Source of the DNA: Candidatus Omnitrophota bacterium
GTDB taxonomy: Bacteria > Omnitrophota > Omnitrophia > Omnitrophales > Aquincolibacteriaceae
DNA length: 64,000 bases
Assembly: GCA_016196555.1 (NCBI GenBank)
Contig: JACPXL010000002.1
Span: 17,865 to 81,864, forward strand
Reading direction: 5' to 3'
In this document: positions 1-64,000 of the stretch, piece after piece
How the letters are laid out: each line of letters opens with the position of its first letter
Numbering within the stretch: position 1 is the first letter of the stretch
Notes under the pieces: model-generated
Seen by the model: the letters and a program-made list of their open reading frames with translations, nothing else
Told to the model about the DNA's origin: nothing
Database searches by the model: none
Translations under genes and position numbers: made by a program

Positions 1-1
1 T

Positions 2-613
2 TTTCGCGATCAATTCGATTTTGGGATTTATCCTCAAGCAGGCGAGGTTTCAATCCGGCTTTATGCGGATAAGAAATTAATTTTGCACCGTCTTGAAAGC
101 ATTATTCGAAAAGGGCTGAGCTCATGGCTGTATGCGTTGGAGGACATTTCGTTATCGGAGTGTGTCGGAAGAATTCTAAAGAAACGGCGCCAAACGCTGG
201 CTGTCGCTGAAAGCTGTACCGGCGGATTTTTATCCGCGGAGATCACAAAAAATCCGGGAGCGAGCGATTATTTTGTCGGCGCTCTTACCGCTTATCAAAA
301 CCGCATCAAAGAAAAACATCTCGGTGTCTCTAAAATTGTGATTAAAAAGAAGGGGGCTGTTTCAGCGCAAACTGCGCGAGAAATGGCTTGTGGCGTCCGG
401 ACTCAAATGAATTCAACGTATGGAATTGGAATTACAGGAATAGCTGGGCCAGGTGGAGGGACTCGCACAAAATCCGTCGGACTTGTTTATATTGCCATTG
501 CCACGCCGAAGCGCTCCTTTGTGTCGGGACATCAATTTTGGGGCGATCGCCAGCAAGTCCAAATTAAAGCCGTGAAAAAGGCGCTTGAGTTTTTATGGCG
601 TGAAATTCACTAA
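2..613 (+). CDS. cinA: CinA-family protein, C-terminal PncC-like nicotinamide-nucleotide amidohydrolase domain; 5' end cut by the window edge
   Basis: The frame is open from base 2 (FRDQFDFGIYPQAGEVSIRLYADKK...), so the TTG at 83 in the ORF track is probably internal. LAVAESCTGGFLSAEIT and GITGIAGPGGG are typical of the CinA/PncC C-terminal domain. Confidence 0.85.
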   Translation, partial: FRDQFDFGIYPQAGEVSIRLYADKKLILHRLESIIRKGLSSWLYALEDISLSECVGRILKKRRQTLAVAESCTGGFLSAEITKNPGASDYFVGALTAYQNRIKEKHLGVSKIVIKKKGAVSAQTAREMACGVRTQMNSTYGIGITGIAGPGGGTRTKSVGLVYIAIATPKRSFVSGHQFWGDRQQVQIKAVKKALEFLWREIH

Positions 614-1183
614 ATGAGCCGTTCGGCCCGCCGAATCTTTCTTGCATTGCCGCTCGCCGATGTTTTTTTTCAGGAAATATCCGATTTTCTCGATGAAATA
701 AAAAGTAAAATGGAAGGTGTGAGCTGGGTGCGGCCGGAAAATGTCCATGTCACCCTGCATTTTTTCGGTTCGATGACGGATGAGAAAATAGAAAAAATTA
801 GTCCTGCGGTTCGTCTCCACGCTGCAAATTTTTCTTCACTCGCCTTATCACTTCATGGAATCGGATGTTTTCCCAATCAGCATAAGCCCCATGTCATTTG
901 GCTGGGAATGTCCGGCGATGTGGGTTTGCTGGAAAATCTGCATTCCGCGATAACGCAGGACCTTGAGAAGTTAGGATTTCCCATCGAGAAACGCCCGTTC
1001 CAGGCTCATGCGACTTTAGGACGTCCAAAAGTTTTTCATCCCACTCAAGAACGAGCCCTTTCTGTTTTAAAAGGACCGGAAACTCCGCCTCGAAAAATTT
1101 CTCATCTTGTTCTTTATGAAAGCCATCTTAGTCCGCAAGGATCTCGATATGAAGCCATCGAAAAGTTTGAATTATCCGGCTAA
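614..1183 (+). CDS. thpR: RNA 2',3'-cyclic phosphodiesterase (2H phosphoesterase, LigT/ThpR)
   Basis: Two H-x-T-x motifs (HVTLHF and HATLGR) at the spacing typical of 2H phosphoesterases. The ATG follows the cinA stop directly. Confidence 0.8.
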   Translation: MSRSARRIFLALPLADVFFQEISDFLDEIKSKMEGVSWVRPENVHVTLHFFGSMTDEKIEKISPAVRLHAANFSSLALSLHGIGCFPNQHKPHVIWLGMSGDVGLLENLHSAITQDLEKLGFPIEKRPFQAHATLGRPKVFHPTQERALSVLKGPETPPRKISHLVLYESHLSPQGSRYEAIEKFELSG

Positions 1184-1832
1184 AAGATATCTTAAATCAA
1201 AAGACCTTTTGGCGGTTTATAAAACACTCCGTAAAAGTTTCGGGCATCAAAAGTGGTGGCCGGCGCGTACTCCCTTTGAAATGATGGTCGGGGCAATTCT
1301 GACGCAAAACACTGCGTGGATTAATGTTGAAAAAGCGATAGAGAATTTGAGGAGTGCGAATGCGCTGTCTTTTGCGGCGATACGGCGGATTTCAGAACGC
1401 CGTCTCGCTGCGCTTATTCGCCCGGCCGGATATTTTAATATTAAAGCGAATCGGTTGAAGCATCTCGCTGCCTTTTTGCAGAAAGAATTCCAGGGAAATT
1501 TTAAGGCTATGTTTCGCATGAACGGTAAGAAATTGCGGGAACGTTTACTTCAAGTGAAGGGGATTGGCCCGGAAACTGCAGACTCTATATTGCTTTACGG
1601 CGCAAAAAAATATTTTTTTGTGATTGATGCTTACACAAAAAGAATTTTTACCCGCCATCGTTTGATTCGAGGAAAACATAGTTATGATGTCTGGCAGAAG
1701 CTGTTTAACAATGCTTTGCCCCGAAAGTTGGATTTATTTAATGATTTTCACGCCCAAATTGTGGCCGTCGGTAAGCATTTTTGCCGCTCTACGCCGCAGT
1801 GCGAGTCTTGTCCGCTCAAAATCTACTTATAG
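1149..1832 (+). CDS. Endonuclease III-related HhH-GPD family protein with a C-terminal Fe-S cluster loop
   Basis: GAILTQNTAW, a helix-hairpin-helix LLQVKGIGPETADSILLY, and CRSTPQCESCPL cysteines. I chose the start at internal ATG 1149 (MKPSKS) to limit overlap with thpR; the start is uncertain. Confidence 0.75.
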   Translation: MKPSKSLNYPAKRYLKSKDLLAVYKTLRKSFGHQKWWPARTPFEMMVGAILTQNTAWINVEKAIENLRSANALSFAAIRRISERRLAALIRPAGYFNIKANRLKHLAAFLQKEFQGNFKAMFRMNGKKLRERLLQVKGIGPETADSILLYGAKKYFFVIDAYTKRIFTRHRLIRGKHSYDVWQKLFNNALPRKLDLFNDFHAQIVAVGKHFCRSTPQCESCPLKIYL

Positions 1833-1905
1833 ATCAATTTAGATCAAAAACTAGCATTAGATAGTATCATAGCTAAAATAAGCTTAAAAGATATCTTGTC
1901 CTCGT

Positions 1906-1934
1906 TTGAAAAACCCTCTCTACACGTCTATACT
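1906..1934 (+). promoter_or_regulatory. Sigma70-type promoter of the pilus operon: TTGAAA-N17-TATACT, with the -10 ending 10 nt before ATG 1945
   Basis: TTGAAA at 1906-1911, a 17-nt spacer, TATACT at 1929-1934. There is no purine-rich SD between the -10 and the ATG. Confidence 0.55.
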
Positions 1935-1944
1935 TTGTATAGCT

Positions 1945-2412
1945 ATGAGAGAAAGATCCAAAAAACTCCTAGGAGAAGTGCTTATTGAAGATGGCATTCT
2001 ATCGCGAGAACACCTTCAAGAGGCCCTGGATTATCAAAAAGTCCATGGGGGCTTAATCGGACAAATCCTCATCGCTCACGGCTATATACGCGAAGAAAAC
2101 CTTGTGGCTGCCTTGGGGAGGCAGCTCAATATTCCCTATCTGCCCATTGCCCAATATTCCATCAATCCTGAAAGTGCTGCGCTGATGGACCCTAACTTTT
2201 GCCGTAAAAATCTGCTCTATCTTTTTGATCATGATGAGCGGCATGTTTTTGTCGCCATGGCAGACCCTTTAAATAATTTTGCGGTGGAAGAAGTCGAAAA
2301 TCAGCTGAAGCGAAAAGCCCAGGTGTTTTTGTCCACTCAGACAGAAATTTTTACAGTCCTGGATAGTCACGCGGCCCAAACTTATAAAAATGAGATAAAA
2401 AAAGCAGGATAA
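1945..2412 (+). CDS. Stand-alone T2SSE_N / MshEN-like domain protein (no ATPase domain)
   Basis: LLGEVLIEDGILSREHLQEALDYQ-KVHGG-LIGQILIAHGYIREENLVAALGRQ, followed by LNIPYLPI...FVAMADPLN, typical of GspE/PilB N-terminal domains. I moved the start to ATG 1945 because the track TTG at 1906 coincides with the -35 box. Confidence 0.8.
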   Translation: MRERSKKLLGEVLIEDGILSREHLQEALDYQKVHGGLIGQILIAHGYIREENLVAALGRQLNIPYLPIAQYSINPESAALMDPNFCRKNLLYLFDHDERHVFVAMADPLNNFAVEEVENQLKRKAQVFLSTQTEIFTVLDSHAAQTYKNEIKKAG

Positions 2413-2415
2413 ATT

Positions 2416-4203
2416 ATGCAACGCAACGACAGTGTGCGCGCGGATTTTTCAAGCGCATTGGCAGAAGCAAAGGTTGTCTCCAAAGAAACTTTAAAAGAGC
2501 TTGTGAAAGAATCTGCTAAAACCGGCGAATCCCTTCTGAATGTACTTTTGAGCGCCGGTCAATTCGACGAAAAAAATCTTCTCAAAGTTTTAAGCGAAAG
2601 ATACGGCTGTACTATTGTGAATCCTGCGGTTTTTATTCTCGAACCTGCCTTGTTAAATCTGATTCCTGCAAAATGCGCTGATCAATACCAAGTGCTTCCG
2701 ATTGCGCTTCATGAAAAAACGCTGACTGTAGCCTTTGCTAATCCCATGAATGTTAAAGCGGTGGATGAATTACGGGCTATCACAAACTATCACATCAAAC
2801 CGGTAGTTGCGGCTGCCAGCGCCATTAAAAAAATGATTAAGAAATATTATTTTGAAATGGACTTCAAGCAGCCGGAGCTCGATGCGCATCAAGAAATGGC
2901 GCAGTTGATCAAAATTATCCGTGACCAAAAAGAAAACGATAAAGCAAAATCCACAGCGGCGGCCGCGCTTAAAATCGCTTATGAAACGCCGGTCATTCGA
3001 TTGGTTAATTTGCTCATTCTGGAAGGTATCCGCAGAAAGGCGAGTGACATTTTCTTTGAGCCCTGGGAGCAATTTGTCAGGATTCGGGTGCGGGTAGACG
3101 GATTGTTGGAAGAGGTTGTCTGTCCTCCAAAAAACTTGGCTGAAGTAATCGTCTCACGAATAAAAATTATGAGTGAGTTAAATATTGCCGAGCACCGCAT
3201 CCCTCAGGACGGACGTTTCAAAGTCAAATATCGTGACAGAGAAGTGGATCTCCGCGTCTCGATCCTTCCTTCAAGTTTTGGCGAGAAAGTTTGTCTGCGA
3301 ATATTGGATACAAAAAATCAAGGGCATGATTTGAATCAGCTTGGATTTACACCGCAGGAATTTGGAATTATTCAAGCCAGTGCGAGCCGTCCGCATGGAA
3401 TGATTCTTGTGACGGGTCCGACGGGAAGTGGAAAGACCACGACTCTCTACTCCGTTTTGAAATATTTGGACACTCCCGAGGTGAATATTACAACGGTGGA
3501 AGACCCTATTGAGTATCAAATACCGGGAATCAATCAGGTTCAAGCAAAAGAATCAATCGGCCTCACTTTTCCCGCAGCTCTGCGGTCGATATTGCGGCAA
3601 GATCCAGATATTATTTTAATCGGTGAAATTCGTGATCGTGAAACTTTAGACATTGCCGTCAAGGCCGCACTAACCGGCCATTTAGTTTTAAGTACTCTGC
3701 ATACCAATGACGCAGCCAGTTCCGTCACTCGAATGGCCAATATGGGGTTGGAACCGTTTTTAATTACGTCCACGGTCCAGATGATATCTGCACAGCGTTT
3801 GGTGCGGCGATTATGCCAGCGGTGCCGGATCAAAGAAGTTGTCAGTGATGAAGTGTTCGAACAGCTTCATTTGCCAGACCGCAAAAGTCACACCTTTTAC
3901 ACAGCAAAGGGGTGTGCGCAATGCCGACAGACTGGTTATAAGGGGCGCAGTGTGATTACTGAAATTTTGCAAATGAAGCCCGAAATTTCCGCGCCGATTA
4001 TGCGAGGAGCTTCTGCGGATGAAATCAAAACGATTGCCAGGAAATTCGGAATGACGACGCTCCGTGAAAGTGCGATTCAAAAAGCTTTGAGCGGTGAAAC
4101 ATCCCTACAGGAAGTGTTCCGGGTTACCAGTGAAGATTCTCCGGCAGGTTCAAATCGGAAAGCGGCGGATCCAGTGGCTGAAGAAGCGGAGGAAGCTGCA
4201 TGA
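2416..4203 (+). CDS. pilB: Type IV pilus assembly / type II secretion ATPase (PilB/GspE family), paralog 1
   Basis: Walker A GPTGSGKTTT, Asp box, Walker B ILIGEIRD, His box LSTLHTND, and a tetracysteine CQRC...CAQC. It has an N-terminal T2SSE_N-type domain. Confidence 0.9.
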   Translation: MQRNDSVRADFSSALAEAKVVSKETLKELVKESAKTGESLLNVLLSAGQFDEKNLLKVLSERYGCTIVNPAVFILEPALLNLIPAKCADQYQVLPIALHEKTLTVAFANPMNVKAVDELRAITNYHIKPVVAAASAIKKMIKKYYFEMDFKQPELDAHQEMAQLIKIIRDQKENDKAKSTAAAALKIAYETPVIRLVNLLILEGIRRKASDIFFEPWEQFVRIRVRVDGLLEEVVCPPKNLAEVIVSRIKIMSELNIAEHRIPQDGRFKVKYRDREVDLRVSILPSSFGEKVCLRILDTKNQGHDLNQLGFTPQEFGIIQASASRPHGMILVTGPTGSGKTTTLYSVLKYLDTPEVNITTVEDPIEYQIPGINQVQAKESIGLTFPAALRSILRQDPDIILIGEIRDRETLDIAVKAALTGHLVLSTLHTNDAASSVTRMANMGLEPFLITSTVQMISAQRLVRRLCQRCRIKEVVSDEVFEQLHLPDRKSHTFYTAKGCAQCRQTGYKGRSVITEILQMKPEISAPIMRGASADEIKTIARKFGMTTLRESAIQKALSGETSLQEVFRVTSEDSPAGSNRKAADPVAEEAEEAA

Positions 4204-5924
4204 TCAGCGGGATCTCAAAAGATAAGTTGGCGGAATTGCTGACGGGGGAGTACAAGATTTCGAGTAAACAAATCGAAGAACTTTCTGCGGAGAGCCGGCA
4301 GCAGAAAAAGCTGATTTTCCATTTATTGATCGAGAAAAAGATTTTATCCGAAGAAGACGTCATTGATTTTTTAAGCCGCCATCTAAAAATTCCTACTCTA
4401 AATTTGAGTGCTTGCAAAGTCACGAATGAAGTAATTAAAATCGTTCCCAAAAAAATCGCTGAACGGTACGAGGTTTTTCCGATTTCCCGGATTAATAACT
4501 TTTTGACGGTTGCGACGAGTAATCCTTTTGAGGTGATGGGCCGAGACGATCTCAAAGGTCTTACCCAATGTGATATTTGTCTTGTTCTTGTCCCGCCCCG
4601 TGCCATTCATACGGCAATCGAAAATTACTATGGTGAATCCAATGCGTTGGGAGAAATGCTCGAAGGCATGGATGAAAGCAGTGTAGAAATTATTCCTCTT
4701 AAAAGCTCGGCCCCGGCGGAAAGCGGGGAATTGAATTTAGCGAATAAGGAAAAAGCTGAAGATGCTCCTGTGGTCCGTATGGTGGACCTCATTCTCAATG
4801 AGGGTTTGAAATTGCGGGCGTCTGATATTCACATGGAACCCTATGAAAAGAATTTTCGTGTCCGTTACCGTATTGATGGAGTGTTGAAAGAATCTTTTTC
4901 CCATCCGGGCGAACTTTATCCGGGGCTCGTCGCGAGACTGAAAATCATATCGCGGCTTGATATGACGCAAAAGAGATTGCCTCAAGACGGACGATTTAGG
5001 GTGAAGATCCACGACCGGGAAATCGATTTCCGAATCTCCATTCTTCCCACCAATTACGGGGAGAAAGTTGTGATGCGTGTTTTGGACCGAAGCGGCGTTC
5101 GGGCCGGTCTTGAAAAACTTGGATTCAGTGGAAATACGACCGTGGCTTTTTCAAAGGCCATCAAGCAGCCTTATGGAATGATTCTCGTTACGGGGCCAAC
5201 CGGAAGCGGCAAATCGACTACGCTCTATTCGATTTTAAACTCGCTCAATCTGCCGGAACGTAATCTGATGACAGTCGAAGATCCTGTGGAATATCAACTC
5301 AGCGGAATTACGCAAACTCAAGTGAATCTTGATGTTGGGCTGACATTTGCCGCGGGGCTGCGCTCTCTCTTACGGCAGAGTCCGGACATTATTCTCGTGG
5401 GAGAAATTCGCGATAGCGAAACCGCCGATATTGCCGTTAAAGCCGCTCTCACTGGCCATTTGGTTTTTAGCACACTTCATACCAATAGTGCTGCCGGTGC
5501 TATGACGCGGCTAGTCGATATGGGAGTTGAACCATTTCTTATTTCTTCTTCGGTGATCTGTGTAGCGGCCCAGCGCCTTCTTCGTCGTATTTGTGAAGTC
5601 TGCAAAGCACCTGTAGAAGTTTCGCATGATTTGCTAAAACATTGCAAAATGAAACCTTCTGAGATTGCCAGTCTAAAAAGCTTTGCCGGAAAAGGCTGCA
5701 CCAAATGTAACAAGACGGGTTATTACGGCAGGCAGGCCGCTATTGAGATTTTAACCGTAACTCCTGCGATCCGAGAAATGATTGTTCAACAGAGATCGAG
5801 TACCGAAATTCATCGATTAGCGGTTGAAGAAGGAATGCAGACCCTTTTTGAAAATGCTTTAGAAATTTTTAAACGCGGACATACAACCCTCGCGGAAGTG
5901 CTGCGCATTGCGGCGCCGGATTAA
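4200..5924 (+). CDS. Type IV pilus assembly / type II secretion ATPase (PilB/GspE family), paralog 2
   Basis: GPTGSGKSTT, ILVGEIRD, FSTLHTNS, CEVC...CTKC. ATGA start/stop overlap with paralog 1 at 4200-4203. Confidence 0.9.
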   Translation: MISGISKDKLAELLTGEYKISSKQIEELSAESRQQKKLIFHLLIEKKILSEEDVIDFLSRHLKIPTLNLSACKVTNEVIKIVPKKIAERYEVFPISRINNFLTVATSNPFEVMGRDDLKGLTQCDICLVLVPPRAIHTAIENYYGESNALGEMLEGMDESSVEIIPLKSSAPAESGELNLANKEKAEDAPVVRMVDLILNEGLKLRASDIHMEPYEKNFRVRYRIDGVLKESFSHPGELYPGLVARLKIISRLDMTQKRLPQDGRFRVKIHDREIDFRISILPTNYGEKVVMRVLDRSGVRAGLEKLGFSGNTTVAFSKAIKQPYGMILVTGPTGSGKSTTLYSILNSLNLPERNLMTVEDPVEYQLSGITQTQVNLDVGLTFAAGLRSLLRQSPDIILVGEIRDSETADIAVKAALTGHLVFSTLHTNSAAGAMTRLVDMGVEPFLISSSVICVAAQRLLRRICEVCKAPVEVSHDLLKHCKMKPSEIASLKSFAGKGCTKCNKTGYYGRQAAIEILTVTPAIREMIVQQRSSTEIHRLAVEEGMQTLFENALEIFKRGHTTLAEVLRIAAPD

Positions 5925-5928
5925 CCTT

Positions 5929-7158
5929 ATGCCGACATTTGAATATTACGTAAAAGACCAAGCCGGAAAGGATCAGACAGGCATCCAAGAAGCGATGGAT
6001 ATTCCTACGCTTGTTTCCATTCTGCGGTCTCAGGGGCTTGTGATCATCCGTATTAATGAGGTCAAAAACCGAAAGGTTTTCAGCCTGCAAAAAGGCCCTA
6101 AGTCTAAAGGCGGTAAAAGCGGGAAAGTCAAACTGGATGATCTTGTTATCTTTTCTCGTCAAATGGCCACGCTCGTGGGTGCTGGGATTCCGCTTGTCCA
6201 GTCGCTCGATATTTTGGCAGAACAAGTGGAAAAAGAAAAATTTAAAACGATTTTGCGCGGTATGCACCAAGAAGTGCAGGGAGGCAAGAGTTTTTCCGAG
6301 GCGATGTCGAAGCATCAAAAGGTCTTTTCCACGCTTTTTATTTATATGGTCCGCGCTGGAGAACAGAGCGGAAATTTAGAAGAAATTTTGGACCGAGTTG
6401 CCAATTATTTGGAAAAATCGAGCGCACTGCAAAAGAAAGTCAAAGCCGCATTGATGTATCCAGCTTCCGTGACATTGATTGCGTTTTCAATCACATTTGC
6501 GATGCTGACATTTGTGATTCCAAAATTTGCGACTATTTTTCAAGGCCTCAATGTTGCCCTGCCGCGTCCTACGCAAATTTTGATCGATGTCAGTAATTTT
6601 CTCGCGGCGAATTGGATTTTAGTTCTTGCGATCATTGGCGGCAGCGCTGTCGGGATTGTTCAGGCAGTCAAATTACCCGGAGTGCGTTTGGCGTGGGACA
6701 GCCTTAAATTACGAATCCTCATTTTTGGGCCTCTTCTTCTCAAGGTAGCGATTAGTAAGTTTTCCCGAACCCTTGCAACACTTGTTCGAAGCGGAGTTCC
6801 TATTTTGTCATCTCTTGAGATTGTCTCCAAAACGGCCGGAAATATGCAAATTGAGAAAATGATCATCTCATTAATGGAAGCTGTAAGAAAAGGGGAAAGC
6901 CTTGCGGGTCCGCTGGGGAAAAGCGGTGTTTTCCCTTCCATGGTTGTACGCATGATTGCCATTGGGGAAGAAACCGGAGAACTGGAAGAGATGCTAATCA
7001 AGATTGCCGATTTTTACGATACCCAGGTCGATACGGCCGTAACCGGCTTGACCGCCTTAATAGAACCTTTAATTATTTTATTTTTAGGGGTCGTTATAGG
7101 GGGAGTCGTTATCGCGCTGTTTTTACCGATTTTGACCTTGGCTCAACACCTGAAGTAG
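5929..7158 (+). CDS. pilC: Type IV pilus / T2SS inner-membrane platform protein (PilC/GspF family)
   Basis: Two GspF-type repeats (FSRQMATLVGAGIPLVQSL and FSRTLATLVRSGVPILSSL) and C-terminal hydrophobic helices. I chose the start at ATG 5929 (MPTFEYY), just after the upstream stop. Confidence 0.9.
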   Translation: MPTFEYYVKDQAGKDQTGIQEAMDIPTLVSILRSQGLVIIRINEVKNRKVFSLQKGPKSKGGKSGKVKLDDLVIFSRQMATLVGAGIPLVQSLDILAEQVEKEKFKTILRGMHQEVQGGKSFSEAMSKHQKVFSTLFIYMVRAGEQSGNLEEILDRVANYLEKSSALQKKVKAALMYPASVTLIAFSITFAMLTFVIPKFATIFQGLNVALPRPTQILIDVSNFLAANWILVLAIIGGSAVGIVQAVKLPGVRLAWDSLKLRILIFGPLLLKVAISKFSRTLATLVRSGVPILSSLEIVSKTAGNMQIEKMIISLMEAVRKGESLAGPLGKSGVFPSMVVRMIAIGEETGELEEMLIKIADFYDTQVDTAVTGLTALIEPLIILFLGVVIGGVVIALFLPILTLAQHLK

Positions 7159-7248
7159 TCCATTTTTCCTGGTAATACAATCTTCTTAAAACCCTGTAAG
7201 AACTGTTCGAATAATGAGGAATAAAATGAATTTTAGTTTTGTCAGGAT

Positions 7249-7277
7249 TTGCCGTTATGTAACTTTAAGGCTATACT
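7249..7277 (+). promoter_or_regulatory. Candidate sigma70 promoter for the pilin gene: TTGCCG-N17-TATACT
   Basis: TTGCCG at 7249-7254 and TATACT at 7272-7277. A GGAGG SD sits about 9 nt before ATG 7319. Confidence 0.4.
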
Positions 7278-7318
7278 TCTTTGTAGGGTACGATGGAATT
7301 CAAAACGGAGGTGCGTCA

Positions 7319-7807
7319 ATGTTTATCAAGTTAAATCAAAAAGGTTTTACCCTGGTAGAAATCATGATTGTGGTTGCGATTATCGGGTTGCTCGCTGCGA
7401 TTGCAATTCCCAATCTGCTTCGTGCCAGAATGAACTCCAATGAAGGTGCGATGAAGTATGATCTGAGAACGTTTAGTTCGGCGAATGAGAGCTTCCGCAG
7501 CGCTCAAAATCCCCCGCAATATGCTGCAACGATTGCTGGTCTTGTGACACCGGCGGCGGGGCCTGCGTATCTTGATGCATCGTGGAACACCCCACCTAAG
7601 CATGGATTTGCTTTGGCTTATGCAGGTGGCGGCGCAGGAACACCAGATACCTTTTCACTGCTTTCCACGCCTCAAACGGCGAACCAGACAGCAGTGAACA
7701 CCTATTGTGTTGATCAGACGGGTGTTGTGGTCGGTTCAGTCAATGGAACCGGTGCTCCGGCTGGTGGCGCGGGTGGGTGTACCGGAGGTACGCCGATCGG
7801 CGGTTAA
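7319..7807 (+). CDS. pilA: Type IVa (pseudo)pilin, probable major pilin
   Basis: Short leader MFIKLNQKG followed by FTLVEIMIVVAIIGLLAAIAIPNL (prepilin cleavage/methylation motif with Glu5). C-terminal Cys pair (YCVDQ...GGCTGG) and a Gly-rich tail. The start is at ATG 7319 with a GGAGG SD; the upstream track extension is rejected. Confidence 0.9.
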   Translation: MFIKLNQKGFTLVEIMIVVAIIGLLAAIAIPNLLRARMNSNEGAMKYDLRTFSSANESFRSAQNPPQYAATIAGLVTPAAGPAYLDASWNTPPKHGFALAYAGGGAGTPDTFSLLSTPQTANQTAVNTYCVDQTGVVVGSVNGTGAPAGGAGGCTGGTPIGG

Positions 7808-7835
7808 TTTTCAATTTATATTTTGTAGGTTATTA

Positions 7836-7870
7836 AAAACCCACCCTGCCTCAAGCGGGGTGGGTTTTTT
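7836..7870 (+). terminator. Rho-independent terminator after the pilin gene
   Basis: ACCCACCC (7839-7846) pairs with GGGTGGGT (7858-7865) across an 11-nt loop and is followed by TTTTTT. Confidence 0.85.
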
Positions 7871-7913
7871 ATCGATATACTGTCTAATCGATCTTAGGGG
7901 GATCTGAAAGCGA

Positions 7914-9053
7914 ATGATGAAATTTGTTCAAATTTCAAAAAACAAAAAACAGGAATTTAAAAAAATAGCACTCGATTATGGCCGCAAGCTCTACCGACAA
8001 CTTCAATCGACGTCCCTCTTTCATAAAGAACCACAAAATACCGGTCCCGTTTCTACTATCGCGTGTGATTATGGTCATTCAAAGATTATTTTTGTGGAAA
8101 TGCAAAAATCAGAATCAGGACTTCACCTTATTCGTTTTCATAAAAGTTTAAGATCGGATGGGAATAAAGTGGGCGTTGATATGATCAAAAAGATTTTTAC
8201 TGACGGCAAATACAGCCATTCGCGCGTCAGGGTGTCGGTTAAAGGCCAGGGGGTTGTTGTCAGATTTATTCAATTCCCTCAGATGAAGCATGAGGACGTG
8301 CGCAGTGCTATTTCTTTTGAGGCTGAAAAGTACATTCCATTTAAAGCTGAAGAAGTTATCATCGATTATCATGTCCTGGATGAAAACATTGTCCAGGGAA
8401 CCGGCACTTTTATGAATCTTTTGCTGGTGGCTGTACGCCGCGATGAGCTGAACCCCGTGATTCAAACCTTTCATGAGGCAGGTCTTCAAGTTGAATTTGT
8501 GGATGTGGATGCTTTGGCTTCGATGAATTCCTTGGAGTATTTTCACCCTGAAGAATGGAAGAAATCCGTGGGTTTTATTGATTTTGGCGCCGAGATTTCA
8601 AGTTTGTGCATTATCCGGGAAGGAAAGCCGAGATTTATGCGGGATATCTCGTTCGGAGGAATGGATTTTATTAAACGCCTAAAACGCAAACTTGGCGTGA
8701 CGGAAGAAAAAGCCCGGGAACATTTTCTCCAGGCTGCCGACAAACCATCCCCTGAAGTTATTCCCATTATTCAAGAATCGGTAGAGACCTTGATCGCTGA
8801 TTTGAAAGTTTCCCTGGATTATTATTTGGATCAGATTCCCAATGCGCAGCCGCTGCAAAAACTTTTTATTTCTGGAACCGAAGCCTATCATCCGCAAGTC
8901 GTGCAAATGCTTTCCAAGGAATTTTCGATTCCCGTAGAACCCATGAATATTCTTGAAAAATTAACTTTGGGACCGGATGTCGACAAACGATTGGTCATGG
9001 AAAATCAGGGCTTTTTACCTGTCCCCATAGGCCTTTGTTTGAGGGACCAATGA
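7914..9053 (+). CDS. pilM: Type IV pilus assembly protein PilM (actin-like ATPase fold)
   Basis: Size and position directly upstream of pilNOPQ-type genes. ALDYG...IACDYGHSKIIF and FIDFGAEISSL are consistent with the PilM/FtsA-like fold. Confidence 0.8.
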   Translation: MMKFVQISKNKKQEFKKIALDYGRKLYRQLQSTSLFHKEPQNTGPVSTIACDYGHSKIIFVEMQKSESGLHLIRFHKSLRSDGNKVGVDMIKKIFTDGKYSHSRVRVSVKGQGVVVRFIQFPQMKHEDVRSAISFEAEKYIPFKAEEVIIDYHVLDENIVQGTGTFMNLLLVAVRRDELNPVIQTFHEAGLQVEFVDVDALASMNSLEYFHPEEWKKSVGFIDFGAEISSLCIIREGKPRFMRDISFGGMDFIKRLKRKLGVTEEKAREHFLQAADKPSPEVIPIIQESVETLIADLKVSLDYYLDQIPNAQPLQKLFISGTEAYHPQVVQMLSKEFSIPVEPMNILEKLTLGPDVDKRLVMENQGFLPVPIGLCLRDQ

Positions 9054-9622
9054 TTCGCGTTAATCTTTTGCCGGAGGAATTCCGCATTGCAGAAAAGAAG
9101 AAGCCGCCCATCCCTTATGTTAAAATTGCCGTTGGTGTCGGCGTTCTCTTCGTTGTTTTGACCGGTATTTTTTATCTCGATTATCTTGTGGCGCTGGCCC
9201 AGCGCGGACAGGTTCAAAAACAATGGTTGAAAATCCAGCCGGAAGCCCTTTCGTTGAATCAGCTTCGCAATGATGTCGAAGGCGTTCTTAAACCTGAAAA
9301 AGAATTTTTCGAAAAATACGTGGACACTTCCACATCGCTTACCAATCTTATGATGTGGATAAGTCAATTTTTGCCAGAGACTGCCTGGCTGACCGAATTA
9401 AAGCTCGAATATAACGAGAAAGAAGTGGAATTTCTGGTGAAGGGCCTTTGCATCTCCACCAAAGACAACTCGAGTATCGAGCAAATTGAAAAATATACGC
9501 AGCAGCTCAATAGCAAAATTCCTTATGCGATGCTCAATTTGACCACGACCCGGCAGGAATTCGAGGGGCAGCAGTTGACCCAATTCATTATCCAGTTTAG
9601 CTGGAAGAATCAGGTTCTATGA
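9050..9622 (+). CDS. pilN: PilN-like bitopic pilus alignment protein
   Basis: N-terminal IRVNLLPEE motif followed by one TM helix. ATGA overlap with pilM if ATG 9050 is used. Confidence 0.75.
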   Translation: MIRVNLLPEEFRIAEKKKPPIPYVKIAVGVGVLFVVLTGIFYLDYLVALAQRGQVQKQWLKIQPEALSLNQLRNDVEGVLKPEKEFFEKYVDTSTSLTNLMMWISQFLPETAWLTELKLEYNEKEVEFLVKGLCISTKDNSSIEQIEKYTQQLNSKIPYAMLNLTTTRQEFEGQQLTQFIIQFSWKNQVL

Positions 9623-10227
9623 AGCCGCTTACTCAGTGGACTCAACACGATATTATAGATTTTTTCCGAAAAGCCGATAAAAAAGTCTGGATCAAATTTG
9701 CAGCCATTGGGGCTGCTGTTTTTCTTGTCCTGATTTTGATTATTTGGCCGGCTTGGTTTAAGCGTCTCGGGATCCGGGATGAGATCAAGAATACGAAGGC
9801 AAAGATTCAAACTCTAGAAACCCTTCGCATTAAAAAGAGCGAATGGATTCATAATAAAACAGATTACGCACATTACGTAGCGGGTATTAAACAGAGGCTC
9901 TACACATCCAGTGAATCCTCACTCCTATTAGGAGAAATTTCAAAATTGGCTAAAGAAAGCAATGTTGTCATTATTGCCTCACGCCCCCAAGATGTTTCTG
10001 CGAAATTTCCTGCGCCGTACGACCAAAATTATGAAAGCCGGTATTATAATTTTGTTGTGGAGGGCGGATATCATGAGCTCGGGGCATTGATGAGCCGTAT
10101 CGAATCTTATCCAAAGCTCCTTAGAATTCAAAAATTTAAAATTACTCCACGGGACGACAAACCAGCGAGTCATTTGGCGGAAATTCAGCTGGCTGTTATT
10201 GCGGTAAAAAAAGGAAGTGCTGGATGA
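9619..10227 (+). CDS. pilO: PilO-like pilus alignment protein
   Basis: One N-terminal TM helix, a coiled-coil segment, and C-terminal GGYHELGALMSRIESYPKLLRIQKFKI typical of PilO. 4-nt overlaps on both sides. Confidence 0.7.
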   Translation: MKPLTQWTQHDIIDFFRKADKKVWIKFAAIGAAVFLVLILIIWPAWFKRLGIRDEIKNTKAKIQTLETLRIKKSEWIHNKTDYAHYVAGIKQRLYTSSESSLLLGEISKLAKESNVVIIASRPQDVSAKFPAPYDQNYESRYYNFVVEGGYHELGALMSRIESYPKLLRIQKFKITPRDDKPASHLAEIQLAVIAVKKGSAG

Positions 10228-10616
10228 GGATTAAATATCGTCTTTTGTTCGCTTGCCTATTATTGCTGGCGCTTGCCTTTGTGGGTGGAGGGCGGAAGGT
10301 CTCTGCCGTAGAAGCTCAATACGACGCGCTGGAAAAACGGGACCCTTTTGTTCCGCTTATCGGGCGCGGCGGAGTCTTGCTGCATGTTTTTGATCCCTCT
10401 GGATATCAGATCGAAGGTATAATTTATGATCAGATTGATGGATCTCTAGCTTTAATCAACGGAGAATTTTACCGCGAAGGAGAAAAGGTTAAAGAGGCTG
10501 TGGTTAAAAAGATTCATACGGATCGTGTGATTATTGCGGAAACGAATGATGAGATTACCCTCTGGCTCAATCCCGATACCCAAAATGGGGGAAATAGCAA
10601 TGCTAAGAAAATATAA
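10224..10616 (+). CDS. Small secreted protein in the PilP position (PilP-like)
   Basis: Signal peptide MRIKYRLLFACLLLLALAFVGG...VSAVEA and a C-terminal beta-rich LALINGEFYREGEKV...VVKKIHTDRVII. The call rests mostly on gene order. Confidence 0.5.
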   Translation: MRIKYRLLFACLLLLALAFVGGGRKVSAVEAQYDALEKRDPFVPLIGRGGVLLHVFDPSGYQIEGIIYDQIDGSLALINGEFYREGEKVKEAVVKKIHTDRVIIAETNDEITLWLNPDTQNGGNSNAKKI

Positions 10617-12231
10617 CTTTCGTTTTTTCATTTTATTGAACGCAGCACTTTTTCTTCCTTGTTTGTTGGCGCATGCTGAAATCTCAGGAGGAACGCCGGC
10701 TGGAGCAGCAACGGGTGCCGCTACGGCTCAGCCAACTCTGACTGGAGAAGAAGATCCGAATAATATTACCTTGGATTTTAAAGATGCAGATATTAAAACA
10801 GTTTTGCGGGTTATGAGTTTAAAAAGCCGTGTGAATATTGTGGCAGGGCCTGAGGTGCGGGGGACGATTACGATCCGCCTCGAAGATGTTCCATGGGAAA
10901 AAGCACTGGAAGTGGTTTTGAGAACATATGGCTATGTTTATGAAAGAGACGAAAATATCATCCGTGTTACCACTCGAGACAATTTGGCCATGGAGCCTTT
11001 AACAACCCAAACTTATGTCCTTAACTATACTAAGGCCAAAGAGATACAGACGGCCGTGCAGGACATGCTGACCGAGCGGGGAAGGATTCAAATTGCAGAA
11101 CGGACAAATACGATTATAATATCCGATATTCCGACTAATCTTTACCGGGTTGGGGAAGTTATAAAGAAACTGGATAAAATCACTCCACAGGCATTTATTG
11201 ATTCGAAAATTGTGAAAACGGACGTAGGAATTACTGAAAATTTGGGCATTGAGTGGAAAACAGGAGGAAGTAACAATCTTGGGTCTTTAACCGCATCTTC
11301 GCGTCCCACGACCTTTCCTTTCATGACACGTACCGATGATGAGCAAGATCCCTTGGCGCAGGCTCTGGAGCAATTTTTGCCGATTGCGACTTCGGGTTCT
11401 AATGCAGTCCCCAATCCGTTTGCGGATCGCGCCTTTCCTCTGAATCCGTCGCAAAGCACGACAGGAAAAGGTTTTGAATTTGGGACATTGGACTTTACGG
11501 ATTTTAGCTCGGTTCTTCAAATGCTGCAAAGCCGGTCCAATACCAAAGTTGTTTCCAATCCCCGAATTGTTGTTTTAAATAATCAAACCGCCACCGTTCA
11601 AGTAGGCAGTGATGTTCCGCTTCCCAATTTTGAACGCAATGAAACAACAGGAAGTGTTGAAGTTACAGGGTTTTCATTCCGCCAAGTGGGAGTGGTTCTT
11701 AATGTCACTCCCCATATCAATACGGAGGAAGAAATTTTAGTCGATTTGCAGCCCGAAGTCAGCTCCACGGGCGCAACCATTGATTTTAAAGATTTTCAAG
11801 TTCCAAGTTTTAATGTGACAAAAGCAGTTACGCAAGTGCTTATCCGCAGCGGTCAAACCATTGCGATTGGGGGGCTTTTAACCGACAGTGTTTCCACGTC
11901 GGAATCGAAAGTCCCTTATCTAGGCGATATTCCGCTGGTGGGCAAGCTATTTCGTTCAAAACGACAATCAGCAGGAGACAGTAATAAGAAAATAGAAACA
12001 CTCTTTTTTGTGACGGTGACCATGGTGGACACGGAAGGTCAGCCGACCGGTGAAAGAGCAGCCCAGCGCAAAAGAAAAAATCAGACGCAGGGTAATGCTA
12101 ATAAGCCGAAAGAAAAAGTCGCGACTCAAGCATCAGAATTAAAAAGTGCAGAATCACAAGAGTCCAACGCAGCAAGCTCGACAAATCCAGCGGTTTCTGA
12201 AACAGGAATGAAATCTCAAGCCGCCGCGTAA
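10600..12231 (+). CDS. pilQ: Secretin (PilQ/GspD family)
   Basis: Signal peptide, secretin core VVSNPRIVVLNNQTATVQVG and VPYLGDIPLVGKLFRSK. About 70 aa of K/Q/S/A-rich C-terminal tail. I chose the start at ATG 10600. Confidence 0.9.
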   Translation: MLRKYNFRFFILLNAALFLPCLLAHAEISGGTPAGAATGAATAQPTLTGEEDPNNITLDFKDADIKTVLRVMSLKSRVNIVAGPEVRGTITIRLEDVPWEKALEVVLRTYGYVYERDENIIRVTTRDNLAMEPLTTQTYVLNYTKAKEIQTAVQDMLTERGRIQIAERTNTIIISDIPTNLYRVGEVIKKLDKITPQAFIDSKIVKTDVGITENLGIEWKTGGSNNLGSLTASSRPTTFPFMTRTDDEQDPLAQALEQFLPIATSGSNAVPNPFADRAFPLNPSQSTTGKGFEFGTLDFTDFSSVLQMLQSRSNTKVVSNPRIVVLNNQTATVQVGSDVPLPNFERNETTGSVEVTGFSFRQVGVVLNVTPHINTEEEILVDLQPEVSSTGATIDFKDFQVPSFNVTKAVTQVLIRSGQTIAIGGLLTDSVSTSESKVPYLGDIPLVGKLFRSKRQSAGDSNKKIETLFFVTVTMVDTEGQPTGERAAQRKRKNQTQGNANKPKEKVATQASELKSAESQESNAASSTNPAVSETGMKSQAAA

Positions 12232-12349
12232 ATACACACGCGGTAACGCAATTTGGCTTGAACTGATCTGAGTTAAGTCGCCCGACTGCATCTTTTTCTT
12301 GCCTTCCTTTGCAGGGTTTACCCCCTCATCTCTTCCGCGCATATTCCGT

Positions 12350-12358
12350 TGCCATAAT
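12350..12358 (+). promoter_or_regulatory. Extended -10 element TGcCATAAT upstream of rng
   Basis: TG at 12350-12351 and CATAAT at 12353-12358, 15 nt before ATG 12374. Confidence 0.35.
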
Positions 12359-12373
12359 CTCGAAAGGAAAATT

Positions 12374-13879
12374 ATGAAGAAGGAAATTTTAATTAGTTAT
12401 GACGCCAATGAAAAGCAAGTGGCGATTTTGGAAGATGGGCGCCTAGAAGAATTTTATATTGAGCGTAACGATGCTCAGCGCCTTTTTGGCAATATTTACA
12501 AAGGTAAAGTCAAAACTGTGATTCCTGGAATCGGCGCCGCGTTTGTCGATTTAGGAACCCGCAAAGACGGTTTTTTATATGTGGCGGATGCGCTGCGTTC
12601 ACCCTTCGATATGGACGCTGAATTTGACGAAAACGCCCCGGCCCCGCAGGAAGATAAGCGTAAAGAGCGTTTCAAGCGCATTGACGAAGTCCTCAAAGTC
12701 GGGCAGGAAGTGATTGTTCAAGTGGTTAAGGAGCCTATTCGAAATAAAGGCCCAAGACTGACCACTCATTTTTCCATTCCGGCCCGATATCTTGTGATGA
12801 TTCCGGGGGAGGAAAAAGTGGGAGTGTCCCGCCGGATTGAAGATCGCAAAGAACGTGAGCGCATTCGAAATATTTTTAAATCCATGGAGCTTCCCAAAGG
12901 AGCGGGGTTTATTGTGCGCACGGCAGGGGAAGGAAAATCGGACAAAGAATTCGCCCGCGATATTCGTTACCTGGTCCGATCCTGGAAAAAAATTCACGGA
13001 TCAATGGCCCAGAGCAAAGCTCCAAGCACAATTCACCAAGAGCTGGATCTAGTCGAGCGCGTCATTCGGGATCATTTTACTGAAGATACTGACAGCATTG
13101 TGGTGGACCATAAAGATATTTACCGCAAAGTGCAGCGTTTTTTTAATCTTTATCTGCCGGGCTATAAGGCCAATTTGATTTCTCATGAGGACCGGGTCCC
13201 GATTTTTGAAAAGTACAATATCGAAAAAGAAATCGAAGGGACTTTTCAGAGAGATGTATTTTTGAAATCTGGCGGGCATATTGTGATCGAACAAACCGAG
13301 GGGTTGGTTGCCATCGATGTCAACACAGGAAAATTTACGGGAACCAAAAATTTGGAGGAGACGGTTTATAAAACCAATATGGAAGCCGCTTGGGAAGTTG
13401 CCCGCCAATTGCGTCTTCGCGACGTAGGCGGGATTATCATCATCGATTTCATCGACATGGAACGCGGTGAACACCGCCGCAGCTTGTACAAGACTTTCAA
13501 AGAAGCTGTTCGCCGTGATCGTGCTAAGACCAATATCCTTCAAATGTCCGAATTGGGCCTGGTGGAGATGACACGTCAAAGAATTCGCCCTTCGCTTGAA
13601 AGCGCAGTCTATAACACATGCCCCTATTGCGAAGGAAAGGGAATGATCAAATCTTCGGCAACTATGAGCATTCAAACCATCCGGGAACTGCGAAAGGCCC
13701 TGGGGCATTCGCATGGCCGGATTATCAATGCCGGAGTTCATCCGGAAGTTGCCGAGCGTTTACTTCATCAAGAGAAAAAGGCGATTCACCAATTGGAGCG
13801 GCATTCGCGAAGCCGGATCTTTGTTTTTTCGGATCCTGCGCTTCACCGGGAAGAGCTCAATATTACCTTTGTGAAGTAA
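12374..13879 (+). CDS. rng: Ribonuclease G/E family endoribonuclease
   Basis: N-terminal S1 domain NIYKGKVKTVIPGIGAAFVDLG, catalytic core GLVAIDVNTGKF and IIIIDFIDM. Start at ATG 12374 (MKKEIL). Confidence 0.9.
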   Translation: MKKEILISYDANEKQVAILEDGRLEEFYIERNDAQRLFGNIYKGKVKTVIPGIGAAFVDLGTRKDGFLYVADALRSPFDMDAEFDENAPAPQEDKRKERFKRIDEVLKVGQEVIVQVVKEPIRNKGPRLTTHFSIPARYLVMIPGEEKVGVSRRIEDRKERERIRNIFKSMELPKGAGFIVRTAGEGKSDKEFARDIRYLVRSWKKIHGSMAQSKAPSTIHQELDLVERVIRDHFTEDTDSIVVDHKDIYRKVQRFFNLYLPGYKANLISHEDRVPIFEKYNIEKEIEGTFQRDVFLKSGGHIVIEQTEGLVAIDVNTGKFTGTKNLEETVYKTNMEAAWEVARQLRLRDVGGIIIIDFIDMERGEHRRSLYKTFKEAVRRDRAKTNILQMSELGLVEMTRQRIRPSLESAVYNTCPYCEGKGMIKSSATMSIQTIRELRKALGHSHGRIINAGVHPEVAERLLHQEKKAIHQLERHSRSRIFVFSDPALHREELNITFVK

Positions 13880-13910
13880 AAATTCCGTTCTCTGAAGTTG
13901 GTGCTTAAGC

Positions 13911-13916
13911 TATAAT
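13911..13916 (+). promoter_or_regulatory. Consensus TATAAT -10 box 6 nt upstream of the rmuC ATG
   Basis: TATAAT at 13911-13916 and ATG at 13923. No SD fits in the 6-nt gap, and the -35 is poor. Confidence 0.4.
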
Positions 13917-13922
13917 GCGCTC

Positions 13923-15005
13923 ATGAATTTTATGCTTTTGAGTCTGGGATTTCTTTTTGCTGCAATATTAGGGGCCGTCCTTTTTCGGGTATTTTCAGGT
14001 TCCGCCCGCCAAAAACCTGAGGAAGATACAACCGCCCGCCTTGTAGTCGAATTTCAACGAGAAATCGCGACCCTGCGTACCAGTTTAAACGAACAGGTCC
14101 TGGCCCTTTCCCGCCAAATGAATGAGCAGGCAACTCAAAACACCTCTTTCCTTCAAAAGACCCATCAAAGTTATAATGAAGCAGTAGGGCAGGTCCAGCA
14201 CCGCCTGGGCGAGCTGCAGCATGCGACCCGCTCCATGATTGATATTGGGAAGGATATTTCTTCGCTTCAGCAGATCTTACAATCTCCAAAGCTTCGAGGG
14301 GGTCTTGGCGAGCTTCTGTTAGGAGAACTCCTTAAACAAATACTTCCAGAAGATCATTTTTCTGAGCAATACACTTTTCGCAATGGCCATAAAGTCGACG
14401 CCGTGATTTTTTTAGGACAGGGGATTATTCCGGTTGACGCCAAATTTCCTTTGGAAAATTTCAAACGCATTCTTCAAGCTTCCGCCGATGAAAGCGCAAA
14501 ACAAGTCCGGAAGAGTTTCATTCAGGACGTCAAAAAGCACATCGACGATATTGCATCGAAATATATTCTTCCGGAAGAAAGTACTTTTGATTTTGCCCTT
14601 ATGTATATTCCGGCAGAAAATGTGTATTACGAAACCATTATTAAGGACGAAATGCAGGCAGAAAGTTTAGCAGCCTATGCTCTTCGCCAGCGAGTTGTTC
14701 CCGTCTCTCCGAATAGCTTTTACGCCTATTTGCAGGCCCTGGTGAGAGGATTGAAGGGGCTTCGCATTGAGCGCTCGGCCCAATTAATCCTGGAGAGCCT
14801 CGGGCAGCTCGAAACCGATTTCAAAAAATGTTTTGATGATTTTGAAAAGGTCGGAAATCATATTAACAATGCTGCATCCGCTTATGACAAAACTTTCCGC
14901 CGATTGGACAAGTTGCGCGATAAATTGTCATCCATCGAAACCCGGCGTCCTGAGATACTCTCTGCCGAGCCTCTTGCTCCTCAAAGCAGTGAAAAAGTGG
15001 TTTAG
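13923..15005 (+). CDS. rmuC: DNA recombination protein RmuC
   Basis: N-terminal TM helix, a long coiled coil, KLRGGLGELLLGELL and a nuclease-like C-terminal part (VDAVIFL...IPVDAKFPLE). Confidence 0.85.
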   Translation: MNFMLLSLGFLFAAILGAVLFRVFSGSARQKPEEDTTARLVVEFQREIATLRTSLNEQVLALSRQMNEQATQNTSFLQKTHQSYNEAVGQVQHRLGELQHATRSMIDIGKDISSLQQILQSPKLRGGLGELLLGELLKQILPEDHFSEQYTFRNGHKVDAVIFLGQGIIPVDAKFPLENFKRILQASADESAKQVRKSFIQDVKKHIDDIASKYILPEESTFDFALMYIPAENVYYETIIKDEMQAESLAAYALRQRVVPVSPNSFYAYLQALVRGLKGLRIERSAQLILESLGQLETDFKKCFDDFEKVGNHINNAASAYDKTFRRLDKLRDKLSSIETRRPEILSAEPLAPQSSEKVV

Positions 15006-15042
15006 TTTTTCCCGTCTTTGCTTATTCAGCGTCAGCATATTA

Positions 15043-15717
15043 ATGGGATGTTTTTTCGTTAAAACAGCGTTGGGAGCCGACTTTCTATCCATGCGCGAGG
15101 AAATGATTAAAACCCAATTACGAGACCGCGGCATTCAAGATGAGCAGGTTTTGGCTGTCATGTCAAAAATCCCTCGCCATCAATTTGTTCCGTCTGAAAT
15201 CGAGCATCTGGCTTATGAAGACAGCCCTCTTTCCATCGGTTTAAATCAAACCATTTCCCAGCCTTATATTGTGGCTTATATGACCGAAGCGCTTCATCTT
15301 GAGCCGGGAGAGCGTGTGCTTGAAATTGGAACGGGATCGGGTTATCAAACTGCTGTTCTGGCAGAACTTGCCAAAGAGGTTTATACGGTTGAAATTTTTG
15401 ATCAACTTTCCAAACAGGCCCAACAAGTTTTGAAATCATTAGGCTATCAAAATATTCATTTTCGGGTCGGAGACGGTTGGCAGGGATGGGCGGAAAATGC
15501 CCCTTATGATGCCATTATTGTGACGGCAGCAGCCCCTCAGATTCCACGGGTTTTGGTCGATCAATTAAGGGACGGTGGAAGGATGATTCTGCCCGTCGGA
15601 ACTTTATCTCAACAGCTTATATTAGGAGTTAAAACCAATGGACATTTTCAAAAAATTGAAACGATCCCTGTTCGGTTTGTCCCCCTCATCCAAGTCAAAA
15701 GCGAAGAAAAAAAGTAA
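15043..15717 (+). CDS. pcm: Protein-L-isoaspartate O-methyltransferase
   Basis: ISQPYIVAYM, SAM motif VLEIGTGSGYQTAVLA, C-terminal VRFVPL. The start is uncertain: ATG 15043, or GTG 14989, which would add a signal-peptide-like N-terminus. Confidence 0.85.
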   Translation: MGCFFVKTALGADFLSMREEMIKTQLRDRGIQDEQVLAVMSKIPRHQFVPSEIEHLAYEDSPLSIGLNQTISQPYIVAYMTEALHLEPGERVLEIGTGSGYQTAVLAELAKEVYTVEIFDQLSKQAQQVLKSLGYQNIHFRVGDGWQGWAENAPYDAIIVTAAAPQIPRVLVDQLRDGGRMILPVGTLSQQLILGVKTNGHFQKIETIPVRFVPLIQVKSEEKK

Positions 15718-16075
15718 GGTTAAGGCAAAACCCGTAAAAAAGGCGGCGAAGAAACCAGCCAAAAAATCACCTACCCGAAGTAAGGGGAAGGGTAAGATCG
15801 CTGCTAAACCTGCCAAGGAAAAAATTCAAGGGAAGTTAATAGGCTTAGTCACTCATTATTTCCCTCAAGTGAATGCTGCGGTCGTCAAAATCGATCGTTC
15901 GAATTTAGTGGTTGGAGATCGGGTGCATATCAAGGGACACACAACCGATTTCAAACAAACGCTGAATTCACTTCAAATTGACCGCAAGCCCATCGAAAAG
16001 GCGGGAAAGGGCGATGAAATCGGGGTGGAAGTTAAAGCTCGCGTGCGCATCGGGGACGAAGTCTACAAGTTATGA
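15638..16075 (+). CDS. Lys/Ala/Pro-rich (histone H1-like) N-terminal tail fused to an elongation-factor-like beta-barrel domain
   Basis: KSKAKKKSKVKAKPVKKAAKKPAKK..., then GLVTHYFPQVNAAVVKIDRSNLVVGDRVHIKGHTTDFKQTLNSLQIDRKPIEKAGKGDEIGVEVKARVRIGDEVYKL, which resembles the small 'translation elongation factor-like' proteins. An AGGAG SD precedes ATG 15638. Confidence 0.6.
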   Translation: MDIFKKLKRSLFGLSPSSKSKAKKKSKVKAKPVKKAAKKPAKKSPTRSKGKGKIAAKPAKEKIQGKLIGLVTHYFPQVNAAVVKIDRSNLVVGDRVHIKGHTTDFKQTLNSLQIDRKPIEKAGKGDEIGVEVKARVRIGDEVYKL

Positions 16076-16389
16076 GCCGAGAATTTTTACGCACGTATCA
16101 CGAGTATGACATCGAAGAAGTCAAAAAACACCTTTTGATTTGGGGAGATTTGACAGCAGATTGTGCTTCGTGCCGCGCTCTTGGTTTAGATGGCTATACC
16201 GTGAAGGTATGTCCTCAATGCAGCACTTCTTTTAAATACATCACGAGTCGTAGAAGCGAAGAACATTCATCCGAACGGTTTCAAATTGTCCGCCGCGCAA
16301 AGGATAAGCGGCCGGAATTGATTTTTATCGATTATTCGGATTACACGAAGACCCTCGGTCAAAAGAAGGCGAGAGATTTTTTTGCTTAA
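16072..16389 (+). CDS. Hypothetical protein with a CxxC-N12-CxxC zinc-ribbon-like motif
   Basis: CASCRALGLDGYTVKVCPQC. ATGA overlap with the upstream gene. I recognise no family. Confidence 0.5.
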   Translation: MSREFLRTYHEYDIEEVKKHLLIWGDLTADCASCRALGLDGYTVKVCPQCSTSFKYITSRRSEEHSSERFQIVRRAKDKRPELIFIDYSDYTKTLGQKKARDFFA

Positions 16390-17590
16390 GCATCACGCGC
16401 ATTCCATCGCATGGATTGCTGGATTTATTTATTTTGCCCAAGGGGCGCTGGGAGTTTCTGGAGTGGCCTTGCCGCTTTATCTGAGGGCCCAGGCTTGGAG
16501 TGTCACAGAAGTGACCATGCTGATGTCGATTGCGGCTATTCCCTGGATTTTTAAAATCTTTTACGGACTCCTTTCTGATTGCCTTCCTCTATTTTCTTAC
16601 CGGCGCAAATCCTATTTGATTCTGGCCCTTCTTTGCGGTGCGGGAGGGTGGTTTATGATGGTTGTTTTGCCCCCTACCAAGGAATGGGTCCTTTTGGCGC
16701 TTTTAATCGCCAATACCGGCTTTGCGGCTACGGATGTGGTCACGGATGGGCTGGTAGTAGAGCATTCCACCACTATAAGCAGTCAAGTCTATCAAAGTAT
16801 TGCCTGGGGATCGCGCAGCTTTGGCGCTATGATAGGCGGAATTTCAGGCGGATGGCTGGCGGCTCATACTTCGCCGGATTTTATTTTTATTTTAACTATG
16901 TCCTTGCCTTTGATTGTGATTGCGGCGGCTTCAAGAATTCATGAAAAGAAAATGGAAAGCAGTCCGTTTTCTTCGGCGCTGACGCCTTTCAGACGCTGCG
17001 GCGAACTTCTCAAAACGAAAAATTTACAATGCTTCATGGGGATTTTGCTTGTTGCATCGCTCTCATCTTCTTTCGGGATGCCGTTTTTTTTCTTCATGAA
17101 AGAGACGCTGGGATTTCCGGAAGTCTTTTTAGGTTTTCTTTCCAGCTTGGCCTGGTTTGGCGCCATGATTGGAAGTGTTGTTTATCTTAAATTTTTGCGG
17201 AAAGTTTCGCCTAAACGGATTCTTAGCTGGGCGATTATTTTAAATTGTATTAATATTTTGAGCGCGCTCCTGATCGTCAGCAAAGTCAGTGCTTTTGTGA
17301 TTGTTCTTGTAGGAGGAGCGCTGGGATGTTTGGTCATGCTTCCTTTAATGTCGACAGCCGCGATTTTGACGCATCATTCGCAGGTTGAAAGTGCCATCTT
17401 TGCGATTCTCATGAGTATTTTCAATTTTGGTCAAATTGCCGCTGGCATGAGCGGGGCCAGACTTTATAGCCTCGTCGGATTGCGGCCGTTGATTTTGATG
17501 GCCGGTCTTGTGGGGCTGCTTGGCATTTTATTTGTGCGCCGGCTGGATTTTATTCCTTCATCAACCTTTCCAAAACCTTCGACTGAATAA
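16382..17590 (+). CDS. MFS transporter, possibly folate-biopterin transporter (BT1) family
   Basis: About 12 hydrophobic helices. The LLSDCLPLFSYRRKSYLIL loop resembles the FBT signature. TTG start overlaps the upstream gene by 8 nt. Confidence 0.65.
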   Translation: MLKHHAHSIAWIAGFIYFAQGALGVSGVALPLYLRAQAWSVTEVTMLMSIAAIPWIFKIFYGLLSDCLPLFSYRRKSYLILALLCGAGGWFMMVVLPPTKEWVLLALLIANTGFAATDVVTDGLVVEHSTTISSQVYQSIAWGSRSFGAMIGGISGGWLAAHTSPDFIFILTMSLPLIVIAAASRIHEKKMESSPFSSALTPFRRCGELLKTKNLQCFMGILLVASLSSSFGMPFFFFMKETLGFPEVFLGFLSSLAWFGAMIGSVVYLKFLRKVSPKRILSWAIILNCINILSALLIVSKVSAFVIVLVGGALGCLVMLPLMSTAAILTHHSQVESAIFAILMSIFNFGQIAAGMSGARLYSLVGLRPLILMAGLVGLLGILFVRRLDFIPSSTFPKPSTE

Positions 17591-17595
17591 ACGTC

Positions 17596-18927
17596 ATGGA
17601 TTTAAAACAAGGAACAGCTAAAACGGCTTTTGATATTGCTGAGCGTCTTCGTGACGGCGGGCACACGGCTTATTTTGCCGGTGGATGTGTACGCGATTTT
17701 TTGAGAAAACAAATTCCTCAGGATTTTGATATTGCTACAACGGCAACGCCCGATCAGGTGGAAAAACTCTTTTCTAAAACGGTCCCGGTTGGAAAGCAAT
17801 TCGGCGTCATGCTGGTCATTGAGAATCAGAAAAATTTCGAGGTAGCCACTTTCCGCAGTGAAGGCGGTTATCAGGATGGGCGGCATCCGACGCAAGTAAA
17901 GTTCAGCGCGCCGGAAGAGGATGCGCTGAGACGCGATTTTACGGTCAACGGCATGTTTTATGATCCCTTTGCCCAGAAGGTGATCGATTATGTAGGGGGC
18001 AAGGAAGATATTCAGCGGCGGCTTATTCGTGCGATTGGCGATCCGGCCAAGCGATTTGAGGAAGACAAGCTCCGGCTGCTTCGTGCTATTCGTTTTGCCT
18101 CCTTTCTTGGTTATGAAATCGAATCCACGACCTGGCAGGCTATTCGCCAGCGATCAAATGAAATTCATCAGGTAAGTCCGGAGCGGATACGGGATGAGAT
18201 GATCAAGATTTTTACCCGTCCAGGCGCTGCCCATGGTTTTGGTTTGCTTTCTGAATCGGGGCTGATGAAGGAGATTTTGCCGGAAATCGAAGCCATGAAA
18301 AAGGTGGATCAGTCACCGGATTATCACCCGGAAGGAGACGTGTTTGTCCATACGAAGCTTTTGCTTGAAAAGCTAAAAGAACCGTCATTGGCGCTTGCTC
18401 TTGGGGCCTTATTCCATGATGTGGGGAAACCTCCGACTTATGCCATCCGCGAAGGCCGCATTACTTTTTATGAGCATGCACCGCTTGGCGCGAAGATGAC
18501 CGAAGAGATTATGCGGCGTCTGAGATTTTCTAATCAAGAGACCGATGCCGTTTGTTCCTGTGTTGAAAACCATATGAAATTTGCCGACGTTCAGAAAATG
18601 CGATCGGGTAAACTCAAACAATTCATTGCCCGCCCAAATTTTTCTGAAGAATTAGAGCTTCACCGCATTGACTGTCTTTCGAGCCACGGCAAACTGGATA
18701 ATTACGTTTTTCTTAAAAATAAACTCGCTGAATACGCTGAGGAAGACTTAAAACCTAAGCCAGCGATTACGGGACATGACCTTATGGCGCTTGGGATGAA
18801 GCCTGGGCCTAAAATGAAGCAAGTTTTAGAAGCTATTTATGAAATGCAGCTTGAAGGAGCGGTGAAAGACCGTGAACAGGCGCTCGCGGCGGCCAAGAAT
18901 AAAATCAAGCAACTGGATAAGGGTTAG
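17596..18927 (+). CDS. cca: CCA-adding tRNA nucleotidyltransferase with an HD domain
   Basis: GGCVRDFLL..DFDIATTATP, the RRDFTVNGM motif, and downstream HD residues (HDVGKP). Confidence 0.85.
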   Translation: MDLKQGTAKTAFDIAERLRDGGHTAYFAGGCVRDFLRKQIPQDFDIATTATPDQVEKLFSKTVPVGKQFGVMLVIENQKNFEVATFRSEGGYQDGRHPTQVKFSAPEEDALRRDFTVNGMFYDPFAQKVIDYVGGKEDIQRRLIRAIGDPAKRFEEDKLRLLRAIRFASFLGYEIESTTWQAIRQRSNEIHQVSPERIRDEMIKIFTRPGAAHGFGLLSESGLMKEILPEIEAMKKVDQSPDYHPEGDVFVHTKLLLEKLKEPSLALALGALFHDVGKPPTYAIREGRITFYEHAPLGAKMTEEIMRRLRFSNQETDAVCSCVENHMKFADVQKMRSGKLKQFIARPNFSEELELHRIDCLSSHGKLDNYVFLKNKLAEYAEEDLKPKPAITGHDLMALGMKPGPKMKQVLEAIYEMQLEGAVKDREQALAAAKNKIKQLDKG

Positions 18928-18928
18928 G

Positions 18929-19438
18929 ATGGCTTCCTCCCGATTTTTTCTTTTTGTTTTCTCTGCATTTTTCCTTCATGCGGCAAGCGGAGTGGTTGTG
19001 CCTCCTGTATTAGCGGCAAATGATTCGGTCGATGCAATTACGGAAAACGGAACGGTGATTTTGAATAGCGGGCTTAAAATTCAATTGGCTGGACTTAGTG
19101 TGCCTCCCGAATCGATTCCGATTCTTAATTCACTTCTTCGCCGTCGCGAAGTTCAAATCAAATATGATAAATCCTTGAACTCTGGCGATGCTGAAACGCC
19201 AAAGTCGGCTTATGTTTTTGTTGAGACCCGGCAATCTTCAATGCCGATTAAAGAACGTTCGGGGCCGCGTAAGAAACGGGTTATGGTTAATGAACTTTTG
19301 CTTTCCATGGGAGCGGCAAGGGTGTCGGAAAACTTGGTTTTTAAGAAGAAAAAGGATTTTCTTGAGATTGAAAAAATAGCTCAAACCAAAGGGGAGGGGA
19401 TTTGGTCTTATGAAACCCCGGGGGAGATGAAGAAATGA
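18929..19438 (+). CDS. Secreted thermonuclease (SNase)-like OB-fold protein, possibly non-catalytic
   Basis: Signal peptide MASSRFFLFVFSAFFLHAASG. IQLAGLSVPPE resembles the SNase vRLxGIDxPE motif with Arg replaced, and there is a C-terminal EKIAQTKGEGIWS. The similarity is weak. Confidence 0.4.
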   Translation: MASSRFFLFVFSAFFLHAASGVVVPPVLAANDSVDAITENGTVILNSGLKIQLAGLSVPPESIPILNSLLRRREVQIKYDKSLNSGDAETPKSAYVFVETRQSSMPIKERSGPRKKRVMVNELLLSMGAARVSENLVFKKKKDFLEIEKIAQTKGEGIWSYETPGEMKK

Positions 19439-19986
19439 AAAATCATGCCATGCTTACCGTGTTCGGAAAAGACCGGCCTGGAATTATTGCCGCTGTGACA
19501 GAGGTTTTGTTCCAGCAAGGCTGTAATTTAGAGGATGTGAGTATGACCGTTTTGGAAGGTGAGTTGGTGATGATGACGGTGGTGGGATTTGACAAACGCC
19601 GTCAGAAAAAAATCCTGGAGGTTCTTCAGCGGGTACTGGAAAAAAAGATGCGCTTTAATTTTTCTTGGAGAGAACTGTCCGGCGCCATTCATCGAGGAGA
19701 AAAACACACGAAAAATTCTGAAAGTTATATTATCACATGTGCGGGCAAAGACCGGACCGGGATTGTTTATCGTGTCAGCCGTTTGATGGCCAAATGCGGC
19801 CTTAATATCAGCGACTTAAACTGTAAAATTTTGGGTTATGGACCAAACGCTGTTTATACCATGCTTCTTGAAGTCGACGTTCCGCGCGCTTTTAGTCTTT
19901 CTAAATTAGAACGCTCTCTTAAAGTTCTGGCGAAATCGCTCAAAATCTCCATCGATCTCAAGCCTCTGGAACGCATTGAGTTATAA
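19435..19986 (+). CDS. Tandem ACT-domain protein (GcvR-like)
   Basis: Two ACT-like repeats: LTVFGKDRPGIIAAVTEVLFQQGCNLEDVS and ITCAGKDRTGIVYRVSRLMAKCGLNISDL. Confidence 0.7.
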   Translation: MKNHAMLTVFGKDRPGIIAAVTEVLFQQGCNLEDVSMTVLEGELVMMTVVGFDKRRQKKILEVLQRVLEKKMRFNFSWRELSGAIHRGEKHTKNSESYIITCAGKDRTGIVYRVSRLMAKCGLNISDLNCKILGYGPNAVYTMLLEVDVPRAFSLSKLERSLKVLAKSLKISIDLKPLERIEL

Positions 19987-20003
19987 AAGGCCGGACTTCT
20001 TTT

Positions 20004-20495
20004 ATGCCGCTATTAAAAATTCGCCTTTTTCCGGATCCAATTTTGCGTAAACCAGCCAAAGCCGTTACCCAATTCAATAAGCTTTTGGAGAAGCAGATTG
20101 ACGACTTGGCCGGGGCTATGAAACATCAGCCGTCCGGAATTGGCATTGCAGCTCCTCAAGCGGGTATTTCGCTTCAATTAGCCATTGTGGATGTTTCTAG
20201 CCGCATTCCTGGGGCCACACGGCATGTTCTGATCAATCCGGAAATCCTGGAAATCCATACGCCGCGCCTGAGCCGGGAAGGCTGTATGAGCTTACCGGAG
20301 TATACCGCGAATCTTAAACGGTATGACTGGATCAAAATTCGATTTCAGGATTTGGACAGGCGGTGGATTATTTTAACCGCCTCGGGGATTGAAGCGGTTT
20401 GCATTCAGCATGAAATTGATCATCTGCAGGGAAAGCTCTTTTTGGATCGGGTAGCCTCGCTTAAAACCGATATGTTTCCGCGAACTAAGCCGTAA
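20004..20495 (+). CDS. def: Peptide deformylase
   Basis: GIGIAAPQ, EGCMSLP and HEIDHLQG motifs. Confidence 0.95.
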   Translation: MPLLKIRLFPDPILRKPAKAVTQFNKLLEKQIDDLAGAMKHQPSGIGIAAPQAGISLQLAIVDVSSRIPGATRHVLINPEILEIHTPRLSREGCMSLPEYTANLKRYDWIKIRFQDLDRRWIILTASGIEAVCIQHEIDHLQGKLFLDRVASLKTDMFPRTKP

Positions 20496-20573
20496 GCCCG
20501 CCTTAAAAGCCTCTTGAGTCACTTTATTTAATCCCGTCAAACTCATATCAAAAACGCTACTCGCGCTTAGTAT

Positions 20574-20601
20574 GAGTCCTATAATGTATGTTATGTAAAG
20601 T
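20574..20601. other. dif: dif-like XerC/XerD recombination site (GAGTCCTATAA-TGTATG-TTATGTAAAGT)
   Basis: The 11-6-11 architecture shares ATAATGTAT.TTATGT.AA.T with E. coli and B. subtilis dif. It lies in the convergent spacer where the strand of all genes switches. Confidence 0.7.
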
Positions 20602-20627
20602 AGCTAATAGAGAGAAAACGGTGAAAT

Positions 20628-22658
20628 TTACCAGTCTTTTCCAACGCGTTCGCCCTGAGGATTGGCGGGAGGTTTTCGAAGGTCCTGCAGCTCTTTTTCC
20701 GAGTCTTTTAAGGCATCCAGAACTCTTAATGCCTCAGGCATGGTCATCTGCCCTTGAAGCGGTTTGGGGCCTTTCTGCAGGTTTTCCTGGCCGCTTTGAG
20801 GCTGCTTTTGATCGCCTTCTTCGGGTTTAGGTTGGGATGGTTGTTCTTCTTTTTCGCCCGATTCAGGCTGATTTTGCTGTTGCTGCTGATTCTGCTGCTC
20901 TTGGTCCTTTTGATCTTGGTTTTGTTGATCCTGAGGCTGCTGCTTCTGGTCCTCTTGATCTTTTTGCTGATTTTGTGACGGCTGTTGGTCCTGATCCTGC
21001 TTGTCTTGCTTGTCTTTTTCTTGATCCTGTTCGGATGATTGCGATTGCTGCTGGTCTTGCTGGTCCTTTTGGTCCTGATTCTGTTGATTCTGATTCTGCT
21101 GCTGGTCCTGGTTTTGCTGTTGATTCTGCTTTTGTTCCTGTTGCTGCTGATCCTTGTTCTGCTGTTGAGGCTTTTGCTGCGGCTGTTGTTTTTTACGTTC
21201 CTGATCTTTCTTTTCAAACATGCTTTTTTGTTTTTGCAGGAATTCTAAATTGTATTTTGCATCGGGATCTTTCGGGTTGATTTCCAAAGCATTTTGATAA
21301 GCTTCGATTGCCTTGTCAAAATTACCAAGACGATATTGAACGTTCCCATAATTGTAATAGGCGTTGGCTTTGAGTACTGGATCTTTGATCTTGGATTCCG
21401 ATTGAATAACTTTTTCTAGATTCTGCAAGGCGGCTCTAAACTCATCAGTTTGATATAAAGTGGCCGCCAGATTGTAACCCACAACGGGATCGTCCGGATT
21501 TTTAATCTGGGCTTGCCGGTAATTTTCCAGCGCCGTCTGATATTTTTTATCCGAAAAATTCTTATTTCCTTCTTTGATTAATGTTTCGGAAGATTTAAAG
21601 AATCCGCAAAAGAGAAAGAACGCGTAAAGCAGCATGAGGGCCTGAGCGCGCTTTTTGTGAATCCGCCGCACAAAACTTTCCAGTGCTAAAAAAATGAGAG
21701 CAAAAAATAAAAATAATTGAAAATGATCTTCCCTTTCAGTGATTGTGCGTTCTTTGAATTTCTTTTGCCCAATTCCCTCTAAATGCTTCAAGATAAGACT
21801 AACTTCCTGTTCGCCCGGGCTCGCAGTAATGTAAACACCGCCGGTTTCCGAAGCTATTTTTTCTAAAATGGGCTGGTTCAGTTTGGTGATCACGATTTGG
21901 CCTGTGTCATCCTTTTTGAAGCCGGTTCGCTGTCCCGTTTCAGATTTAAGCGGAATGGGTGCTCCTTGCGGGGTCCCGAAGCCAATGGTGTAGATTTTTA
22001 ATCCAGCCTGCTTAGAAGCTTCCAGTGCGGCCTCAATGCCCCCTTCGTGGTCTTCCCCATCGGTCAAAAGAATAATTACTTTGTGCTTTAAGGTTTTATC
22101 AGGAAACGAATGAATGGCCAGCCGAATGGCCTGATCCAATGAAGTGCCCGGCACGGGGATATAGCCGGTATCGATAGCGTCCAAGAAGAGCAAAAAGGCT
22201 GAATAATCGAGTGTTAAAGGGGCTTGGAGGAAGCTAGTCCCGGCAAAAGCGACCATGCCCACCCTATCCCCTTTTAGGCGGTGAATGAAGTTTTTAATCG
22301 TCAGCTTGGCCTTTTGAAGGCGGTTAGGGGCAATATCTTCAGCCAGCATGCTTAGGGATGTATCCATAAGAAAAACGATGTCTATTCCTTTGCGCTCGAC
22401 CTTTCTTTGCTCTTCACCCCATTGCGGGCGTGAAAGGGCCAAAATGGAAAAAAACAAAGCTAAAATCAGACATAAACTTCGGAGCCGCCATTCGGACGAA
22501 CGATAATTCGGAATTAGCTTTTCATAAAAAGTGGACAATAAAGTAAAACGGGAAAGGCGCTTCTGCCATAAATGCCGGGAATAAATCAAAATTCCGGCAA
22601 GCACCGGGATGGCGAGAAGTCCTATAAAGGCTTTAGGCTCAAAAAATTGCATAATCAT
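20628..22658 (-). CDS. Fused BatA/BatB-like VWA protein plus BatC-like TPR region, with a long Q/N/D/K-rich C-terminal segment
   Basis: N-terminal TM helices, a VWA MIDAS motif (DIVFLMDTSLSM), a TM helix, TPR repeats (YNLAATLYQ..., ANAYYNYGNVQYRLGNFDKAIEAYQNALEINP), then about 150 aa of QQNQDQ-type low complexity. Confidence 0.8.
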   Translation of the reverse strand: MIMQFFEPKAFIGLLAIPVLAGILIYSRHLWQKRLSRFTLLSTFYEKLIPNYRSSEWRLRSLCLILALFFSILALSRPQWGEEQRKVERKGIDIVFLMDTSLSMLAEDIAPNRLQKAKLTIKNFIHRLKGDRVGMVAFAGTSFLQAPLTLDYSAFLLFLDAIDTGYIPVPGTSLDQAIRLAIHSFPDKTLKHKVIILLTDGEDHEGGIEAALEASKQAGLKIYTIGFGTPQGAPIPLKSETGQRTGFKKDDTGQIVITKLNQPILEKIASETGGVYITASPGEQEVSLILKHLEGIGQKKFKERTITEREDHFQLFLFFALIFLALESFVRRIHKKRAQALMLLYAFFLFCGFFKSSETLIKEGNKNFSDKKYQTALENYRQAQIKNPDDPVVGYNLAATLYQTDEFRAALQNLEKVIQSESKIKDPVLKANAYYNYGNVQYRLGNFDKAIEAYQNALEINPKDPDAKYNLEFLQKQKSMFEKKDQERKKQQPQQKPQQQNKDQQQQEQKQNQQQNQDQQQNQNQQNQDQKDQQDQQQSQSSEQDQEKDKQDKQDQDQQPSQNQQKDQEDQKQQPQDQQNQDQKDQEQQNQQQQQNQPESGEKEEQPSQPKPEEGDQKQPQSGQENLQKGPKPLQGQMTMPEALRVLDALKDSEKELQDLRKPPANPQGERVGKDW
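20750..21200. repeat. Cryptic low-complexity CAG/CAA/GAT-rich coding repeat (CTG/TTG/ATC-rich on the + strand)
   Basis: Open in several frames on both strands (track ORFs 20744-21217, 20754-20978, 20837-21280, 21039-21248). It encodes the Q/N/D/K tract of the Bat-like protein. Confidence 0.9.
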
Positions 22659-22664
22659 TTCCTA

Positions 22665-23651
22665 TCAATTGCTGGGCGGGGTCGCCGCACTTTCGCTTGA
22701 AGAATTTTCATGAAATATAGGCCGTGACTGTTCCACAATTTCTTTGGATTGCTTATTGATGTGAATGATTTCAGCGGGTTCTGGGCGCCATTTGGCAAAT
22801 TTTGCCAGGTCCGCTGCCGATAACACGGCCTCGATTTTTTCCCGCAGGGTTAATGGGATTTCCTTTTCTTTCAGGTCTTTCAAAACTTCATAAGTTGTCG
22901 ATTCGCTGGCAAGGATCGAATATCTTTTCTCAAAATAAGTACGAAGAATTTCTGACAATCTTAAATAATATTCCTTAATTTTTCCCCGGCGGAGAAGATC
23001 TGAATCAAAAAGTTCATTGAGTTGAATGATTGCCTGTTCATCCGCCGACAAGGCCGGCTCGCTGGAAACCATAGCTTTTGTTTTCGAAGCAAACCGGCGG
23101 TACGCAATGACTGCAAGCATGGCCGCGATAAGCAAAACAGCGGCAATAAGAACTACAATTCCACGATTGGCCATCGCCAGCACGGATTTGATCCCGCGTA
23201 TATCATTTTTTTCTTTTGCCCCGTCAACGCTTTGCACCGAAAGAAACAAGCGATTAGTTTGTAGCTTTTTGACCTCTCCTCCGGCGTCTTTATCCCGGTA
23301 TTGAATCTCCACCGGATCGATGATGAACTGGCCAAGGCGGAATGAAGTTAAATGAAACCGGCGGCCTTCCACAATCCATTTCCCTTCTTTTTTTCTAATC
23401 TCTTCGATTTTCTGGATTTTAAGGGCATCATTGACTGGCGGTGGCACATTCGAAAGAATTTCAATCGAAGGCGCGTGATGAATAGTTACGGTGTATTCAA
23501 CGGGATCACCGATGGTGATAAAGGCGCGGTTAATCTCGGCTTTGACCGTAATCGGTGATTCTGATGCGCTGCGACTAGGGCTGGGTTGAAGTAAGAGTAA
23601 AACTCCGAACCAAAGGAGACCGTAAAAAAAATGATGCATCTTCAATTTCAT
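22665..23651 (-). CDS. BatD-like N-terminal domain + TM helix + DUF4381-like C-terminal domain protein
   Basis: Signal peptide, VKAEINRAFITIGDPVEYTVTI, DIRGIK, a TM helix (VVLIAAVLLIAAMLAVIAY), and a C-terminal LRLSEILRTYFEKRY...AADLAKFAKWRP. The family assignment is from memory of Bat operon components. Confidence 0.55.
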   Translation of the reverse strand: MKLKMHHFFYGLLWFGVLLLLQPSPSRSASESPITVKAEINRAFITIGDPVEYTVTIHHAPSIEILSNVPPPVNDALKIQKIEEIRKKEGKWIVEGRRFHLTSFRLGQFIIDPVEIQYRDKDAGGEVKKLQTNRLFLSVQSVDGAKEKNDIRGIKSVLAMANRGIVVLIAAVLLIAAMLAVIAYRRFASKTKAMVSSEPALSADEQAIIQLNELFDSDLLRRGKIKEYYLRLSEILRTYFEKRYSILASESTTYEVLKDLKEKEIPLTLREKIEAVLSAADLAKFAKWRPEPAEIIHINKQSKEIVEQSRPIFHENSSSESAATPPSN

Positions 23652-24523
23652 AATCTTTTTTCGCGTATTTTGAAAAAAGACATTAAAGGTTCAACATAAG
23701 ATTTGTCGGTTTGGATGTCAATTTTATCAACGCGCAATGTTTTGAAGAGTTTATCCAAAGCCTCATCGCGTGCGCCGATTCGTTTTTTCATATCCTCACG
23801 AAAAGTCACCGTTGAAGTATCGACGACCCGATGTTCTCCGGTTTCTCGGTCTTCGAGCTCTAAAATCCCGAGCGATGGGATTTCTTCTTCCCGTGGATCA
23901 CGCAAATGAATCGCGATCACATCATGTTTGCGGCTAAGAATTTTCAAAGGTTTTTCATAATCGTTGTCCAGAAAATCGGAAATTAAAAAGATGACGGCCG
24001 TACGAGTGAGGAAGTTATTAAGGTACTCCAAAGCAGCGATCATCCGAGTCTGGCGGCGTTTGGGCTGATAACAAAGGATTTCCCGCACGACGCGCAGGAC
24101 ATGCATCCTTCCCTTTTTGACCGGAATAAATTTTTCAACCTGGTCCGTGGAAATCATGAGTCCTGTCTTGTCATGATTTTTCACCGCAGCAAATGCGAGG
24201 ACCGCAGTGATTTCAGCAGCGATTTCTGATTTTAATTTTTCCGCGCTTCCAAAATATTGAGATCCGGACATATCCACCACAAAAATCACGGTGAGTTCGC
24301 GTTCCTCCACAAACTTTTTAACAAAGGCTTCTTGGGATCGTGCCGTTACATTCCAATCAATGGTACGGATATCATCACCGGGTACATATTCCCGAACATC
24401 GGCAAACTCCATCCCGTGCCCTTTGAAGACAGAAACATATTCTCCGCCAAAAAGATCATTGACGAGCCGTGTGGTCCGGATTTCGATATTCCTGATTTTT
24501 TTGAGAATTTCTTTGGGAATCAA
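23648..24523 (-). CDS. DUF58 domain protein (MoxR partner)
   Basis: FADVREYVPGDDIRTIDWNVTAR signature. 4-nt overlaps with both neighbours. Confidence 0.9.
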   Translation of the reverse strand: MIPKEILKKIRNIEIRTTRLVNDLFGGEYVSVFKGHGMEFADVREYVPGDDIRTIDWNVTARSQEAFVKKFVEERELTVIFVVDMSGSQYFGSAEKLKSEIAAEITAVLAFAAVKNHDKTGLMISTDQVEKFIPVKKGRMHVLRVVREILCYQPKRRQTRMIAALEYLNNFLTRTAVIFLISDFLDNDYEKPLKILSRKHDVIAIHLRDPREEEIPSLGILELEDRETGEHRVVDTSTVTFREDMKKRIGARDEALDKLFKTLRVDKIDIQTDKSYVEPLMSFFKIREKRL

Positions 24524-25509
24524 GGGACCTCGACTTGATCAAAAATGCGCTTAATAATTTGCTCCGAGGTGATGTCTTCAGCTTCGGCTTCATAAGTGAC
24601 CAAAACACGATGCCGGAGAACATCGGTTCCGATTTGTTTCACATCATCGGGTGTTACATACCCCCTCCCCTTCAGGAAGGCATGGGCCTTTGAGGCAAGT
24701 GTCAACATAATGCTGGCGCGCGGAGAAGCACCGTAGGCAATAAGCGGTTTCAAACTTTCCAGGCGGTATTGGGCAGGATCACGGGTGGCAAAGACCAGGT
24801 CGAGAATATAATCTTTGACCTTCTCATCGACATAAATTTGCGCCATGAGCTCCCGCAATTTCATAAGCTCCGCGGGATCCATCACCGGATTGACCTCAAT
24901 TTCTTTTCCGGTCGACATTCTCTCCAGAATTTCTTTTTCTTCCTTTTTGTTGGGATAAGTGACGATGAGTTTCATCATGAACCGGTCAACTTGGGCTTCC
25001 GGCAAAGGATAAGTCCCCTCTTGTTCGATTGGATTTTGAGTGGCTAAAACCAGAAAGGGTTTGGGAAGCGGAAAGGTTTTTTCGCCGATCGTGACTTGCC
25101 TTTCCTGCATGGCTTCGAGCAAAGCGCTTTGGACTTTGGAGGGGGCGCGGTTGATTTCATCGGCCAGAATAATGTTAGCAAAAATCGGACCTAATTTGGT
25201 TGAAAATTGTCCGTCTTTCGGGTTATAGACGAGAGTTCCAATCACGTCTGCCGGCAAAAGATCGGGCGTAAATTGAATGCGCTGAAATTTAGTATGAAGC
25301 GTGCGCGCAAGAGTGCGGACCGATGTGGTCTTGGCAAGACCTGGCACTCCTTCGATTAAAATATGGCCGTCAGCAAGAAGAGCAACCAAAAGCCGTTCGA
25401 TGAGATAAGTTTGTCCGACAATGGCTTTACCAATCTCTCGCTGCAAGATTTGAAAAGCACCGGTCGCATCTTTAATTTTTGCGTTAAGTTCCTTAATGGC
25501 TGTATCCAT
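24520..25509 (-). CDS. moxR: MoxR-family AAA+ ATPase
   Basis: Walker A GVPGLAKT, Walker B ILADEINRA. A GGAGG SD lies upstream. Confidence 0.9.
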   Translation of the reverse strand: MDTAIKELNAKIKDATGAFQILQREIGKAIVGQTYLIERLLVALLADGHILIEGVPGLAKTTSVRTLARTLHTKFQRIQFTPDLLPADVIGTLVYNPKDGQFSTKLGPIFANIILADEINRAPSKVQSALLEAMQERQVTIGEKTFPLPKPFLVLATQNPIEQEGTYPLPEAQVDRFMMKLIVTYPNKKEEKEILERMSTGKEIEVNPVMDPAELMKLRELMAQIYVDEKVKDYILDLVFATRDPAQYRLESLKPLIAYGASPRASIMLTLASKAHAFLKGRGYVTPDDVKQIGTDVLRHRVLVTYEAEAEDITSEQIIKRIFDQVEVP

Positions 25510-25531
25510 AATGCTGCATCCTCCTTGATGA

Positions 25532-26413
25532 TCAGGTTCTTAGGTTAGGTTCCAGGATCTTTTTTCCTTCGACATAGTTTAAAATATCGTTTTGAAGTTG
25601 TTTATATTCCGATGAAGGCAAAGAAGTGCCGGAAAAACGTATTTCTTCAAACCGTACAAAAAGATTTTTTAAACGACTGAGTTCTTCAGTAGAAATATTC
25701 TGAGCAGATAAGGCCTTTAAAATTTCCGAATCACTTAGATTAGGGCGATCCAGGTGATGGCGCTGAATAATGAACCGGGAGCATAGATTGATTAAATGAT
25801 TTGCTTTTTCAGGTGAAGAATAGATTGCAATATCATTGATTGCCGCATGAATGGCATGAGCGATTTTATCGTCTGGAGCCTCAGAATTTTCTTGTGAAAG
25901 CGTTTTGCCGGATTTTTTAAAAAATATCCTACTGATTAAAAAGATGATTAAAATTAAAACTACGCCGAGGGCAATAGCTGGCCAGGCCAAACTTAAAAAT
26001 CCGGTCTTTTTAATTTGGATTTTTAGCTGCGGAACGTCAAAGCTAGCGGCTTTTTGAGACTGGGTATCGATCAAGGAAACTTTAAAAGCTTGGATGGATG
26101 CAGGGCCGGGTTTAATCGGGGCCAATTCAATTTTATAGGTTTTTCTTATCCATGGCTCTTCGCCTTGGATGAAACTTTCTTGCGACTCCCCCTGGCCGCT
26201 CAAAGTCAGATTCTCTAACTCAAAATTGGGTAAGGCGACAGAGTAATTAGCTTCGGATTGGGCCCAGGAAATTCGAATGGATAGCGTAACGCCCTCCCCC
26301 GGCTTTGCCGAGGTCTGAGATAATTTAGTATTAAACTGCGGAGCAGCGTGCGCGTTTGCGGAAAAATAGACAGAAAAGAAAATAGCGGTAACCAAAAGCT
26401 TAAGGGGATTCAT
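25532..26413 (-). CDS. Second BatD-like N-domain + TM helix + DUF4381-like protein (paralog of 22665-23651)
   Basis: Signal peptide, AKPGEGVTLSIRISW, a TM helix (ALGVVLILIIFLI), and a C-terminal LKNLFVRFEEIRFSG. Confidence 0.5.
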   Translation of the reverse strand: MNPLKLLVTAIFFSVYFSANAHAAPQFNTKLSQTSAKPGEGVTLSIRISWAQSEANYSVALPNFELENLTLSGQGESQESFIQGEEPWIRKTYKIELAPIKPGPASIQAFKVSLIDTQSQKAASFDVPQLKIQIKKTGFLSLAWPAIALGVVLILIIFLISRIFFKKSGKTLSQENSEAPDDKIAHAIHAAINDIAIYSSPEKANHLINLCSRFIIQRHHLDRPNLSDSEILKALSAQNISTEELSRLKNLFVRFEEIRFSGTSLPSSEYKQLQNDILNYVEGKKILEPNLRT

Positions 26414-26421
26414 AACGTGTT

Positions 26422-26450
26422 ATTGTAACGACACTTAGAATCAGGATCAA
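26422..26450 (-). promoter_or_regulatory. Sigma70-type promoter TTGATC-N17-TACAAT, with the -10 ending 8 nt before ATG 26413
   Basis: On the minus strand, TTGATC is at 26450-26445 and TACAAT at 26427-26422. The 8-nt gap (aacacgtt) contains no SD. Confidence 0.5.
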
Positions 26451-26451
26451 C

Positions 26452-26495
26452 GAAAAAGAAACGACCTCTGAAGAATGATCCCCAGAGGTCGTTTC
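26452..26495 (-). terminator. Rho-independent terminator of dnaK
   Basis: On the minus strand, GAAACGACCTCTG pairs with CAGAGGTCGTTTC (13 bp) across a 12-nt loop and is followed by TTTTTCG. Confidence 0.85.
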
Positions 26496-26511
26496 TGTGG
26501 CAGGGCGTCAA

Positions 26512-28443
26512 TTATTTTGATTTATTCTTGTCTTTGCCCTCTTCATCGACGACTTCATAGTCTGCATCGACAACATCTTCAGGTTTTCCTGTTTTTCCCG
26601 CCGTTTCGGCAGAGGCCCCTGAAGGAGCCGCTTTCTTTGCGGCTTCTTCATAGACTTTTTGCGCAATCGTATGGGAAGCGGCCGAGAGCTTTTGCATGGC
26701 CTGCTGGATTTTCTCTACAACATCTTCTTTCAAAGCTTCTTTCGCCTCTTTCAGGGCGTCTTCGACACGTTTTTTTTCATCCGCGGAAATTTTTTCTCCG
26801 TGCTCGGCAACACTTTTTTCCGTGGCATAAATCAAATTGTCGAGCTGATTTCTCGAGGTAATGACTTCGTGTTTCTTTTTATCCTCTTCGGCATGCTCTT
26901 GGGCCTCTTTGACAAGTTTATCGATCTCGTTTTTGGCAAGGCCGGATGAAGATTCAATTCGGATCCTCTGTTCTTTACCCGTGCCTAAATCTTTTGCAGA
27001 GACATGCACGATACCATTGGCATCGATGTCGAAAGTGACCTCGATTTGAGGAACTCCGCGCGGCGCAGGAGGAAGTCCTTCCAAATTAAAAATCCCAAGC
27101 ATGCGATTGTTGGTTGCCATTTCGCGTTCCCCTTGCAGAACTTTTACGGTCACAGCCGTTTGATTGTCAGCTGCAGTTGAGAAAATCTCGGATTTTTTAG
27201 TTGGAATCGTTGTATTCCGTTCGATCAATTTGGTCATCACTCCGCCGAGTGTTTCAATTCCAAGGGAAAGCGGCGTGACATCCAAAAGCAAAATGTCCTT
27301 AACGTCGCCCTTAAGAACTCCTCCCTGAATGGCGGCGCCTACGGCCACAACTTCGTCCGGATTGACGCCTTGATGAGGATCTTTTCCGAAAAGCTTTTTT
27401 ACTTTTTCAAGCACAGCCGGCATGCGGGTCTGACCGCCGACTAAAATGACTTCATCAATGTCTTCGGGTTTTACACCAGCATCTTTCATGGCTCTTACAC
27501 AAGGCCCGACTGTTCGTTCCACTAAATCCCCCACTAATTGTTCCAGCTTTGCGCGGCTGAGGCTGATAAGCAAATGTTTGGGTCCGGAAGCATCGGCAGT
27601 GATAAACGGCAAATTGATTTCCGTATTTTGGGAACTTGAAAGTTCGCACTTGGCTTTTTCGGCGGCTTCTTTAAGGCGTTGGAGGGCCATTCTATCTTTA
27701 GCCAAATCAATACCATCAGTTTTTTTGAACTCTGCAATAAGCCATTCAATGATTTTTTGATCAAAGTCATCACCGCCTAAATGAGTGTCCCCGTTCGTGG
27801 CTTTGACTTCAAAAACACCTTCGCCGATTTCCAGAATTGAAATATCGAAAGTTCCGCCGCCAAGATCGTAAACCGCAATGGTTTCATCTTTCTTTTTATC
27901 GAGGCCGTAAGCCAGTGATGCTGCGGTGGGTTCGTTGATAATTCTGAGAACCTCAAGACCGGCAATGGCACCGGCGTCTTTGGTCGCTTGACGTTGAGAA
28001 TCATTAAAGTAGGCCGGAACCGTAATTACGGCTTGTTTAATGGATTCGCCCAAATAGGCTTCTGCATCAGCTTTTAATTTTTGCAGTACCATCGCTGAAA
28101 TTTCAGGCGGAGTATAATCCCGGTTTTCCATGGGGATATGAATGACCGCTTCATGATGTTTTCCTGCTTTGGTTTTAAAGGGAACTAATTTACTCTCCTG
28201 CTCGACTTCTTCGAATCGACGGCCGATAAAGCGTTTTGCACTAAATACGGTATTTTCCGGGTTGGTAATGGCTTGCCGTTTGGCTGCTTGACCGACCAAA
28301 CGGTCCCCTGTTTTTGTAAATGCGACGACGGAGGGAGTGGTTCGATTACCTTCTTTGTTGGGAATAACCTTCGGTTCCGATCCTTCCATGACTGCCATGC
28401 ACGAATTTGTCGTTCCTAAATCAATTCCTAAGACTTTAGCCAT
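26512..28443 (-). CDS. dnaK: Molecular chaperone DnaK (Hsp70)
   Basis: [17 protein letters not shown] and [11 protein letters not shown] signatures. An AAAGGAGA SD is present. No grpE or dnaJ is adjacent. Confidence 0.97.
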
Positions 28444-28495
28444 TTTGATTTCTCCTTTTTAGATTAAGACAGTTTTTAAGACTCGCCTCTATAAG

Positions 28496-28512
28496 ATCAA
28501 TATCCATGCCAA
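28496..28512 (-). promoter_or_regulatory. Sigma54-like -24/-12 element TTGGCATGGATATTGAT upstream of dnaK (the -12 element is GA rather than GC)
   Basis: On the minus strand, TGGCA then N6 then TTGA, with the GG-to-TTG spacing of the TGGCACG-N4-TTGC consensus. It lies about 55 nt upstream of the dnaK ATG. Confidence 0.35.
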
Positions 28513-28601
28513 ATTCGATTCTGAGGCTGTTTCCTTAACCGCTTTGTTTATAGTCAGTTACGAGAGGGATAAAAAATTATCAGAAAAGAAAAATTGAAAT
28601 C

Positions 28602-28616
28602 GTGTCACATTGACAC
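28602..28616. promoter_or_regulatory. Perfect inverted repeat GTGTCA-CAT-TGACAC: candidate enhancer-binding-protein site or weak terminator hairpin
   Basis: A 6-3-6 palindrome about 95 nt upstream of the -24 element. An extra GTGACA half-site sits at 28635-28640. On the minus strand a T-rich tract follows. Confidence 0.35.
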
Positions 28617-28642
28617 AAAGCTTAACGTATCAAAGTGACAAA

Positions 28643-30013
28643 TTAGAGTTTGTATTCGTCGATTTTCCGGTAGAGCGTTCGGCGGGAAATTCCCAATTTT
28701 TTAGCGGCGGATGATTTATTTCCACGGGAATCATTGAGAGCTTGTTTGATAAATTCTTTTTCCACATCGCTCAAATTTCTGGAGCCATTGAGTAAAGATT
28801 CGGTTGTGGAAGAAGATAAAATTTGACCGGAATTGTTGCGTATGTCATCAGGGACGTTGGCGAGATGAAGATGATGCTCATTGCTTAAGACGACCATTCT
28901 CTCAATAATATTTTTGAGTTCGCGGATATTTCCAGGCCAGGGATATTGCAGCAAGGCTTGTTTTGCGTCAGGAGCAAGAGTCGGTGGTTTTTTTCCGTTT
29001 ATTTCAGAAAAGTATTTAATAAAATAATCAATCAGCGGAAGAATGTCTTCAGGGCGTTCACGCAGTGAAGGTAATTTGATATAAATCACATTGATGCGAT
29101 AATACAAATCTTCACGGAATCTTCCTTTATTGACCTCTTCCTTTAGATTTTTATTAGTCGCGCAAACCAGCCGGACATCGACTCGTATTGTTTTGGAGCC
29201 GCCCACACGCTCGAATTCTCCGTTTTGTAGAACGCGCAGAAGTTTGACTTGTGTTTCAGCTGAGATTTCCCCGACTTCATCCAAAAATAAAGTCCCCTGA
29301 TGAGCCCGCTCAAACCTTCCGATTTTTCTTTCCGAAGCGCCGGTAAAGGCGCCGCGTTCATGGCCAAACAGCTCACTGGCGAGCAGCGTTTCCGTCAGGG
29401 CGGCACAATGGACGGCAATAAAGGGCTTGCTTGCGCGTGAACTTAGACGATGGATACGATGCGCGATCAATTCCTTGCCCGTGCCACTTTCGCCTTCAAT
29501 TAAAACGGCGGAATTTGATTTTGCGATTTTGTCGACGGTTCGCAGCGCTTCTTTCATCTTGGGAGAAACGGCTAGAATTTCACCCCGCTCAAATTTTTGG
29601 GTGAATAAGGCTTGGCGCAGTTCTTGGTTTTCTTCTTCTAGGTTTTTCTTTGCGAGAGATTTGGTAACCAAAAAATCCAACTCTTCAAGATTGATTGGCT
29701 TGGTTAAATAATAGTACGCTCCTTTTTTCATGGCTTTGACAGCATCTTCGACTGAACCGTAAGCTGTCAGAAAAATTACGGTGGCTTTAGAATCGTGAGC
29801 GATTATTTTTTCGAGGAGTACTATCCCGTCCATTTTTGGCATTTTGACATCGCATAACACGAGATCGGGTTTATCTTTGAGATAAATCTCCCAGCCTTCG
29901 CTTCCATCCGCGGCCAAAAGAATATCATAACCTTTTGCTTCCAAAAATTGCTTCAGGCCATCGCGGGTATTTTTTTCGTCATCAACAATTAAAATGGTGG
30001 CAAATAAGGGCAT
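28643..30013 (-). CDS. Sigma54-dependent response regulator (NtrC family: REC + AAA+ + Fis-type HTH)
   Basis: REC domain with D at ILIVDDE...CDVKMP, Walker A GESGTGKE, GAFTGA motif, and a C-terminal HTH AAKKLGISRRTLYRKI. Confidence 0.92.
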   Translation of the reverse strand: MPLFATILIVDDEKNTRDGLKQFLEAKGYDILLAADGSEGWEIYLKDKPDLVLCDVKMPKMDGIVLLEKIIAHDSKATVIFLTAYGSVEDAVKAMKKGAYYYLTKPINLEELDFLVTKSLAKKNLEEENQELRQALFTQKFERGEILAVSPKMKEALRTVDKIAKSNSAVLIEGESGTGKELIAHRIHRLSSRASKPFIAVHCAALTETLLASELFGHERGAFTGASERKIGRFERAHQGTLFLDEVGEISAETQVKLLRVLQNGEFERVGGSKTIRVDVRLVCATNKNLKEEVNKGRFREDLYYRINVIYIKLPSLRERPEDILPLIDYFIKYFSEINGKKPPTLAPDAKQALLQYPWPGNIRELKNIIERMVVLSNEHHLHLANVPDDIRNNSGQILSSSTTESLLNGSRNLSDVEKEFIKQALNDSRGNKSSAAKKLGISRRTLYRKIDEYKL

Positions 30014-30022
30014 AGGTTTTAG

Positions 30023-31192
30023 TTAGGATGCTTTTAGTTCATTGGTTAGTTGAAGTTTAGTGCGGCGAATGGGAAGAAGAATAGCGAACGTTGTCCCCTT
30101 CCCAAGTTTACTCGTGACTTCAATCTTGCCGCCATGTTCCATCACATGATTGTAGACCGTCATAAGGCCCAGGCCCGAGCCTTCTTCCTTAGTTGTGTAA
30201 TAGGCCTCAAAAATATGGGGCAAATCCCTTTCGGAAATTCCCTGGCCTTCATCTTGAAAATGCAGTATTGCAACCTGATTGCGATGAGAAATGCGAATTT
30301 TAATCATGCCGCCCCTTTGCATAGCTTCCATTGCATTTTTGAGAAGATTAATAAAAGCTTGATAGAGCCGCTCGCGGTCCATCAAAAATGGAGCCAGAGA
30401 GCGGTCGGGACGAAATTTAATCGCAATTTTTCGTTCCGAAAGTTCCGGAGCCATAAATTGAGCAGCTTCCTCGACAAGAGAATTCAGATCTTCCAGACGG
30501 AACCTTAAAAGCGGTTTCCGGGTCGCTTTTAAAAAATGACGCACAATTCTATCAAGACGAGCGGTTTCGGTATTTAGAATATGCAAAGTTTTGGCAACAG
30601 CTTCACGTTTTACCTCGGGCAATGTAGCAACTTCCTTTTTTAGGAGTTCTAAATGAATATTGAGTGAATTTAGGGGATTTCCGATTTCATGGGCCAAGCC
30701 CGCAGTCAACCGGACCATGGCTTCAATCCGCGCCAAGCGTTCTTCATCCGATTGGCGGATTTTTTGTTCAGTAATATTGGCAATGATCACGACAATTATT
30801 TTTTGGCCGTTAGAGGCATACGGGGCTAAAGTGACTCGCAAAAAACTTTCACGCGGGCTTAAAACTTGAAAATCTTGAACAACTTTGGCGGAGAGACCTT
30901 TTAAATTTTGTTTAATAAACCGGCTCAAAACCGGGTCTTCAATGGAGTCTTGGAATTTGGTGTTAAGGGGAAAATCCTCCTGCACGCCAAGCCAAAAAGA
31001 AGCGCTGCGATTAAGGAATAAAACCTGGCCTTTTTCGTCGATTAAGGCAAGCCCTTCTTCGAGTTCCTGAAAAGCTTCTCGGTAAAGGGCGGTTTCATCA
31101 CAAAGCTTTTTAAGATAATTGCGGATGGCTTCACGATCCAGCCGGTCCACATGTTCTAAAAGTTTGTAAGTAAAACCGCTCCGTTCAGGCAT
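30023..31192 (-). CDS. Cytoplasmic PAS-domain sensor histidine kinase
   Basis: H-box LAHEIGNPL, N-box LLKNAMEA, G-boxes DEGQGI and GSGLGL. No TM helix. I chose the start at ATG 31192 (MPERSG), which gives an ATGCCTGA overlap with the trpF stop. The longer track ORF would dual-code conserved trpF sequence. Confidence 0.85.
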   Translation of the reverse strand: MPERSGFTYKLLEHVDRLDREAIRNYLKKLCDETALYREAFQELEEGLALIDEKGQVLFLNRSASFWLGVQEDFPLNTKFQDSIEDPVLSRFIKQNLKGLSAKVVQDFQVLSPRESFLRVTLAPYASNGQKIIVVIIANITEQKIRQSDEERLARIEAMVRLTAGLAHEIGNPLNSLNIHLELLKKEVATLPEVKREAVAKTLHILNTETARLDRIVRHFLKATRKPLLRFRLEDLNSLVEEAAQFMAPELSERKIAIKFRPDRSLAPFLMDRERLYQAFINLLKNAMEAMQRGGMIKIRISHRNQVAILHFQDEGQGISERDLPHIFEAYYTTKEEGSGLGLMTVYNHVMEHGGKIEVTSKLGKGTTFAILLPIRRTKLQLTNELKAS

Positions 31193-31823
31193 GTAGGCGC
31201 TTTTTTTCTCCTTTGGCCAAATGGATAAATTGCTCCAAAAGCTGCGGATCTTTTTGCCCAGGACTTTTTTCAACACCGCTTGCCACATCGACGGCAAAGG
31301 GATGGATTTTATCAATGACTTCGGCCACGTTTTGAATATTCAAGCCACCCGCAATAAAAAGCTTTTCATGCACAAAGGGCCGGTCACCGATTAATTTCCA
31401 ATCGAAAGGAATGCCTGTTCCCCCTTTTGCGTCTTTACTATAAGTATCAAATAAATAGGAAGTTACGTTGTATTCATCGATGCGCTTGAGGCTCATAGCA
31501 TCTTTAATATGAAAGGTCTTGATCACTTCAAAGCCTTCATTTATGAAGTACTGGCAATACCGGGCGGTTTCATCGCCATGAAATTGAAGAATTTTAAGGC
31601 CCAGTTTACTGGCAATGCGTTTGACTTCGGTTTTGGGCTGATTGCAGAAAACCCCGACAAAATTTTTGAATCCGGAAATATTCCCAATAATTTCGGAAGC
31701 CATTGCAGGGTCGATCCGGCGTTTACTCTCGGTAAAAATAAATCCCAAATAATCCGCGCCTAAAGAAACCGCAAGCTTGGCATCTTGAACATTTGTATTT
31801 CCACAAATTTTCACCCGCGTCAT
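31185..31823 (-). CDS. trpF: Phosphoribosylanthranilate isomerase
   Basis: MTRVKICGNT..., LGADYLGFIF, and C-terminal FAVDVASGVE. Confidence 0.9.
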   Translation of the reverse strand: MTRVKICGNTNVQDAKLAVSLGADYLGFIFTESKRRIDPAMASEIIGNISGFKNFVGVFCNQPKTEVKRIASKLGLKILQFHGDETARYCQYFINEGFEVIKTFHIKDAMSLKRIDEYNVTSYLFDTYSKDAKGGTGIPFDWKLIGDRPFVHEKLFIAGGLNIQNVAEVIDKIHPFAVDVASGVEKSPGQKDPQLLEQFIHLAKGEKKRLHA

Positions 31824-31833
31824 TGAGTACTCC

Positions 31834-32649
31834 TTATGAAGAATGGCGTTTTCCTAAAAGTTCCTCGACGGCTCCCACAATATCCGGCGACCTCATGAGA
31901 TGAGTGCCGACTAGAAAACTATGAACGCCGAGGCTTTTATAAGACATTAAATCCGTGTAGGTTTTTAAACCGCTTTCCACGACAATCGGAATTCCTTTGG
32001 GAACGTGAGGAATAATCGATTGCGCGTTTTTAACATCCACTTCGAGTGTTTGTAGATTACGATTATTGATTCCGATCAGTTCCGCACCAGCAGATTCCGC
32101 TTTTTTGAGATCTTCTACGGTGTGAACTTCCACCAATGCATCAAGCTCAAATCGCCTCCCTAATTTAATCAGCGAACTGAGCTCTTCTTCGGTTAAAATT
32201 GAGGCGATTAAAAGATAAGCGTCCGCTTCAAGAAGCACGCTTTCATAAATTTGAAAGCTTTCCAAAATGAAATCTTTGCGCAAAATGGGGAGCGAAGTCA
32301 CTTGGCGAACAGTTTTAAGATAACTCGGCCGGCCTTTAAAGTAATGAGTTTCCGTCAAAATCGAAATTGCTTTAGCACCGGCATGTTCATAATAGCCGGC
32401 AATGCGCAGAGGCTGAAAATCCTCGCGCAAAATTCCTTCGGATGGCGAAGCCTTTTTAATTTCGCAGACAAGATTGATGCCGCGTGTTCCAGAAATAGCT
32501 TTTTTAAATGAACGCACAGGCGATCGCGAAGATTTTTCAGCGGTTTGCCGTAATCTATGAAGCGGGAAACGGCGCTTTAATTCTTCCAGATCTTTTCGTT
32601 TTTGAGTGAGAATTTCATTTAAAACCATAGTTTCAGCCAATGCTTTCAT
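31834..32649 (-). CDS. trpC: Indole-3-glycerol phosphate synthase
   Basis: EIKKASPSEG, ISILTE, IGINNRNL motifs. Confidence 0.92.
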   Translation of the reverse strand: MKALAETMVLNEILTQKRKDLEELKRRFPLHRLRQTAEKSSRSPVRSFKKAISGTRGINLVCEIKKASPSEGILREDFQPLRIAGYYEHAGAKAISILTETHYFKGRPSYLKTVRQVTSLPILRKDFILESFQIYESVLLEADAYLLIASILTEEELSSLIKLGRRFELDALVEVHTVEDLKKAESAGAELIGINNRNLQTLEVDVKNAQSIIPHVPKGIPIVVESGLKTYTDLMSYKSLGVHSFLVGTHLMRSPDIVGAVEELLGKRHSS

Positions 32650-33659
32650 CCGCCCCTGGATATTTTTTTGAGCCCCCGGAGAGCTTGATAGGCCCGTCCA
32701 GAATCAATGCTATCCGTTGCCAACCGGATTCCCTGCTTTAAATTTTTTGCAATCCCAGCGGCATAAAGCCCAGCGGCACTATTTAAAAGAACCGTATCGC
32801 GCATGGGTCCATAAAGTTTTCCGGTCAAAATTCGTACGGCCAAGTCACGATTTTTTTTAATCGAACCTCCCTGCAAACTTTTTCGGCTCGCTTTTTTGAA
32901 ACCGAATTGAGCAGGGTTCCATGTCTCACGGTGAATCTGCCCTTGTTGGATTCTTGCAATGTGGCACGGAGCTGAAGTGGATATCTCATCCAATCCATCT
33001 GCGCTTGAGCAAACGATGGCCCGGCGGATTTTCGATTTGCGAAGAATTTCGGCATAGGTCGAAACGTCGCGCTGGCGGGACACACCGACCAGCTGATAAT
33101 CTAAAGCCAGAGGATTGACCAAAGGCCCCAAGTAATTGAAAATAGTGCGGGTTTTTAATTTTTTTCGCAGCGGCTGAAGACTTTTAAAAATGGGATGATA
33201 CAAAGGAGCATGAAAAAAACCGATGCCATGCTTTTTGATGGCGCGTATCATTTTTTCGGGCGAAGCTGCGAGATTGACTCCCAAAGCCTCCACCAAGTCC
33301 GAACTGCCGCATTGCGAGGAGAGTGACCGATTCCCATGTTTTGCCACTTTTCCTCCCGCGCCCGCGATAACAAACGCAGCAAGTGTCGAGACATTAATGG
33401 TACGGCTTTGATCGCCGCCTGTGCCGCATGTGTCCATCAAATGTAAAATTCCTGAATAACGCGGAGGTTCTAATTGTCGTATGATTTTAAGGCACCCTTC
33501 GATTTCTTGAATCGACTCCCCTCGTTTTGCTAAAAGGAGAAGCAATGTCTTGGAAAATTCTTCGGATAATTTTCCCTGAACCATTTGTCGAAACACACTC
33601 TCAGCTTGTGCTTTCGAAAGATGTCCTCCCGTGAGTAGGTTTGCGAGATCAAGTTTCAT
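32646..33659 (-). CDS. trpD: Anthranilate phosphoribosyltransferase
   Basis: DTCGTGGD, KHGNRS, and FFHAPLYHP-type motifs. Confidence 0.92.
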   Translation of the reverse strand: MKLDLANLLTGGHLSKAQAESVFRQMVQGKLSEEFSKTLLLLLAKRGESIQEIEGCLKIIRQLEPPRYSGILHLMDTCGTGGDQSRTINVSTLAAFVIAGAGGKVAKHGNRSLSSQCGSSDLVEALGVNLAASPEKMIRAIKKHGIGFFHAPLYHPIFKSLQPLRKKLKTRTIFNYLGPLVNPLALDYQLVGVSRQRDVSTYAEILRKSKIRRAIVCSSADGLDEISTSAPCHIARIQQGQIHRETWNPAQFGFKKASRKSLQGGSIKKNRDLAVRILTGKLYGPMRDTVLLNSAAGLYAAGIAKNLKQGIRLATDSIDSGRAYQALRGLKKISRGG

Positions 33660-33660
33660 T

Positions 33661-34245
33661 TCAGGAACGGCCTTTCTTTCGGGCGCAGGATAAAAAATTC
33701 TTCAAAATATTTTTTCCGTGGCTCGTTAAAATCGATTCAGGATGAAATTGAACGCCCCATGTCGGATGCTGCCGATGGCGGAGCCCCATAATTTCCCCTT
33801 CTTTTGTCCATGCCATCACCTCGAGACTTTTAGGGAATCCTTTTTGATTCACAAGAAGAGAATGATACCGAGTGGCTTGAAACGGGCTTGGGATTTCCTG
33901 GAAAATATCTTTTTTGTTGTGATAAATCGGAGAAGTCTTCCCATGCATAATTCTTTTGGCCCGTATGATCTCCCCGCCAAAAACAAATCCAATGCATTGA
34001 TGACCGAGACAAACTCCAAGCATGGGGATTTTCCCGCTGAATGTGCGTATCACGTCATTTGAAATCCCGGCTTCCTTGGGAGTGCAGGGCCCTGGCGAAA
34101 TCACGATTTGGTCAGGTTTGAGGCGTTTGATTTTAGCCAGAGTAATCTGGTCATTGCGGTAAACAACCGGATTGGCGCCCAATTCGCCCAAGTATTGGAC
34201 GAGATTGTAAGTAAACGAATCGTAATTATCGATGACCAGAAGCAT
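33661..34245 (-). CDS. trpG: Anthranilate synthase component II (glutamine amidotransferase)
   Basis: [26 protein letters not shown] (catalytic Cys), and the HPES triad. Start at ATG 34245 overlaps the trpE end by 20 nt. The 45-aa track extension is rejected. Confidence 0.9.
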
Positions 34246-35719
34246 TGGAAAAATTCCCCTGAATTTGTAAGGCGCGAAAGAGCGCCTTGGCTTTGTTAAG
34301 TGTTTCCTGATATTCCCTGCCGGGATTAGAGTCTTTAACGATGCCGGCACCGGCTTGAAGGTAGATTTTTTTGCCGTCAATGACGAGAGTCCGAATAGTT
34401 ATGCACATGTCCATGTCCTGATTGAAACTGAAATAGCCTAAACAGCCGGCATAAGGGCCGCGGCGTTCGGTCTCTAATTCATCAATAATTTGCATCGCAC
34501 GTATTTTAGGCGCGCCCGTGACTGTGCCGGCTGGAAAAGTCGCTTTAAGAAGATCAAAACAGGTTTTACCGGATTTTAATTTTCCGGTGACATCACTCAC
34601 AAGATGCATCACGTGGGAATACCGCTCAACGCGTGCAAAATTTTTCACCCGTATGGAATCAAACTCACAGACGCGTCCGAGATCGTTACGCCCAAGATCC
34701 ACCAGCATGAGATGCTCGGCCATTTCCTTGGAAGATTTTTTTAGGCGTTCTTCAAATGCCATGTCGGCCGCAGGTGTTTTGCCTCGCGGACGGGTTCCGG
34801 CAATCGGACGAACTTCGGCCATACGGCCAGTTTTTTTCACCAATAATTCCGGCGAAGAACCAATAAGCCGGAATTTTTTTGCGCGGAAATAGAACATGTA
34901 AGGCGATGGATTGATGGAGCGAAGGGCGCGATAAATTTGAAAATCATTTTTAACTGAAGCCGTGCTGAAACGCTGGGAAAGTACGACCTGAATACAGTCC
35001 CCGGCCCGGATATAATTTTTAATGCGGTCGATTTTCTGTTCGAATTGCCGGCGTGATAAATGAGACTTAAGATTCATTGAGCGGGGTTTTTCGAACAATT
35101 TAGTTTTTAAAGGCTTTTGAATCAGCGCCAGAGCCTTATCGATTCGGCGAAGGGCTTTTGCATAAGTTTTTTTCAAATTCATGGGTTTATTTACATCGGC
35201 AAGTATCGTGATGGATAAGGATTTCCGGAAATGATCAAAAATCAAAAATTCTTGGGCAAGAAAGAAAACGGCATCGGGGATATTAGAGCCCTTTTTGGCA
35301 GAAAGGCGTACCGTTTCAAAATGCTCGACATTTTCATAGCCGAAATATCCGACAAACCCTCCGCAAAAACCAGGCAGCGCTTCGGGATTGGCTAGCTTGA
35401 ATGAGGCAAGGCGCTTGGCAAAATGGTCCAGCAGATGCTCGTCAGAACGCAGTGAATAGGTTTTACGAGCTTCTGTGACTTTGACCCGGCCGCGCTCAGC
35501 AATGAAAATGGCTTCTGGATTGACACCGATAAAAGAAAACCGGCCAATTTTTTCTTCCTGTTCGGCGGATTCTAAAAGAAAAGCATGAGGCGCGCGGTCC
35601 GCGAGTTTCAAAAAGCATGAAACCGGCGTTTCTAAATCAGCCGGAATGCTCATCGTCACCGCAACAAGATTCCCCTTTTTGGCGAGCTGGTTGAAATTTT
35701 TATAATCAGGATAAATCAT
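34226..35719 (-). CDS. trpE: Anthranilate synthase component I
   Basis: [14 protein letters not shown], and [12 protein letters not shown] motifs. Confidence 0.93.
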
Positions 35720-36093
35720 TTTTTGTAGACTTTGTCCGGGTCAAAAAGTTTTTCCTGCGTAATACGGCCAATATCTCCTTGCTCATTCAGTTCATGAACA
35801 AAACACGTCCGGTATCCCAAATGACATGCCCCGCCCTTCTGATGGACTTTAATGAGTACGGTATCTTGATCACAGTCGGTCAAAACTTGAATAACATCTT
35901 GGGTGTGTCCGGAAGTTTCTCCTTTGACCCAGTATTGCTGGCGCGAACGAGAATAAAAAACCGTATGTTTTTCGCGTATCGTCCGCTCCAGGGCAGTCTT
36001 GTCCATATAGGCGAGCATCAAGACTTCCCCCGAATCTGCATCTTGAATAATGGCCGCAATCAGTCCGTTGGCATCAAATTTAAATGGTGTCAT
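35716..36093 (-). CDS. hisI: Phosphoribosyl-AMP cyclohydrolase (monofunctional, no HisE domain)
   Basis: GLIAAIIQD..., [11 protein letters not shown], and the [10 protein letters not shown]...GGACH zinc site. ATGA overlap with trpE. Confidence 0.9.
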
Positions 36094-36163
36094 ATAATCC
36101 GTAGTCCTTTATTTATCGGTAGTTATAGTTATTTTTTAAGGTCTAATGCAAAGCTTGCTTCTG

Positions 36164-36191
36164 AGTATGCCATAACTGGAATGTGTGTCAA
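36164..36191 (-). promoter_or_regulatory. Candidate internal sigma70 promoter TTGACA-N16-CATACT between hisF and hisI
   Basis: On the minus strand, TTGACA is at 36191-36186 and CATACT at 36169-36164. This 119-nt spacer is the only sizeable gap in the his-trp array. Confidence 0.35.
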
Positions 36192-36212
36192 GTAGTTACA
36201 GCCTTGGCTAGA

Positions 36213-36971
36213 CTAATTTCGAACCGGAATTCCCTTGGAATGGAGATAGCTTTTAATTCGCGGGATTTCAATTTCACCAAAGTGAAAAATTGAAGCGGCA
36301 AGACAAGCATCCGCCTTTCCTTTCGTAAAAGCTTCAAAAAAATGTTCTGGTTTTCCAGCTCCTCCAGAAGCGATGACAGGAATTTTAACCGCATTAGAAA
36401 TTCGATAAGTTAATTCCACATCATAACCGTCTTTGGTGCCGTCACGGTCCATACTGGTTAAAAGAATTTCTCCGGCTCCGTAGGAGGCCCCTTCCATGGC
36501 CCATTCAACCGCATCTTTCTGCGTAGCCTTCCGGCCGCCATGAGTATAGACCTGCCAATTGCCTGACGATTCCTTTTTGGCATCAATTGCGAGAACAATG
36601 CACTGACTGCCGAAGCGACGGCTTCCCTGCCGAATGAGATCGGGATTTTCAATCGCGCTGGTGTTAATGGAAATTTTGTCGCATCCGGCTTTGAGCAAAT
36701 CACGCATATCTTGAACCGAACGAATTCCGCCGCCTACCGTAAAAGGGATATAAATGGATTCTGCCACTTTCTCCACGACTTGAATCAGGATCGGACGTTT
36801 TTCGTGAGATGCGGTGATATCTAAAAATACGAGCTCATCGGCTTGTGCTTGATCATAAGCTTTGGCACATTCAACAGGATCACCAGCGTCCACCAGGTTG
36901 AGAAACTTGACTCCCTTGACGACGCGTCCGTCTTGAACGTCCAGACATGGAATAATTCTTTTGGTCAACAT
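36213..36971 (-). CDS. hisF: Imidazole glycerol phosphate synthase, cyclase subunit
   Basis: [20 protein letters not shown], and [15 protein letters not shown]. Confidence 0.95.
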
Positions 36972-36980
36972 GGAAGAAAA

Positions 36981-37394
36981 TTAAAAAATCTTTTCGCTTT
37001 GTGTTTTAGCCGTTTGGCGGAGAACTTCAATCGTAGCGATTCCAAAAGCCTGCAGATGGCAGAAGATGGAAAGTAAAAAGCTGACGAGCGCGCCTAAAAT
37101 TGCGGCAATATCTTTAATCGTAATCGGGGCGAAAGCTTCGCGATACCAAAGAACAATGGAAATAAATAGTGGCAGTAAAAAAAACAGCCAGCCCAACAGA
37201 GAATGCTGAAGGTAAGCCCCTTTGATTTTATGCCAAAGCGGTTTGTCTAATTCTCTAGCCCGGCGCACCAATGGTTTCATGAACCAACTTCGTATCGTGT
37301 AAGCTCCGACGACATACACCAGGCCTATCAACGCCCAGGACCAGCTGCGTTCATTTAAAATAGCGCGAAGGTACATTTGGGCCATATCGAGCAT
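36981..37394 (-). CDS. Hypothetical integral membrane protein (about 4 TM helices) inserted between hisA and hisF
   Basis: Four hydrophobic segments, tightly packed between his genes (3-nt and 9-nt spacers). I recognise no family. Confidence 0.5.
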   Translation of the reverse strand: MLDMAQMYLRAILNERSWSWALIGLVYVVGAYTIRSWFMKPLVRRARELDKPLWHKIKGAYLQHSLLGWLFFLLPLFISIVLWYREAFAPITIKDIAAILGALVSFLLSIFCHLQAFGIATIEVLRQTAKTQSEKIF

Positions 37395-37397
37395 AAA

Positions 37398-38132
37398 TTA
37401 AACCTTTCTTTGCCGGTCAATCACTTGGAAAACTTCCCGGAGTGAAAACTTTTTGTCGTAAAGAGCTTTACCAATGATGACTCCCTCAAAATTCTTTTGG
37501 GTTATTTCCTTGCACTGTTCGATGTCCGACAAACTGCCCACCCCCCCGGATAAAATGACCTGCGCTGATGTTTGCTCCAAAATCTTGGTCAGTCCTTTAA
37601 AGTCAGGCCCGGCCAACATGCCGTCCTTTTTAATGTTCGTATAAATCAATGTTTTGATCGGCAGGTTTTTCATGAGTGTTAGCATTTGGTCGATCGTTTT
37701 CCCGCTGGTATTTAGCCAACCTTGGGTTTGAACAATGTTGTCGCGCACATCAAGGCCGATTGCAATTTGATGGCCGTATTGGGCAAAAATTTTCTCTAAA
37801 AAGTTCTCGTCCAATGCTTTGGTGCCGATGACGGCCCGGTCAATGCCGTGTGCAAGGACCTGCTGAATGTCTTTCAAAGATCTTAAGCCGCCGCCCAATT
37901 GCAAATGGCAGCGTACGGCTTTACGAATCGCAAGCACAACGTCGAGGTTTTTAAGAACGCCGTCTTTGGCGCCCTCAAGATCCACAATGTGCAGCCATTC
38001 GGCTCCTTGCTCTTCCCATTCACGGGCTATGGATATTGGATCGGCGGAATAGACGGTTTCTTGATCGAATTGTCCCCGCGTCAGCCGGACAACCTTTCCC
38101 TTATAAAGATCGATTGCGGGATAGATCTTCAT
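37398..38132 (-). CDS. hisA: ProFAR isomerase (1-(5-phosphoribosyl)-5-[(5-phosphoribosylamino)methylideneamino]imidazole-4-carboxamide isomerase)
   Basis: MKIYPAIDLYKGKVVRL, VDLEGA, and GGGLRS motifs. Start at ATG 38132, 4 nt after the hisH stop. The track extension is rejected. Confidence 0.92.
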   Translation of the reverse strand: MKIYPAIDLYKGKVVRLTRGQFDQETVYSADPISIAREWEEQGAEWLHIVDLEGAKDGVLKNLDVVLAIRKAVRCHLQLGGGLRSLKDIQQVLAHGIDRAVIGTKALDENFLEKIFAQYGHQIAIGLDVRDNIVQTQGWLNTSGKTIDQMLTLMKNLPIKTLIYTNIKKDGMLAGPDFKGLTKILEQTSAQVILSGGVGSLSDIEQCKEITQKNFEGVIIGKALYDKKFSLREVFQVIDRQRKV

Positions 38133-38136
38133 ATCT

Positions 38137-38742
38137 TTACCATTTGATGAAATTTTTGAGAATGGCCAATCCGGCCTTCTGGCTTTTTTCCGGATGGAAC
38201 TGGGTAGCAAAACTAGTTTCCGTTCCCGCCATGGCTGGGAAAGTCTCCTCGCCATACGTGGTTTCTCCCATCACAATTTTTCGATTGGAAGGAACGGCGT
38301 AATAGGAATGCACAAAATAAAAAAAACTTTGGTCCGGAATGCCTTCCAATAAGGGATGGCGCGCTGTCAATCGCACTTGATTCCATCCCATATGAGGGAT
38401 TTTAATTTGCTGAGATTTGAAGCGTTCCACAGATCCGTGAAAGAAACCAAGGCCCGAACTTCCGATTGCTTCTTCGCTTCGCTCAAACAAAAGCTGCAAG
38501 CCTAGGCAAATTCCGAGAAATGGACGTGTGGAGGATAAAAATTCGCGGAGGGGATCAAAAAGATTTAGCCGGCGCAACTCTTCAATCGCATCACCGAAAG
38601 CTCCAACTCCGGGCAAAACTAATTTGTCAGCGCCTTGGATGTCCTGAGGCGAAGATGTAATTTTGATTTTGCCGCCCAAGTTTTCCAGTGCTTTGGAAAC
38701 ACTGCGCAAATTACCCATTCCATAATCCACAATCACGATCAT
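38137..38742 (-). CDS. hisH: Imidazole glycerol phosphate synthase, glutamine amidotransferase subunit
   Basis: IVIVDYGMGNL, GICLGLQ (catalytic Cys), and FHPEKS. Confidence 0.95.
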   Translation of the reverse strand: MIVIVDYGMGNLRSVSKALENLGGKIKITSSPQDIQGADKLVLPGVGAFGDAIEELRRLNLFDPLREFLSSTRPFLGICLGLQLLFERSEEAIGSSGLGFFHGSVERFKSQQIKIPHMGWNQVRLTARHPLLEGIPDQSFFYFVHSYYAVPSNRKIVMGETTYGEETFPAMAGTETSFATQFHPEKSQKAGLAILKNFIKW

Positions 38743-38744
38743 GG

Positions 38745-39344
38745 TTATAAGCTGCCCTTGGTGGACGGAACTCCTCGAACGCGCGAATCAATCTGGGTCG
38801 CCATATCAAGTGCGCGGGCTGTGGCTTTAAAAGCGCCTTCGATGATGTGATGGGAATCATGCCCGGCCAAAACTTCGACGTGCATGTTGATTCCGGCGTG
38901 CTGGCAAAAGGCTTTCATAAATTCCATGGCGTCATGAAAAGAATAATTTTCAAGGCGCGAAAATTTCACACCCTTGGCTTTTGCAATATGAAGCGAAGGT
39001 CTTCCGGAAATATCCAAAGTGACGCGGATGAGGACTTCATCCATGGGAATACTGGCAAATCCGTACCGGCGTATTCCTTTTTTATCGCCGAGGGCTTTGG
39101 TCAGAACCTGGCCAAGCACAATCCCTATGTCTTCATTGGTGTGATGAATATCGACGTGTAAATCTCCCTTAGCCTTGATGCTCAGGTCAAACAAGCCGTG
39201 TTTACCAAGCAAAGTCAGCATGTGATCTAAAAAAGGCATGCCGGTGCTGATCTTGGCCGATCCTGACCCGTCTAAAAGAAGACGAATGGCAATATCGGTT
39301 TCTGTTGTTTTGCGGTGAATTTCAGCTTGGCGAACTTTTCCCAT
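38745..39344 (-). CDS. hisB: Imidazoleglycerol-phosphate dehydratase (monofunctional)
   Basis: RKTTETDI, the DIHHTNEDIGI motif, and HHIIEGAFKA. Confidence 0.95.
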   Translation of the reverse strand: MGKVRQAEIHRKTTETDIAIRLLLDGSGSAKISTGMPFLDHMLTLLGKHGLFDLSIKAKGDLHVDIHHTNEDIGIVLGQVLTKALGDKKGIRRYGFASIPMDEVLIRVTLDISGRPSLHIAKAKGVKFSRLENYSFHDAMEFMKAFCQHAGINMHVEVLAGHDSHHIIEGAFKATARALDMATQIDSRVRGVPSTKGSL

Positions 39345-39346
39345 GA

Positions 39347-40618
39347 TTATTCCTCAGCGGCTACGGTTTCAGGTTTTATTTCGTGTTTTTTATCGACAAA
39401 TCTTGCTTCTAGAGCAATGCGGTGTAAAACAAGCCCTTCCATCTCAGTTAATTTTTGCACGTGCTCACGCGTTTTTTGAAGCCCTTCCTTGGTGTAAGAA
39501 ATGATTTGAGAGCTTTTGATAAAGGTGGATGCGCTAAGCGGTGAAAAATAGCGAGCGGTTCCGCCTGTCGGAAGAACGTGGCTGGGTCCGGCAACATAAT
39601 CGCCCACCACTGCGGGCGAATAGGGCCCCAAAAATATAGCGCCGGCGTGTTTAATATGCTTAAGCGTTTTTTCCGGCTCTTCCGTCATGATTTCTAAATG
39701 TTCAGGAGCAATTTCATTGGCTGCTTCACAAGCTTCCTGTATGGATTTGACTTGAATAATAAATCCGTGGTCGACGCGTTTGCGGATGGCATCGATTAAT
39801 TTTTTTGAGTGAGTAATCAGATAAGCAATTCCGCCGAAATGTTCGGCCTGAGCTAAGAGGTCGCAAGTCACATAATCAGGATTGGCAGAGGCATCTGCGA
39901 TAATTGCCACCTCGCTTGGACCGGCCACCATGTCAATATCGACAAAGCCGTAAACTTGCCGTTTTGCTTCGGTGACGTACGGATTGCCAGGACCGACAAT
40001 TTTATCCACTTTTCGTATGGTCCGAGTGCCGAAGGCCATGGCGCCAATGGCTTGCGCGCCGCCGACGCGATAAATTTCATTCACTCCGAGCAGATTGGCC
40101 ACAATGAGAATATGAGGATCGATTTCGCCTGTATCACGATTGGGAGGAGTGCAAATCACAATTTCTTTGACCCCCGCGACTTTTGCCGGAATGACGCTCA
40201 TATAGACAGTCGATACAAGCGGAGCGGTCCCTCCGGGGATGTAAACGCCGACTCTTTCCAAGGGCTGATATTTTTTGGCTAGATAAATTCCATCGGCATT
40301 ACGAACTTCAAAAGATTGTTTAAGTTCTTTCTCGTAATATTCACGGACATTGTCTGTGATCATGCGCAGGAGCGGGACAAAAGAAACCTTAATCTTTTCA
40401 AATGCCCGGTTGATATCGCCTTCAGAAACGGCGATACGTTTTAGCGGAAGATCGAGGCCGTCAAATTCGCGAGTAAAGCGGCGAATGGCGACATCTCCGC
40501 GCTGCCTGACTTCCGCCAGGATGCGGTTCACTTTTTTAAAAATGTTCTTATCAAAAACGTGATTGTAATCGCGGCTGACTTTTTTCTGTGTTTGTTTGTC
40601 CCAATTTAAAACTTGCAT
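39347..40618 (-). CDS. hisD: Histidinol dehydrogenase
   Basis: Conserved core GVYIPGGTAPLVSTVYM, LAQAEH, and APEHLEI. Confidence 0.95.
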   Translation of the reverse strand: MQVLNWDKQTQKKVSRDYNHVFDKNIFKKVNRILAEVRQRGDVAIRRFTREFDGLDLPLKRIAVSEGDINRAFEKIKVSFVPLLRMITDNVREYYEKELKQSFEVRNADGIYLAKKYQPLERVGVYIPGGTAPLVSTVYMSVIPAKVAGVKEIVICTPPNRDTGEIDPHILIVANLLGVNEIYRVGGAQAIGAMAFGTRTIRKVDKIVGPGNPYVTEAKRQVYGFVDIDMVAGPSEVAIIADASANPDYVTCDLLAQAEHFGGIAYLITHSKKLIDAIRKRVDHGFIIQVKSIQEACEAANEIAPEHLEIMTEEPEKTLKHIKHAGAIFLGPYSPAVVGDYVAGPSHVLPTGGTARYFSPLSASTFIKSSQIISYTKEGLQKTREHVQKLTEMEGLVLHRIALEARFVDKKHEIKPETVAAEE

Positions 40619-40678
40619 GGTTTACCTTACTCTTGTCATTCTGAGGCCGAGGCCGAAGAATCTCGCTAGATCCTTCAC

Positions 40679-43306
40679 TCAGCGAAGCAGTCCTTCAGGA
40701 TGACGTTGAATATAATCAGTTATTTTTTTTTCAATAGCTTCCCGTTTTTGGCTCAGCTGTCCTTTATTTGGAGCTCCCCCTTGCGCTAAATCAGGGCGGC
40801 CTCCGCAGCTTCCTTCTAAAAGGGAGCCGATTGCTTCACCCAACTCCACCATATTCGCTGAAGATTTTTTTAAATCCGGGCTGACCCCCAAGACAAATTG
40901 CAGTTTGTCTCCCTTTTCAGCCCCTAAAAAATAGACAGTTTTGGATGTGCGCGATCTTATTTCATCGGACAAACGGCGCAATTCATTAATTTCAAGGGCA
41001 TTATCGGTCACGATCAGCATTTGAACCGGCCCTACACTTTTGGCTTGCAGCAGAATTTTTGCGGCATCGACAGTCTGAAGCGGTGCTGAATCTTTTCCTT
41101 TTTCCAGCTTTTTTAAATTTTCCTGAAGTTTATTGATGCGTTCAACCAATTGGTCCGGAGTCGTTTTTAAACTTTGTGCCGCTTGTTGAATTTGGTTACG
41201 CAGTGTCCGCGTATATTGCAAAGCGCCTTCGCCGGTTAAAGCTTCGATTCGGCGCGTACCGCTTCCGATGGAAGAATCACTGGTAATGACAAAAGAGCCG
41301 ATTTGGCCTGTGCGCTCACAATGGGTCCCCCCGCAGAATTCCTTACTGAATCCAGGGATGGTAACTACACGGACCCGGCTTCCATATTTTTCTCCGAAGA
41401 AAGCAAGCGCACCGTCTTTTTTGGCTTCTTCCGTCGATTTCTCCTCTTTTGTGAGTGCTGCATCTTTTAAAATTTCACTGTTCACGCTGTCTTCAATTTC
41501 TTTGAGCTGATCCGCCGTCAAAGTTTGAGAATAGGAATAATCAAAACGCAGCCGGTCGGGAGCAACCAAAGATCCTAATTGGCGCACCTGGGATCCTAAA
41601 ATATTTCGCAATGCGGCATGAAGCAAATGCGTGGCCGTGTGATTACGCATAATCCGTGCGCGGCGAGACGAATCGACGACGCACTCCAACGCATCGCCTA
41701 CCTTAACACTGCCAGAAATGATTTCGACATGATGAATGAAATGGACGTCTTTTTTCTGCACATCCAAAACTTTGGCCTCAAATTTTTTGCCTTTAACTGT
41801 TCCTTGATCGCCCACCTGGCCGCCGCTTTCAGCGTAAAAGGGGCTTTGATCTAAAATCAAAACGCCCTTTTGATCCTTAATTTCCGCCAGAAGCACTTTA
41901 CCCGGACCTTGAAGGCTTTGATAACCTAGAAATGCTGTCGGAGGAAGTCCCGAAAGTTTTTTCTCCAAATCGGTTGTCACAAAAATATCGCCCGATATTT
42001 GCGTTGCCGCTTTAGCGCGTTTGCGCTGCTCTTCCATAAGTTTGTCGAATCCAGGCTGATCGATTTCAAGGCCCTTTTCTTGCGCAATCATTTTAGTCAA
42101 TTCTTCGGGAAAACCGTAGGTATCATAAAGTTCGAATACAATTTGAGCAGGAAGTGTTTTTGATTTTAACGTATTAAGTTTCGTCGCTAAAAGTTTCCAA
42201 CCCGTTTCGAAAGTAGCCAGAAACCGCTCTTCTTCTCCCTTGACCGTAGCTGAAATACTGCTGCTCGCTTCCTGAATTTCAGGATAGGGCTTTGACATAA
42301 CGGATGCGATGGCAGGAACAACTGCGTAAAGAAACGGATCGAGTTCTTGCATGGGCTTTATCTGATGTGCGTGCCATAACGCCCGGCGAATGAGTTTACG
42401 GAGGACATAACCACGGCCTTCATTTGAAGGAATGACACCATCGGTCATAGAAAAAACTACGGCACGGATATGGTCACCGATGGCATATAAATGCATTCGA
42501 TTAGGGCCAAGAACTTTACCGCCAATTCCTAATAAGAGATCTTCAATCTTTTGATTAATTGGTTGAAAAATATCGATTTCGTAATTGGTTTGTTTGCCTT
42601 GGAGGACACAAGCAAGGCGTTCTAAGCCCATTCCGGTGTCGATATTTTTTTGAGCAAGAGGAACCAGCTTGCCCCCTTCTTGGCGGTCAAATTGAGTAAA
42701 GACCAGGTTCCAGATTTCAGCGAATCGTTTGTCTTCGATCGTTCCCCCCTCGCCTTGTGAAGGATCCTGGTCGAAATAAATCTCAGAACAAGGTCCGCAC
42801 GGGCCGTTGGGACCGTTTTTGGGCGCATTGGAAGGCCAAAAATTATCTTTGTCGCCAAGTTTATAAATCCAATCTTTGCGGACAATTTTAGTCCACAACT
42901 CGAACGCTTCGTTGTCGTCGCGGTGTACGCTGACGCGCAGTCTTTCTTTTGGGATTTTTAAAATTCCCGTCAAAAATTCCCAGGCCCATTCAATGGCTTC
43001 TTTTTTGAAATAATCGCCAAAGGAAAAATTACCCAGCATTTCAAAAAAGGAATGATGAAACGGCGTGCGGCCGACTTCTTCCAAATCGCCCGTACGCAGG
43101 CATTTTTGGGAACTGGTAGCGCGCTTCAAATCTTTTTTGAGTCCAAGGAAATAATCTTTGAATTGATTCATGCCGGCGCCGGTAAAAAGCAAAGTCGGAT
43201 CATTTTGCGGGACAAGGGAATCGCTGGGAACAACGGCATGCGCCTTGTCCTTAAAGAATTTCAAATAGAGTTCTCTAATTTCGTCGGTACTAAGACGGGT
43301 CTTCAT
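40679..43306 (-). CDS. alaS: Alanine--tRNA ligase
   Basis: 875 aa. FTGAGMNQFK, the editing-domain HTATHLLH zinc motif, and a C-terminal DHHA1-like part. Confidence 0.97.
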   Translation of the reverse strand: MKTRLSTDEIRELYLKFFKDKAHAVVPSDSLVPQNDPTLLFTGAGMNQFKDYFLGLKKDLKRATSSQKCLRTGDLEEVGRTPFHHSFFEMLGNFSFGDYFKKEAIEWAWEFLTGILKIPKERLRVSVHRDDNEAFELWTKIVRKDWIYKLGDKDNFWPSNAPKNGPNGPCGPCSEIYFDQDPSQGEGGTIEDKRFAEIWNLVFTQFDRQEGGKLVPLAQKNIDTGMGLERLACVLQGKQTNYEIDIFQPINQKIEDLLLGIGGKVLGPNRMHLYAIGDHIRAVVFSMTDGVIPSNEGRGYVLRKLIRRALWHAHQIKPMQELDPFLYAVVPAIASVMSKPYPEIQEASSSISATVKGEEERFLATFETGWKLLATKLNTLKSKTLPAQIVFELYDTYGFPEELTKMIAQEKGLEIDQPGFDKLMEEQRKRAKAATQISGDIFVTTDLEKKLSGLPPTAFLGYQSLQGPGKVLLAEIKDQKGVLILDQSPFYAESGGQVGDQGTVKGKKFEAKVLDVQKKDVHFIHHVEIISGSVKVGDALECVVDSSRRARIMRNHTATHLLHAALRNILGSQVRQLGSLVAPDRLRFDYSYSQTLTADQLKEIEDSVNSEILKDAALTKEEKSTEEAKKDGALAFFGEKYGSRVRVVTIPGFSKEFCGGTHCERTGQIGSFVITSDSSIGSGTRRIEALTGEGALQYTRTLRNQIQQAAQSLKTTPDQLVERINKLQENLKKLEKGKDSAPLQTVDAAKILLQAKSVGPVQMLIVTDNALEINELRRLSDEIRSRTSKTVYFLGAEKGDKLQFVLGVSPDLKKSSANMVELGEAIGSLLEGSCGGRPDLAQGGAPNKGQLSQKREAIEKKITDYIQRHPEGLLR

Positions 43307-43778
43307 CCAGAGTATCCTTCGCTATTCCCTGTATTGCCTCGCGCACGATTTGATATTCAAACCCGCGGCGCATCAAAAAATCCATCACGCGCTTTTTGCG
43401 CTTGTCATCCGTGAGCTTAGCCAGCCGGTTCCAGCGATCACGGGCGATTGAAACAGCCTGTTCCCTTTCTTCTTCCTGACTGTAACCCGCCAAAACTTCA
43501 TCCTGAATCTTTTTGGCAATTCCGCGGCGCTTGAATTCAAAGGCAATTTTGCGGCGTCCTGATGGCGATGAGCCCCGGTATCGCGCCATAAGATTCAAGG
43601 CATAAGCGCGATCACTCAAAAAACCTTTGTCTTCCAACTCCTGAAGCGTTTCAGCAATCAAAGATTCAGAAAACCCTTTAGCTTGCAGCTTCCGTTTTAA
43701 TTCCTGACTTGTCTTGGGACTTGCGGCAAGCAGTCGCAAGGAAATCAGAAGCGCCTGTTTTTTCTGGGGTTGTTCCAT
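43290..43778 (-). CDS. recX: Recombination regulator RecX
   Basis: Three-repeat helical protein (SQELKRKLQAKGF..., LEDKGFLSDRAYA) immediately downstream of recA. Confidence 0.85.
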   Translation of the reverse strand: MEQPQKKQALLISLRLLAASPKTSQELKRKLQAKGFSESLIAETLQELEDKGFLSDRAYALNLMARYRGSSPSGRRKIAFEFKRRGIAKKIQDEVLAGYSQEEEREQAVSIARDRWNRLAKLTDDKRKKRVMDFLMRRGFEYQIVREAIQGIAKDTLDEDPS

Positions 43779-43812
43779 GAAATGACAGTGCGTCGATTAA
43801 ACTTTTAGACCT

Positions 43813-44889
43813 TTAATGGGTGCTTGCGAGCTGTGCTTCGGCGGCGAGCATTTTTTCCCGGACTTTGGCTTCGATTTCTGCCAGCAGCTTTGGGTTTTCC
43901 TTCAGGAAGAGACGAGCCGAATCGCGCCCTTGACCAATTTTTTCATCGTTGTAGATGATCCAGGAACCGGATTTTTCCACGACTTGATGATTCGTGGCCA
44001 AATCGATAATGCTGGAGGACCGAGAAATTCCCTCGTCGAAAAGGATATCAAATTCAGCCTGTTTGAAGGGAGCGGCGACTTTGTTTTTAACCACTTTGAC
44101 GCGGACGTGATTTCCGATGACTTCTTCCCCTTTTTTTAGGCTGGCCACGCGGCGAATATCCAAGCGCATGGACGCATAAAATTTGAGGGCTTTTCCTCCG
44201 GGTGTTGTTTCAGGATTTCCAAACATAATCCCGATTTTTTCCCGGATTTGATTAATGAAAATCAAGCAGGTTTTTGAACGGCTGATAATGCCCGTGAGTT
44301 TTCTCAAAGCTTGGGACATCAGGCGGGCCTGCAATCCCATGTGAGAATCACCCATCTCGCCTTCGATTTCGGCCCTAGGGACGAGCGCAGCGACGGAATC
44401 GATCACGATTAAATCGACCGCATTGGACCGGACCAGCATTTCGGCAATCTGAAGGGCTTGTTCCCCGGAATCAGGCTGTGAAATCAATAGATCGTCCAGT
44501 TTAACGCCGATTTTTTGGGCGTAGGTGGGATCGAGTGCGTGTTCTGCGTCAATGAACGCTGCCACGCCGCCTTGTTCCTGAACACGCGCAACAATGCTGA
44601 GTGTGAGGGTTGTTTTTCCGCTTGATTCAGGGCCGAAGATTTCGACGACACGTCCGCGTGGTACGCCGCCGACTCCTGTCGCCATATCCAGGCTCAAAGC
44701 TCCCGTGCTGATAGCGCTGATATTGTCACGAAAATCGTGACCCATTTTCATGATTGACCCTTTGCCAAACTGCTTTTCGATTTGAAGCAGAGCAAGTTCT
44801 AAGGCTTTCTGTTTTTCGCCCGAATTTTTTTTAGCGGTTTCTGCGGATTCTGCTGTTTTAGTTTTTTGCGTTATTTTCTTTTCAGTCAT
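43813..44889 (-). CDS. recA: Recombinase RecA
   Basis: Walker [19 protein letters not shown], and [10 protein letters not shown]. Confidence 0.98.
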
Positions 44890-44948
44890 GACGCTCTCCT
44901 CGATATTTTTTTAGGCTCAGGGCCGGATAAATGATTGCAAGTTGAGGT

Positions 44949-44977
44949 ATTTTACAGGGTTAGCGCATATCTGTAAA
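44949..44977 (-). promoter_or_regulatory. recA promoter TTTACA-N17-TAAAAT, overlapped by the inverted repeat TTTACAG-N13-CTGTAAA
   Basis: On the minus strand, the -35 is at 44977-44972 and the -10 at 44954-44949. The 7-bp arms are at 44971-44977 and 44951-44957. Confidence 0.5.
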
Positions 44978-45020
44978 GGCCTGCCTTGCAGCCATTTACC
45001 CGGCTTGAGCAGGATTGAAT

Positions 45021-45281
45021 TTAAGCCGTCGCCGGGGCTTCTTCCTTCAATTTTTGGGCGGTTTTACAAAGCAAATCGACACCCTTTTTCAGTTCCGAAA
45101 GATAATCGATCGGCAGGAAAACCCCCCTTTTGGTTGGCTTTAATGCGCCATCGGCTCCGCTTTGGAACCAAACCCGTAAGTCAATATATTGATTGCCCTT
45201 ATATTGGCTTATGACGATCTGAACGCATTCGTCCGCGCTTTTGGGAAAGGAGTAAATTAGGTGAGTTTGTTCGTCTTCCAT
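45021..45281 (-). CDS. PC4-like (transcriptional coactivator p15 / YdbC-type) ssDNA-binding fold protein
   Basis: VQIVISQYKGNQYIDLRVWFQSGADGALKPTKRGVFLPIDYLSELKKGV parallels the PC4 core F-KG-x-IDIREYW...KPGRKGISL. Start at ATG 45281 with a GAGGGAA SD. Confidence 0.65.
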   Translation of the reverse strand: MEDEQTHLIYSFPKSADECVQIVISQYKGNQYIDLRVWFQSGADGALKPTKRGVFLPIDYLSELKKGVDLLCKTAQKLKEEAPATA

Positions 45282-45329
45282 GGCTGTTCCCTCATGAGGT
45301 TGAGGAAACAAAATCGAGTCGCGCAAAGG

Positions 45330-45357
45330 AATATAGCAAAATTTAATTTTTATGCAA
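45330..45357 (-). promoter_or_regulatory. Sigma70 promoter TTGCAT-N16-TATATT for the PC4-like gene
   Basis: On the minus strand, TTGCAT is at 45357-45352 and TATATT at 45335-45330. The leader is about 40 nt and carries an SD. Confidence 0.5.
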
Positions 45358-45360
45358 TAT

Positions 45361-45380
45361 TTATTATTTTAAAATAATAA
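45361..45380. repeat. Perfect 20-bp AT-only palindrome TTATTATTTTAAAATAATAA
   Basis: It lies 2 nt downstream of the plsY stop and directly upstream of the -35 box of the PC4-like gene. Confidence 0.9.
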
Positions 45381-45382
45381 GG

Positions 45383-45994
45383 TCAAAAAAGGCGTTTTTC
45401 CTCACCTTTTATCAGGCGGGTAATGTTTGCGCGATGAGTATAAAAAATAAACCCGGCAAGTAAGAGGCTTGTCCCGAAAAGCCAAGCAAAATTTTCGATG
45501 TGGCGGTCTGTTAGACAAAGGACAATGGGAAAGACAAGAGCAGCGACAAGTGAGGAAATAGAAATAATATGACTGATGATAAAAACTGCAATCCACACTC
45601 CAAAAGTAATTAGAGTCGGTTTCAAAGCGAGAGCCATGAAAACTCCTAACGACGTTGCAACGCCTTTACCGCCGCGAAAACGCAGCCACACCGGGAAGGT
45701 ATGTCCCAAAATGACAGCGATGCCTAAAAAAAGTTTGATTAAAGAAAAACCCGCGGGTTCTCCTAAAATTGTCACCAGGTGAACAGCGAAATAACCTTTG
45801 AGCGCATCTAAAATAAAAACTGAAATTCCCCACGGTTTTCCAACGACTCGAAAAACATTGGTGGCGCCGATGTTGCGGCTTCCCGATTCCCGAATATCAA
45901 TCCCCTTCACCAATTTTCCCGTCAAAAAGCCAAAAGGAATCGAGCCGATAAAATAAGCCGCAAGGATAAAAACCAAAATTTGATTAATCGCCAT
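45383..45994 (-). CDS. plsY: Glycerol-3-phosphate acyltransferase PlsY
   Basis: YFIGSIPFG, GSRNIGATNVFR, and FRGGKGVAT motifs. Confidence 0.93.
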   Translation of the reverse strand: MAINQILVFILAAYFIGSIPFGFLTGKLVKGIDIRESGSRNIGATNVFRVVGKPWGISVFILDALKGYFAVHLVTILGEPAGFSLIKLFLGIAVILGHTFPVWLRFRGGKGVATSLGVFMALALKPTLITFGVWIAVFIISHIISISSLVAALVFPIVLCLTDRHIENFAWLFGTSLLLAGFIFYTHRANITRLIKGEEKRLF

Positions 45995-46535
45995 TTTTTA
46001 AAAGTCTCAATTCTCTAAAACTGTAGTTAAGGACTGAAAGAATACTGCAAACTGCCATCAAATAATAAAGAGGAACGGCCCCCTCCCATTCTGCCAGAAT
46101 GGCAATCAGCGAAACCATTTGCAGGGCCGTGGTTGTCTTCCCCAAAAAATTGGGTTGGATTCTCAACCGGCCGGAAATCAAAAAGATAACAATCATTCCC
46201 ATCACAATTACAACGTCGCGGAAGACAATCGTTACCGTAATCCAAAGCGGCGGATGGAGAGGAAATTTTTGAACAAAAAGAAGACCTAAGTAGCCACTGA
46301 GAAGCAGCAGCTTATCGGCCAGAGGATCGAGAAAACGTCCTAGCTCCGTTCGTTTGTGCCAGGCTCGTGCAATAAAACCATCTAGGGCATCGGTAAAGGA
46401 GGCCACCATCAGAATAGCAAGAGCCCACCACCTGTAAGTTTCATTGCCGGTGGATGCGTCGTAAGAAACCAAAGCCGTGAAAAAAAACGGAATTAGAAAA
46501 ATGCGGAATAATGTGATGAAATTGGGAATACTCAA
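45984..46535 (-). CDS. pgsA: CDP-alcohol phosphatidyltransferase (PgsA-like)
   Basis: DALDGFIAR...G..LDPLADKLL signature and multiple TM helices. Confidence 0.85.
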   Translation of the reverse strand: MSIPNFITLFRIFLIPFFFTALVSYDASTGNETYRWWALAILMVASFTDALDGFIARAWHKRTELGRFLDPLADKLLLLSGYLGLLFVQKFPLHPPLWITVTIVFRDVVIVMGMIVIFLISGRLRIQPNFLGKTTTALQMVSLIAILAEWEGAVPLYYLMAVCSILSVLNYSFRELRLLKNGD

Positions 46536-49500
46536 GCGGTAACGGTATCGCTCTGAGGATTTCGATTCTCGGTGGGTTTGTTTTGCAAATAGTCAGGCAG
46601 CGGCGTATTAGGATTGACCTTCACAGAAACCAGCCGTGAGACGCCGGCTTCCTGCATGGTCACGCCGAACAAGGAATCGCCCATGGCAATGGTCTTACGA
46701 TTATGCGTGACAATAATAAACTGGCTTAATTCAAGGAAAGTTCTCAAAACAGTCAAGAACCGGTCAATATTTGCTTCGTCGAGCGGGGCGTCGACTTCGT
46801 CCAAGACGCAGAAGGGTGAAGGCTTGATTTTAAACAGAGAGAATAAAAGGGCAATCGCCGTTAGCGCTTTTTCCCCGCCGGAGAGCAGAGTGATATGCGT
46901 TAATTTCTTGCCCGGAGGCCGGACGACGATATCAATGCCGGATTCGAGCGGATTAGTTTCATCCACTAAAATAAGGCGCGCTTCGCCGCCGCGAAATAAA
47001 ATCTGATAATACTCTTTAAATGTTTCTTGGACTTTGGTAAAGGTTTCTTCAAAAAGACCTTTGGTGGTTCGATTGATTTTGCGAATGGCTTCAAGCAAGG
47101 ACTCGCGCGAATCTTCCAAATCCTTTTTCTGTGTGCTCAAAAAGTCATAGCGCTGTTTTAATTCATCATATTCTTCGATGGCAAGCAGATTAACGGTGCC
47201 CAGACCTTCGACTTTTTGACGTAGAGCATCGATTTGCTGATTGAGGCTTTCTAAGGTCAGGTCTTCACCCAGAGCATAACTCTCTGCGCTTAATTGCTTC
47301 AAATCAAGACGATAGGTTTGTTCCAGGCGTTCATAGATATTTTTTTCTTTATAAGTAAGGTCCATGGTCGACATTTCCAAGGCATGGGATTTTTCATTCA
47401 CAACCTGCTTTTGCTGCGATAAATCCTGCAAGCTTTCCTGGAGCTTCGTCAGGCGGGCATCGATTTCTGCGCGTTCCTGACGGATTAATTCGAGGGACAC
47501 GTCAACGATGCGCAAAGAATCTTCAAATTGTAATGTCTGAGTGCCAATTTCTTCATCGTGCTGAGCGAGTTGCTGCTCGGTCTCAAGAATCCTTGCGTCT
47601 TCGGCATTGAGAAATTGCTGGCGGTCTTTGCTTCTCTGCTGATGAGCTTCCAGCAAGCTCAGGGTATCTTCAATTAAAATTCCACGTTCTTTCATGCTTT
47701 CAAGGCGTGTTTTATAGGAAGAAATTCTTTGCAGAGCTTCATCTTTTTTCTGGCCAAAGGCTTCTAATTCTTGAAAGAAATTTTCCTGCTGAAGGCGAAT
47801 GGAACGATCAGCCTCTTCAAATTTGCGAAGCTCTAGCTCAAGGCGCGTACGTTCTTCAACCGTGTGCTGGCGCTGCTGATCGACATCTTGATTTTCAATC
47901 GCTAAAAGTTCAATTTCACGTTCATAGGAAACCAAGCGGTCCTTGACTCCGCGGCTCATGGATTCGAAGGATTCTCGCTGAATGGCGGCATCCATCTGGG
48001 CTGCTTCGATTTCAGGAATTCGACTTTTAATTTGAACAAAACTTTGACGCAGGGATTCCCGTTCGGACTCTACCCCGCTTTTCTTTTGCTTTGATTGGAC
48101 AATTTCGTCTTTTAATGAATTTATTTCAGCGCCCCGCTTAAAGGTATTGGTTTCTGAAGAATTTTTTCCGGAAGAATAAAAAATCCGTCCCTGAGGGCCA
48201 AAGACCCAGCCATTTTTTGAAATGAAAGTATTTTTCTGGGCCATGGGAAGGATGGTCGCAAAATCATCGGCATCAATATCATCAAGGAGAAAAACTTGGT
48301 CCAAAAACGGGTCGAGCAGATCTTTATATTCAGGTTTGATTGCGGCCACATTGCGCAATGTTTTTTTAATTTTCGAGTGTGATGGCATGTTCTCAGCCTT
48401 AGGTGTGCCTTTTTGCGAGGCATCGCGAATCAATAAACCGACGGATGAAGACTGTTTTTCAAGAAGCGAGAATAGATGTTTTGCAGTTTCGAGGTCATTC
48501 ACAATTAAAGATTGGGCATAAGCGCCAAGACAAGACTCAAGCGCTAGCTCGTAACCTTCCTGGACCGTAAAAATTTCTCTCATGGCCCGGACCAAATTAT
48601 GGCCCAGGGATTGTGACTGCTGGAGAAGATGCTCAATATCAGTTCCTGAGGCCCGGTCAATTTCCTTCAACATGTTGAGACGGGTTTCTTTTTCGTGAAG
48701 AAGGCGCTCGAGCTGCGTGATCTCTTCGCTTAATTTTTCGAGCTTTTTATTGGTCTCAGAACTTTGATTTTCGCAGAATGTCTTTTCCTGCTGCAAATCA
48801 GCGGCTTTTTTTGAAAAATTGTTGATTTCCTGAATGTATCGCTGTTCTTTTTCAGTCCAGCCCTGAATTTCACGCTGGAATCGGAGAACACCGGCTTCCT
48901 GTTTTTTCTGATGCTCTTCCGTAGTTTCCAGAAAAGCAGCCATGCGATGAAGTTCATTACGCACTTTGCTCAGAGACGCAGCGGTTTCAAAGACTTCTGC
49001 TTTTGTGGCCTCTAAAAGCTGGCGGATTTTTTGAATGTCCCCTTCGAGCGAGAGCAAACGTGCTTCCTCAAGTTTTAGATTTTCCCCACTGCCTTGTCTT
49101 TCTTTTTCAATGCTGGCGAGCTCATTGCGTTTTTCATCTGCCTCAAGTTGATTTTTTTGAAGCTGTTCTTCAAGATTTACTTTTTCTTGAGTGATTTCCC
49201 CTTGACGAACATGCAATGTCTTGCGCTTTTCCTGGTTGAAACGGAGCTGTTGTTTATTTTGATCAAGCTGAGAACGAAGTTCGTAACGCTGACCTTCCGC
49301 TGAAGACTGGCGGTCGGAAATTTCCCGCAACGCACGGGTTGCTTCCTGATGCCCTGATTGAATATTCGATAGGCCTTCTTCGATGGCCAGAATTTTCGTT
49401 TTCAGAACTTCGAGCTGTTTTTCCTGGTCAAGTTTTTGCTGGCCTAAATTATTTAAATCATAAAAGGCCTTGCGGATTTCCAGATCTTTGAGTTTTTCTA

Positions 49501-50155
49501 ATTGTTCCTTGTAACGTTCTGCGCGGCGCGCCTGGCGCTCGGCATATTGAATATTGCGTTCGACTTCATGGACAATATCTTTTAGGCGGAGAAGATTTTC
49601 TTCCGTTCGTTCGAGTTTGCGTATAGCCTCTTCTTTTTTGACTTTATATTTTGAAATTCCAGCGGCTTCCTCGATCAAGAACCGGCGCTCATCGGCATCG
49701 GCATTGAGAATGTAATCAATCCGGCCCTGTTCAATCATGGAATAAGAACTGGAACCAATCCCGGTATCGAGAATCAAATCCTGTATATCTTTGAGGCGGC
49801 AGAGGGTTTTATTGATTAAATATTCACTTTCGCCGGAGCGGTAAAGGCGGCGCGTGATGGTCACTTCCTGATAATCAATGGGAAGGCCGCGGTCGGTATT
49901 ATCAATAGTAAGAGAAACCTCGGCGAAGGCGACGGATTTGCGAAAGTCGGTCCCGCTAAAAATCACGTCCTCCATTTTGGAGCCGCGCAGCAGCTTGGCG
50001 CTCCGCTCGCCAAGCACCCAGCGTATGGAATCGGAAATATTACTTTTACCGCAGCCGTTAGGGCCGACGATGCAAGTCACGCCTTGGTCGAAAATGATTT
50101 CTGTTTTGTCTGCGAAGGATTTAAAACCAAAAACTTCGAGTTTTTTCAGGCGCAT
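46532..50155 (-). CDS. smc: Chromosome partition protein SMC
   Basis: 1207 aa. N-terminal Walker A GPNGCGKSN, long coiled coils, a hinge, and a C-terminal LSGGEKALTAIALLF signature plus Walker B FCVLDEVDAPLD. Confidence 0.97.
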   Translation of the reverse strand: MRLKKLEVFGFKSFADKTEIIFDQGVTCIVGPNGCGKSNISDSIRWVLGERSAKLLRGSKMEDVIFSGTDFRKSVAFAEVSLTIDNTDRGLPIDYQEVTITRRLYRSGESEYLINKTLCRLKDIQDLILDTGIGSSSYSMIEQGRIDYILNADADERRFLIEEAAGISKYKVKKEEAIRKLERTEENLLRLKDIVHEVERNIQYAERQARRAERYKEQLEKLKDLEIRKAFYDLNNLGQQKLDQEKQLEVLKTKILAIEEGLSNIQSGHQEATRALREISDRQSSAEGQRYELRSQLDQNKQQLRFNQEKRKTLHVRQGEITQEKVNLEEQLQKNQLEADEKRNELASIEKERQGSGENLKLEEARLLSLEGDIQKIRQLLEATKAEVFETAASLSKVRNELHRMAAFLETTEEHQKKQEAGVLRFQREIQGWTEKEQRYIQEINNFSKKAADLQQEKTFCENQSSETNKKLEKLSEEITQLERLLHEKETRLNMLKEIDRASGTDIEHLLQQSQSLGHNLVRAMREIFTVQEGYELALESCLGAYAQSLIVNDLETAKHLFSLLEKQSSSVGLLIRDASQKGTPKAENMPSHSKIKKTLRNVAAIKPEYKDLLDPFLDQVFLLDDIDADDFATILPMAQKNTFISKNGWVFGPQGRIFYSSGKNSSETNTFKRGAEINSLKDEIVQSKQKKSGVESERESLRQSFVQIKSRIPEIEAAQMDAAIQRESFESMSRGVKDRLVSYEREIELLAIENQDVDQQRQHTVEERTRLELELRKFEEADRSIRLQQENFFQELEAFGQKKDEALQRISSYKTRLESMKERGILIEDTLSLLEAHQQRSKDRQQFLNAEDARILETEQQLAQHDEEIGTQTLQFEDSLRIVDVSLELIRQERAEIDARLTKLQESLQDLSQQKQVVNEKSHALEMSTMDLTYKEKNIYERLEQTYRLDLKQLSAESYALGEDLTLESLNQQIDALRQKVEGLGTVNLLAIEEYDELKQRYDFLSTQKKDLEDSRESLLEAIRKINRTTKGLFEETFTKVQETFKEYYQILFRGGEARLILVDETNPLESGIDIVVRPPGKKLTHITLLSGGEKALTAIALLFSLFKIKPSPFCVLDEVDAPLDEANIDRFLTVLRTFLELSQFIIVTHNRKTIAMGDSLFGVTMQEAGVSRLVSVKVNPNTPLPDYLQNKPTENRNPQSDTVTA

Positions 50156-50272
50156 GAACGGGAAAATCTCCGGGAAGCATGATTTGTCGACGAAAAATTT
50201 ATCGACAGTATTTTTTCGACAATACGGCGGGAAATCTTAAGGAAGTATTGTACCGATAGGCTCTGAGACGGC

Positions 50273-51520
50273 CTACTCATCAAAAGCCTTAAGGACTATG
50301 CAGGCATTATGCCCGCCAAATCCCAGGGAATTTGAGACGGCAACGCGGACACGGTGTTTTTGTGCTTCATTGGGGACATAATCTAAATCACAGTCGGGAT
50401 CCGGATGTTTGTAATTAATGGTCGGAGGAATCAAGCCGTCACGAATCGAAAGAATACAGACAATGGCTTCGATGGCCCCCGCAGCGCCGAGCAAATGTCC
50501 GGTCATTGATTTTGTAGAACTGATTTTGAGCTTTTTGGCCACGGCTTCAGTAAACGCTTTCTTGATGGCAATGGTCTCAACTTTATCATTGAGAGGTGTT
50601 GAAGTGCCGTGGGCATTGAGATAATCGACGTCTTGGGGCTTGATATTGGCGTCCTTCAAGGCATTGACCATACACCGGGCTGCCCCCTCCCCGCTTGGAT
50701 CCGGAGCTGTAATGTGACTGGCATCGGAAGTCATTCCATAGCCCGCCATTTCCGCATAAATGCGCGCATTGCGCTTTTTAGCATGGTCGAGTGATTCCAA
50801 AATAATGACGCCGCATCCCTCCGACATAACAAAACCATTTCGGGTCCGGTCAAACGGACGTGATGCCTGCTCGGGAGGATCATTATGAGTGCTTAACGCC
50901 TTCATCGCATCAAATCCCCCAAATCCCAAAGGGGTAATACAGGATTCAGTTCCGCCAGCCAGCATGACATCAGCTTCGCCTCGTTGAATAAGTTTATAGG
51001 CATCTCCAATGGCATTGGATCCGGTTGCGCAAGCAGTGGCCACACAATTATTAGGGCCTTTAAAGCCAAATGAAATGGAAATCTGCCCAGGCGCCATATT
51101 GACAATCAGCATGGGAATCAGAAACGGAGAAACGCGGCTCGGACCTTTTTCGAGGAGAATTTTATGCTGTTCTTCGATGACGCGTAATCCGCCGATTCCG
51201 GAACCCACCAAAACACCAACCCGGTAAGGATCTTCCTTTTTTGGATCAAGGTGAGCGTCTTCCACGGCCATTTTCGCAGCGGCAACGGCAAATTGAACAA
51301 ACCGGTCGCTCTTTTTGATTTCTTTTGGAGTGAAATATTTGGTGGGATCAAAACCTTTTACTTCGCCGGCAACTTTGGAATTGAATCCGTTAGGATCAAT
51401 TTGAGATAGGCGTCCTATCCCGCTTTTGCCTTTAAGAAGGGCTTGCCAGGAATCTTCGGAATTATTAGCGACGGGGTTGATCATTCCAACCCCGGTAACA
51501 ACAACGCGGGTCATATTCAC
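50273..51520 (-). CDS. fabF: Beta-ketoacyl-ACP synthase II
   Basis: Active-site ATACATG, HGTSTP, and GFGGHN motifs. Confidence 0.96.
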
Positions 51521-51565
51521 GTAAAATAATTTCGGAAATGAATTATCGGATCGAAAAGGCGAGAG

Positions 51566-51808
51566 TTATTTATTCGATCCAGCTTTTTCTTCGATATATC
51601 GAATCGCATCGCCTACGGTCTGGATCTTTTCGGCATCTTCGTCAGGAATTTCAATCCCGAACTCTTCTTCAAGTGCCATCACAAGTTCTACCGTATCCAG
51701 GGAATCCGCACCCAGATCGTCCACAAATGAAGCTTCAGGGACTACTTCCTCGGGTTTAACACCCAATTGTTCGACGATGATTTCAGTAATTTTGTCTTGA
51801 ACGGCCAT
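51566..51808 (-). CDS. acpP: Acyl carrier protein
   Basis: [19 protein letters not shown] phosphopantetheine attachment motif. Confidence 0.97.
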
Positions 51809-51862
51809 TGATTCCTCCTGAGTTGATGAATGCTGTTTTACTTTTCCTGCTTAATTCCCTAC

Positions 51863-52603
51863 TCACATCACCATTCCACCGTCTACGATAACGACTTGGC
51901 CGGTGATGTATCGGGCCGCATCTGATGCTAAAAATACGGCCACTTCAGCGATATCTTTAGGCTCCCCGAATCTTCCCAGAGGTATCTGGGTTTTGATCTT
52001 CTCCTGCAAGTCTGCGGGAAGCTTATCGGTCATGCGTGTTTTGATAAAGCCTGGTGCAATCGCATTAACTCGAATATTGCGCTTTGCGACTTCCTTGGCG
52101 ATTGATTTGGTGAGTGCGTTAATCGCTGCCTTTGAGGCTGCGTAATTGGTCTGTCCCGCATTCCCGGTGATTCCGACAACCGAAGAAATATTGATAATAT
52201 TTCCCGATCGCTGCTTGACCATCGCCTTGATACACGCTTTAGTAAATAAAAACGCGCTTTTTAAATTTGTCGAAAGAACGTCGTCCCAATCTTTTTCGGG
52301 CATGAGTGCCAGCAAATTGTCTTTTGTCGTGCCGGCATTGTTGACAAGTATATCCACCTTCCCATAGGTGTCAAGGGCTTTTTTAACAACTTCACTTACT
52401 TCATCTCCAACGCTGGCATTAGCTTGCGTCAAAATGTAAGAAACGTTTCCAAGGCCTTGAATAAGCTTTTCAGAATCCTTCAAATTTTCCAAACTTGAGG
52501 CAGATAAAACAAGTTTCGTGCCATGCTTGGCAAATTCGTAAGCAATGGCTTGGCCGATTCCGCGGCTTGCGCCGGTAATAATTGCAACTTGGTCCTTTAA
52601 CAT
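51863..52603 (-). CDS. fabG: 3-oxoacyl-ACP reductase
   Basis: TGASRGIG, NNAG, and YAASKAA (SDR catalytic YxxxK). Confidence 0.95.
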   Translation of the reverse strand: MLKDQVAIITGASRGIGQAIAYEFAKHGTKLVLSASSLENLKDSEKLIQGLGNVSYILTQANASVGDEVSEVVKKALDTYGKVDILVNNAGTTKDNLLALMPEKDWDDVLSTNLKSAFLFTKACIKAMVKQRSGNIINISSVVGITGNAGQTNYAASKAAINALTKSIAKEVAKRNIRVNAIAPGFIKTRMTDKLPADLQEKIKTQIPLGRFGEPKDIAEVAVFLASDAARYITGQVVIVDGGMVM

Positions 52604-53541
52604 GGCTTCTCGCTTTTCAAATTTTCAGAAACTCGTTGAATGTCTTCTACGGTACCACAGGGTTCCACTTTCAAATTGGGATAACCTTTGCGCGCCAATC
52701 CTTTGAGAACTTTTCCAGGACCGATTTCTAAAAACAGTGATATTCCGGATTCATTGGCCTGCTGCATGGTTTGAGTCCAACGCACAGGGCTGATCAATTG
52801 TTTGGCCAAAAGCTCCCGAATTTTTTCCGGCTCGGAAACCGGTTTTCCAAGAGCATTTGAAATGAAAATGCCCTGCGGCGCTTGAAGCTTTGTTTCTTTT
52901 AATGCTTTTTCCAATTCTTCTTTGGCTTCATTCATTAAGGAAGAATGAAAAGCTCCCCCTACCTTCAGGATAATCGCTCTTTTTGCTCCGCGCTCTTCGG
53001 CCAATGTGCAGGCTTTCTGAATGGTTTCAAGCCGGCCTGAAAGCACGATTTGATCGCTCGCGTTTAAATTGGCAACTTCGCATCCCGCATCGGCAGCAAT
53101 TTGTTCACAATCTTTTTCACTCAAGCCCATAACCGAAGCCATTGTTCCGGGATGTTTTTGCGCGCAAGATTCCATGGCGTTAGCTCGGCGCTGAACCAGC
53201 CGCAATCCGTCTTCGAAAGAAAGGGATCCACTTGCTGCCAGCGCAGTAAATTCTCCTAAACTAAGTCCGGCTGAAAATCCCGGCTGAACGTCAGGGCATT
53301 TTTCGCGCAAAACTGCAAGTGCTGCCATGCTGGCGGTAAAAATGGCGGGCTGGGCATGAAGAGTACGCGTTAGGTCTGTTTCCGGACCTTCAAAACAAAG
53401 TTGGCTGATGGAATATCCCAAAATGGCATCCGCGGTTTGAAAAACTTTTTTTGCGGATGGAAAAGATTCGGCAAGGTCCTTACCCATTCCAACGTATTGG
53501 GCGCCTTGTCCGGGGAAAAGAAAGCCAAGCTTGAATGGCAT
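52597..53541 (-). CDS. fabD: Malonyl-CoA-ACP transacylase
   Basis: FLFPGQGAQYVGMG and GLSLGEF (active-site Ser). Start at ATG 53541. Confidence 0.93.
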   Translation of the reverse strand: MPFKLGFLFPGQGAQYVGMGKDLAESFPSAKKVFQTADAILGYSISQLCFEGPETDLTRTLHAQPAIFTASMAALAVLREKCPDVQPGFSAGLSLGEFTALAASGSLSFEDGLRLVQRRANAMESCAQKHPGTMASVMGLSEKDCEQIAADAGCEVANLNASDQIVLSGRLETIQKACTLAEERGAKRAIILKVGGAFHSSLMNEAKEELEKALKETKLQAPQGIFISNALGKPVSEPEKIRELLAKQLISPVRWTQTMQQANESGISLFLEIGPGKVLKGLARKGYPNLKVEPCGTVEDIQRVSENLKSEKPC

Positions 53542-53546
53542 AAAAT

Positions 53547-54536
53547 TTACCAGTGAATCAATGTCGAGGCCCACGTCAAACCTCCGCCAAAGGCCACGAG
53601 CACGACCTTAGAGCCTTTTTTGATTTTTCCACTTTTAACCGCTTCATAAAATGCCACAATGGTTGAAGCGCTCGACATATTTCCATAACGTTCAACATTG
53701 ATGAAAATTTTTTCAATCGGAATTTCCAACCGTTCGGCAACAGCCTGAAGAATTCTCATATTGGCCTGATGCGGGATCAGGCAGTCAATGTCCCGGACGG
53801 TCAAATTCCCCTTCTTGAGAACTTCGCGTACGGCAAGCTCCATGGTCCGCACGGCTACTTTGAAAACTTCAGAACCCTGCATTTTTAAAAAATGCATTTT
53901 GTTTTGAAGAGTTTCCGCAGAAGGTGGGAACATCGATCCCCCGGCGGGCAGCTGCAAGATGTCCGCTTGTGAACCATCGGAACCTAAATAAGTGGCGATG
54001 ATACCGTGTCCGTCGCTGGACCTGGAAACCACGGCCGCGCCGGCGCCGTCTCCGAAAAGAACACAGGTTGAGCGGTCCGTCCAATCGATAAATCCGGAAA
54101 GAACTTCACTGCCAACAACGAGAATATTTTTATATTGTCCCGAACGAATAAAAGCATCGGCAACAGAAAGAGCGTAGGTGAAGCCCGAGCAAGCAGCCGC
54201 CATGTCAAAAGCACCGCATTTGGCGCCGAGTTTATGCTGAATATAGCAAGCCGTGGAAGGAAAAAGCATATCGGGCGTGATCGTGGCCACGATAATTAAA
54301 TCTAAATCTTCCGGTTTTAATTTTGCATTGCGAAGGGCTTCTTCGGCTGCGCGCACACCCAAATCGCTGGCGCTTTGGCCTTTTGCGGCAATATGCCGCT
54401 CGCGGATTCCGGTACGCGTTTGAATCCACTCATCGGTGGTATCCACCATTTTTTCCAAATCAAGATTGGTAAGAATTTTTTCTGGGATATAGGCGCCCAA
54501 CCCGCTAATTGCGACTTGATAGCCTTGGGAAGACAT
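53547..54536 (-). CDS. fabH: Beta-ketoacyl-ACP synthase III
   Basis: AACSGF (active-site Cys), PHQAN, and GNMSSAS motifs. Confidence 0.95.
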   Translation of the reverse strand: MSSQGYQVAISGLGAYIPEKILTNLDLEKMVDTTDEWIQTRTGIRERHIAAKGQSASDLGVRAAEEALRNAKLKPEDLDLIIVATITPDMLFPSTACYIQHKLGAKCGAFDMAAACSGFTYALSVADAFIRSGQYKNILVVGSEVLSGFIDWTDRSTCVLFGDGAGAAVVSRSSDGHGIIATYLGSDGSQADILQLPAGGSMFPPSAETLQNKMHFLKMQGSEVFKVAVRTMELAVREVLKKGNLTVRDIDCLIPHQANMRILQAVAERLEIPIEKIFINVERYGNMSSASTIVAFYEAVKSGKIKKGSKVVLVAFGGGLTWASTLIHW

Positions 54537-55571
54537 TTACGACTTTACTTTCGTGCCGTTATGAGGAGAGATTGCTGGAGCGCTCGAAATTTTCTCGATG
54601 ATATGGGTATTAATGTTTTGGGAAACAACTTCACCCGCAACCCGGATTGCATTACGGATGGCTTTAGATGACGAGATGCCGTGGCTGATAATCACGGTTC
54701 CATCCACTCCAAGAAGCGGAGCGCCTCCGGCTTCTTCATAATTAGTTTCGCGGCGAATGGACTCCATGGCCGGTTTACAAAGAAGAGCGCCCAGCATCGT
54801 AATCGGATTTTTCTTCAGTTCCCGCGTAATTAAGGCAACCGCTGTTTCAAGAACACTTTCGCACATTTTTAAAACGACGTTGCCAACAAAACCATCGCAG
54901 ATAATGCAATCAACCTTTCCGGTAAAAAAATCACGTCCTTCGATATTTCCAATGAAGTTCAGACTTGATTCCCGCAAAAGTTTATAGGCTTCTTTCAGAA
55001 CTTCTGTGCCTTTGGATTCTTCTTCACCGATATTCAAGAGTCCAATCGAAGGTCTTTTCTTTTTATAAATAGCGCGCGCATAAACATCCGCCATCACAGC
55101 ATATTGGTAAAGCTCTTCGGCCGAGGGATTGATATTGGCGCCGACGTCCATGGCGATCGAAATACCGTGTAGTGTGGGGGTGCTGATGGCGATTCCAGGG
55201 CGTTTAATCCCAGGTAAAAGTCCAAGAATCAATGCGGATGCGGCAACTGCGGCCCCGGTGTTGCCGGCCGTCACGACCGCGTCAACTTTCTTTTGTTTCA
55301 AGAGATCGATACAAACACCAATGGACGAGCGCTTCTTTTTTTTAATTGCAGAGACCGGAGACTCCCCCATTTCCACGATTTCAGGAGCTTCTTCAAGAAT
55401 GATTTTGCCTCCGAGTACGCGATGGCGATTGAGTTCCCGTTTGAGTGCTTCGGTTTGTCCGACCAAAACAACCTCCAAATGAGCAAAATCATTGGCTGCT
55501 GCCACTGCCCCTTCAACTACAACCTGCGGCGCGTAATCGCCGCCCATTCCGTCAACTGCGATGCGAATCAT
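54537..55571 (-). CDS. plsX: Phosphate acyltransferase PlsX
   Basis: IAVDGMGGDYAP, NTGA, and the conserved gene order rpmF-plsX-fabH. Confidence 0.95.
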   Translation of the reverse strand: MIRIAVDGMGGDYAPQVVVEGAVAAANDFAHLEVVLVGQTEALKRELNRHRVLGGKIILEEAPEIVEMGESPVSAIKKKKRSSIGVCIDLLKQKKVDAVVTAGNTGAAVAASALILGLLPGIKRPGIAISTPTLHGISIAMDVGANINPSAEELYQYAVMADVYARAIYKKKRPSIGLLNIGEEESKGTEVLKEAYKLLRESSLNFIGNIEGRDFFTGKVDCIICDGFVGNVVLKMCESVLETAVALITRELKKNPITMLGALLCKPAMESIRRETNYEEAGGAPLLGVDGTVIISHGISSSKAIRNAIRVAGEVVSQNINTHIIEKISSAPAISPHNGTKVKS

Positions 55572-55587
55572 TGAATTATCTCCGAAT

Positions 55588-55788
55588 TTATCGAGAAGGC
55601 TTTTTCTCTTTGACTTTAATTGTCAATACTTGTTTGCCCCGGTAATATCCGCAAGCGGGACAAATCCTATGATTCATCAGCGGACCGCCGCAATGAGTGC
55701 ATTTGGATGTTCCCGGTGCGGTCAAAAAGTCATGAGCGCGGCGCAGGCGTGTTCGCGTATTGGAATGACGACGTTTTGGATTAGCCAT
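55588..55788 (-). CDS. rpmF: 50S ribosomal protein L32
   Basis: MANPKRRHSNTRTRLRRAH and a CxxC...CxxC zinc ribbon. Confidence 0.95.
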   Translation of the reverse strand: MANPKRRHSNTRTRLRRAHDFLTAPGTSKCTHCGGPLMNHRICPACGYYRGKQVLTIKVKEKKPSR

Positions 55789-56260
55789 GGTGTTTCTCCT
55801 TCTTCTTTAATCTTGTCATTCGGACTTCCGAAAAAAAGCCGCCGGATGTTTGTTTGTCGCATTGACACTTTGTTTCATTAAGATTGACGCCGCATTTGGG
55901 GCAAAGTCCCTGACAATCTTTGCGGCAAACAAATGAAATCGGATGATCAAGAATCAGAACTTCCCGAATATCCGGCAAAGTTTCAATCTCTTCTTTGCCT
56001 TTGATTTCATAAAAAAATTCAAACGGCTGTTCCACACGGTCTGGAACAGCCTTTAGACATCGGCCGCAGATATGATCAATTTCACTGCGGAGCAAACCGC
56101 GGAAAGTGAGAGTGTCGAGACCTTTCTCGACCGTCCCCTGCATTTCAAGCGGTTTGGAATATTTAAGGTCGACAAATTCAATCTCAAGTTTTTTAGGATC
56201 GTACTTCTGCGAAACCGCAGCAGGGACCCCAGTTTTATAATCATGTAAATAGATTTTCAT
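55781..56260 (-). CDS. yceD: YceD/DUF177 family protein
   Basis: CGRCL...CRKDCQGLCPKCGVNLN cysteine pattern and its position upstream of rpmF. Confidence 0.85.
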   Translation of the reverse strand: MKIYLHDYKTGVPAAVSQKYDPKKLEIEFVDLKYSKPLEMQGTVEKGLDTLTFRGLLRSEIDHICGRCLKAVPDRVEQPFEFFYEIKGKEEIETLPDIREVLILDHPISFVCRKDCQGLCPKCGVNLNETKCQCDKQTSGGFFSEVRMTRLKKKEKHHG

Positions 56261-56742
56261 AAATAAAGACGTTCATGAATTTTTTTTGCCACAAATTTTG
56301 GAACAAAATAAGAAATGTCCCCTTTTAAAGTCGCGATTTCCTTGATCAACCTTGACGAAACGTAAAAATGGGATTCTGACGGCATTAAAAACACCGTGTC
56401 CACTTTCATCGAAAGCCTGCGGTTTGTCAGGGCCATCTGGAATTCATAATCAAAATCAGAAGTGGCCCGCAATCCGCGGATAATCGTCCTAGCTTTTTTT
56501 GAGACTGCGTATTCGACAGTCAAGTTGTTCATACTGTCGACTTTGACTCCGCGCAGCCCCTTGACCGCCCGGCGCATGAAATCCAGGCGCTCCTCAACGG
56601 TAAACATGGTCTGTTTTTCAGCGTTAACCGCCACGACAATCAGGACTTCGTCAAAGAGCGATAGAGCCCGTTTAACCAGGTCCAAATGACCGTAAGTAAC
56701 GGGATCAAAGCTCCCCGGATATATAGCTCTTCGTTTCTCCAT
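56257..56742 (-). CDS. coaD: Phosphopantetheine adenylyltransferase
   Basis: AIYPGSFDPVTYGHLD and ISSRLIKE-type motifs. Confidence 0.95.
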   Translation of the reverse strand: MEKRRAIYPGSFDPVTYGHLDLVKRALSLFDEVLIVVAVNAEKQTMFTVEERLDFMRRAVKGLRGVKVDSMNNLTVEYAVSKKARTIIRGLRATSDFDYEFQMALTNRRLSMKVDTVFLMPSESHFYVSSRLIKEIATLKGDISYFVPKFVAKKIHERLYL

Positions 56743-57301
56743 GTTTTGACTCCAGCCGGAATAAAAACGATAAGCAAGCCTGCCCTATTCGTTTCGTCCG
56801 GGTTAATCGCAACTCTTGAAAGGATGGAGGTATTTCTTCATGCCGGGAGTGGCCCACGACAATGTGCGCGAAAGGCGTCAATATACCAGATAGGTCGAGC
56901 TTGTTCAACGTCTTTTTCACAAGTCCTTGATTGAACGGAGGATCCACAAACACAACCGAGTAAAGTTGGCCCTCTTTTTTGAGTTTATCAATGCTTCGGA
57001 GCACATCCCCTTTAATGATTCGGCTTCGGGGCGTCAAATTAAGATCTTTGAGATTGGTCTGAATGACCCGGACGGCCCAATCGGCTTGATCCACGAAGGT
57101 CACGTCTAAAGCGCCGCGGCTCAGCGATTCGAGTCCGACGCTCCCGCTTCCCGAGTATAAATCCAAAATGTGTTTGCCGATGACCAATCCTCCCAAAACA
57201 TTAAATAAAGTTTCCTTGGTTTTGTCGGTCATAGGCCGAGTTAAACGCGATTTTGGAAATTGAATTTTTCGTGATTTTAACTCTCCGCCAATAATTCTCA
57301 T
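56705..57301 (-). CDS. rsmD: 16S rRNA (guanine966-N2)-methyltransferase RsmD
   Basis: MRIIGGELKSRKI, DLYSGSGSVGLE, and VFVDPPF motifs. 38-nt overlap with coaD. Confidence 0.9.
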   Translation of the reverse strand: MRIIGGELKSRKIQFPKSRLTRPMTDKTKETLFNVLGGLVIGKHILDLYSGSGSVGLESLSRGALDVTFVDQADWAVRVIQTNLKDLNLTPRSRIIKGDVLRSIDKLKKEGQLYSVVFVDPPFNQGLVKKTLNKLDLSGILTPFAHIVVGHSRHEEIPPSFQELRLTRTKRIGQACLSFLFRLESKHGETKSYISGEL

Positions 57302-57319
57302 AAGTTTCTCGATCCTCCG

Positions 57320-59380
57320 TTAGTACCGCAGGGGAAATTGTTCTAAATGATTTTGAATAGCACGCCATTCCGGCGATGACTCTCTTGCCGACCGGTGAAT
57401 TAAATCCAGCGCAATCTTTCGGGTCTTAAGCAAAATTTCATAGTCCAATACGGGATTGGCAATATGGAATAAAGGTTCACCGCTCTGGCGTGTGCCCCAA
57501 AAATCTCCCGCTCCGCGCAATTTCAGGTCTTCTTCCGCAATTAAAAAGCCGTCTTGTGATTTTGTTAAAATCCGGAGGCGTTTTTTCCCTTCCTCCGTTT
57601 TCGGTTCTCCAAAAAGAAAACACTCCGAGGGATTGACTCCCCGGCCAATGCGGCCGCGCATTTGATGAAGCTGAGAAAGTCCGAACCGTTCCGCATTTTC
57701 GATGACAATGGCGGTAGTATTCGGATTATCGACGCCGACTTCAATGACAGATGTTGCCACAAGAACGGAAATTTCTCCACGATTAAAAGCCTGCATGCTT
57801 CGATTCCGTTCCTCCGTGCTTAACCGGCCATGGACAAGCCCGATTGAAATATCCTTAAAAACAGATTTTTTCAGTCTTTCATATTCCCGGGTGGCCGCAA
57901 GCATATCGCTTTTTTCCGTTTCCTCGATCAGAGGAAAAATGAAATAAGCCTGCTCCCCTTTCTGGATTTTTTGAAGAATGCGAAGCAGAACATCTTCCTG
58001 TTTGGCTCGGGTAATCCAATAAGTTTTGACGGGTTTTCTTCCCGCCGGAAGTTCTTTGAGCGCTGAGACATCCAAATCACCGTAAACCGTAAGTGCTAAG
58101 GTGCGCGGAATGGGTGTTGCAGTCATGACGAGTTGATGCGGCCGCGGATTCATATTCAGCAGCTGGCATCGCTGATGAACGCCAAATTTATGCTGCTCGT
58201 CGACAATGACCAGTGACAGTTTCCCAAAGCGAATATCTTCCTGCAAAAGCGCATGGGTCCCCACTAAAAGCATGGGCTTGCTCTGGCGAAGTTCTGCGAT
58301 GAGCCGTTCCCGGCGCGCAGGTGGAGTACTTGCGGTAATTAATTCCACCGGAATTGAAAAGGCTTCAAGAAACCGAGCAAGAGTTCTGTAATGCTGTTCA
58401 GCTAGAATTTCGGTCGGGACCAGGACAGCTGCCTGATAATTATTTTTAACGGCGGCAAGCGCAGCAAAAGCAGCGATGACGGTTTTACCGCTGCCCACAT
58501 CGCCCATGAGCAAGCGATTCATAGGGATCGTTTTCCCCAGATCTTCAACCAGACTTTTCAGCGCACTCTCTTGGCCTGCAGTCAATCGAAACGGAAGACT
58601 CTTTTTGAAGTCTTCTATCCAAGTGGATGCGATTGGCAATGCGGAGGCGCGATACTTGCTTTTCATATGTTCGATTTTTTTTAAGAGAGTCATTTCAAAA
58701 AGAAGAAATTCATCAAAAACAATACGATAACGCGCTTCATCTAATTTTTGAAAGGAACTCGGGAAATGCATTTCGCGTATAGCTTCCGAGAGTTCCATCA
58801 ACTGATGTTCTTTGCGAAAAGCCGGCGTGAGGTATTCTTGAATCGATTTTTCCAGCTGGGTCTGGACCACTTCACGCAGCGTCGTGCGCAGAGAGCGTTG
58901 AAAAAGTCCTTCGGTGAGAGGATAAATGGGTGTAATGCGTCCGGTGTGAATTCCCTCCTGATCCTGGTCAAACAACTCATATTCGGGTGAAATCATTTGA
59001 AGCCGGTCTTGATAAAGGTCGACTTTACCGTAAAAAATGACTTCTTGATCGGGCTGGAATTGATTTTTTAAATAAGGCTGATTAAACCAGATGGCGGGAA
59101 TGGCGCCGGTTTCGTCTCCGATGAGAACCTCGACAAGCCGAGTCCGGCGCATCGGTTTTAATTTGACGGTCAAAATTTTGCCGCGAAGAGTAATGGTTTC
59201 GCCAGGAAGAACTTGGGAAATTGTTTTTAAGTGGCTGCGGTCTTCGTAGCGTCTGGGGAAAAAGTAAAGCAGATCACGGGGCGAGCGGACACCAAATTTC
59301 TCTAAGAGAAGGGCTTTTTTTGGACCCACCCCTTTCAGAAAACGTATGCCAGAGGTTTCAACCGGAGCTTGAATATTCAT
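57320..59380 (-). CDS. recG: ATP-dependent DNA helicase RecG
   Basis: Wedge domain, Walker A GDVGSGKT, DEQH box, and QLHQMRGRIGRG. Confidence 0.96.
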   Translation of the reverse strand: MNIQAPVETSGIRFLKGVGPKKALLLEKFGVRSPRDLLYFFPRRYEDRSHLKTISQVLPGETITLRGKILTVKLKPMRRTRLVEVLIGDETGAIPAIWFNQPYLKNQFQPDQEVIFYGKVDLYQDRLQMISPEYELFDQDQEGIHTGRITPIYPLTEGLFQRSLRTTLREVVQTQLEKSIQEYLTPAFRKEHQLMELSEAIREMHFPSSFQKLDEARYRIVFDEFLLFEMTLLKKIEHMKSKYRASALPIASTWIEDFKKSLPFRLTAGQESALKSLVEDLGKTIPMNRLLMGDVGSGKTVIAAFAALAAVKNNYQAAVLVPTEILAEQHYRTLARFLEAFSIPVELITASTPPARRERLIAELRQSKPMLLVGTHALLQEDIRFGKLSLVIVDEQHKFGVHQRCQLLNMNPRPHQLVMTATPIPRTLALTVYGDLDVSALKELPAGRKPVKTYWITRAKQEDVLLRILQKIQKGEQAYFIFPLIEETEKSDMLAATREYERLKKSVFKDISIGLVHGRLSTEERNRSMQAFNRGEISVLVATSVIEVGVDNPNTTAIVIENAERFGLSQLHQMRGRIGRGVNPSECFLFGEPKTEEGKKRLRILTKSQDGFLIAEEDLKLRGAGDFWGTRQSGEPLFHIANPVLDYEILLKTRKIALDLIHRSARESSPEWRAIQNHLEQFPLRY

Positions 59381-59404
59381 CGGTGCTGAACAACACCAAT
59401 TTGT

Positions 59405-59809
59405 TTAGGGATTTGGGGCAGAGGGTGCAGCGGCATTTGTTTCGGCCGGTTTTGCCGCGGGTGCCGGAGGAGTATTCGTTTTTTGCTCTTCTTTGATTTT
59501 TTCCAGTGCTTTTTTAATAGCGGCGACATCTACAGGAGCCGTTTGCTGGCGATTTCCTTCCAACAGACTTCGACTCTTACGAACTTCGATAATATCGAGA
59601 CCGATGCAGGTAAAAAGAAAGCAAATGGCAGCGACCGTCGTGGCCTTGGAAAGAAAATCGGCGGCCCGTGTACCAAATAAAGACTGCACATTCCCACTTC
59701 CAAAGTTAGGCCCCGTTAATCCTTGGCCGCGGCCTGCTTGAAGCAGAATAACAGCGATTAATAGAAAACAAACGATGACGTGCACAGTGGTAATTAAAAT
59801 AGTAATCAT
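59405..59809 (-). CDS. secG: Preprotein translocase subunit SecG with a C-terminal extension of about 60 aa
   Basis: VILLQAGRGQGL...LFG and two TM helices, followed by a charged/Pro-Ala-rich tail. 4-nt overlap with tpiA. Confidence 0.85.
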   Translation of the reverse strand: MITILITTVHVIVCFLLIAVILLQAGRGQGLTGPNFGSGNVQSLFGTRAADFLSKATTVAAICFLFTCIGLDIIEVRKSRSLLEGNRQQTAPVDVAAIKKALEKIKEEQKTNTPPAPAAKPAETNAAAPSAPNP

Positions 59810-60588
59810 TTTCTAGCCTCGACCTTGGATTGTTCAGCTGCCAGAACGACAAGTTGTGAGAAAGATTCTGCTTTTAAAGATGCTCCACCGACCAGGGCTC
59901 CATCCACATTAGGTTTTCGAATGAGTAAGCCAATATTATCCGGCTTCACACTGCCGCCGTAAAGAATCAAAACGCGCGAAGCAACTTCACCGCCATATTT
60001 TTCATTTAAAAGCCGGCGGATATAGGAATGCATTTGTTCCGCTTGTTCAGGAGTGGCCGTCTTCCCTGTTCCAATGGCCCACACGGGTTCATACGCGATC
60101 ACAAGCCGCAAGATGTCTTCTTTAGTCAAGTCTGCAAACGATTGATCGAATTGACCTTTGACAACTTCCAGAAATTGGCGATTGTCCCGTTGAGCGAGAG
60201 TTTCACCGATGCAAACAATGGGAATTAAACTGTATTTCAATGCGATTTTGACTTTCTCATTAATGAAATCGTCTGTCTCATGAAAATATTGGCGCCGTTC
60301 AGGATGACCTAAAATGACATACCGGCATCCAACATTTTTAATCATAATGGGAGAAATTTCTCCCGTGAAAGCACCTTCCGTAGCAGGATAGATATTCTGC
60401 GCACCGAGGGCAATCGGGCCATCTGCTAAGATTTTGGAAACTGCGGCCAAAGCTGTAAATGGCGGGCAAATCACAACGTCACAATCCGTGACTTTATAAA
60501 CGCCGGCCTTGATGGTTTGGACAAGCGTAACTGCTTCGTCCACAGTCTTGAACATTTTCCAGTTACCGGCAATGAGAGGTTTTTTCAT
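59806..60588 (-). CDS. tpiA: Triosephosphate isomerase
   Basis: IAGNWKM, ILGHPERR, AYEPVWAIGTG. Confidence 0.96.
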   Translation of the reverse strand: MKKPLIAGNWKMFKTVDEAVTLVQTIKAGVYKVTDCDVVICPPFTALAAVSKILADGPIALGAQNIYPATEGAFTGEISPIMIKNVGCRYVILGHPERRQYFHETDDFINEKVKIALKYSLIPIVCIGETLAQRDNRQFLEVVKGQFDQSFADLTKEDILRLVIAYEPVWAIGTGKTATPEQAEQMHSYIRRLLNEKYGGEVASRVLILYGGSVKPDNIGLLIRKPNVDGALVGGASLKAESFSQLVVLAAEQSKVEARK

Positions 60589-60598
60589 AAGGGATTAT

Positions 60599-61822
60599 TT
60601 AGCAGCAAGTATGCGCGGATTTTTGACCCTTTGTGTTGGATTTGTCCAAAAGCGCATCAACGCCCGGAAGGACTGTGCCCTCTAGATATTCCAGAGAGGC
60701 TCCTCCACCGGTGGACACATGGGCCATTTTATTTTCGAGCCCGAGCGCAATCACAGCAGCGGCGGTATCTCCTCCGCCGATAATGGTCGTTGTTCCTTTT
60801 TTAGCGGCCAGGAATTGAGCAATTTCACGGGTCCCGTAATCAAACGGCGGAATTTCAAAAACACCGACAGGACCGTTCCAAACAACAGTTTTTGCTCCCG
60901 CAAGAAGTTCTTTATATTTTTTTACGGTTTCCGGCCCGATATCAAAACCCGACCAACCGTCAGGAATGTCGCCCGTCACGATTTGAGACGGAGCGCCTTT
61001 TTCCATTTTTTGTGCGATCACACGGTCTATAGGAAAATATAAGGGGAAATTTTTTGCCTTGGCTTTTGCCAGAGCTTCTTTAGCGGCGGGTTCTCCGGCC
61101 GGCTCAAATTTTGAATTTCCGATTTTGATTCCCTGCACTTTATAGAAGGTATAAGCCATTGCCCCGCCGATTAAAATCATGTCGGATTTTTCGATTAAAT
61201 TGCTGATGAGTTTGATTTTATCGGAGACTTTGGCTCCGCCTAAGATAGCGACAAAAGGCCGGTCTGGATTACTTGTGGCTTTATCAAAATATTCAATTTC
61301 CTTAGCCAGAAGAAAACCGGCAACGGCTGGTAAACACTTCGTGATTCCAGCGGTCGAAGCATGAGCCCGGTGCGCTGCTCCAAAGGCATCATTAACATAA
61401 ATCTCGCCGAGCGACGCTAATTCCTTGGCAAAAGCAGGATCATTTTTCTCTTCTTCTTCATGAAAGCGAAGATTTTCAAGCATTACGATATCGCCGGTTT
61501 TCATCTCTTTAACCGCGGCTTGTACAGCCGGGCCAACACAATCTGAAAGGAGTTTTACATTCCGTTTGAGAAGCTTACCAAGATGATTGGCCGCGGGTTT
61601 GAGTGTGTATTTGGGATCCGGCTTGCCTTTGGGACGTCCTAAATGGGACATCAAAATAAGTTTGGCGTTTTGATCCAAAGCATAACGAAGGGTATCAAGG
61701 GATTTGGTAATACGGCTGTCGTCAGTGATATTCCCCTGTTCATCCTGGGGAACATTGTAATCGACCCGAATCAGCACTCTTTTATTTTTGATATCAATGT
61801 CTTTGATGGTTTGTTTATGCAT
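60599..61822 (-). CDS. pgk: Phosphoglycerate kinase
   Basis: VLIRVDYNVP, SHLGRPKG, and GGGDTAAAV. Start at ATG 61822 (MHKQTIKD). The 30-aa track extension is rejected. Confidence 0.95.
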   Translation of the reverse strand: MHKQTIKDIDIKNKRVLIRVDYNVPQDEQGNITDDSRITKSLDTLRYALDQNAKLILMSHLGRPKGKPDPKYTLKPAANHLGKLLKRNVKLLSDCVGPAVQAAVKEMKTGDIVMLENLRFHEEEEKNDPAFAKELASLGEIYVNDAFGAAHRAHASTAGITKCLPAVAGFLLAKEIEYFDKATSNPDRPFVAILGGAKVSDKIKLISNLIEKSDMILIGGAMAYTFYKVQGIKIGNSKFEPAGEPAAKEALAKAKAKNFPLYFPIDRVIAQKMEKGAPSQIVTGDIPDGWSGFDIGPETVKKYKELLAGAKTVVWNGPVGVFEIPPFDYGTREIAQFLAAKKGTTTIIGGGDTAAAVIALGLENKMAHVSTGGGASLEYLEGTVLPGVDALLDKSNTKGQKSAHTCC

Positions 61823-61831
61823 AGACGAGCA

Positions 61832-61859
61832 ATTATATCGATTTTGCCTCATTTTCCAA
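61832..61859 (-). promoter_or_regulatory. Sigma70 promoter TTGGAA-N16-TATAAT, with the -10 ending 9 nt before the pgk ATG
   Basis: On the minus strand, TTGGAA is at 61859-61854 and TATAAT at 61837-61832. There is no SD in the 9-nt gap. Confidence 0.55.
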
Positions 61860-61890
61860 GTGATTTTCCAAAAGGCATATTTTGAGCTTA

Positions 61891-61899
61891 TGTTATAAT
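61891..61899 (+). promoter_or_regulatory. Extended -10 promoter TGTTATAAT ending 6 nt before ATG 61906
   Basis: A perfect TGnTATAAT. The 6-nt gap (cccgcc) has no SD. Confidence 0.55.
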
Positions 61900-61905
61900 C
61901 CCGCC

Positions 61906-62880
61906 ATGCCAAAACAAGCTCTGACCAAGATTGTTTTTCTCGATGCCGGCACCGTGGATTACGGAGACATTTCCCTTCGAGATTTTAAACGTTTGGGAAA
62001 ATTTAAGGCCTATCGATTGACACCGCTTCAAAAAATTGTTTCGAGAATACAAGCGGCTTCCATCGTCATGACCAACAAATGCCGGCTTAATGCAGAAATA
62101 CTTTCAAAAGCCCGGCTTTTAAAACTGATTGTGCTGGCCGCCACCGGGACAAATAACGTGGATCTCGATTATTGCCGCAAGCATCAAATCGCGGTTGCGA
62201 ATGTGGCCGGATATTCCACGGAATCCGTGGTGCAATTCACCTTTGCCTTTCTTTTATCGTTGGCCGGCAATTTGAACGAATTGAATAAAGCATCTCATGA
62301 CGGCACCTGGAGCCGCTCCCCCTTTTTTAGTCTGCCTGGAATATGCTTTCACGAAATACGTGGGAGAATTTTGGGGATTATAGGTTATGGCGATATCGGA
62401 AGCCGTGTGGCCCAAATCGCCCGGACTTTTGGGATGCAGGTGCTTATTGGAAAAATTCCGGGAAGAATCTATTCGAATGCAGAGAAAAAGAATCGCATCT
62501 CAATTGAAACATTGATGAAAAAGTCAGATTTCGTCAGCCTCCATGCTCCGCTTACACCGCTCACCGAAAAAATCATCAATGCCCGAACATTAAGAATGAT
62601 GAAGAGGGAAGCCTTCCTTATTAATATGGCACGAGGCGGGCTTGTTGATGAAAAAGCCCTTCGGCAAGCATTGATCAGCAGAAAAATTGCCGGCGCAGCA
62701 TGCGATGTTTTATCGCAAGAACCTCCGGCCCGAAATCATATTTTGCTTAACACTCCAAATCTTCTATTAACGCCTCACATTGCTTGGGCAAGTTTGGAAG
62801 CGCGCGAGCAGCTCGTTCGAGAAATGGCAGAGAATATTCGGGCGTTTCAGGCGGGACGTAAACGAAGCCGCGTTGTTTGA
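61906..62880 (+). CDS. D-isomer-specific 2-hydroxyacid dehydrogenase (glycerate dehydrogenase/hydroxypyruvate reductase-like)
   Basis: NAD-binding GIIGYGDIGSRVA and catalytic R/E/H context (MARGGLVDE, TPHIAW). Confidence 0.85.
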   Translation: MPKQALTKIVFLDAGTVDYGDISLRDFKRLGKFKAYRLTPLQKIVSRIQAASIVMTNKCRLNAEILSKARLLKLIVLAATGTNNVDLDYCRKHQIAVANVAGYSTESVVQFTFAFLLSLAGNLNELNKASHDGTWSRSPFFSLPGICFHEIRGRILGIIGYGDIGSRVAQIARTFGMQVLIGKIPGRIYSNAEKKNRISIETLMKKSDFVSLHAPLTPLTEKIINARTLRMMKREAFLINMARGGLVDEKALRQALISRKIAGAACDVLSQEPPARNHILLNTPNLLLTPHIAWASLEAREQLVREMAENIRAFQAGRKRSRVV

Positions 62881-63720
62881 TCAGTTCCTGAAATTTGAAT
62901 TGCGCGTGATTTCAGCATAACCTTCCCGGAAAGTTGGAAATTGAAAAGAATACCCAAGCGATTTTAATTTTTTATTGGAGCAACGCTTTCCCCCCGGAGG
63001 CGAGTTTTTCAAAGAATCTTCATCCACCTTATCGACTAGACCGAGCGAATGGTAAAAAGAAGCTCGGCAGACAGGCTCATCATCCACTGCTAAATAGATG
63101 GATCCGGCCTCTGCTTTTTTGAATATCACCGGCATCATGGCTGCGATGTCGCTGACATGAATCATATTCACATATTCGTTCTGATTATTGGGCGTCATGG
63201 AATGATTCGAACGCGTCAAAGTATTTCGCTCCGGGCCATAAATTCCACCGAGCCGCAATATGACAACGGGAAATCCCGAATGAAGCAAAGCCTCTTCCGC
63301 CTGCAGAAGAATTCGCCCTCGCTCATTCTCCGGCTCCGGTGAGATTTGTTCATCAATCCATTCACCTTTTTTATCTCCGTAGACGCCTGTGCTGGAGAGA
63401 TAAACAATCAAATTTGGCGGAAATTTCTTTTGAAGAACTTTGAGAAGATTAGCAATGCCGGTAAGATAAATTTCGCGATAAGCCGATTCGCTGCGATCAT
63501 CGGGCGCCGCGGAAATGACCACGAAAGAAACGTCCGGGATATCGGTTAGTGTTTCAGGTTTTGTCAGGTCGGCAATAATCGGTGTAATTCCAGCGGCTTC
63601 AAGTTGGGGCCTATTTTTATCGGAACGGATAATCCCCCACACCTTTTGCTTTTGTTCCCGGAAATACTTTCCAATCACGGTGCCGGTATAACCGCATCCC
63701 ACAATCAAAATTCGATACAT
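62881..63720 (-). CDS. NAD(P)-binding Rossmann-fold protein (SDR/epimerase-like)
   Basis: N-terminal ILIVGCGYTGTVIG dinucleotide-binding motif. Its stop abuts the convergent upstream stop (TGATCA). Confidence 0.65.
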   Translation of the reverse strand: MYRILIVGCGYTGTVIGKYFREQKQKVWGIIRSDKNRPQLEAAGITPIIADLTKPETLTDIPDVSFVVISAAPDDRSESAYREIYLTGIANLLKVLQKKFPPNLIVYLSSTGVYGDKKGEWIDEQISPEPENERGRILLQAEEALLHSGFPVVILRLGGIYGPERNTLTRSNHSMTPNNQNEYVNMIHVSDIAAMMPVIFKKAEAGSIYLAVDDEPVCRASFYHSLGLVDKVDEDSLKNSPPGGKRCSNKKLKSLGYSFQFPTFREGYAEITRNSNFRN

Positions 63721-63723
63721 GCT

Positions 63724-64000
63724 TTAGTTTTTCTTCAATTCCTTGGGAAGGCAGTCGATTTTGGCGGCGAGAATAAAGTCATTTTCTGACAAGCCACCAA
63801 TCGCATGCGTGCTTAATTCAATTCGAAGTTTTCGATAGCCGGTCAGATGAATGTCCGGATGATGATTGTCCGCTTCGGCGAGATCCGCAATGCGGTTAAT
63901 AAGCCCTACCGCAGCGACAAAATTCTTCATCGAATACTCAGCATAAATTAATTCCGCATTTCCCTTTAAGTGCCAATCGGTAAGCTCTTGAAGGTATTTC
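63724..64000 (-). CDS. phhB: Pterin-4-alpha-carbinolamine dehydratase; N-terminus lies beyond the window edge
   Basis: AEADNHHPDIHLTGYRKLRIELSTHAIGGLSENDF. The frame stays open upstream of the track ATG to the window end (KYLQELTDWHLKGNAELIYAEYS). Confidence 0.8.
   Translation of the reverse strand, partial: KYLQELTDWHLKGNAELIYAEYSMKNFVAAVGLINRIADLAEADNHHPDIHLTGYRKLRIELSTHAIGGLSENDFILAAKIDCLPKELKKN

Follow-up and report, generated by a model that had tools for sequence, protein, structure and literature searches.

A 155-residue protein encoded by the leading gene of a type IVa pilus operon in an Omnitrophota MAG is probably a free-standing MshEN (GSPII) receptor for c-di-GMP, likely one of high affinity, and it most likely couples this second messenger to the pilus in trans. 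We refer to the protein as the sensor and to the whole 64-kb stretch of DNA analyzed as the window. The observations that carry this reading are the identity of the domain, the integrity of its tandem motif, its position in the operon, its conservation across the phylum, and a selective constraint that runs opposite to that on the neighboring ATPases, together with a predicted fold; from these we infer ligand binding, a conformational relay, and a partner in the pilus machinery.

Identity, domains, and predicted fold of the sensor

The sensor gene and its parts are as follows.

1945 to 2412, + strand: stand-alone MshEN protein of 155 aa, without an ATPase domain (translation, Pfam, NCBIfam, and AlphaFold)
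1966 to 2037, + strand: c-di-GMP motif copy 1, residues 8 to 31, LLGEVLIEDGILSREHLQEALDYQ (extended consensus, 11/11)
2038 to 2052, + strand: five-residue spacer KVHGG, residues 32 to 36 (translation)
2053 to 2124, + strand: c-di-GMP motif copy 2, residues 37 to 60, LIGQILIAHGYIREENLVAALGRQ (extended consensus, 9/11)
2125 to 2376, + strand: MshEN_C/T2SSE_N1 subdomain, residues 61 to 144 (Pfam PF05157 and alignment to 5HTL)

A first-pass annotation of this DNA had described a 155-aa T2SSE_N-type domain alone, with no ATPase, and had proposed a Pfam search as a check. Our translation of 1945 to 2412 is identical, and the only Pfam domain detected is MshEN (PF05157), which covers residues 61 to 144 with a score of 60.1 bits (cut-off, 23.1). 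There is no match in the sensor to the T2SSE ATPase domain (PF00437), and the protein stops at residue 155. It also has no Pfam match to a PilZ domain; its likeness to PilZ is functional only. The curated 53-residue NCBIfam model NF053729 ("c-di-GMP_motif"), which has a cut-off of 38 bits, matches sensor residues 9 to 60 at 59.4 bits and is covered from position 2 to position 53 of 53, while the NCBIfam PilB model TIGR02538 is matched by the sensor only over positions 2 to 142. As judged from its sequence, the sensor is a true MshEN domain that lacks an ATPase and carries both c-di-GMP motifs intact. In the deposited annotation (P0001), the gene begins at codon 12, which is 11 codons late and loses the LLG of motif 1; we favor the ATG at 1945 as the start because the N terminus of the family is conserved. 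With the first motif removed by the late start, motif-based censuses of c-di-GMP receptors would overlook this gene.

The AlphaFold (AF2) model of the sensor has a pLDDT of 89.7, and its best match in the PDB is Vibrio cholerae MshE-N (5HTL; TM scores of 0.76/0.84 and rmsd of 2.2 Å over 137 columns), followed by liganded structures of PilF GSPII-B, the K167L variant among them. The predicted four-helix N-subdomain and α/β C-subdomain superpose on liganded 5HTL, and the sensor sequence aligns without gaps to MshE-N and to the c-di-GMP-binding PilF domains. Sensor Asp107 (in ADPLN) aligns with MshE Asp108, a guanine-contacting residue; in both a 31-protein and a 40-species alignment, D107 is nearly invariant and P108 is invariant. 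MshE-N resembles the sensor in its modeled fold, in its tandem 24+5+24 motif, in an alignment that is collinear over 120 residues, and in its link to a type IV pilus. It differs in being fused to a T2SSE ATPase, whereas the sensor is a separate protein, and in starting each motif with Arg, for which the sensor has Leu; the two are 27% identical.

The tandem c-di-GMP motif

The extended consensus that we used is (R/K/L)LGxx(LVI)(LVI)xxG(LVIF)(LVI)xxxxLxxxLxxQ, in two 24-residue copies separated by a 5-residue spacer. The first-pass annotation placed two such copies and their spacer at residues 8 to 60 (DNA 1966 to 2124), and both the coordinates and the translation agree with ours. Its further claim that the leading Arg is the only mismatch is correct for copy 1, which agrees with the extended consensus at all 11 specified positions, but not for copy 2, which agrees at 9 of 11 and also has Ile at position 2 and Tyr at position 11. 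Both replacements are conservative, and Ile is the family's most frequent residue at that position 2 (33/40). The sensor thus lacks the strict RLG form but conforms to the published extended form. When the whole window was searched in six-frame translation with the relaxed motif of Wang et al., with Leu also allowed at position 1, the only two matches were the two sensor copies, 24+5 apart.

Loss of binding through the missing Arg, which the first-pass annotation had raised as a possible objection, is rejected on published PilF data. Thermus thermophilus PilF GSPII-B (8PDK; K167L variant, 8PE0), a strong match to the sensor in sequence and fold, likewise has motifs that do not start with Arg (K/L in the wild type and L/L in K167L). 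The K167L variant, in which Leu heads both motifs as in the sensor, binds c-di-GMP with a KD of ~2 nM, compared with 6 nM for the wild type (PMC11731258). Leu at motif position 1 is thus tolerated and even raises affinity, and the published consensus was widened to (R/K/L)LG... (PMC11731258). GSPII-B differs from the sensor in being one of three tandem domains within an ATPase polypeptide, whereas the sensor is free-standing.

Mutation of the Gly at motif position 3 or of the Gln at position 24 abolishes binding or weakens it strongly: the G11L and G40I substitutions in MshE abolish binding, and Gly-to-Ala substitution at the motif Gly lowers affinity ~30-fold. In the sensor, Gly10 and Gln31 of copy 1 and Gly39 and Gln60 of copy 2 are invariant in 40/40 orthologues. 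Position 1 of copy 2 is hydrophobic throughout (Leu in 32, Met in 6, and Val in 2) and is Arg in none of the 40. Within the spacer, G35 does not vary among the 40 species, nor do K32 and G36 among the 31 aligned proteins; across the 40 species, G36 is nearly invariant.

Binding requires an intact motif, but such a motif does not guarantee it: Thermus PilF GSPII-A (9G1W), which has the same fold, fails to bind c-di-GMP despite a perfect consensus motif; its helix 1 is capped and its subdomains are tightly packed (PMC12002112). GSPII-A is a natural loss of c-di-GMP binding, as are, in our reading, the N-domains of the two PilB ATPases described below, but its block comes partly from the N-cap and the subdomain packing and not from the motif alone. 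The sensor does not have that N-cap sequence: Glu3 at the N-cap position and Lys6 at N3 fall outside the capping pattern, and helix 1 of the model begins at residue 9. According to the PilF authors, inter-subdomain packing of this kind is not reliably predicted by AlphaFold (PMC12002112).

Operon position and conservation of the split arrangement

The sensor gene lies in the following context.

1906 to 1934, + strand: sigma-70-type promoter-like site, TTGAAA (1906 to 1911), 17-nt spacer, TATACT (1929 to 1934); 10/12 match to consensus
2406 to 2418, + strand: sensor-PilB1 junction AGGA-TAA-ATT-ATG, with the PilB1 Shine-Dalgarno inside the end of the sensor gene; intergenic gap of 3 nt
2416 to 4203, + strand: PilB1, 595-aa PilB-type ATPase; Walker A, Walker B, His box, and two CxxC pairs intact (Pfam/NCBIfam)
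4200 to 5924, + strand: PilB2, 574-aa PilB-type ATPase; Walker A, Walker B, His box, and two C-terminal CxxC pairs intact (Pfam/NCBIfam)
5908 to 7158, + strand: PilC platform protein (Pfam/NCBIfam)
7214 to 7807, + strand: type IV pilin with N-terminal methylation motif (Pfam)
7914 to 12231, + strand: alignment and secretin genes in the order PilM, N, O, P, Q (7914 to 9053, 9035 to 9622, 9619 to 10227, 10224 to 10616, and 10534 to 12231)

Pfam matches were obtained for PilM, PilO, and the secretin, and PilN and PilP are named by position only; the PilM, N, O, P, Q order recurs in orthologous loci L001 and L003. No PilT gene was found in the window, and in most loci none adjoins the cluster. Upstream of the sensor gene, a glycosylase gene is followed by a 112-nt gap that holds the promoter-like site. 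Because this site ends 10 nt before the ATG, with no Shine-Dalgarno ahead of the sensor, a near-leaderless transcript is predicted. The layout TTGnnn-N17-TATACT-N10/11-ATG is common to 12 orthologous Omnitrophota loci. The upstream gap and the recurring promoter-like site agree with the first-pass statement that this gene heads the pilus operon, and they support its assignment as the first gene of a putative type IVa pilus operon. At its other end, the 3-nt gap and the placement of the PilB1 Shine-Dalgarno within the end of the sensor gene suggest that sensor and PilB1 are translationally coupled; in orthologues with comparable start coordinates, the gap between the two genes is mostly 1 to 21 nt.

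The comparative set consists of 40 species-level Omnitrophota genomes, with PilB1 taken from 39 and PilB2 from 34, and the genome scan was run with an alignment of 15 closer sequences. The sensor family comprises 54 clusters, all of 135 to 172 aa and all with PF05157 only. Some sources name members of this family "PilB," a label that overstates what they are. Orthologues in the 40 species are 36 to 61% identical overall to the window sensor. The survey of related genomes that the first-pass annotation had proposed thus finds the split in ~40 Omnitrophota species, and the order sensor-PilB1-PilB2-PilC is kept in 39/39 loci with downstream DNA. This supports the view that the split arrangement is conserved and selected and is not an accident of one genome.

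The same comparison bears on whether the sensor is a separate gene at all. In the window, the sensor and PilB1 ORFs are in frame with only TAA-ATT between them, and (MshEN)2-4-T2SSE fusions are known elsewhere, as would be expected if the small ORF were the N terminus of a two-MshEN PilB that was split by a sequencing error or is joined by stop readthrough. This is extremely improbable, and we reject it, since the small ORF ends in a stop codon in 40/40 genomes, at a length of 145 to 168 aa, and shares its frame with PilB1 in only 8 of ~38 loci, which by start-coordinate arithmetic is fewer than the one-third that chance would give (in L001 and L003, the frames differ). In addition, PilB1 has its own Shine-Dalgarno and ATG.

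Degenerate motifs in the adjacent PilB ATPases

The regions of PilB1 and PilB2 that correspond to the tandem motif are as follows.

2443 to 2601, + strand: PilB1 degenerate motif region, residues 10 to 62, DFSSALAEAKVVSKETLKELVKES / AKTGE / SLLNVLLSAGQFDEKNLLKVLSER
4224 to 4382, + strand: PilB2 degenerate motif region, residues 9 to 61, KLAELLTGEYKISSKQIEELSAES / RQQKK / LIFHLLIEKKILSEEDVIDFLSRH

The first-pass annotation had described these regions as degenerate, and the segments that it quoted are present in our translations. The Gly at motif position 3 is lost in all four copies, being Ser (copy 1) and Leu (copy 2) in PilB1 and Ala and Phe in PilB2; the internal Gly is kept only in copy 2 of PilB1; and the terminal Gln is replaced in all four (S, R, S, and H). 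Both proteins score below the NF053729 cut-off of 38 bits (PilB1, 16.1 bits; PilB2, 22.2 bits). Among the orthologues, Gly at position 3 of either motif is found in 0/39 PilB1 and 0/34 PilB2 proteins, and the NF053729 model is matched at an E value of ≤1e-8 by 40/40 sensors, 4/39 PilB1 proteins, and 2/34 PilB2 proteins. As far as these residues indicate, both PilBs have lost their own ligand site.

Selective constraint is inverted between the sensor and the ATPases. Mean pairwise identity in the sensor is 63% for the N-subdomain versus 47% for the C-subdomain, and the reverse is true of PilB1 (43% and 52%, respectively) and PilB2 (31% and 48%). The sensor C-subdomain is 18 to 20% identical to the N1 domains (N1Ds) of PilB1 and PilB2 and 21% identical to those of PilBs from other phyla. 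An origin of the sensor by recent duplication of a neighboring PilB N-domain is unsupported, as its C-subdomain is equally far from all three.

Supply of c-di-GMP and the nature of the ligand

Regular-expression screens for GG(D/E)EF, EAL, HD-GYP, and PilZ returned nothing credible in the 64-kb window, and screens for the GGDEF, EAL, and HD-GYP motifs returned nothing credible in ~576 kb of orthologous loci, which represent part of each genome; the matches to the EAL pattern lie in PilB and other unrelated proteins. Pfam detects no c-di-GMP enzymes or PilZ among 30 window ORFs, and Rfam detects no c-di-GMP riboswitch in the window. GGDEF domains, ComFB fusions, and PilZ homologues have been reported from Omnitrophota, and nearly all members of the phylum have type IVa pili. 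Because no cyclase was detected in the window or in the orthologous loci, the case for c-di-GMP synthesis in this organism is made only at the phylum level, from the literature.

That no cyclase was detected in these regions would fit a rival explanation, in which the motif is kept but c-di-GMP is not what the sensor senses. It might bind another nucleotide, such as cGAMP, which Wang et al. report is also bound by MshEN, or it might be a ligand-independent factor for PilB assembly or stability, like the nonbinding PilZ of Xanthomonas and Pseudomonas; the PilB N1D is stabilized by PilZ without c-di-GMP binding (2024 review). The high similarity of the nonbinding PilF GSPII-A (PMC12002112) is compatible with this as well. 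We nevertheless consider such an explanation improbable. The ligand-contact residues, namely the Leu triads and the position-3 Gly and position-24 Gln of each motif, do not vary among 40 species whose sensors are only 36 to 61% identical overall to that of the window, and the N-subdomain is the most constrained part of the sensor, which makes a role without ligand binding hard to maintain. The sensor also lacks the N-cap motif of GSPII-A, although subdomain packing is a feature that AlphaFold does not capture reliably.

Proposed mechanism and choice of partner

In the mechanism that we favor, that of a c-di-GMP receptor acting in trans, one monomeric c-di-GMP would be clamped in the four-helix N-subdomain by its pair of 24-residue motifs. 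Gly10 and Gly39 would recognize the guanine Hoogsteen edges through their backbone amides, the bases would be sandwiched by two Leu triads (L9/L53/L57 and I38/L24/L28) together with the position-1 residues Leu8 and Leu37, and the rest of the site would be formed by Gln31, Gln60, and Asp107. Binding would then re-orient the C-terminal T2SSE_N1 subdomain, as in PilF GSPII-B, and this re-orientation would change its engagement with the pilus motor, whether through PilB1, PilB2, or the platform (PilM/PilC). In this way, extension of the pilus would come to depend on c-di-GMP although both ATPases appear to have lost the ligand site. Since the C-subdomain is so distant from any PilB N1D (18 to 21% identity), the sensor may not use the contacts of a PilB N1D. 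The first-pass annotation had suggested that the sensor docks on one or both ATPases; PilM or PilC is as plausible a partner.

A rival reading, in which the T2SSE_N1 subdomain of the sensor takes the PilM/PilC site of the PilB N1 domain as a decoy or adaptor, so that c-di-GMP gates access of the motor to the platform by competition or bridging and not through docking on the ATPases, is possible but unlikely. The GspE N1 homologue binds the PilM-like cytoplasmic domain of GspL, and these complexes (2BH1 and 4PHT) are among the fold matches of the sensor; a 2024 review considers contact between the N1D and the stator likely; and the sensor has kept a full, conserved C-subdomain. However, mimicry of the platform-binding surface is not evident at 18 to 20% identity to the PilB1 and PilB2 N1Ds and 21% to PilBs from other phyla, and the tight sensor-PilB1 junction, which is compatible with coupling, fits a stoichiometric partner of the ATPase at least as well.

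More tentatively still, one free sensor might arbitrate between two intact extension-type ATPases, selecting either the motor or a mixed PilB1/PilB2 hexamer at the platform, so that c-di-GMP would switch the pilus by choice of motor and not by allostery within one polypeptide; we think this rather doubtful. The pilus concerned would be that of host-attached nanobacteria, an Omnitrophota lineage. Acinetobacter baylyi PilB/TfpB with CpiA offers a comparable arrangement of two extension-type ATPases, one pilus machine, and a small trans regulator, and TfpB is among the NCBIfam matches of both window ATPases. CpiA, however, is an unrelated inhibitor, and that system has no known MshEN-type ligand sensor.

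For the trans-acting receptor that we propose, the closest functional precedent is the PilB-PilZ-FimX complex of Xanthomonas citri (7LKO), in which separate c-di-GMP sensing proteins dock on PilB N1. [quoted passage not shown] Pseudomonas aeruginosa PA3740 (MshEN-xT2SSE_N1), compared by its described architecture only, is ATPase-less like the sensor and is listed as an experimental c-di-GMP binder tied to swarming motility (Wang et al. 2016 supplement). Unlike the sensor, PA3740 has no described association with a pilus operon or with PilBs whose motifs are degenerate, and its C-subdomain is described as highly diverged.

Significance

Both an ATPase-less MshEN protein (PA3740) and trans sensing of c-di-GMP on PilB (PilZ-FimX) are already known, and our searches of open-access PMC and bioRxiv full text turned up no account of a pilus operon headed by a stand-alone MshEN protein. 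The relay from c-di-GMP binding at MshEN/N1 to the PilB motor is poorly understood (2024 review), and domain flexibility in the full-length ATPase has hampered structural work. With the sensing domain as a separate, small, and, as predicted, well-folded protein, coupling would become an interaction between two molecules that is open to titration, mutation, and imaging. The locus is also a clear example of subfunctionalization, as one paralogue retains the ligand site in 40/40 species and the essential Gly of that site is gone from both ATPases in all genomes examined. For uncultured Omnitrophota, the sensor is a likely addition to the regulators of the type IVa pili by which these bacteria are believed to attach to hosts.

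The first gene of the pilus operon encodes an MshEN domain without an ATPase

The pilus operon begins with three genes:
1945-2412 (+), stand-alone 155-aa MshEN protein, here called the sensor
2416-4203 (+), full-length PilB-type ATPase, PilB1
4200-5924 (+), full-length PilB-type ATPase, PilB2

Translation of 1945-2412 gave exactly the 155-aa protein quoted in the first-pass annotation, and its description as MshEN only was upheld by Pfam, in which PF05157 (MshEN; 60 bits, residues 61 to 144) is the sole match and a T2SSE ATPase domain is not found. Residues 8 to 60 (DNA 1966 to 2124) read LLGEVLIEDGILSREHLQEALDYQ + KVHGG + LIGQILIAHGYIREENLVAALGRQ, which are the two claimed copies of the c-di-GMP motif and their 5-residue spacer. 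A six-frame search of the whole window with the relaxed motif of Wang et al., with Leu permitted at position 1, returned exactly two matches, both in the sensor and spaced 29 residues apart; since these are the claimed copies, a chance pattern is ruled out. Residues 9 to 60 also align end to end with NF053729 ("c-di-GMP_motif"), the 53-position NCBIfam model built for this motif, at 59.4 bits (curated cut-off, 38 bits). The earlier statement that every position fits except the leading Arg holds for copy 1, but copy 2, besides its position-1 change, has Ile instead of Leu at position 2 and Tyr instead of L/V/I/F at position 11, two conservative departures from the strict consensus.

The missing Arg had been considered the main risk to c-di-GMP binding, a concern that is countered by published data. 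PilF GSPII-B, in which the motifs are headed by Lys and Leu, binds c-di-GMP at 6 nM, and its K167L variant, which like the sensor has Leu at the head of both motifs, binds at 2 nM (Neissner et al. 2024, PMC11731258). The same authors widened the consensus to (R/K/L)LG... and proposed that very high affinity is to be expected where the first residue is hydrophobic (PMC11731258), while mutation of Arg9 changed affinity <5-fold (Wang et al.). Other positions are critical: G11L and G40I leave no detectable binding. Gly-to-Ala substitution weakens binding ~30-fold, a motif 2 that begins with Ser does not bind, and the position-24 Gln is needed (PMC12002112).

The stand-alone gene is conserved in Omnitrophota

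A Candidatus Omnitrophica MAG has an annotated protein that is nearly identical to the sensor, and a family search gave 54 clusters, every one of 135 to 172 aa with PF05157 alone, which indicates that the gene is not one assembly's truncation. Scanning a single genome for each GTDB species yielded 80 loci (numbered with the prefix L), of which 40 (L005-L042, L058, and L072) are from Omnitrophota or unclassified MAGs and have the same synteny; 39 of these encode stand-alone ORFs of 145 to 168 aa, and L072 is a 468-aa outlier. (L006 and L031 are repeat samples of contigs L003 and L001, respectively.) Matches in other phyla nearly all fall at the N-terminus of an ordinary PilB/GspE ATPase, typically one 520 to 600 aa long. 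The survey of related genomes bore out the split architecture: sensor, PilB1, PilB2, and PilC, usually followed by PilM, occur in this order in 39/39 Omnitrophota loci with downstream DNA, a count that leaves out L005, which stops at a contig edge. L001 to L003 contain the entire cluster as far as the PilQ secretin and share the upstream genes CinA, LigT, and glycosylase. No PilT-like gene was found in the 64-kb window; in L041 (6888-7961) and L042 (6916-7986), a PilT-like ORF of ~357 aa lies immediately upstream of the sensor gene and replaces the CinA-LigT-glycosylase block.

In an exhaustive profile search, the wider MshEN superfamily has 36,706 representatives at E≤1e-3, with many multidomain and ATPase-less forms. 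The top hits (P0055-P0203) include very long proteins (up to 1,345 aa) with 4 to 8 MshEN repeats and many two-domain proteins of 200 to 400 aa, which have no room for an ATPase domain. MshEN architectures in metagenomes are far more varied than the published table.

Ligand-site residues are retained in the sensor and lost from both motors

The motifs of both ATPases are degenerate, correctly described position by position in the first-pass annotation, and score only 16.1 bits (PilB1) and 22.2 bits (PilB2) with NF053729. We tallied the motif columns across species in alignments of the sensor, PilB1, and PilB2 N-termini with MshE.

Conservation of motif positions and subdomains in the sensor and the two ATPases
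Protein; n; Gly at position 3; Gln at position 24; position 1; mean pairwise identity, N-subdomain/C-subdomain
Sensor; 40; 40/40, both motifs; 40/40, both motifs; motif 1 K18/R17/L3, motif 2 L32/M6/V2 (Arg never); 63%/47%
PilB1; 39; 0/39 (motif 1 K/Q/R/S, motif 2 L/I/V/S); lost partly or fully; not conserved; 43%/52%
PilB2; 34; 0/34 (motif 1 V/L/A/W, motif 2 F/P/L/A); lost partly or fully; not conserved; 31%/48%

At E≤1e-8, NF053729 detects 40/40 sensors, in contrast to 4/39 PilB1 and 2/34 PilB2 proteins. The best-scoring ATPase N-termini are those of L041 and L042, the two deepest-branching genomes, in which the motifs are near consensus apart from the position-3 glycines, replaced by S/T/K/P; motif decay is therefore graded, while Gly loss is universal. 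Selective constraint on the subdomains is reversed between the sensor and its ATPase paralogues, and the features that abolish binding in published mutants are those that the PilB1 and PilB2 sequences carry. In both ATPases the Walker A and Walker B motifs, the His box, and two CxxC pairs at the C-terminal end are retained, and by this measure neither seems catalytically dead. Their genes (2416-5924) overlap by 4 nt with catalytic and zinc motifs intact, and the tandem pair of extension-type motors is kept at every locus with sequence extending that far.

Predicted structure of the sensor

The family alignment was used to build an AlphaFold2 model (mean pLDDT, 89.7), in which an alpha/beta subdomain comes after four helices. 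The comparison with V. cholerae MshE-N that had been called for agrees with the MshEN assignment: the top PDB match is 5HTL, the MshE-N/c-di-GMP complex (TM 0.76/0.84, rmsd 2.2 Å), and the next best are liganded PilF GSPII-B structures, K167L among them. With phmmer, the sensor aligns to 5HTL over 120 residues without gaps, which places Asp107 opposite MshE Asp108, a guanine contact.

A consensus motif is not always sufficient, since PilF GSPII-A does not bind even after its consensus is restored; its site is blocked by an N-capped, elongated helix 1 and by tight subdomain packing, the latter not reproduced by AlphaFold (PMC12002112). The sensor residues preceding motif 1 (MRERSKK) do not match the N-cap pattern, and the model helix starts at residue 9, which is encouraging, although not proof. 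In sequence and predicted fold, the sensor has the hallmarks of an MshEN c-di-GMP receptor domain, and it is not a PilB/MshE ATPase.

Translation start and gene junction

The sensor ATG lies 10 nt past the end of a TTGAAA-17-TATACT site and has no Shine-Dalgarno sequence (window 1906-1947). The layout TTGnnn-N17-TATACT, 10 to 11 nt before the ATG and without a Shine-Dalgarno sequence, is shared by 12 orthologous loci outside the window (L006-L019, L058), a phylogenetic footprint that supports a promoter and suggests that the sensor mRNA is near-leaderless. In a second subclade the gene is preceded instead by AAGGGG as ribosome-binding site, together with a conserved element, TGCCGTTACTTATAGATAAG. 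The sensor stop is 3 nt from the PilB1 ATG, and the AGGA of PilB1 lies within the sensor's last codons. Although the two ORFs share a frame in the window, by start coordinates they do so in only 8 of ~38 loci and are out of frame in L001 and L003; we therefore rejected readthrough or a broken fusion gene.

The deposited annotation, P0001 (144 aa), begins at a GTG at codon 12 (MLIEDG...; window 1945-1977) so that motif 1 loses its opening four residues, among them LLG with the essential Gly10. The probable start is the ATG at 1945, which is supported by conservation of the N-terminus across the family. Family members P0032 and P0039 are apparently miscalled in the same way, and such late-start annotations would escape motif-based receptor censuses.

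Other signaling genes and MshEN modules

No diguanylate cyclase, phosphodiesterase, PilZ protein, or c-di-GMP riboswitch was found in the window, and no cyclase or phosphodiesterase motifs were found in the orthologous loci, which are small, largely syntenic parts of genomes. GGDEF domains, pilZ genes, and ComFB fusions have been reported in Omnitrophota, as have near-universal type IVa pili. Two further signaling genes of the window lie some 16 kb away from the pilus genes:
28643-31315 (-), NtrC-type sigma-54 response regulator and histidine kinase, which could be PilS/PilR-like

The outlier L072 (7974-9380, 468 aa; Omnitrophota) has an intact MshEN_N double motif fused to CHASE2 (134 bits), with hydrophobic, probably membrane-spanning segments at its C-terminal end (by eye from sequence) and no detected output domain. 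It is unusual for a cytoplasmic c-di-GMP module to be joined to an extracytoplasmic sensor domain, and this protein shows that the module is in use elsewhere in the phylum. [quoted passage not shown]

A proposed role for the sensor

ATPase-less MshEN proteins (PA3740, FrgA, and MshEN_N-only forms) and trans-acting c-di-GMP control of PilB are already known. In the searchable literature, including a 2024 review of PilB cofactors, we found no description of a type IVa pilus operon with a stand-alone MshEN paralogue as its fixed first gene, or of such a paralogue beside two tandem site-less PilBs and conserved across a phylum-level clade.

Our comparisons show that a free protein carries an intact, strongly constrained predicted MshEN ligand site and that its gene is directly upstream of those of two motors that lack the ligand-site glycines. 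The first-pass model, in which the sensor would dock on PilB1 and/or PilB2, fits the tight sensor-PilB1 junction and the precedent of Xanthomonas, where PilZ-FimX supply c-di-GMP sensing in trans to the PilB N1 domain. The main rival is that the sensor acts at the platform level, on PilM or PilC, as GspL, which resembles PilM, is a binding partner of homologous N1 domains; the sensor C-subdomain, though conserved within its own family, is only 18 to 21% identical to any PilB N1D, which argues weakly against simple mimicry of that domain. In the proposed mechanism, the sensor would bind one c-di-GMP, its subdomains would re-orient as in GSPII-B (PMC11731258), and it would hand its ligand state on to the pilus machine.

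Follow-up and report, generated by a model that had tools for sequence, protein, structure and literature searches.

A probable chromosomal dif site at the meeting point of two convergent gene blocks in an Omnitrophota bacterium

The closest described systems for chromosome dimer resolution are the dif site of Escherichia coli (GGTGCGCATAA TGTATA TTATGTTAAAT), which is used by XerC, XerD and FtsK, and the dif site of Bacillus subtilis (ACTTCCTAGAA TATATA TTATGTAAACT), which is used by CodV and RipX. Carnoy and Roten reportedly predicted dif sites computationally in many phyla in 2009. A survey by Kono (2011; PMC3025954) found that dif is kept in different phyla, more strongly in the XerD arm than in the more variable XerC arm, and placed dif sites near the shift point of the GC skew, with a distance of 5% of genome length between dif and shift point taken as agreement. 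Omnitrophota were outside this survey, and the prediction of dif failed for Planctomycetes. The DNA analysed here, called the window throughout, is a stretch of 64 kb from Candidatus Omnitrophica bacterium. Omnitrophota are very small, possibly predatory bacteria and are known almost solely from fragmented metagenome bins.

The plus strand of the window carries the 28-mer GAGTCCTATAATGTATGTTATGTAAAGT at 20574-20601, which reads GAGTCCTATAA-TGTATG-TTATGTAAAGT, just as the first-pass annotation had given it. Two arms of 11 bp enclose a centre of 6 bp, and the inner dyad ..ATAA N6 TTAT.. is present. Compared to E. coli dif the left arm matched at 6/11 positions, the centre at 5/6 and the right arm at 9/11; the respective values for B. 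subtilis dif were 7/11, 4/6 and 10/11. The counts that had been claimed before were exact. The 28-mer was the top match within the window for both reference sites. Raw identity to the two reference sites was barely over chance and is a weak statistic: at least 20/28 to E. coli dif was also reached by 15 of 200 shuffled windows (7.5%), and 21/28 to B. subtilis dif by 2 of 200. For this reason we put weight on the conserved core and on the comparative evidence rather than on raw identity. The core ATAA-N6-TTATGTNAANT occurred once in the 64-kb window, while 0.04 occurrences were expected. The matching positions are those that are conserved among dif sites, and the 28-mer conforms to the XerD-arm consensus TTATGTnAAnT. 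It was single in the window, and no second position within 7 mismatches of it was present in these 64 kb. By its sequence, 20574-20601 would be a canonical dif of the 11-6-11 type, nearest to the Firmicutes and E. coli types. We consider it very probable that the 28-mer is the chromosomal dif of this Candidatus Omnitrophica bacterium and a target for dimer resolution of the XerC/XerD type.

The coordinates of the site, its parts and its surroundings are listed in Table 1. ORF counts confirmed the earlier statement that 23 plus-strand coding sequences meet 41 minus-strand coding sequences in a spacer of 132 nt; the latter number comprises 39 ORFs of at least 100 aa together with acpP and rpmF, up to position 61912. 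The window contained only chromosomal housekeeping genes, including dnaK, alaS, recA and smc. An Rfam scan of the window gave no match, and the spacer is without a known RNA. A tRNA scan of the window found no gene, and a tRNA-type attachment site was not present in the spacer. The scan of 20300-20800 for promoters and terminators found nothing. The first-pass annotation had also pointed out the inverted repeat ACTCATA/TATGAGT. The repeat is indeed present, but no significance could be attached to it: three perfect 7-bp inverted repeats, including this one, occur in 351 nt, and it shows no conservation in relatives. We therefore took it as a chance occurrence and rejected it as a feature. We also considered a chimeric assembly at the junction and rejected it, because def, an identical 28-mer and the beginning of the bat gene are contiguous in two independent assemblies made from other sequencing runs, and because relatives share the arrangement. 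Logan contigs added about 2.4 kb beyond the right end of the window and about 1.4 kb beyond the left end.

Table 1. Features of the window around the putative dif site.
Feature	Position	Strand	Remark
23 co-oriented genes: type IV pilus cluster, rng, rmuC, pcm, cca, ACT, def	83..20495	+	ORFs
Two GGGNAGGG words	15785-15792, 19391-19398	+	Toward the site
def (peptide deformylase), last of the plus block	20004..20495	+	PF01327; 100% identical to NCBI 'MAG: peptide deformylase [Candidatus Omnitrophica bacterium]'
Convergent intergenic spacer, 132 nt, holding the site	20496..20627	.	No terminator- or promoter-like site
7-bp inverted repeat ACTCATA/TATGAGT, overlapping the XerC arm	20541..20577	.	Judged to be chance
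28-bp dif-type site	20574..20601	+	Sole conserved block in the orthologous spacers of L003, L004, L007 and L008; core 1 vs 0.04 expected
Putative XerC-binding arm GAGTCCTATAA	20574..20584	+	Named after the corresponding position in E. coli dif
Central hexamer TGTATG, putative strand-exchange region	20585..20590	+	5/6 vs E. coli TGTATA
Putative XerD-binding arm TTATGTAAAGT	20591..20601	+	9/11 vs E. coli, 10/11 vs B. subtilis
BatB/BatC-like VWA and TPR protein with Q-rich tail, last of the minus block	20628..22658	-	Pfam VWA, VWA_2 and TPR families
41 co-oriented genes: bat operon, dnaK, his/trp, alaS, recA, smc, fab, recG, tpiA, pgk	20628..61912	-	ORFs
Genes with C-rich coding strand at synonymous sites	20628..56256	-	Four-fold GC skew about -0.24; about 0 beyond about 56-64 kb
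Four GGGNAGGG words	24663, 26292, 30096, 50685 (24663..50692)	-	Toward the site

For comparison we used contigs that encode relatives of def with 60-75% identity. In four of these (L003, L004, L007 and L008) def and the bat operon again converge, def lying to the left and bat to the right, and yqeY sometimes precedes bat; the ortholog of the VWA/TPR Bat-like gene in L003 was 78% identical. The 28-mer reads AAGTCTTATAATGTATGTTATGTAAAGT in L003, ACGTCCTATAATGTATATTATGTAAAGT in L004, TCGTCCTATAATGTATCTTATGTGAAGT in L007 and GAGTCCTATAATGTATATTATGTTAAAT in L008. In L008, which belongs to another genus, the central hexamer and the XerD arm TTATGTTAAAT are identical to E. coli dif. The alignment of the five spacers had a mean column identity of 36% and 22 invariant columns, all of them inside the 28-mer, with no conservation outside of it. 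Judged from this alignment, the 28-mer appears as a clean phylogenetic footprint. Another locus, L005, with a def of 59% identity, showed no convergence after def and no 28-mer at this place. Among Omnitrophota, the left (XerC) arm varied at its first two or three bases, the centre at its final base and the right arm at two positions. GTCYTATAA was kept in the XerC arm, and the centre of the relatives was TGTATA, TGTATC or TGTATG, differing in the last base alone. The five orthologous spacers gave the lineage consensus RMGTCYTATAATGTATNTTATGTNAART; other Omnitrophota loci also have T at its third base and C at its next-to-last base. This consensus, in which the central hexamer varies at its last base, adds to what was known, and so does the def / dif / (yqeY) bat synteny that is kept across genera.

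With each species represented by one genome, a scan for the 25-nt degenerate pattern TCYTATAATGTATNTTATGTNAANT gave hits in at least 120 species from many phyla, with one match per stretch; the matches listed include at least 22 Omnitrophota as well as Ignavibacteria, Planctomycetes, Bacilli/Tenericutes, Rickettsia, Bacteroidota and Paraglaciecola. Among the matches listed, 119 of 120 were intergenic, and 63 of 93 were located between convergent genes, compared to 79 of 632 control pairs of adjacent genes (12.5%) in the same loci. The neighboring genes of the matches listed were oriented toward the motif, with 84% on the plus strand to the left and 84% on the minus strand to the right. For the Omnitrophota subset, 12 of 15 matches were convergent, and the respective values for gene orientation were 86% and 95%. 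In 16 of 120 loci listed, none of these 16 from Omnitrophota, the 8-kb block with the motif also contained genes for XerD-like proteins with 35-46% identity to E. coli XerD. In the complete chromosome of Phytoplasma oryzae (511,268 bp) the match was at about 248.5 kb, which is near half-way. Only 1 contig in a viral collection of 2.9 million contigs contained the pattern. Since the motif is almost always intergenic, lies mostly between convergent genes, has XerD-like neighbors in some loci and is nearly absent from viral contigs, we concluded that this class is chromosomal and dif-like; it acts as chromosomal dif sites are described to act (PMC3025954). Among the matches listed, bulk GC skew around the motif went from +0.09 (left) to -0.07 (right). 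We dropped this skew as independent evidence, because third-position skew of the coding strand was about 0 on both arms and bulk skew over a few kb therefore largely reflects gene orientation. The footprint in the five Omnitrophota spacers and the consistent motif class in at least 120 species together support the dif assignment made in the first-pass annotation.

By analogy with E. coli and B. subtilis, one recombinase would bind the left arm GAGTCCTATAA (XerC side) and a second one the right arm TTATGTAAAGT (XerD side). On reaching the site at the septum, the FtsK translocase would activate XerD to exchange the first pair of strands across the centre (TGTATG, 6 bp), and XerC would then resolve the Holliday junction. 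The role of the 28-mer would be the resolution of dimers by tyrosine recombinases of the XerC/XerD type at cell division, with Xer binding and catalysis taking place as at the two reference sites. Searches by tblastn, with XerC and XerD of E. coli as queries, gave no tyrosine recombinase in the window or in the fetched Omnitrophota loci, and ftsK was likewise absent from the window and these loci. A search of the literature on Omnitrophota together with XerD returned nothing specific. The ftsK gene is reportedly kept in the whole PVC superphylum, Ca. Omnitrophota included (PMC12283558). The genome analysed here presumably encodes Xer proteins and FtsK.

Complete Omnitrophota genomes reportedly display a GC skew typical of two replichores, with nearly all genes of each replichore on one strand (bioRxiv 10.1101/2023.11.21.568195). 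Because each replichore carries its genes almost wholly on one strand, a convergent flip is a signature of the terminus. The site is thus at the architectural terminus, where the co-oriented blocks of the two replichores converge, and replication presumably ends in this region. The earlier interpretation as a terminus was hence supported by the gene architecture and, most strongly, by the one-strand replichores of Omnitrophota. The words GGGNAGGG, the KOPS consensus of E. coli, pointed to the site in 6 of 6 cases in the window, yet 6 words against 5.45 expected is no over-representation. In 31 Omnitrophota loci 51 words pointed toward the site and 4 away, and all octamers composed of six G, one A and one further base were polar to 64-93%. 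Within anti-oriented genes the ratio of toward to away was 2:0 for Omnitrophota and 8:0 for other phyla, which are noisy counts, as ORFs in the fetched loci were called by a simple longest-ORF heuristic. The polarity is consistent with KOPS-like words. It is not decisive, since the word is not over-represented and permuted G-rich octamers are nearly as polar. Gene orientation is a confounder of both bulk skew and the polarity of G-rich words.

Bulk GC skew of the plus strand was +0.064 up to 26.5 kb and -0.013 thereafter, and the cumulative G-C maximum, which is also the best breakpoint, was at 26,505 and not at 20.5 kb. A switch of GC skew near 20.5 kb had been proposed as a check for the terminus: the bulk skew did change its sign, but with the breakpoint at 26.5 kb, and the silent-site skew was not reversed at the site. 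The bulk change originates from codon positions 1 and 2, whose skew flips with gene orientation. Skew of the coding strand was +0.11 on the left arm and -0.10 on the right arm at third positions, and +0.04 and -0.22, respectively, at four-fold sites; in plus-strand terms neither the third-position nor the four-fold G/C skew changed sign at the site. From the left to the right arm the share of C increased from 0.264 to 0.341 and that of G decreased from 0.282 to 0.220, with A/T unchanged, which is a pure swap of G to C. Every four-fold (8 of 8) and every two-fold codon family showed the swap, as did 35 of 40 right-arm genes, whatever their function. Equal coding-strand skew on both arms, corresponding to a symmetric terminus at dif, was rejected by 40-48 log-likelihood units. 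The asymmetry was also present in L008, weaker in the pooled Omnitrophota loci, syntenic and non-syntenic, and absent in 94 loci from other phyla. The offset seems to be conserved between genera, as judged from the window and L008.

The simplest reading of the silent-site skew is that the left fork may pass dif and that the forks may meet 35-45 kb further on the XerD-arm side. The 28-mer would then be a functional dif, but the forks would meet about 35-45 kb to the right of it (at about 55-64 kb or beyond), with the mutational terminus displaced from the architectural one. We hold this reading to be possible, if tentative. It is favored by the profile of the four-fold skew, which was +0.04 on the left, -0.24 from 20.6 to about 56 kb and then about 0, including the four genes past the right end of the window (L131), where skew is again like that of the left arm. 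An end of the anomalous block at 54.5-64.5 kb gave the best fit, and a boundary in view was better than none by 5-7 log-likelihood units; this boundary depends on few genes at the edge of the window. A swap across all codon families fits a strand-wide mutational effect better than codon selection, and the asymmetry is shared by another genus (L008). Complete Omnitrophota genomes have 1.6-2.1 Mb, and for such a genome an offset of 35-45 kb amounts to about 2-3% of the length. This falls inside the 5% tolerance of PMC3025954, where offsets of a few percent between dif and skew were taken as agreement. If the forks met at this place, about 35 minus-strand genes between dif and the meeting point would be replicated head-on. 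It argues against displaced forks that some 35 housekeeping genes (dnaK, recA, fab) would be head-on in a phylum that is otherwise almost entirely co-directional. The four-fold A/T skew was also without a matching strand effect, comparisons of co- and anti-oriented genes within arms of other loci were noisy, and replication direction is not directly readable from sequence. Another strand-asymmetric process might conceivably lie behind the silent-site skew. More specifically, dif, gene orientation and the polarity of G-rich words would switch together, the silent-site bias would follow 35-45 kb further on, and forks would routinely run through dif; we regard this combination as doubtful. Giant genes of 90-257 kb are typical of Omnitrophota, and as a speculation the offset could be caused by a long-standing imbalance of the replichores, for example by giant genes that lengthen one of them. 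The displaced skew does not weaken the assignment of the 28-mer as dif.

As to the nature of the site itself, a target for a single recombinase of the XerS, XerH or XerA type instead of an XerC/XerD pair is very unlikely. The two differing arms would still be compatible with one protein on both of them. Recombinase genes of single-recombinase Xer systems usually adjoin the site, but no tyrosine recombinase was found within 20 kb to the left or 43 kb to the right. Two recombinases are also favored by the classical 11-6-11 layout, by agreement with the consensus of the XerD arm and by relatives that have the central hexamer of E. coli, and there was no match to the distinct difSL or difH types as these sites are generally known (review PMC5357621). 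An origin from a mobile element appears extremely unlikely to us, whether the 28-mer were the site at which a dif-integrating element (IMEX) attaches or served dimer resolution of a plasmid or phage. At 20521-20531 the XerD arm recurs in inverted form (9/11), which could be taken as a trace of such an element, but this half-site-like word upstream is not conserved, and 64 kb contain one full site with no second one bracketing foreign genes. IMEX, plasmid and phage elements do carry dif-like sites, but here the flanks are conserved housekeeping genes that are syntenic in several genera, integrase, phage or plasmid genes were not found in the window, and the pattern was present in 1 contig only of the viral collection. 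Convergent spacers often hold palindromes, and the identity to E. coli dif was matched by 7.5% of shuffled windows, as would fit an AT-rich part-palindrome arisen by chance, or a bidirectional transcription terminator, without any role in recombination. We give next to no credence to this explanation: the 28-mer is conserved base for base across genera while its flanks have diverged, its core was expected 0.04 times, and the motif recurs at convergent junctions across phyla, sometimes beside genes for XerD-like proteins. There was no terminator-like hairpin, and we rejected the terminator on the empty promoter and terminator scan of 20300-20800.

The XerC/XerD-type dif favored here belongs to a phylum outside the published dif surveys, and the conserved sequence indicates that Omnitrophota probably use the standard Xer/dif route of dimer resolution. 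The site can serve as a marker for the chromosome terminus in these uncultivated bacteria: a contig with the 28-mer at a convergent flip can be placed opposite the origin, which aids the closing and orienting of Omnitrophota genomes. The consensus RMGTCYTATAATGTATNTTATGTNAART and the 25-nt pattern also recover candidate dif sites in MAGs of Planctomycetes, for which the prediction of PMC3025954 had failed. The apparently displaced silent-site skew beside dif also adds to what was known; if real, it offers a natural case for studying the coupling of dif, gene orientation and the meeting of forks.

The sites of the XerS/difSL, XerH/difH and archaeal XerA/dif systems (PMC5357621, PMC2958812) resemble the Omnitrophota site in their function in dimer resolution and in their position near the terminus. 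Their arm sequences or spacing differ, and the recombinase gene is usually adjacent, neither of which applies here. Xer sites of IMEX and plasmids (CTX-type attP/attB, cer, psi) come with a second dif-like site or with accessory sequences, which were not found at this locus. Predicted dif sites of many phyla (PMC3025954) share with it the higher conservation of the XerD arm compared to the XerC arm and the position near the terminus, whereas the switch of synonymous skew in Omnitrophota seems displaced from the site. The dif site of B. subtilis differs in the centre (4/6) and stems from an unrelated phylum, and the strand bias of Omnitrophota is reportedly near total (bioRxiv 10.1101/2023.11.21.568195). 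It is similar in the XerD-side arm (10/11) and the XerC-side arm (7/11), with TCCTA-AA shared, and both genomes show strong co-orientation of genes with replication. Compared to E. coli dif, the outer part of the Omnitrophota XerC arm is different (6/11) and the central hexamer ends in G. Both sites have 28 bp in an 11-6-11 layout with the inner ATAA/TTAT dyad, and both are intergenic, located where gene orientations converge, with GGGNAGGG words pointing in.

The coding strand of genes to the right of the dif-type site was biased at silent positions. The four-fold GC skew was about -0.24 in the minus-strand genes of the right arm (20628-56256) versus +0.04 in the left arm, and the change in the right arm was a pure G-to-C swap that was seen in every codon family. 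On their coding strand, the right-hand minus-strand genes had C-rich synonymous sites in this part of the window and also at 10765-20385 of L008, an Omnitrophota relative with the orthologous convergent spacer. Near 56-64 kb the four-fold skew came back to about 0, as was also observed past the window end in L131, a contig extending beyond it. At dif-type loci of other phyla the bulk GC skew was +0.09 to the left and -0.07 to the right of the site. Since the third-position skew on the coding strand was about 0 in both arms of these loci, their apparent GC-skew switch over a few kb is mostly an effect of gene orientation.

Features flanking the site are compiled in the table. In three relatives with the convergent spacer, a yqeY gene separates the dif site from the bat operon; it is missing there from the window and from a fourth such relative, L003. 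The gene that comes first on the right side of dif was therefore gained or lost within the lineage. Shadow ORFs, e.g., 20837-21280 (147 aa), lie opposite the low-complexity tail of the Bat-like protein. In L001 and L002, short contigs of other sequencing runs that span the junction, automatic gene calling gave such ORFs as plus-strand genes, and the convergent arrangement was thereby masked. The pilus/secretion-like cluster also holds genes for a platform protein and a pilin as well as pilM/N/O-like genes, and the same block is located upstream of rng, rmuC and cca in the relatives L005, L007 and L008.

Features flanking the dif-type site in the window and in Omnitrophota relatives
Feature	Locus	Coordinates	Remark
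Type IV pilus/type II secretion-like cluster	window	1906-12231	left arm
Two T2SSE ATPase genes	window	2416-4203; 4200-5924	side by side, in cluster
Secretin gene	window	10534-12231	in cluster
ACTTTATTTAA	window	20521-20531	inverted copy of XerD arm (9/11), 59 nt upstream of it
Long Q/N/D/K-rich low-complexity tail, Bat-like VWA/TPR protein	window	20700-21300	residues ~480-640; gene 20628-22658 (-)
yqeY (PF09424)	L004	974-1423	between dif site and bat operon
yqeY (PF09424)	L007	11139-11585	as above
yqeY (PF09424)	L008	10765-11211	as above

No second arm adjoins the half-site-like word ACTTTATTTAA, and it is not kept in the relatives. It probably arose by chance; it could also be a remnant half-site.

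Across Omnitrophota five bases of the central hexamer are fixed and the sixth is A, C or G. A second Omnitrophota variant, ACTTCCTATAATGTATCTTATGTTAACT, was repeated in L056, L059, L070, L083, L095 and others, at loci lacking synteny with the window. The sole IMG/VR viral contig with the pattern (L134, 5.5 kb, at 354-378) may represent an element that integrates at dif, or else a piece of host genome wrongly classed as viral. A XerD-like recombinase gene was found within a few kb of the motif at 16 of the at least 120 loci listed (L009, L026, L030, L031, L038, L044, L063, L064, L082, L097, L098, L099, L105, L115, L118, L122), mostly from Bacilli/Tenericutes-like MAGs, with one from Ignavibacteriaceae and some labelled Muribaculaceae. 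For Planctomycetes, dif prediction failed in a 2011 survey (PMC3025954). Among the matches listed here, the canonical dif-type pattern was present in Planctomycetes MAGs (L021, L027, L033, L045, L061, L076, L128), where the flanking genes are mostly convergent.

Follow-up and report, generated by a model that had tools for sequence, protein, structure and literature searches.

What drives transcription of dnaK in a bacterium of a phylum without a cultured model, when the gene directly upstream encodes a regulator of the kind that works with sigma-54? The question is raised by a locus of a Candidatus Omnitrophota bacterium (Omnitrophales), located in a stretch of 64,000 nt of contig JACPXL010000002.1 (hereafter the window, i.e. 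the whole stretch of DNA that was analysed) and coming from an assembly of 1.69 Mb that is 86% complete. A sequence-only reading of this DNA had placed a sigma-54-like promoter, a perfect palindrome and an additional half-site between dnaK and an NtrC-type regulator gene, and all these elements, as well as the flanking genes, are indeed found at the positions given there. The features on which our analysis builds are as follows.

26512–28443, minus strand: dnaK, the regulated gene, 643 aa (Pfam HSP70, 902 bits; NCBIfam DnaK equivalog, 1037 bits against a cut-off of 648)
28452–28456, minus strand: Shine–Dalgarno sequence AGGAG of dnaK, read from the sequence (aAGGAG is kept in nearly all orthologous leaders)
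28497–28511 (read as 28511–28497), minus strand: predicted sigma-54 promoter TGGCATGGATATTGA (kept in 30/30 orthologous loci; top genome-wide score with a leave-one-out matrix)
28536–28560, no strand assigned: TAAC-N17-GTTA, a medial palindrome separating the enhancer from the promoter (no second match in the window)
28569–28600, minus strand: T-rich tract past the palindrome, possibly the tail of a terminator for the kinase/activator operon, or else a bendable spacer (sequence, terminator scan, RNA fold)
28601–28617, no strand assigned: predicted enhancer (UAS) palindrome cGTGTCA-CAT-TGACACa, a 7-N3-7 site TGTGYCA-N3-TGRCACA (conservation, fixed offset, uniqueness)
28635–28642, minus strand: extra half-site TTTGTCAC directly past the activator stop (GTGACA on the plus strand at 28635–28640, TGTCAC on the minus; in relatives, half-sites cluster at about -121 to -131)
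28643–30013, minus strand: NtrC/AtoC-type enhancer-binding response regulator, 456 aa (REC, PF00072; AAA+, PF00158, 243.7 bits; HTH_8, PF02954)
30023–31192 (open frame to 31315), minus strand: AtoS-like soluble histidine kinase of 389 aa, counted from the ATG at 31192 (HisKA and HATPase_c, one weak PAS)

Judged by its scores, the product of 26512–28443 is a bona fide DnaK, the main Hsp70 chaperone; its gene, which starts with the ATG at 28443–28441 (minus-strand reading), is monocistronic. The protein encoded at 28643–30013, with its stop codon at 28645–28643, is by its sequence a complete NtrC/AtoC-type activator, and the GAFTGA motif is found in its translation. The kinase gene lies 9 nt upstream of the activator gene. 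AtoC and AtoS are only the best-matching named families for the two proteins, which do not qualify as equivalogs in NCBIfam (502 bits against a cut-off of 714 for the activator and 204 against 646 for the kinase). The sigma-54-dependent activator and the adjacent kinase of the earlier description are both there; matches of the kinase to PAS are all below threshold (18 bits).

The putative promoter is contained in TTGGCATGGATATTGAT (28512–28496, minus strand), with GG at 28510/28509 and TTG at 28500–28498 at the exact sigma-54 spacing. The full element reads TGGCAT-GGATA-TTGA, with the -24 part (TGGCAT) at 28511–28506 and with 53 nt separating it from the dnaK ATG; as the sequence-only reading had pointed out, it deviates from the consensus at -12, where A (28497) stands instead of C. 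In the window alone, the pattern TGGCAY-N5-TTG has three matches against 1.4 expected, which is not beyond chance, so that it is the comparison with relatives that lends the promoter its significance. Among 40 relatives (from the same family and the same order) 30 dnaK loci were found, with DnaK proteins 73–87% identical, and TGGCA[C/T]-N5-[T/A]TG occurs 5′ of dnaK in every one of them, 34–153 nt from the ATG and with GG and the -13/-12 dinucleotide always 10 nt apart, embedded in divergent flanks and unalignable spacers. Positions outside the anchor pattern are also kept, namely T at -26 (30/30), T at -15 (29/30) and G at -20 (22/30); GGCA formed part of the anchor pattern, T at -26 and T at -15 were not imposed by it. 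Across 279 kb of the relatives’ loci (both strands) the pattern was counted 35 times, 30 of these being the dnaK sites and the remaining five corresponding to about the chance level, or ~0.02 expected per locus. When the site was scored with a matrix, as had been proposed along with the first description, and this matrix was built from the 29 other genomes only, it ranked first in the whole genome with 24.7 bits (the gene calls behind the genome-wide statistics being crude ORF calls). By this conservation the sigma-54 promoter before dnaK is to be regarded as real and deeply conserved. An ortholog of the activator (53–71% identical) is encoded directly upstream of dnaK in 26 of the 30 relatives, and the activator gene does not adjoin dnaK in the other four.

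The machinery that such a promoter calls for is encoded in the genome. The presence of rpoN, which the first description had left to be confirmed, is attested by a match to Sigma54_DBD (186.9 bits, contig C73) as well as by its occurrence in 27/27 high-quality relatives. Only two distinct sigma-54 activators were found in the assembly, one of them being that adjoining dnaK. The other, present on two near-identical contigs, adjoins an ammonium-transporter gene (amtB) that has a textbook TGGCAC-N5-TTGCA promoter and so serves, within the genome itself, as a positive control for a functioning sigma-54 system. The amtB enhancer is another palindrome (TCTACAAATTCGTAGA in this genome, TACAAAAATGTA-like in relatives), and its offset in this genome, -106 to -91, matches that of the putative dnaK enhancer. 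Since the assembly is only 86% complete, further activators, an rpoH gene or additional copies of the dnaK palindrome could be missed.

Taking these elements together, we consider it highly probable that dnaK is transcribed from an enhancer-dependent sigma-54 promoter, for which the kinase/activator pair encoded just upstream is most likely the switch. The soluble AtoS-like kinase (30023–31192), on a signal that it presumably senses, would phosphorylate the adjoining activator (28643–30013), which would bind the 7-N3-7 palindrome (28601–28617) and the flanking half-site, centred ~124 bp upstream of the predicted transcription start. The intervening DNA with TAAC-N17-GTTA (28536–28560) would bend, letting the activator touch the RNA polymerase–sigma-54 complex sitting at TGGCAT-N5-TTGA (28511–28497), and ATP hydrolysis would then open the promoter and give rise to a dnaK mRNA with a start predicted near 28485 and a leader of ~42 nt.

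Other routes of heat-shock control were considered as well. No CIRCE site (TTAGCACTC-N9-GAGTGCTAA) with four or fewer mismatches occurs near dnaK, and across the assembly none was found with three or fewer and just one with four; hrcA is present, as part of an hrcA-grpE-dnaJ cluster on another contig. A proteobacterial-type rpoH, control by which had been named as something that would speak against the sigma-54 reading, stays below the cut-off in this 86%-complete assembly (TIGR02392, best match 182 bits against 323). As groEL was not found in this assembly and probably sits in the missing 14% of the genome, groESL was studied in the relatives. Thirty groEL loci were scanned, 24 of which have CIRCE (four or fewer mismatches), the other six looking like second groEL copies, and a canonical sigma-70 promoter, TTGAYW-N17-TAnAAT, is present together with a canonical CIRCE in all 24. 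The absence of CIRCE at dnaK, already remarked upon in the sequence-only reading, contrasts with the canonical element carried by groESL of the same order, and HrcA control appears to be still at work in the order, only not on dnaK. Among 20 Omnitrophota from outside the order, no exact TGGCAY-N5-[T/A]TG was found within 400 nt of dnaK and no activator gene upstream of it (one genome, L124, has a loose TGGTAT variant near dnaK), and dnaK directly follows grpE in many of them. Phylum-wide sigma-54 control of dnaK can hence be rejected; the position of dnaK behind the activator gene is rather a derived trait of this order, whose dnaK seems to have left an ancestral grpE-dnaK arrangement.

Strict dependence on an activator would be awkward for a gene that is always needed, and another promoter or read-through may therefore contribute to dnaK expression. 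In its strongest form, this argument would have the sigma-54 element, real as it is, add only a stress-induced boost or hold a poised or braking polymerase, with most dnaK mRNA stemming from his-trp-kinase-activator read-through or from TAAC-N17-GTTA serving as a promoter for another factor of the sigma-70 family. We regard this as unlikely, although DnaK is normally needed constitutively, three sigma-70-family genes are present in the genome, and the medial element deserves attention of its own. It was the AT-rich, bend-prone tract between palindrome and promoter to which the sequence-only reading had drawn attention; a T-rich tract is indeed seen there, but the description needs correcting in that a specific conserved palindrome lies within. 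The exact N17 spacing is kept in 25/30 orthologous loci, in 20 of which the element ends 21–25 nt before TGGCA. Genome-wide, the spacing of TAAC and GTTA shows a spike at N17 (19 sites against 0–4 at other spacings), making it the strongest spaced dyad of the genome after the repeat families. It has promoter-like spacing and lies 5′ of some 15 genes with ordinary housekeeping functions (topA, ileS, gap and purB among them) and of an IHF-like gene itself. However, the palindrome extends into the spacer (TAACyy.TT...AA.rrGTTA), which makes the site of a dimeric binding protein more likely than a promoter, and at some amtB genes of the relatives TAAC-N17-GTTA again separates the enhancer and the sigma-54 promoter. 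Moreover, the housekeeping promoter of the order is TTGAYW-N17-TAnAAT, and no sigma-70-like promoter was found in 28300–28800; as to read-through, a hairpin and T-tract after the activator gene speak against its being free.

The medial element is thus best viewed as a place where a dimeric, IHF-like architectural protein or another global regulator may bind, the former being favoured by its position. The assembly encodes, besides the IHF-like protein (C14:10443–10790), an HU-like one (C15); the E. coli IHF consensus WATCAANNNNTTR has no match in 28497–28620. Several other identities were considered for TAAC-N17-GTTA. An HrcA operator or heat-shock box was rejected, because the motif otherwise precedes housekeeping genes and the order has a canonical CIRCE; so was the main promoter of the lineage, groESL having a canonical TTGAYW-N17-TAnAAT. 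An ECF-type promoter is unlikely given the palindromic spacer and the housekeeping targets. As to helical phasing relative to the promoter, the distances cluster at 21–25, 13–16 and 6 nt and do not form a clean 10.5-nt series.

The predicted binding site of the activator is the palindrome GTGTCA-CAT-TGACAC (28602–28616, plus strand), which has one match in the window against 0.03 expected and begins 106 nt upstream of the T of TGGCA. A search for further copies, suggested when the palindrome was first described, showed that at one mismatch or fewer it occurs once in the genome, before dnaK. Candidate positions for a wider regulon in this genome are C11:1869, C69:6383, C15:16583 and C94:14768. 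The relatives reveal it to be a member of a conserved motif class held at a fixed offset from the -24 element: half-sites lie at about -121, -106 and -97 from the T of TGGCA, with the core 7-N3-7 palindrome, the same as that originally noticed, spanning -106 to -90, and exact 7-mers TGTGYCA/TGRCACA are present in 17/30 distal spacer regions against 0/30 control regions of equal length. The 7-N3-7 geometry matches that of an NtrC site. At the groESL loci of the order, a sigma-54 element occurs in 5/24, mostly directly after CIRCE, and half-sites at -95 to -144 are found in 4/5 loci with this element against 1/19 without it (Fisher p = 0.002).

A second line of evidence comes from Spirochaetota. 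A search of genome contigs with the activator returned matches in other phyla at 51% identity or less throughout, and the closest homologues of the kinase/activator pair outside the order are spirochaetal, the activator being 47–48% identical over its full length and the kinase 33% end to end (locus L044). In L044 the activator gene is followed by GTGTCA-ATA-TGACAC, by a sigma-54 promoter 102 nt downstream (the locus in which this spacing was measured) and by an rpoS-like sigma gene; in L049 the activator gene is followed by cGTATCA-TTA-TGATAC, and a palindrome GTRTCA-N3-TGAYAC lies just past the activator gene in L044, L049 and L056 alike. No dnaK was found within 3 kb of the closest activator homologues in Lentisphaeria or Verrucomicrobia. 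The co-occurrence at groESL and the spirochaetal cassettes are two independent observations that tie the palindrome to the activator, and it is most likely the enhancer of the kinase/activator pair, as predicted from these comparisons.

That the palindrome is instead nothing but the intrinsic terminator of the kinase/activator operon, with the activator acting without specific DNA binding or at other sites, strikes us as very improbable. A terminator scan does report it as an 8-pair stem with an interrupted T-rich tail, its region folds as RNA at -17.3 kcal/mol (z = -4.25), and Rrp2 of Borrelia reportedly acts without an enhancer. However, the stem has just three G-C pairs, and what is kept across relatives with unalignable spacers is the sequence of the half-sites, not merely their pairing, and it is from the -24 element, not from the stop codon, that they keep a fixed distance; furthermore, the half-sites accompany the sigma-54 element at groESL, where no gene ends, and the same palindrome and spacing recur in Spirochaetota. 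Termination is therefore probably not the sole role of the palindrome, although the hairpin and the T-rich tract could let it double as the terminator of the kinase/activator operon. As for a mere chance resemblance, with dnaK using a weak sigma-70 promoter, the near-chance count in the window and the missing -12 C might seem to invite it, but it is effectively refuted by the conservation in 30/30 loci and by the lack of any sigma-70-like match in the region.

Accepting the sigma-54 promoter as the likely source of dnaK mRNA, the deviant -12 base calls for a comment. Over the 30 dnaK promoters it is A in 20, T in seven, C in two and G in one; C at -12 is thus found in 2/30 dnaK promoters against 21/22 amtB promoters of the same order (Fisher p = 2.7e-11), and in 4/5 of the groESL sigma-54 elements. 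Since amtB keeps the C, its absence is a trait of particular promoters and not of the sigma-54 of this lineage, and the notion of a whole group without the -12 C was rejected on the same grounds. Other candidate sigma-54 promoters of the genome, preceding genes for a porin-like protein, two secreted proteins, a small protein and a hydrolase, read TTGT or TTGA. C at -12 is a conserved feature of 96% of sigma-54 promoters, where it limits basal transcription, and in vitro activator-bypass transcription is enhanced by heat (PMC4551910). By analogy, A or T at -12 of the dnaK promoters probably loosens the -12 ‘lock’, which could permit some basal or heat-favoured transcription of this always-needed gene. 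It is tempting to go further and see A/T at -12 (27/30) as an adaptation that weakens the sigma-54 Region I ‘lock’ at the -12 fork junction so as to yield basal, partly activator-independent and intrinsically heat-favoured initiation, the promoter acting as its own thermometer and the PAS-kinase/activator pair as a second, signal-dependent layer; this extended scenario is speculative and, in our estimation, rather doubtful.

The layout proposed for dnaK resembles that of the classical NtrC/glnAp2 and NifA/nifH promoters, which combine an enhancer, an IHF site and a -24/-12 promoter: an inverted-repeat enhancer of 7-N3-7 form is placed over 100 bp upstream, a conserved element resembling a protein site stands midway, and the -24/-12 promoter follows. 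The differences are in the half-site (TGTGYCA here, TGCACCA there), in the midway element (TAAC-N17-GTTA here instead of WATCAANNNNTTR) and in A/T at -12 here.

The sequence-only reading had considered dnaK under direct two-component/sigma-54 control an unusual heat-shock circuit, but it is less unusual than that, with precedents in Chlamydia, Myxococcus, Bacteroidota and Planctomycetota (PMC7482065, PMC8762339, PMC9109919, PMC12316311). In Chlamydia, an AtoS/AtoC-like two-component pair and sigma-54 act on the Hsp70 system (PMC7482065, 2020; Huang et al. 2022, PMC8762339). The proteins in the window likewise have AtoC and AtoS as their best NCBIfam matches, and some of the relatives have a sigma-54 element beside CIRCE at groESL. 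However, the chlamydial activator is without a DNA-binding domain, whereas the activator here has HTH_8 and a conserved putative enhancer, and it misses the AtoC equivalog cut-off (502 against 714 bits). The targets differ too, the chlamydial one being the entire hrcA-grpE-dnaK operon, equipped with CIRCE and a tandem sigma-66 promoter, the one here a monocistronic dnaK without CIRCE and without a recognisable sigma-70 promoter.

In Myxococcus xanthus, according to a citing paper, the HsfB/HsfA phosphorelay activates the heat-shock gene lonD (Ueki & Inouye 2002, cited in PMC9109919). As described there, this is a similar case of a histidine kinase and an NtrC-like response regulator directly activating a heat-shock gene, but the target is the Lon protease and not Hsp70, HsfB is a hybrid kinase, and the likeness is one of described function. 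For Bacteroidota and Planctomycetota, a PSSM survey (PMC12316311) listed sigma-54 promoters, predicted or observed, in front of chaperone genes, and it is also through this paper that we cite grpE and groES as sigma-54-dependent in B. thetaiotaomicron and F. psychrophilum. These phyla share with the present case a -24/-12 promoter before DnaK and other chaperone genes, replacing sigma-32-type control; what differs here is the synteny of dnaK with a dedicated two-component activator and a -12 base that is non-canonical specifically at dnaK. The name Omnitrophota has no occurrence in that survey (PMC12316311), and a search of the literature collection consulted found no paper on sigma-54 in Omnitrophota.

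Finally, the spirochaetal loci (L044, L049, L056), with their homologous kinase/activator cassette and palindrome, recall the Hk2-Rrp2-RpoN-RpoS pathway of Borrelia burgdorferi (PMC2940757). The homology was measured for the former, Rrp2 of Borrelia standing here as a likeness only. In the Spirochaetota loci the promoter drives a gene for an rpoS-like sigma factor, in the Omnitrophales dnaK, which points to a stress module that has been rewired to a different output.

The wiring of chaperone or heat-shock genes to sigma-54 is thus already known from other phyla, and three features set the present variant apart: dnaK, itself monocistronic, is in synteny with a dedicated two-component activator that has a DNA-binding domain; the non-canonical -12 base is specific to the promoter; and the cassette is one that spirochaetal rpoS-like genes have as well. 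The locus is a well-supported example, from a phylum without a cultured model, of part of the heat-shock response being run through sigma-54 and an ATP-driven activator instead of sigma-32 or HrcA, and adds to a growing body of evidence for the sigma-54 route being used, for part of this response, by many bacteria other than Proteobacteria and Firmicutes. The order also presents a natural experiment in which the chaperone regulon has been split, groESL staying under sigma-70 and HrcA-CIRCE and dnaK having moved behind a two-component activator. That the -12 C has been lost at this promoter in particular (p = 3e-11 against amtB) provides a natural test of whether the tightness of the sigma-54 promoter lock is set by the -12 base, and the kinase/activator/enhancer cassette appears to be reusable across outputs, dnaK in these bacteria and an rpoS-like gene in Spirochaetota.

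A further sigma-54 target in the 86%-complete assembly of the same genome (G000, whose contigs carry C-numbers) is an activator-amtB unit, which, including its promoter, is present there twice (C5:10112-12682 and C57:11319-13870). The two AmtB proteins are 95% identical. Strain heterogeneity, or a contig duplicated in the assembly, appears likelier here than two real paralogues. TTGC occurs at the amtB promoter in 21 of 22 same-order relatives (loci L166-L195). The enhancer palindrome reads TCTACAAATTCGTAGA in G000 and is TACAAAAATGTA-like in the relatives; in G000 its offset, -106 to -91, is that of the dnaK enhancer. The amtB promoter and five other sigma-54 elements placed as promoters in G000 are:

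C57:12784-12798, minus strand, canonical amtB sigma-54 promoter
C14:3298, minus strand, promoter-placed sigma-54 element
C15:16583, plus strand, promoter-placed sigma-54 element
C69:6383, plus strand, promoter-placed sigma-54 element
C11:1869, minus strand, promoter-placed sigma-54 element
C94:14768, minus strand, promoter-placed sigma-54 element

The -12 region of the last five is TTGT or TTGA, and the genes downstream encode a porin-like protein, two small secreted proteins, an 85-aa protein and an alpha/beta hydrolase. TCTGACAC repeats lie 60-90 nt upstream of the C69 and C11 elements, and GTCAGA-N4-TCTGAC is found at that of C94.

A second palindromic motif, TAAC-N17-GTTA, lies between the enhancer and promoter of dnaK and shows a sharp spike in the genome-wide count, with 19 sites at N17 versus 0-4 at other spacings. 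Examples are:

Window 28536-28560, the copy upstream of dnaK
Upstream of C14:10790 in G000
Upstream of C56:15394 in G000
C74:9491-9517 in G000
C77:10490-10516 in G000

Housekeeping genes (topA, ileS, gap, purB and a rfaE-like gene) are found downstream of the motif, and the IHF-like gene is itself preceded by it. A global dimeric DNA-binding protein may bind at this motif. In the intergenic regions of G000, REP-like palindromic repeats of one family (…ATTCCCGC…GCGGGAATGACA…) dominate the spaced-dyad census. The dnaK leaders of two relatives, L009 and L029, have gained copies downstream of the sigma-54 promoter, so that it now lies 123 and 153 nt from the ATG.

For the kinase, the most likely start codon is the ATG at 31192, where it overlaps the stop codon of trpF (window 31185-31192); with this start, the kinase/activator pair would form the tail of the his-trp transcript. 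Homologous pairs occur in three Spirochaetota MAGs (L044:1830-5417, L049 and L056), and after them come a palindrome (GTGTCA-ATA-TGACAC in L044), a sigma-54 promoter and an rpoS/rpoD-like sigma gene. In L044 the promoter, TGGTAC-N5-TTGCA, lies 102 nt past the palindrome. The arrangement resembles the Borrelia Rrp2-RpoN-RpoS cascade organised in neighbouring genes, and its enhancer can be recognised.

In the hrcA-grpE-dnaJ region of G000 (C15:7502-11365), hrcA is a short ORF of 255 aa whose Pfam match is confined to the C-terminal half of the model, with a 460-aa ORF just 8 nt upstream and grpE-dnaJ downstream; no operator was found upstream of hrcA in G000. In most relatives (groESL loci L136-L165) groEL is present as a tandem pair, and a canonical sigma-70 promoter and a canonical CIRCE stand at the first unit. 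Sigma-54 elements, usually accompanied by TGTGCCA/TGACACA half-sites, occur at 5 of 24 groESL loci, directly 3' of CIRCE in L146, L149, L157 and L162 and upstream of it in L140, so that groESL may, in some genera, be another target of the dnaK activator.
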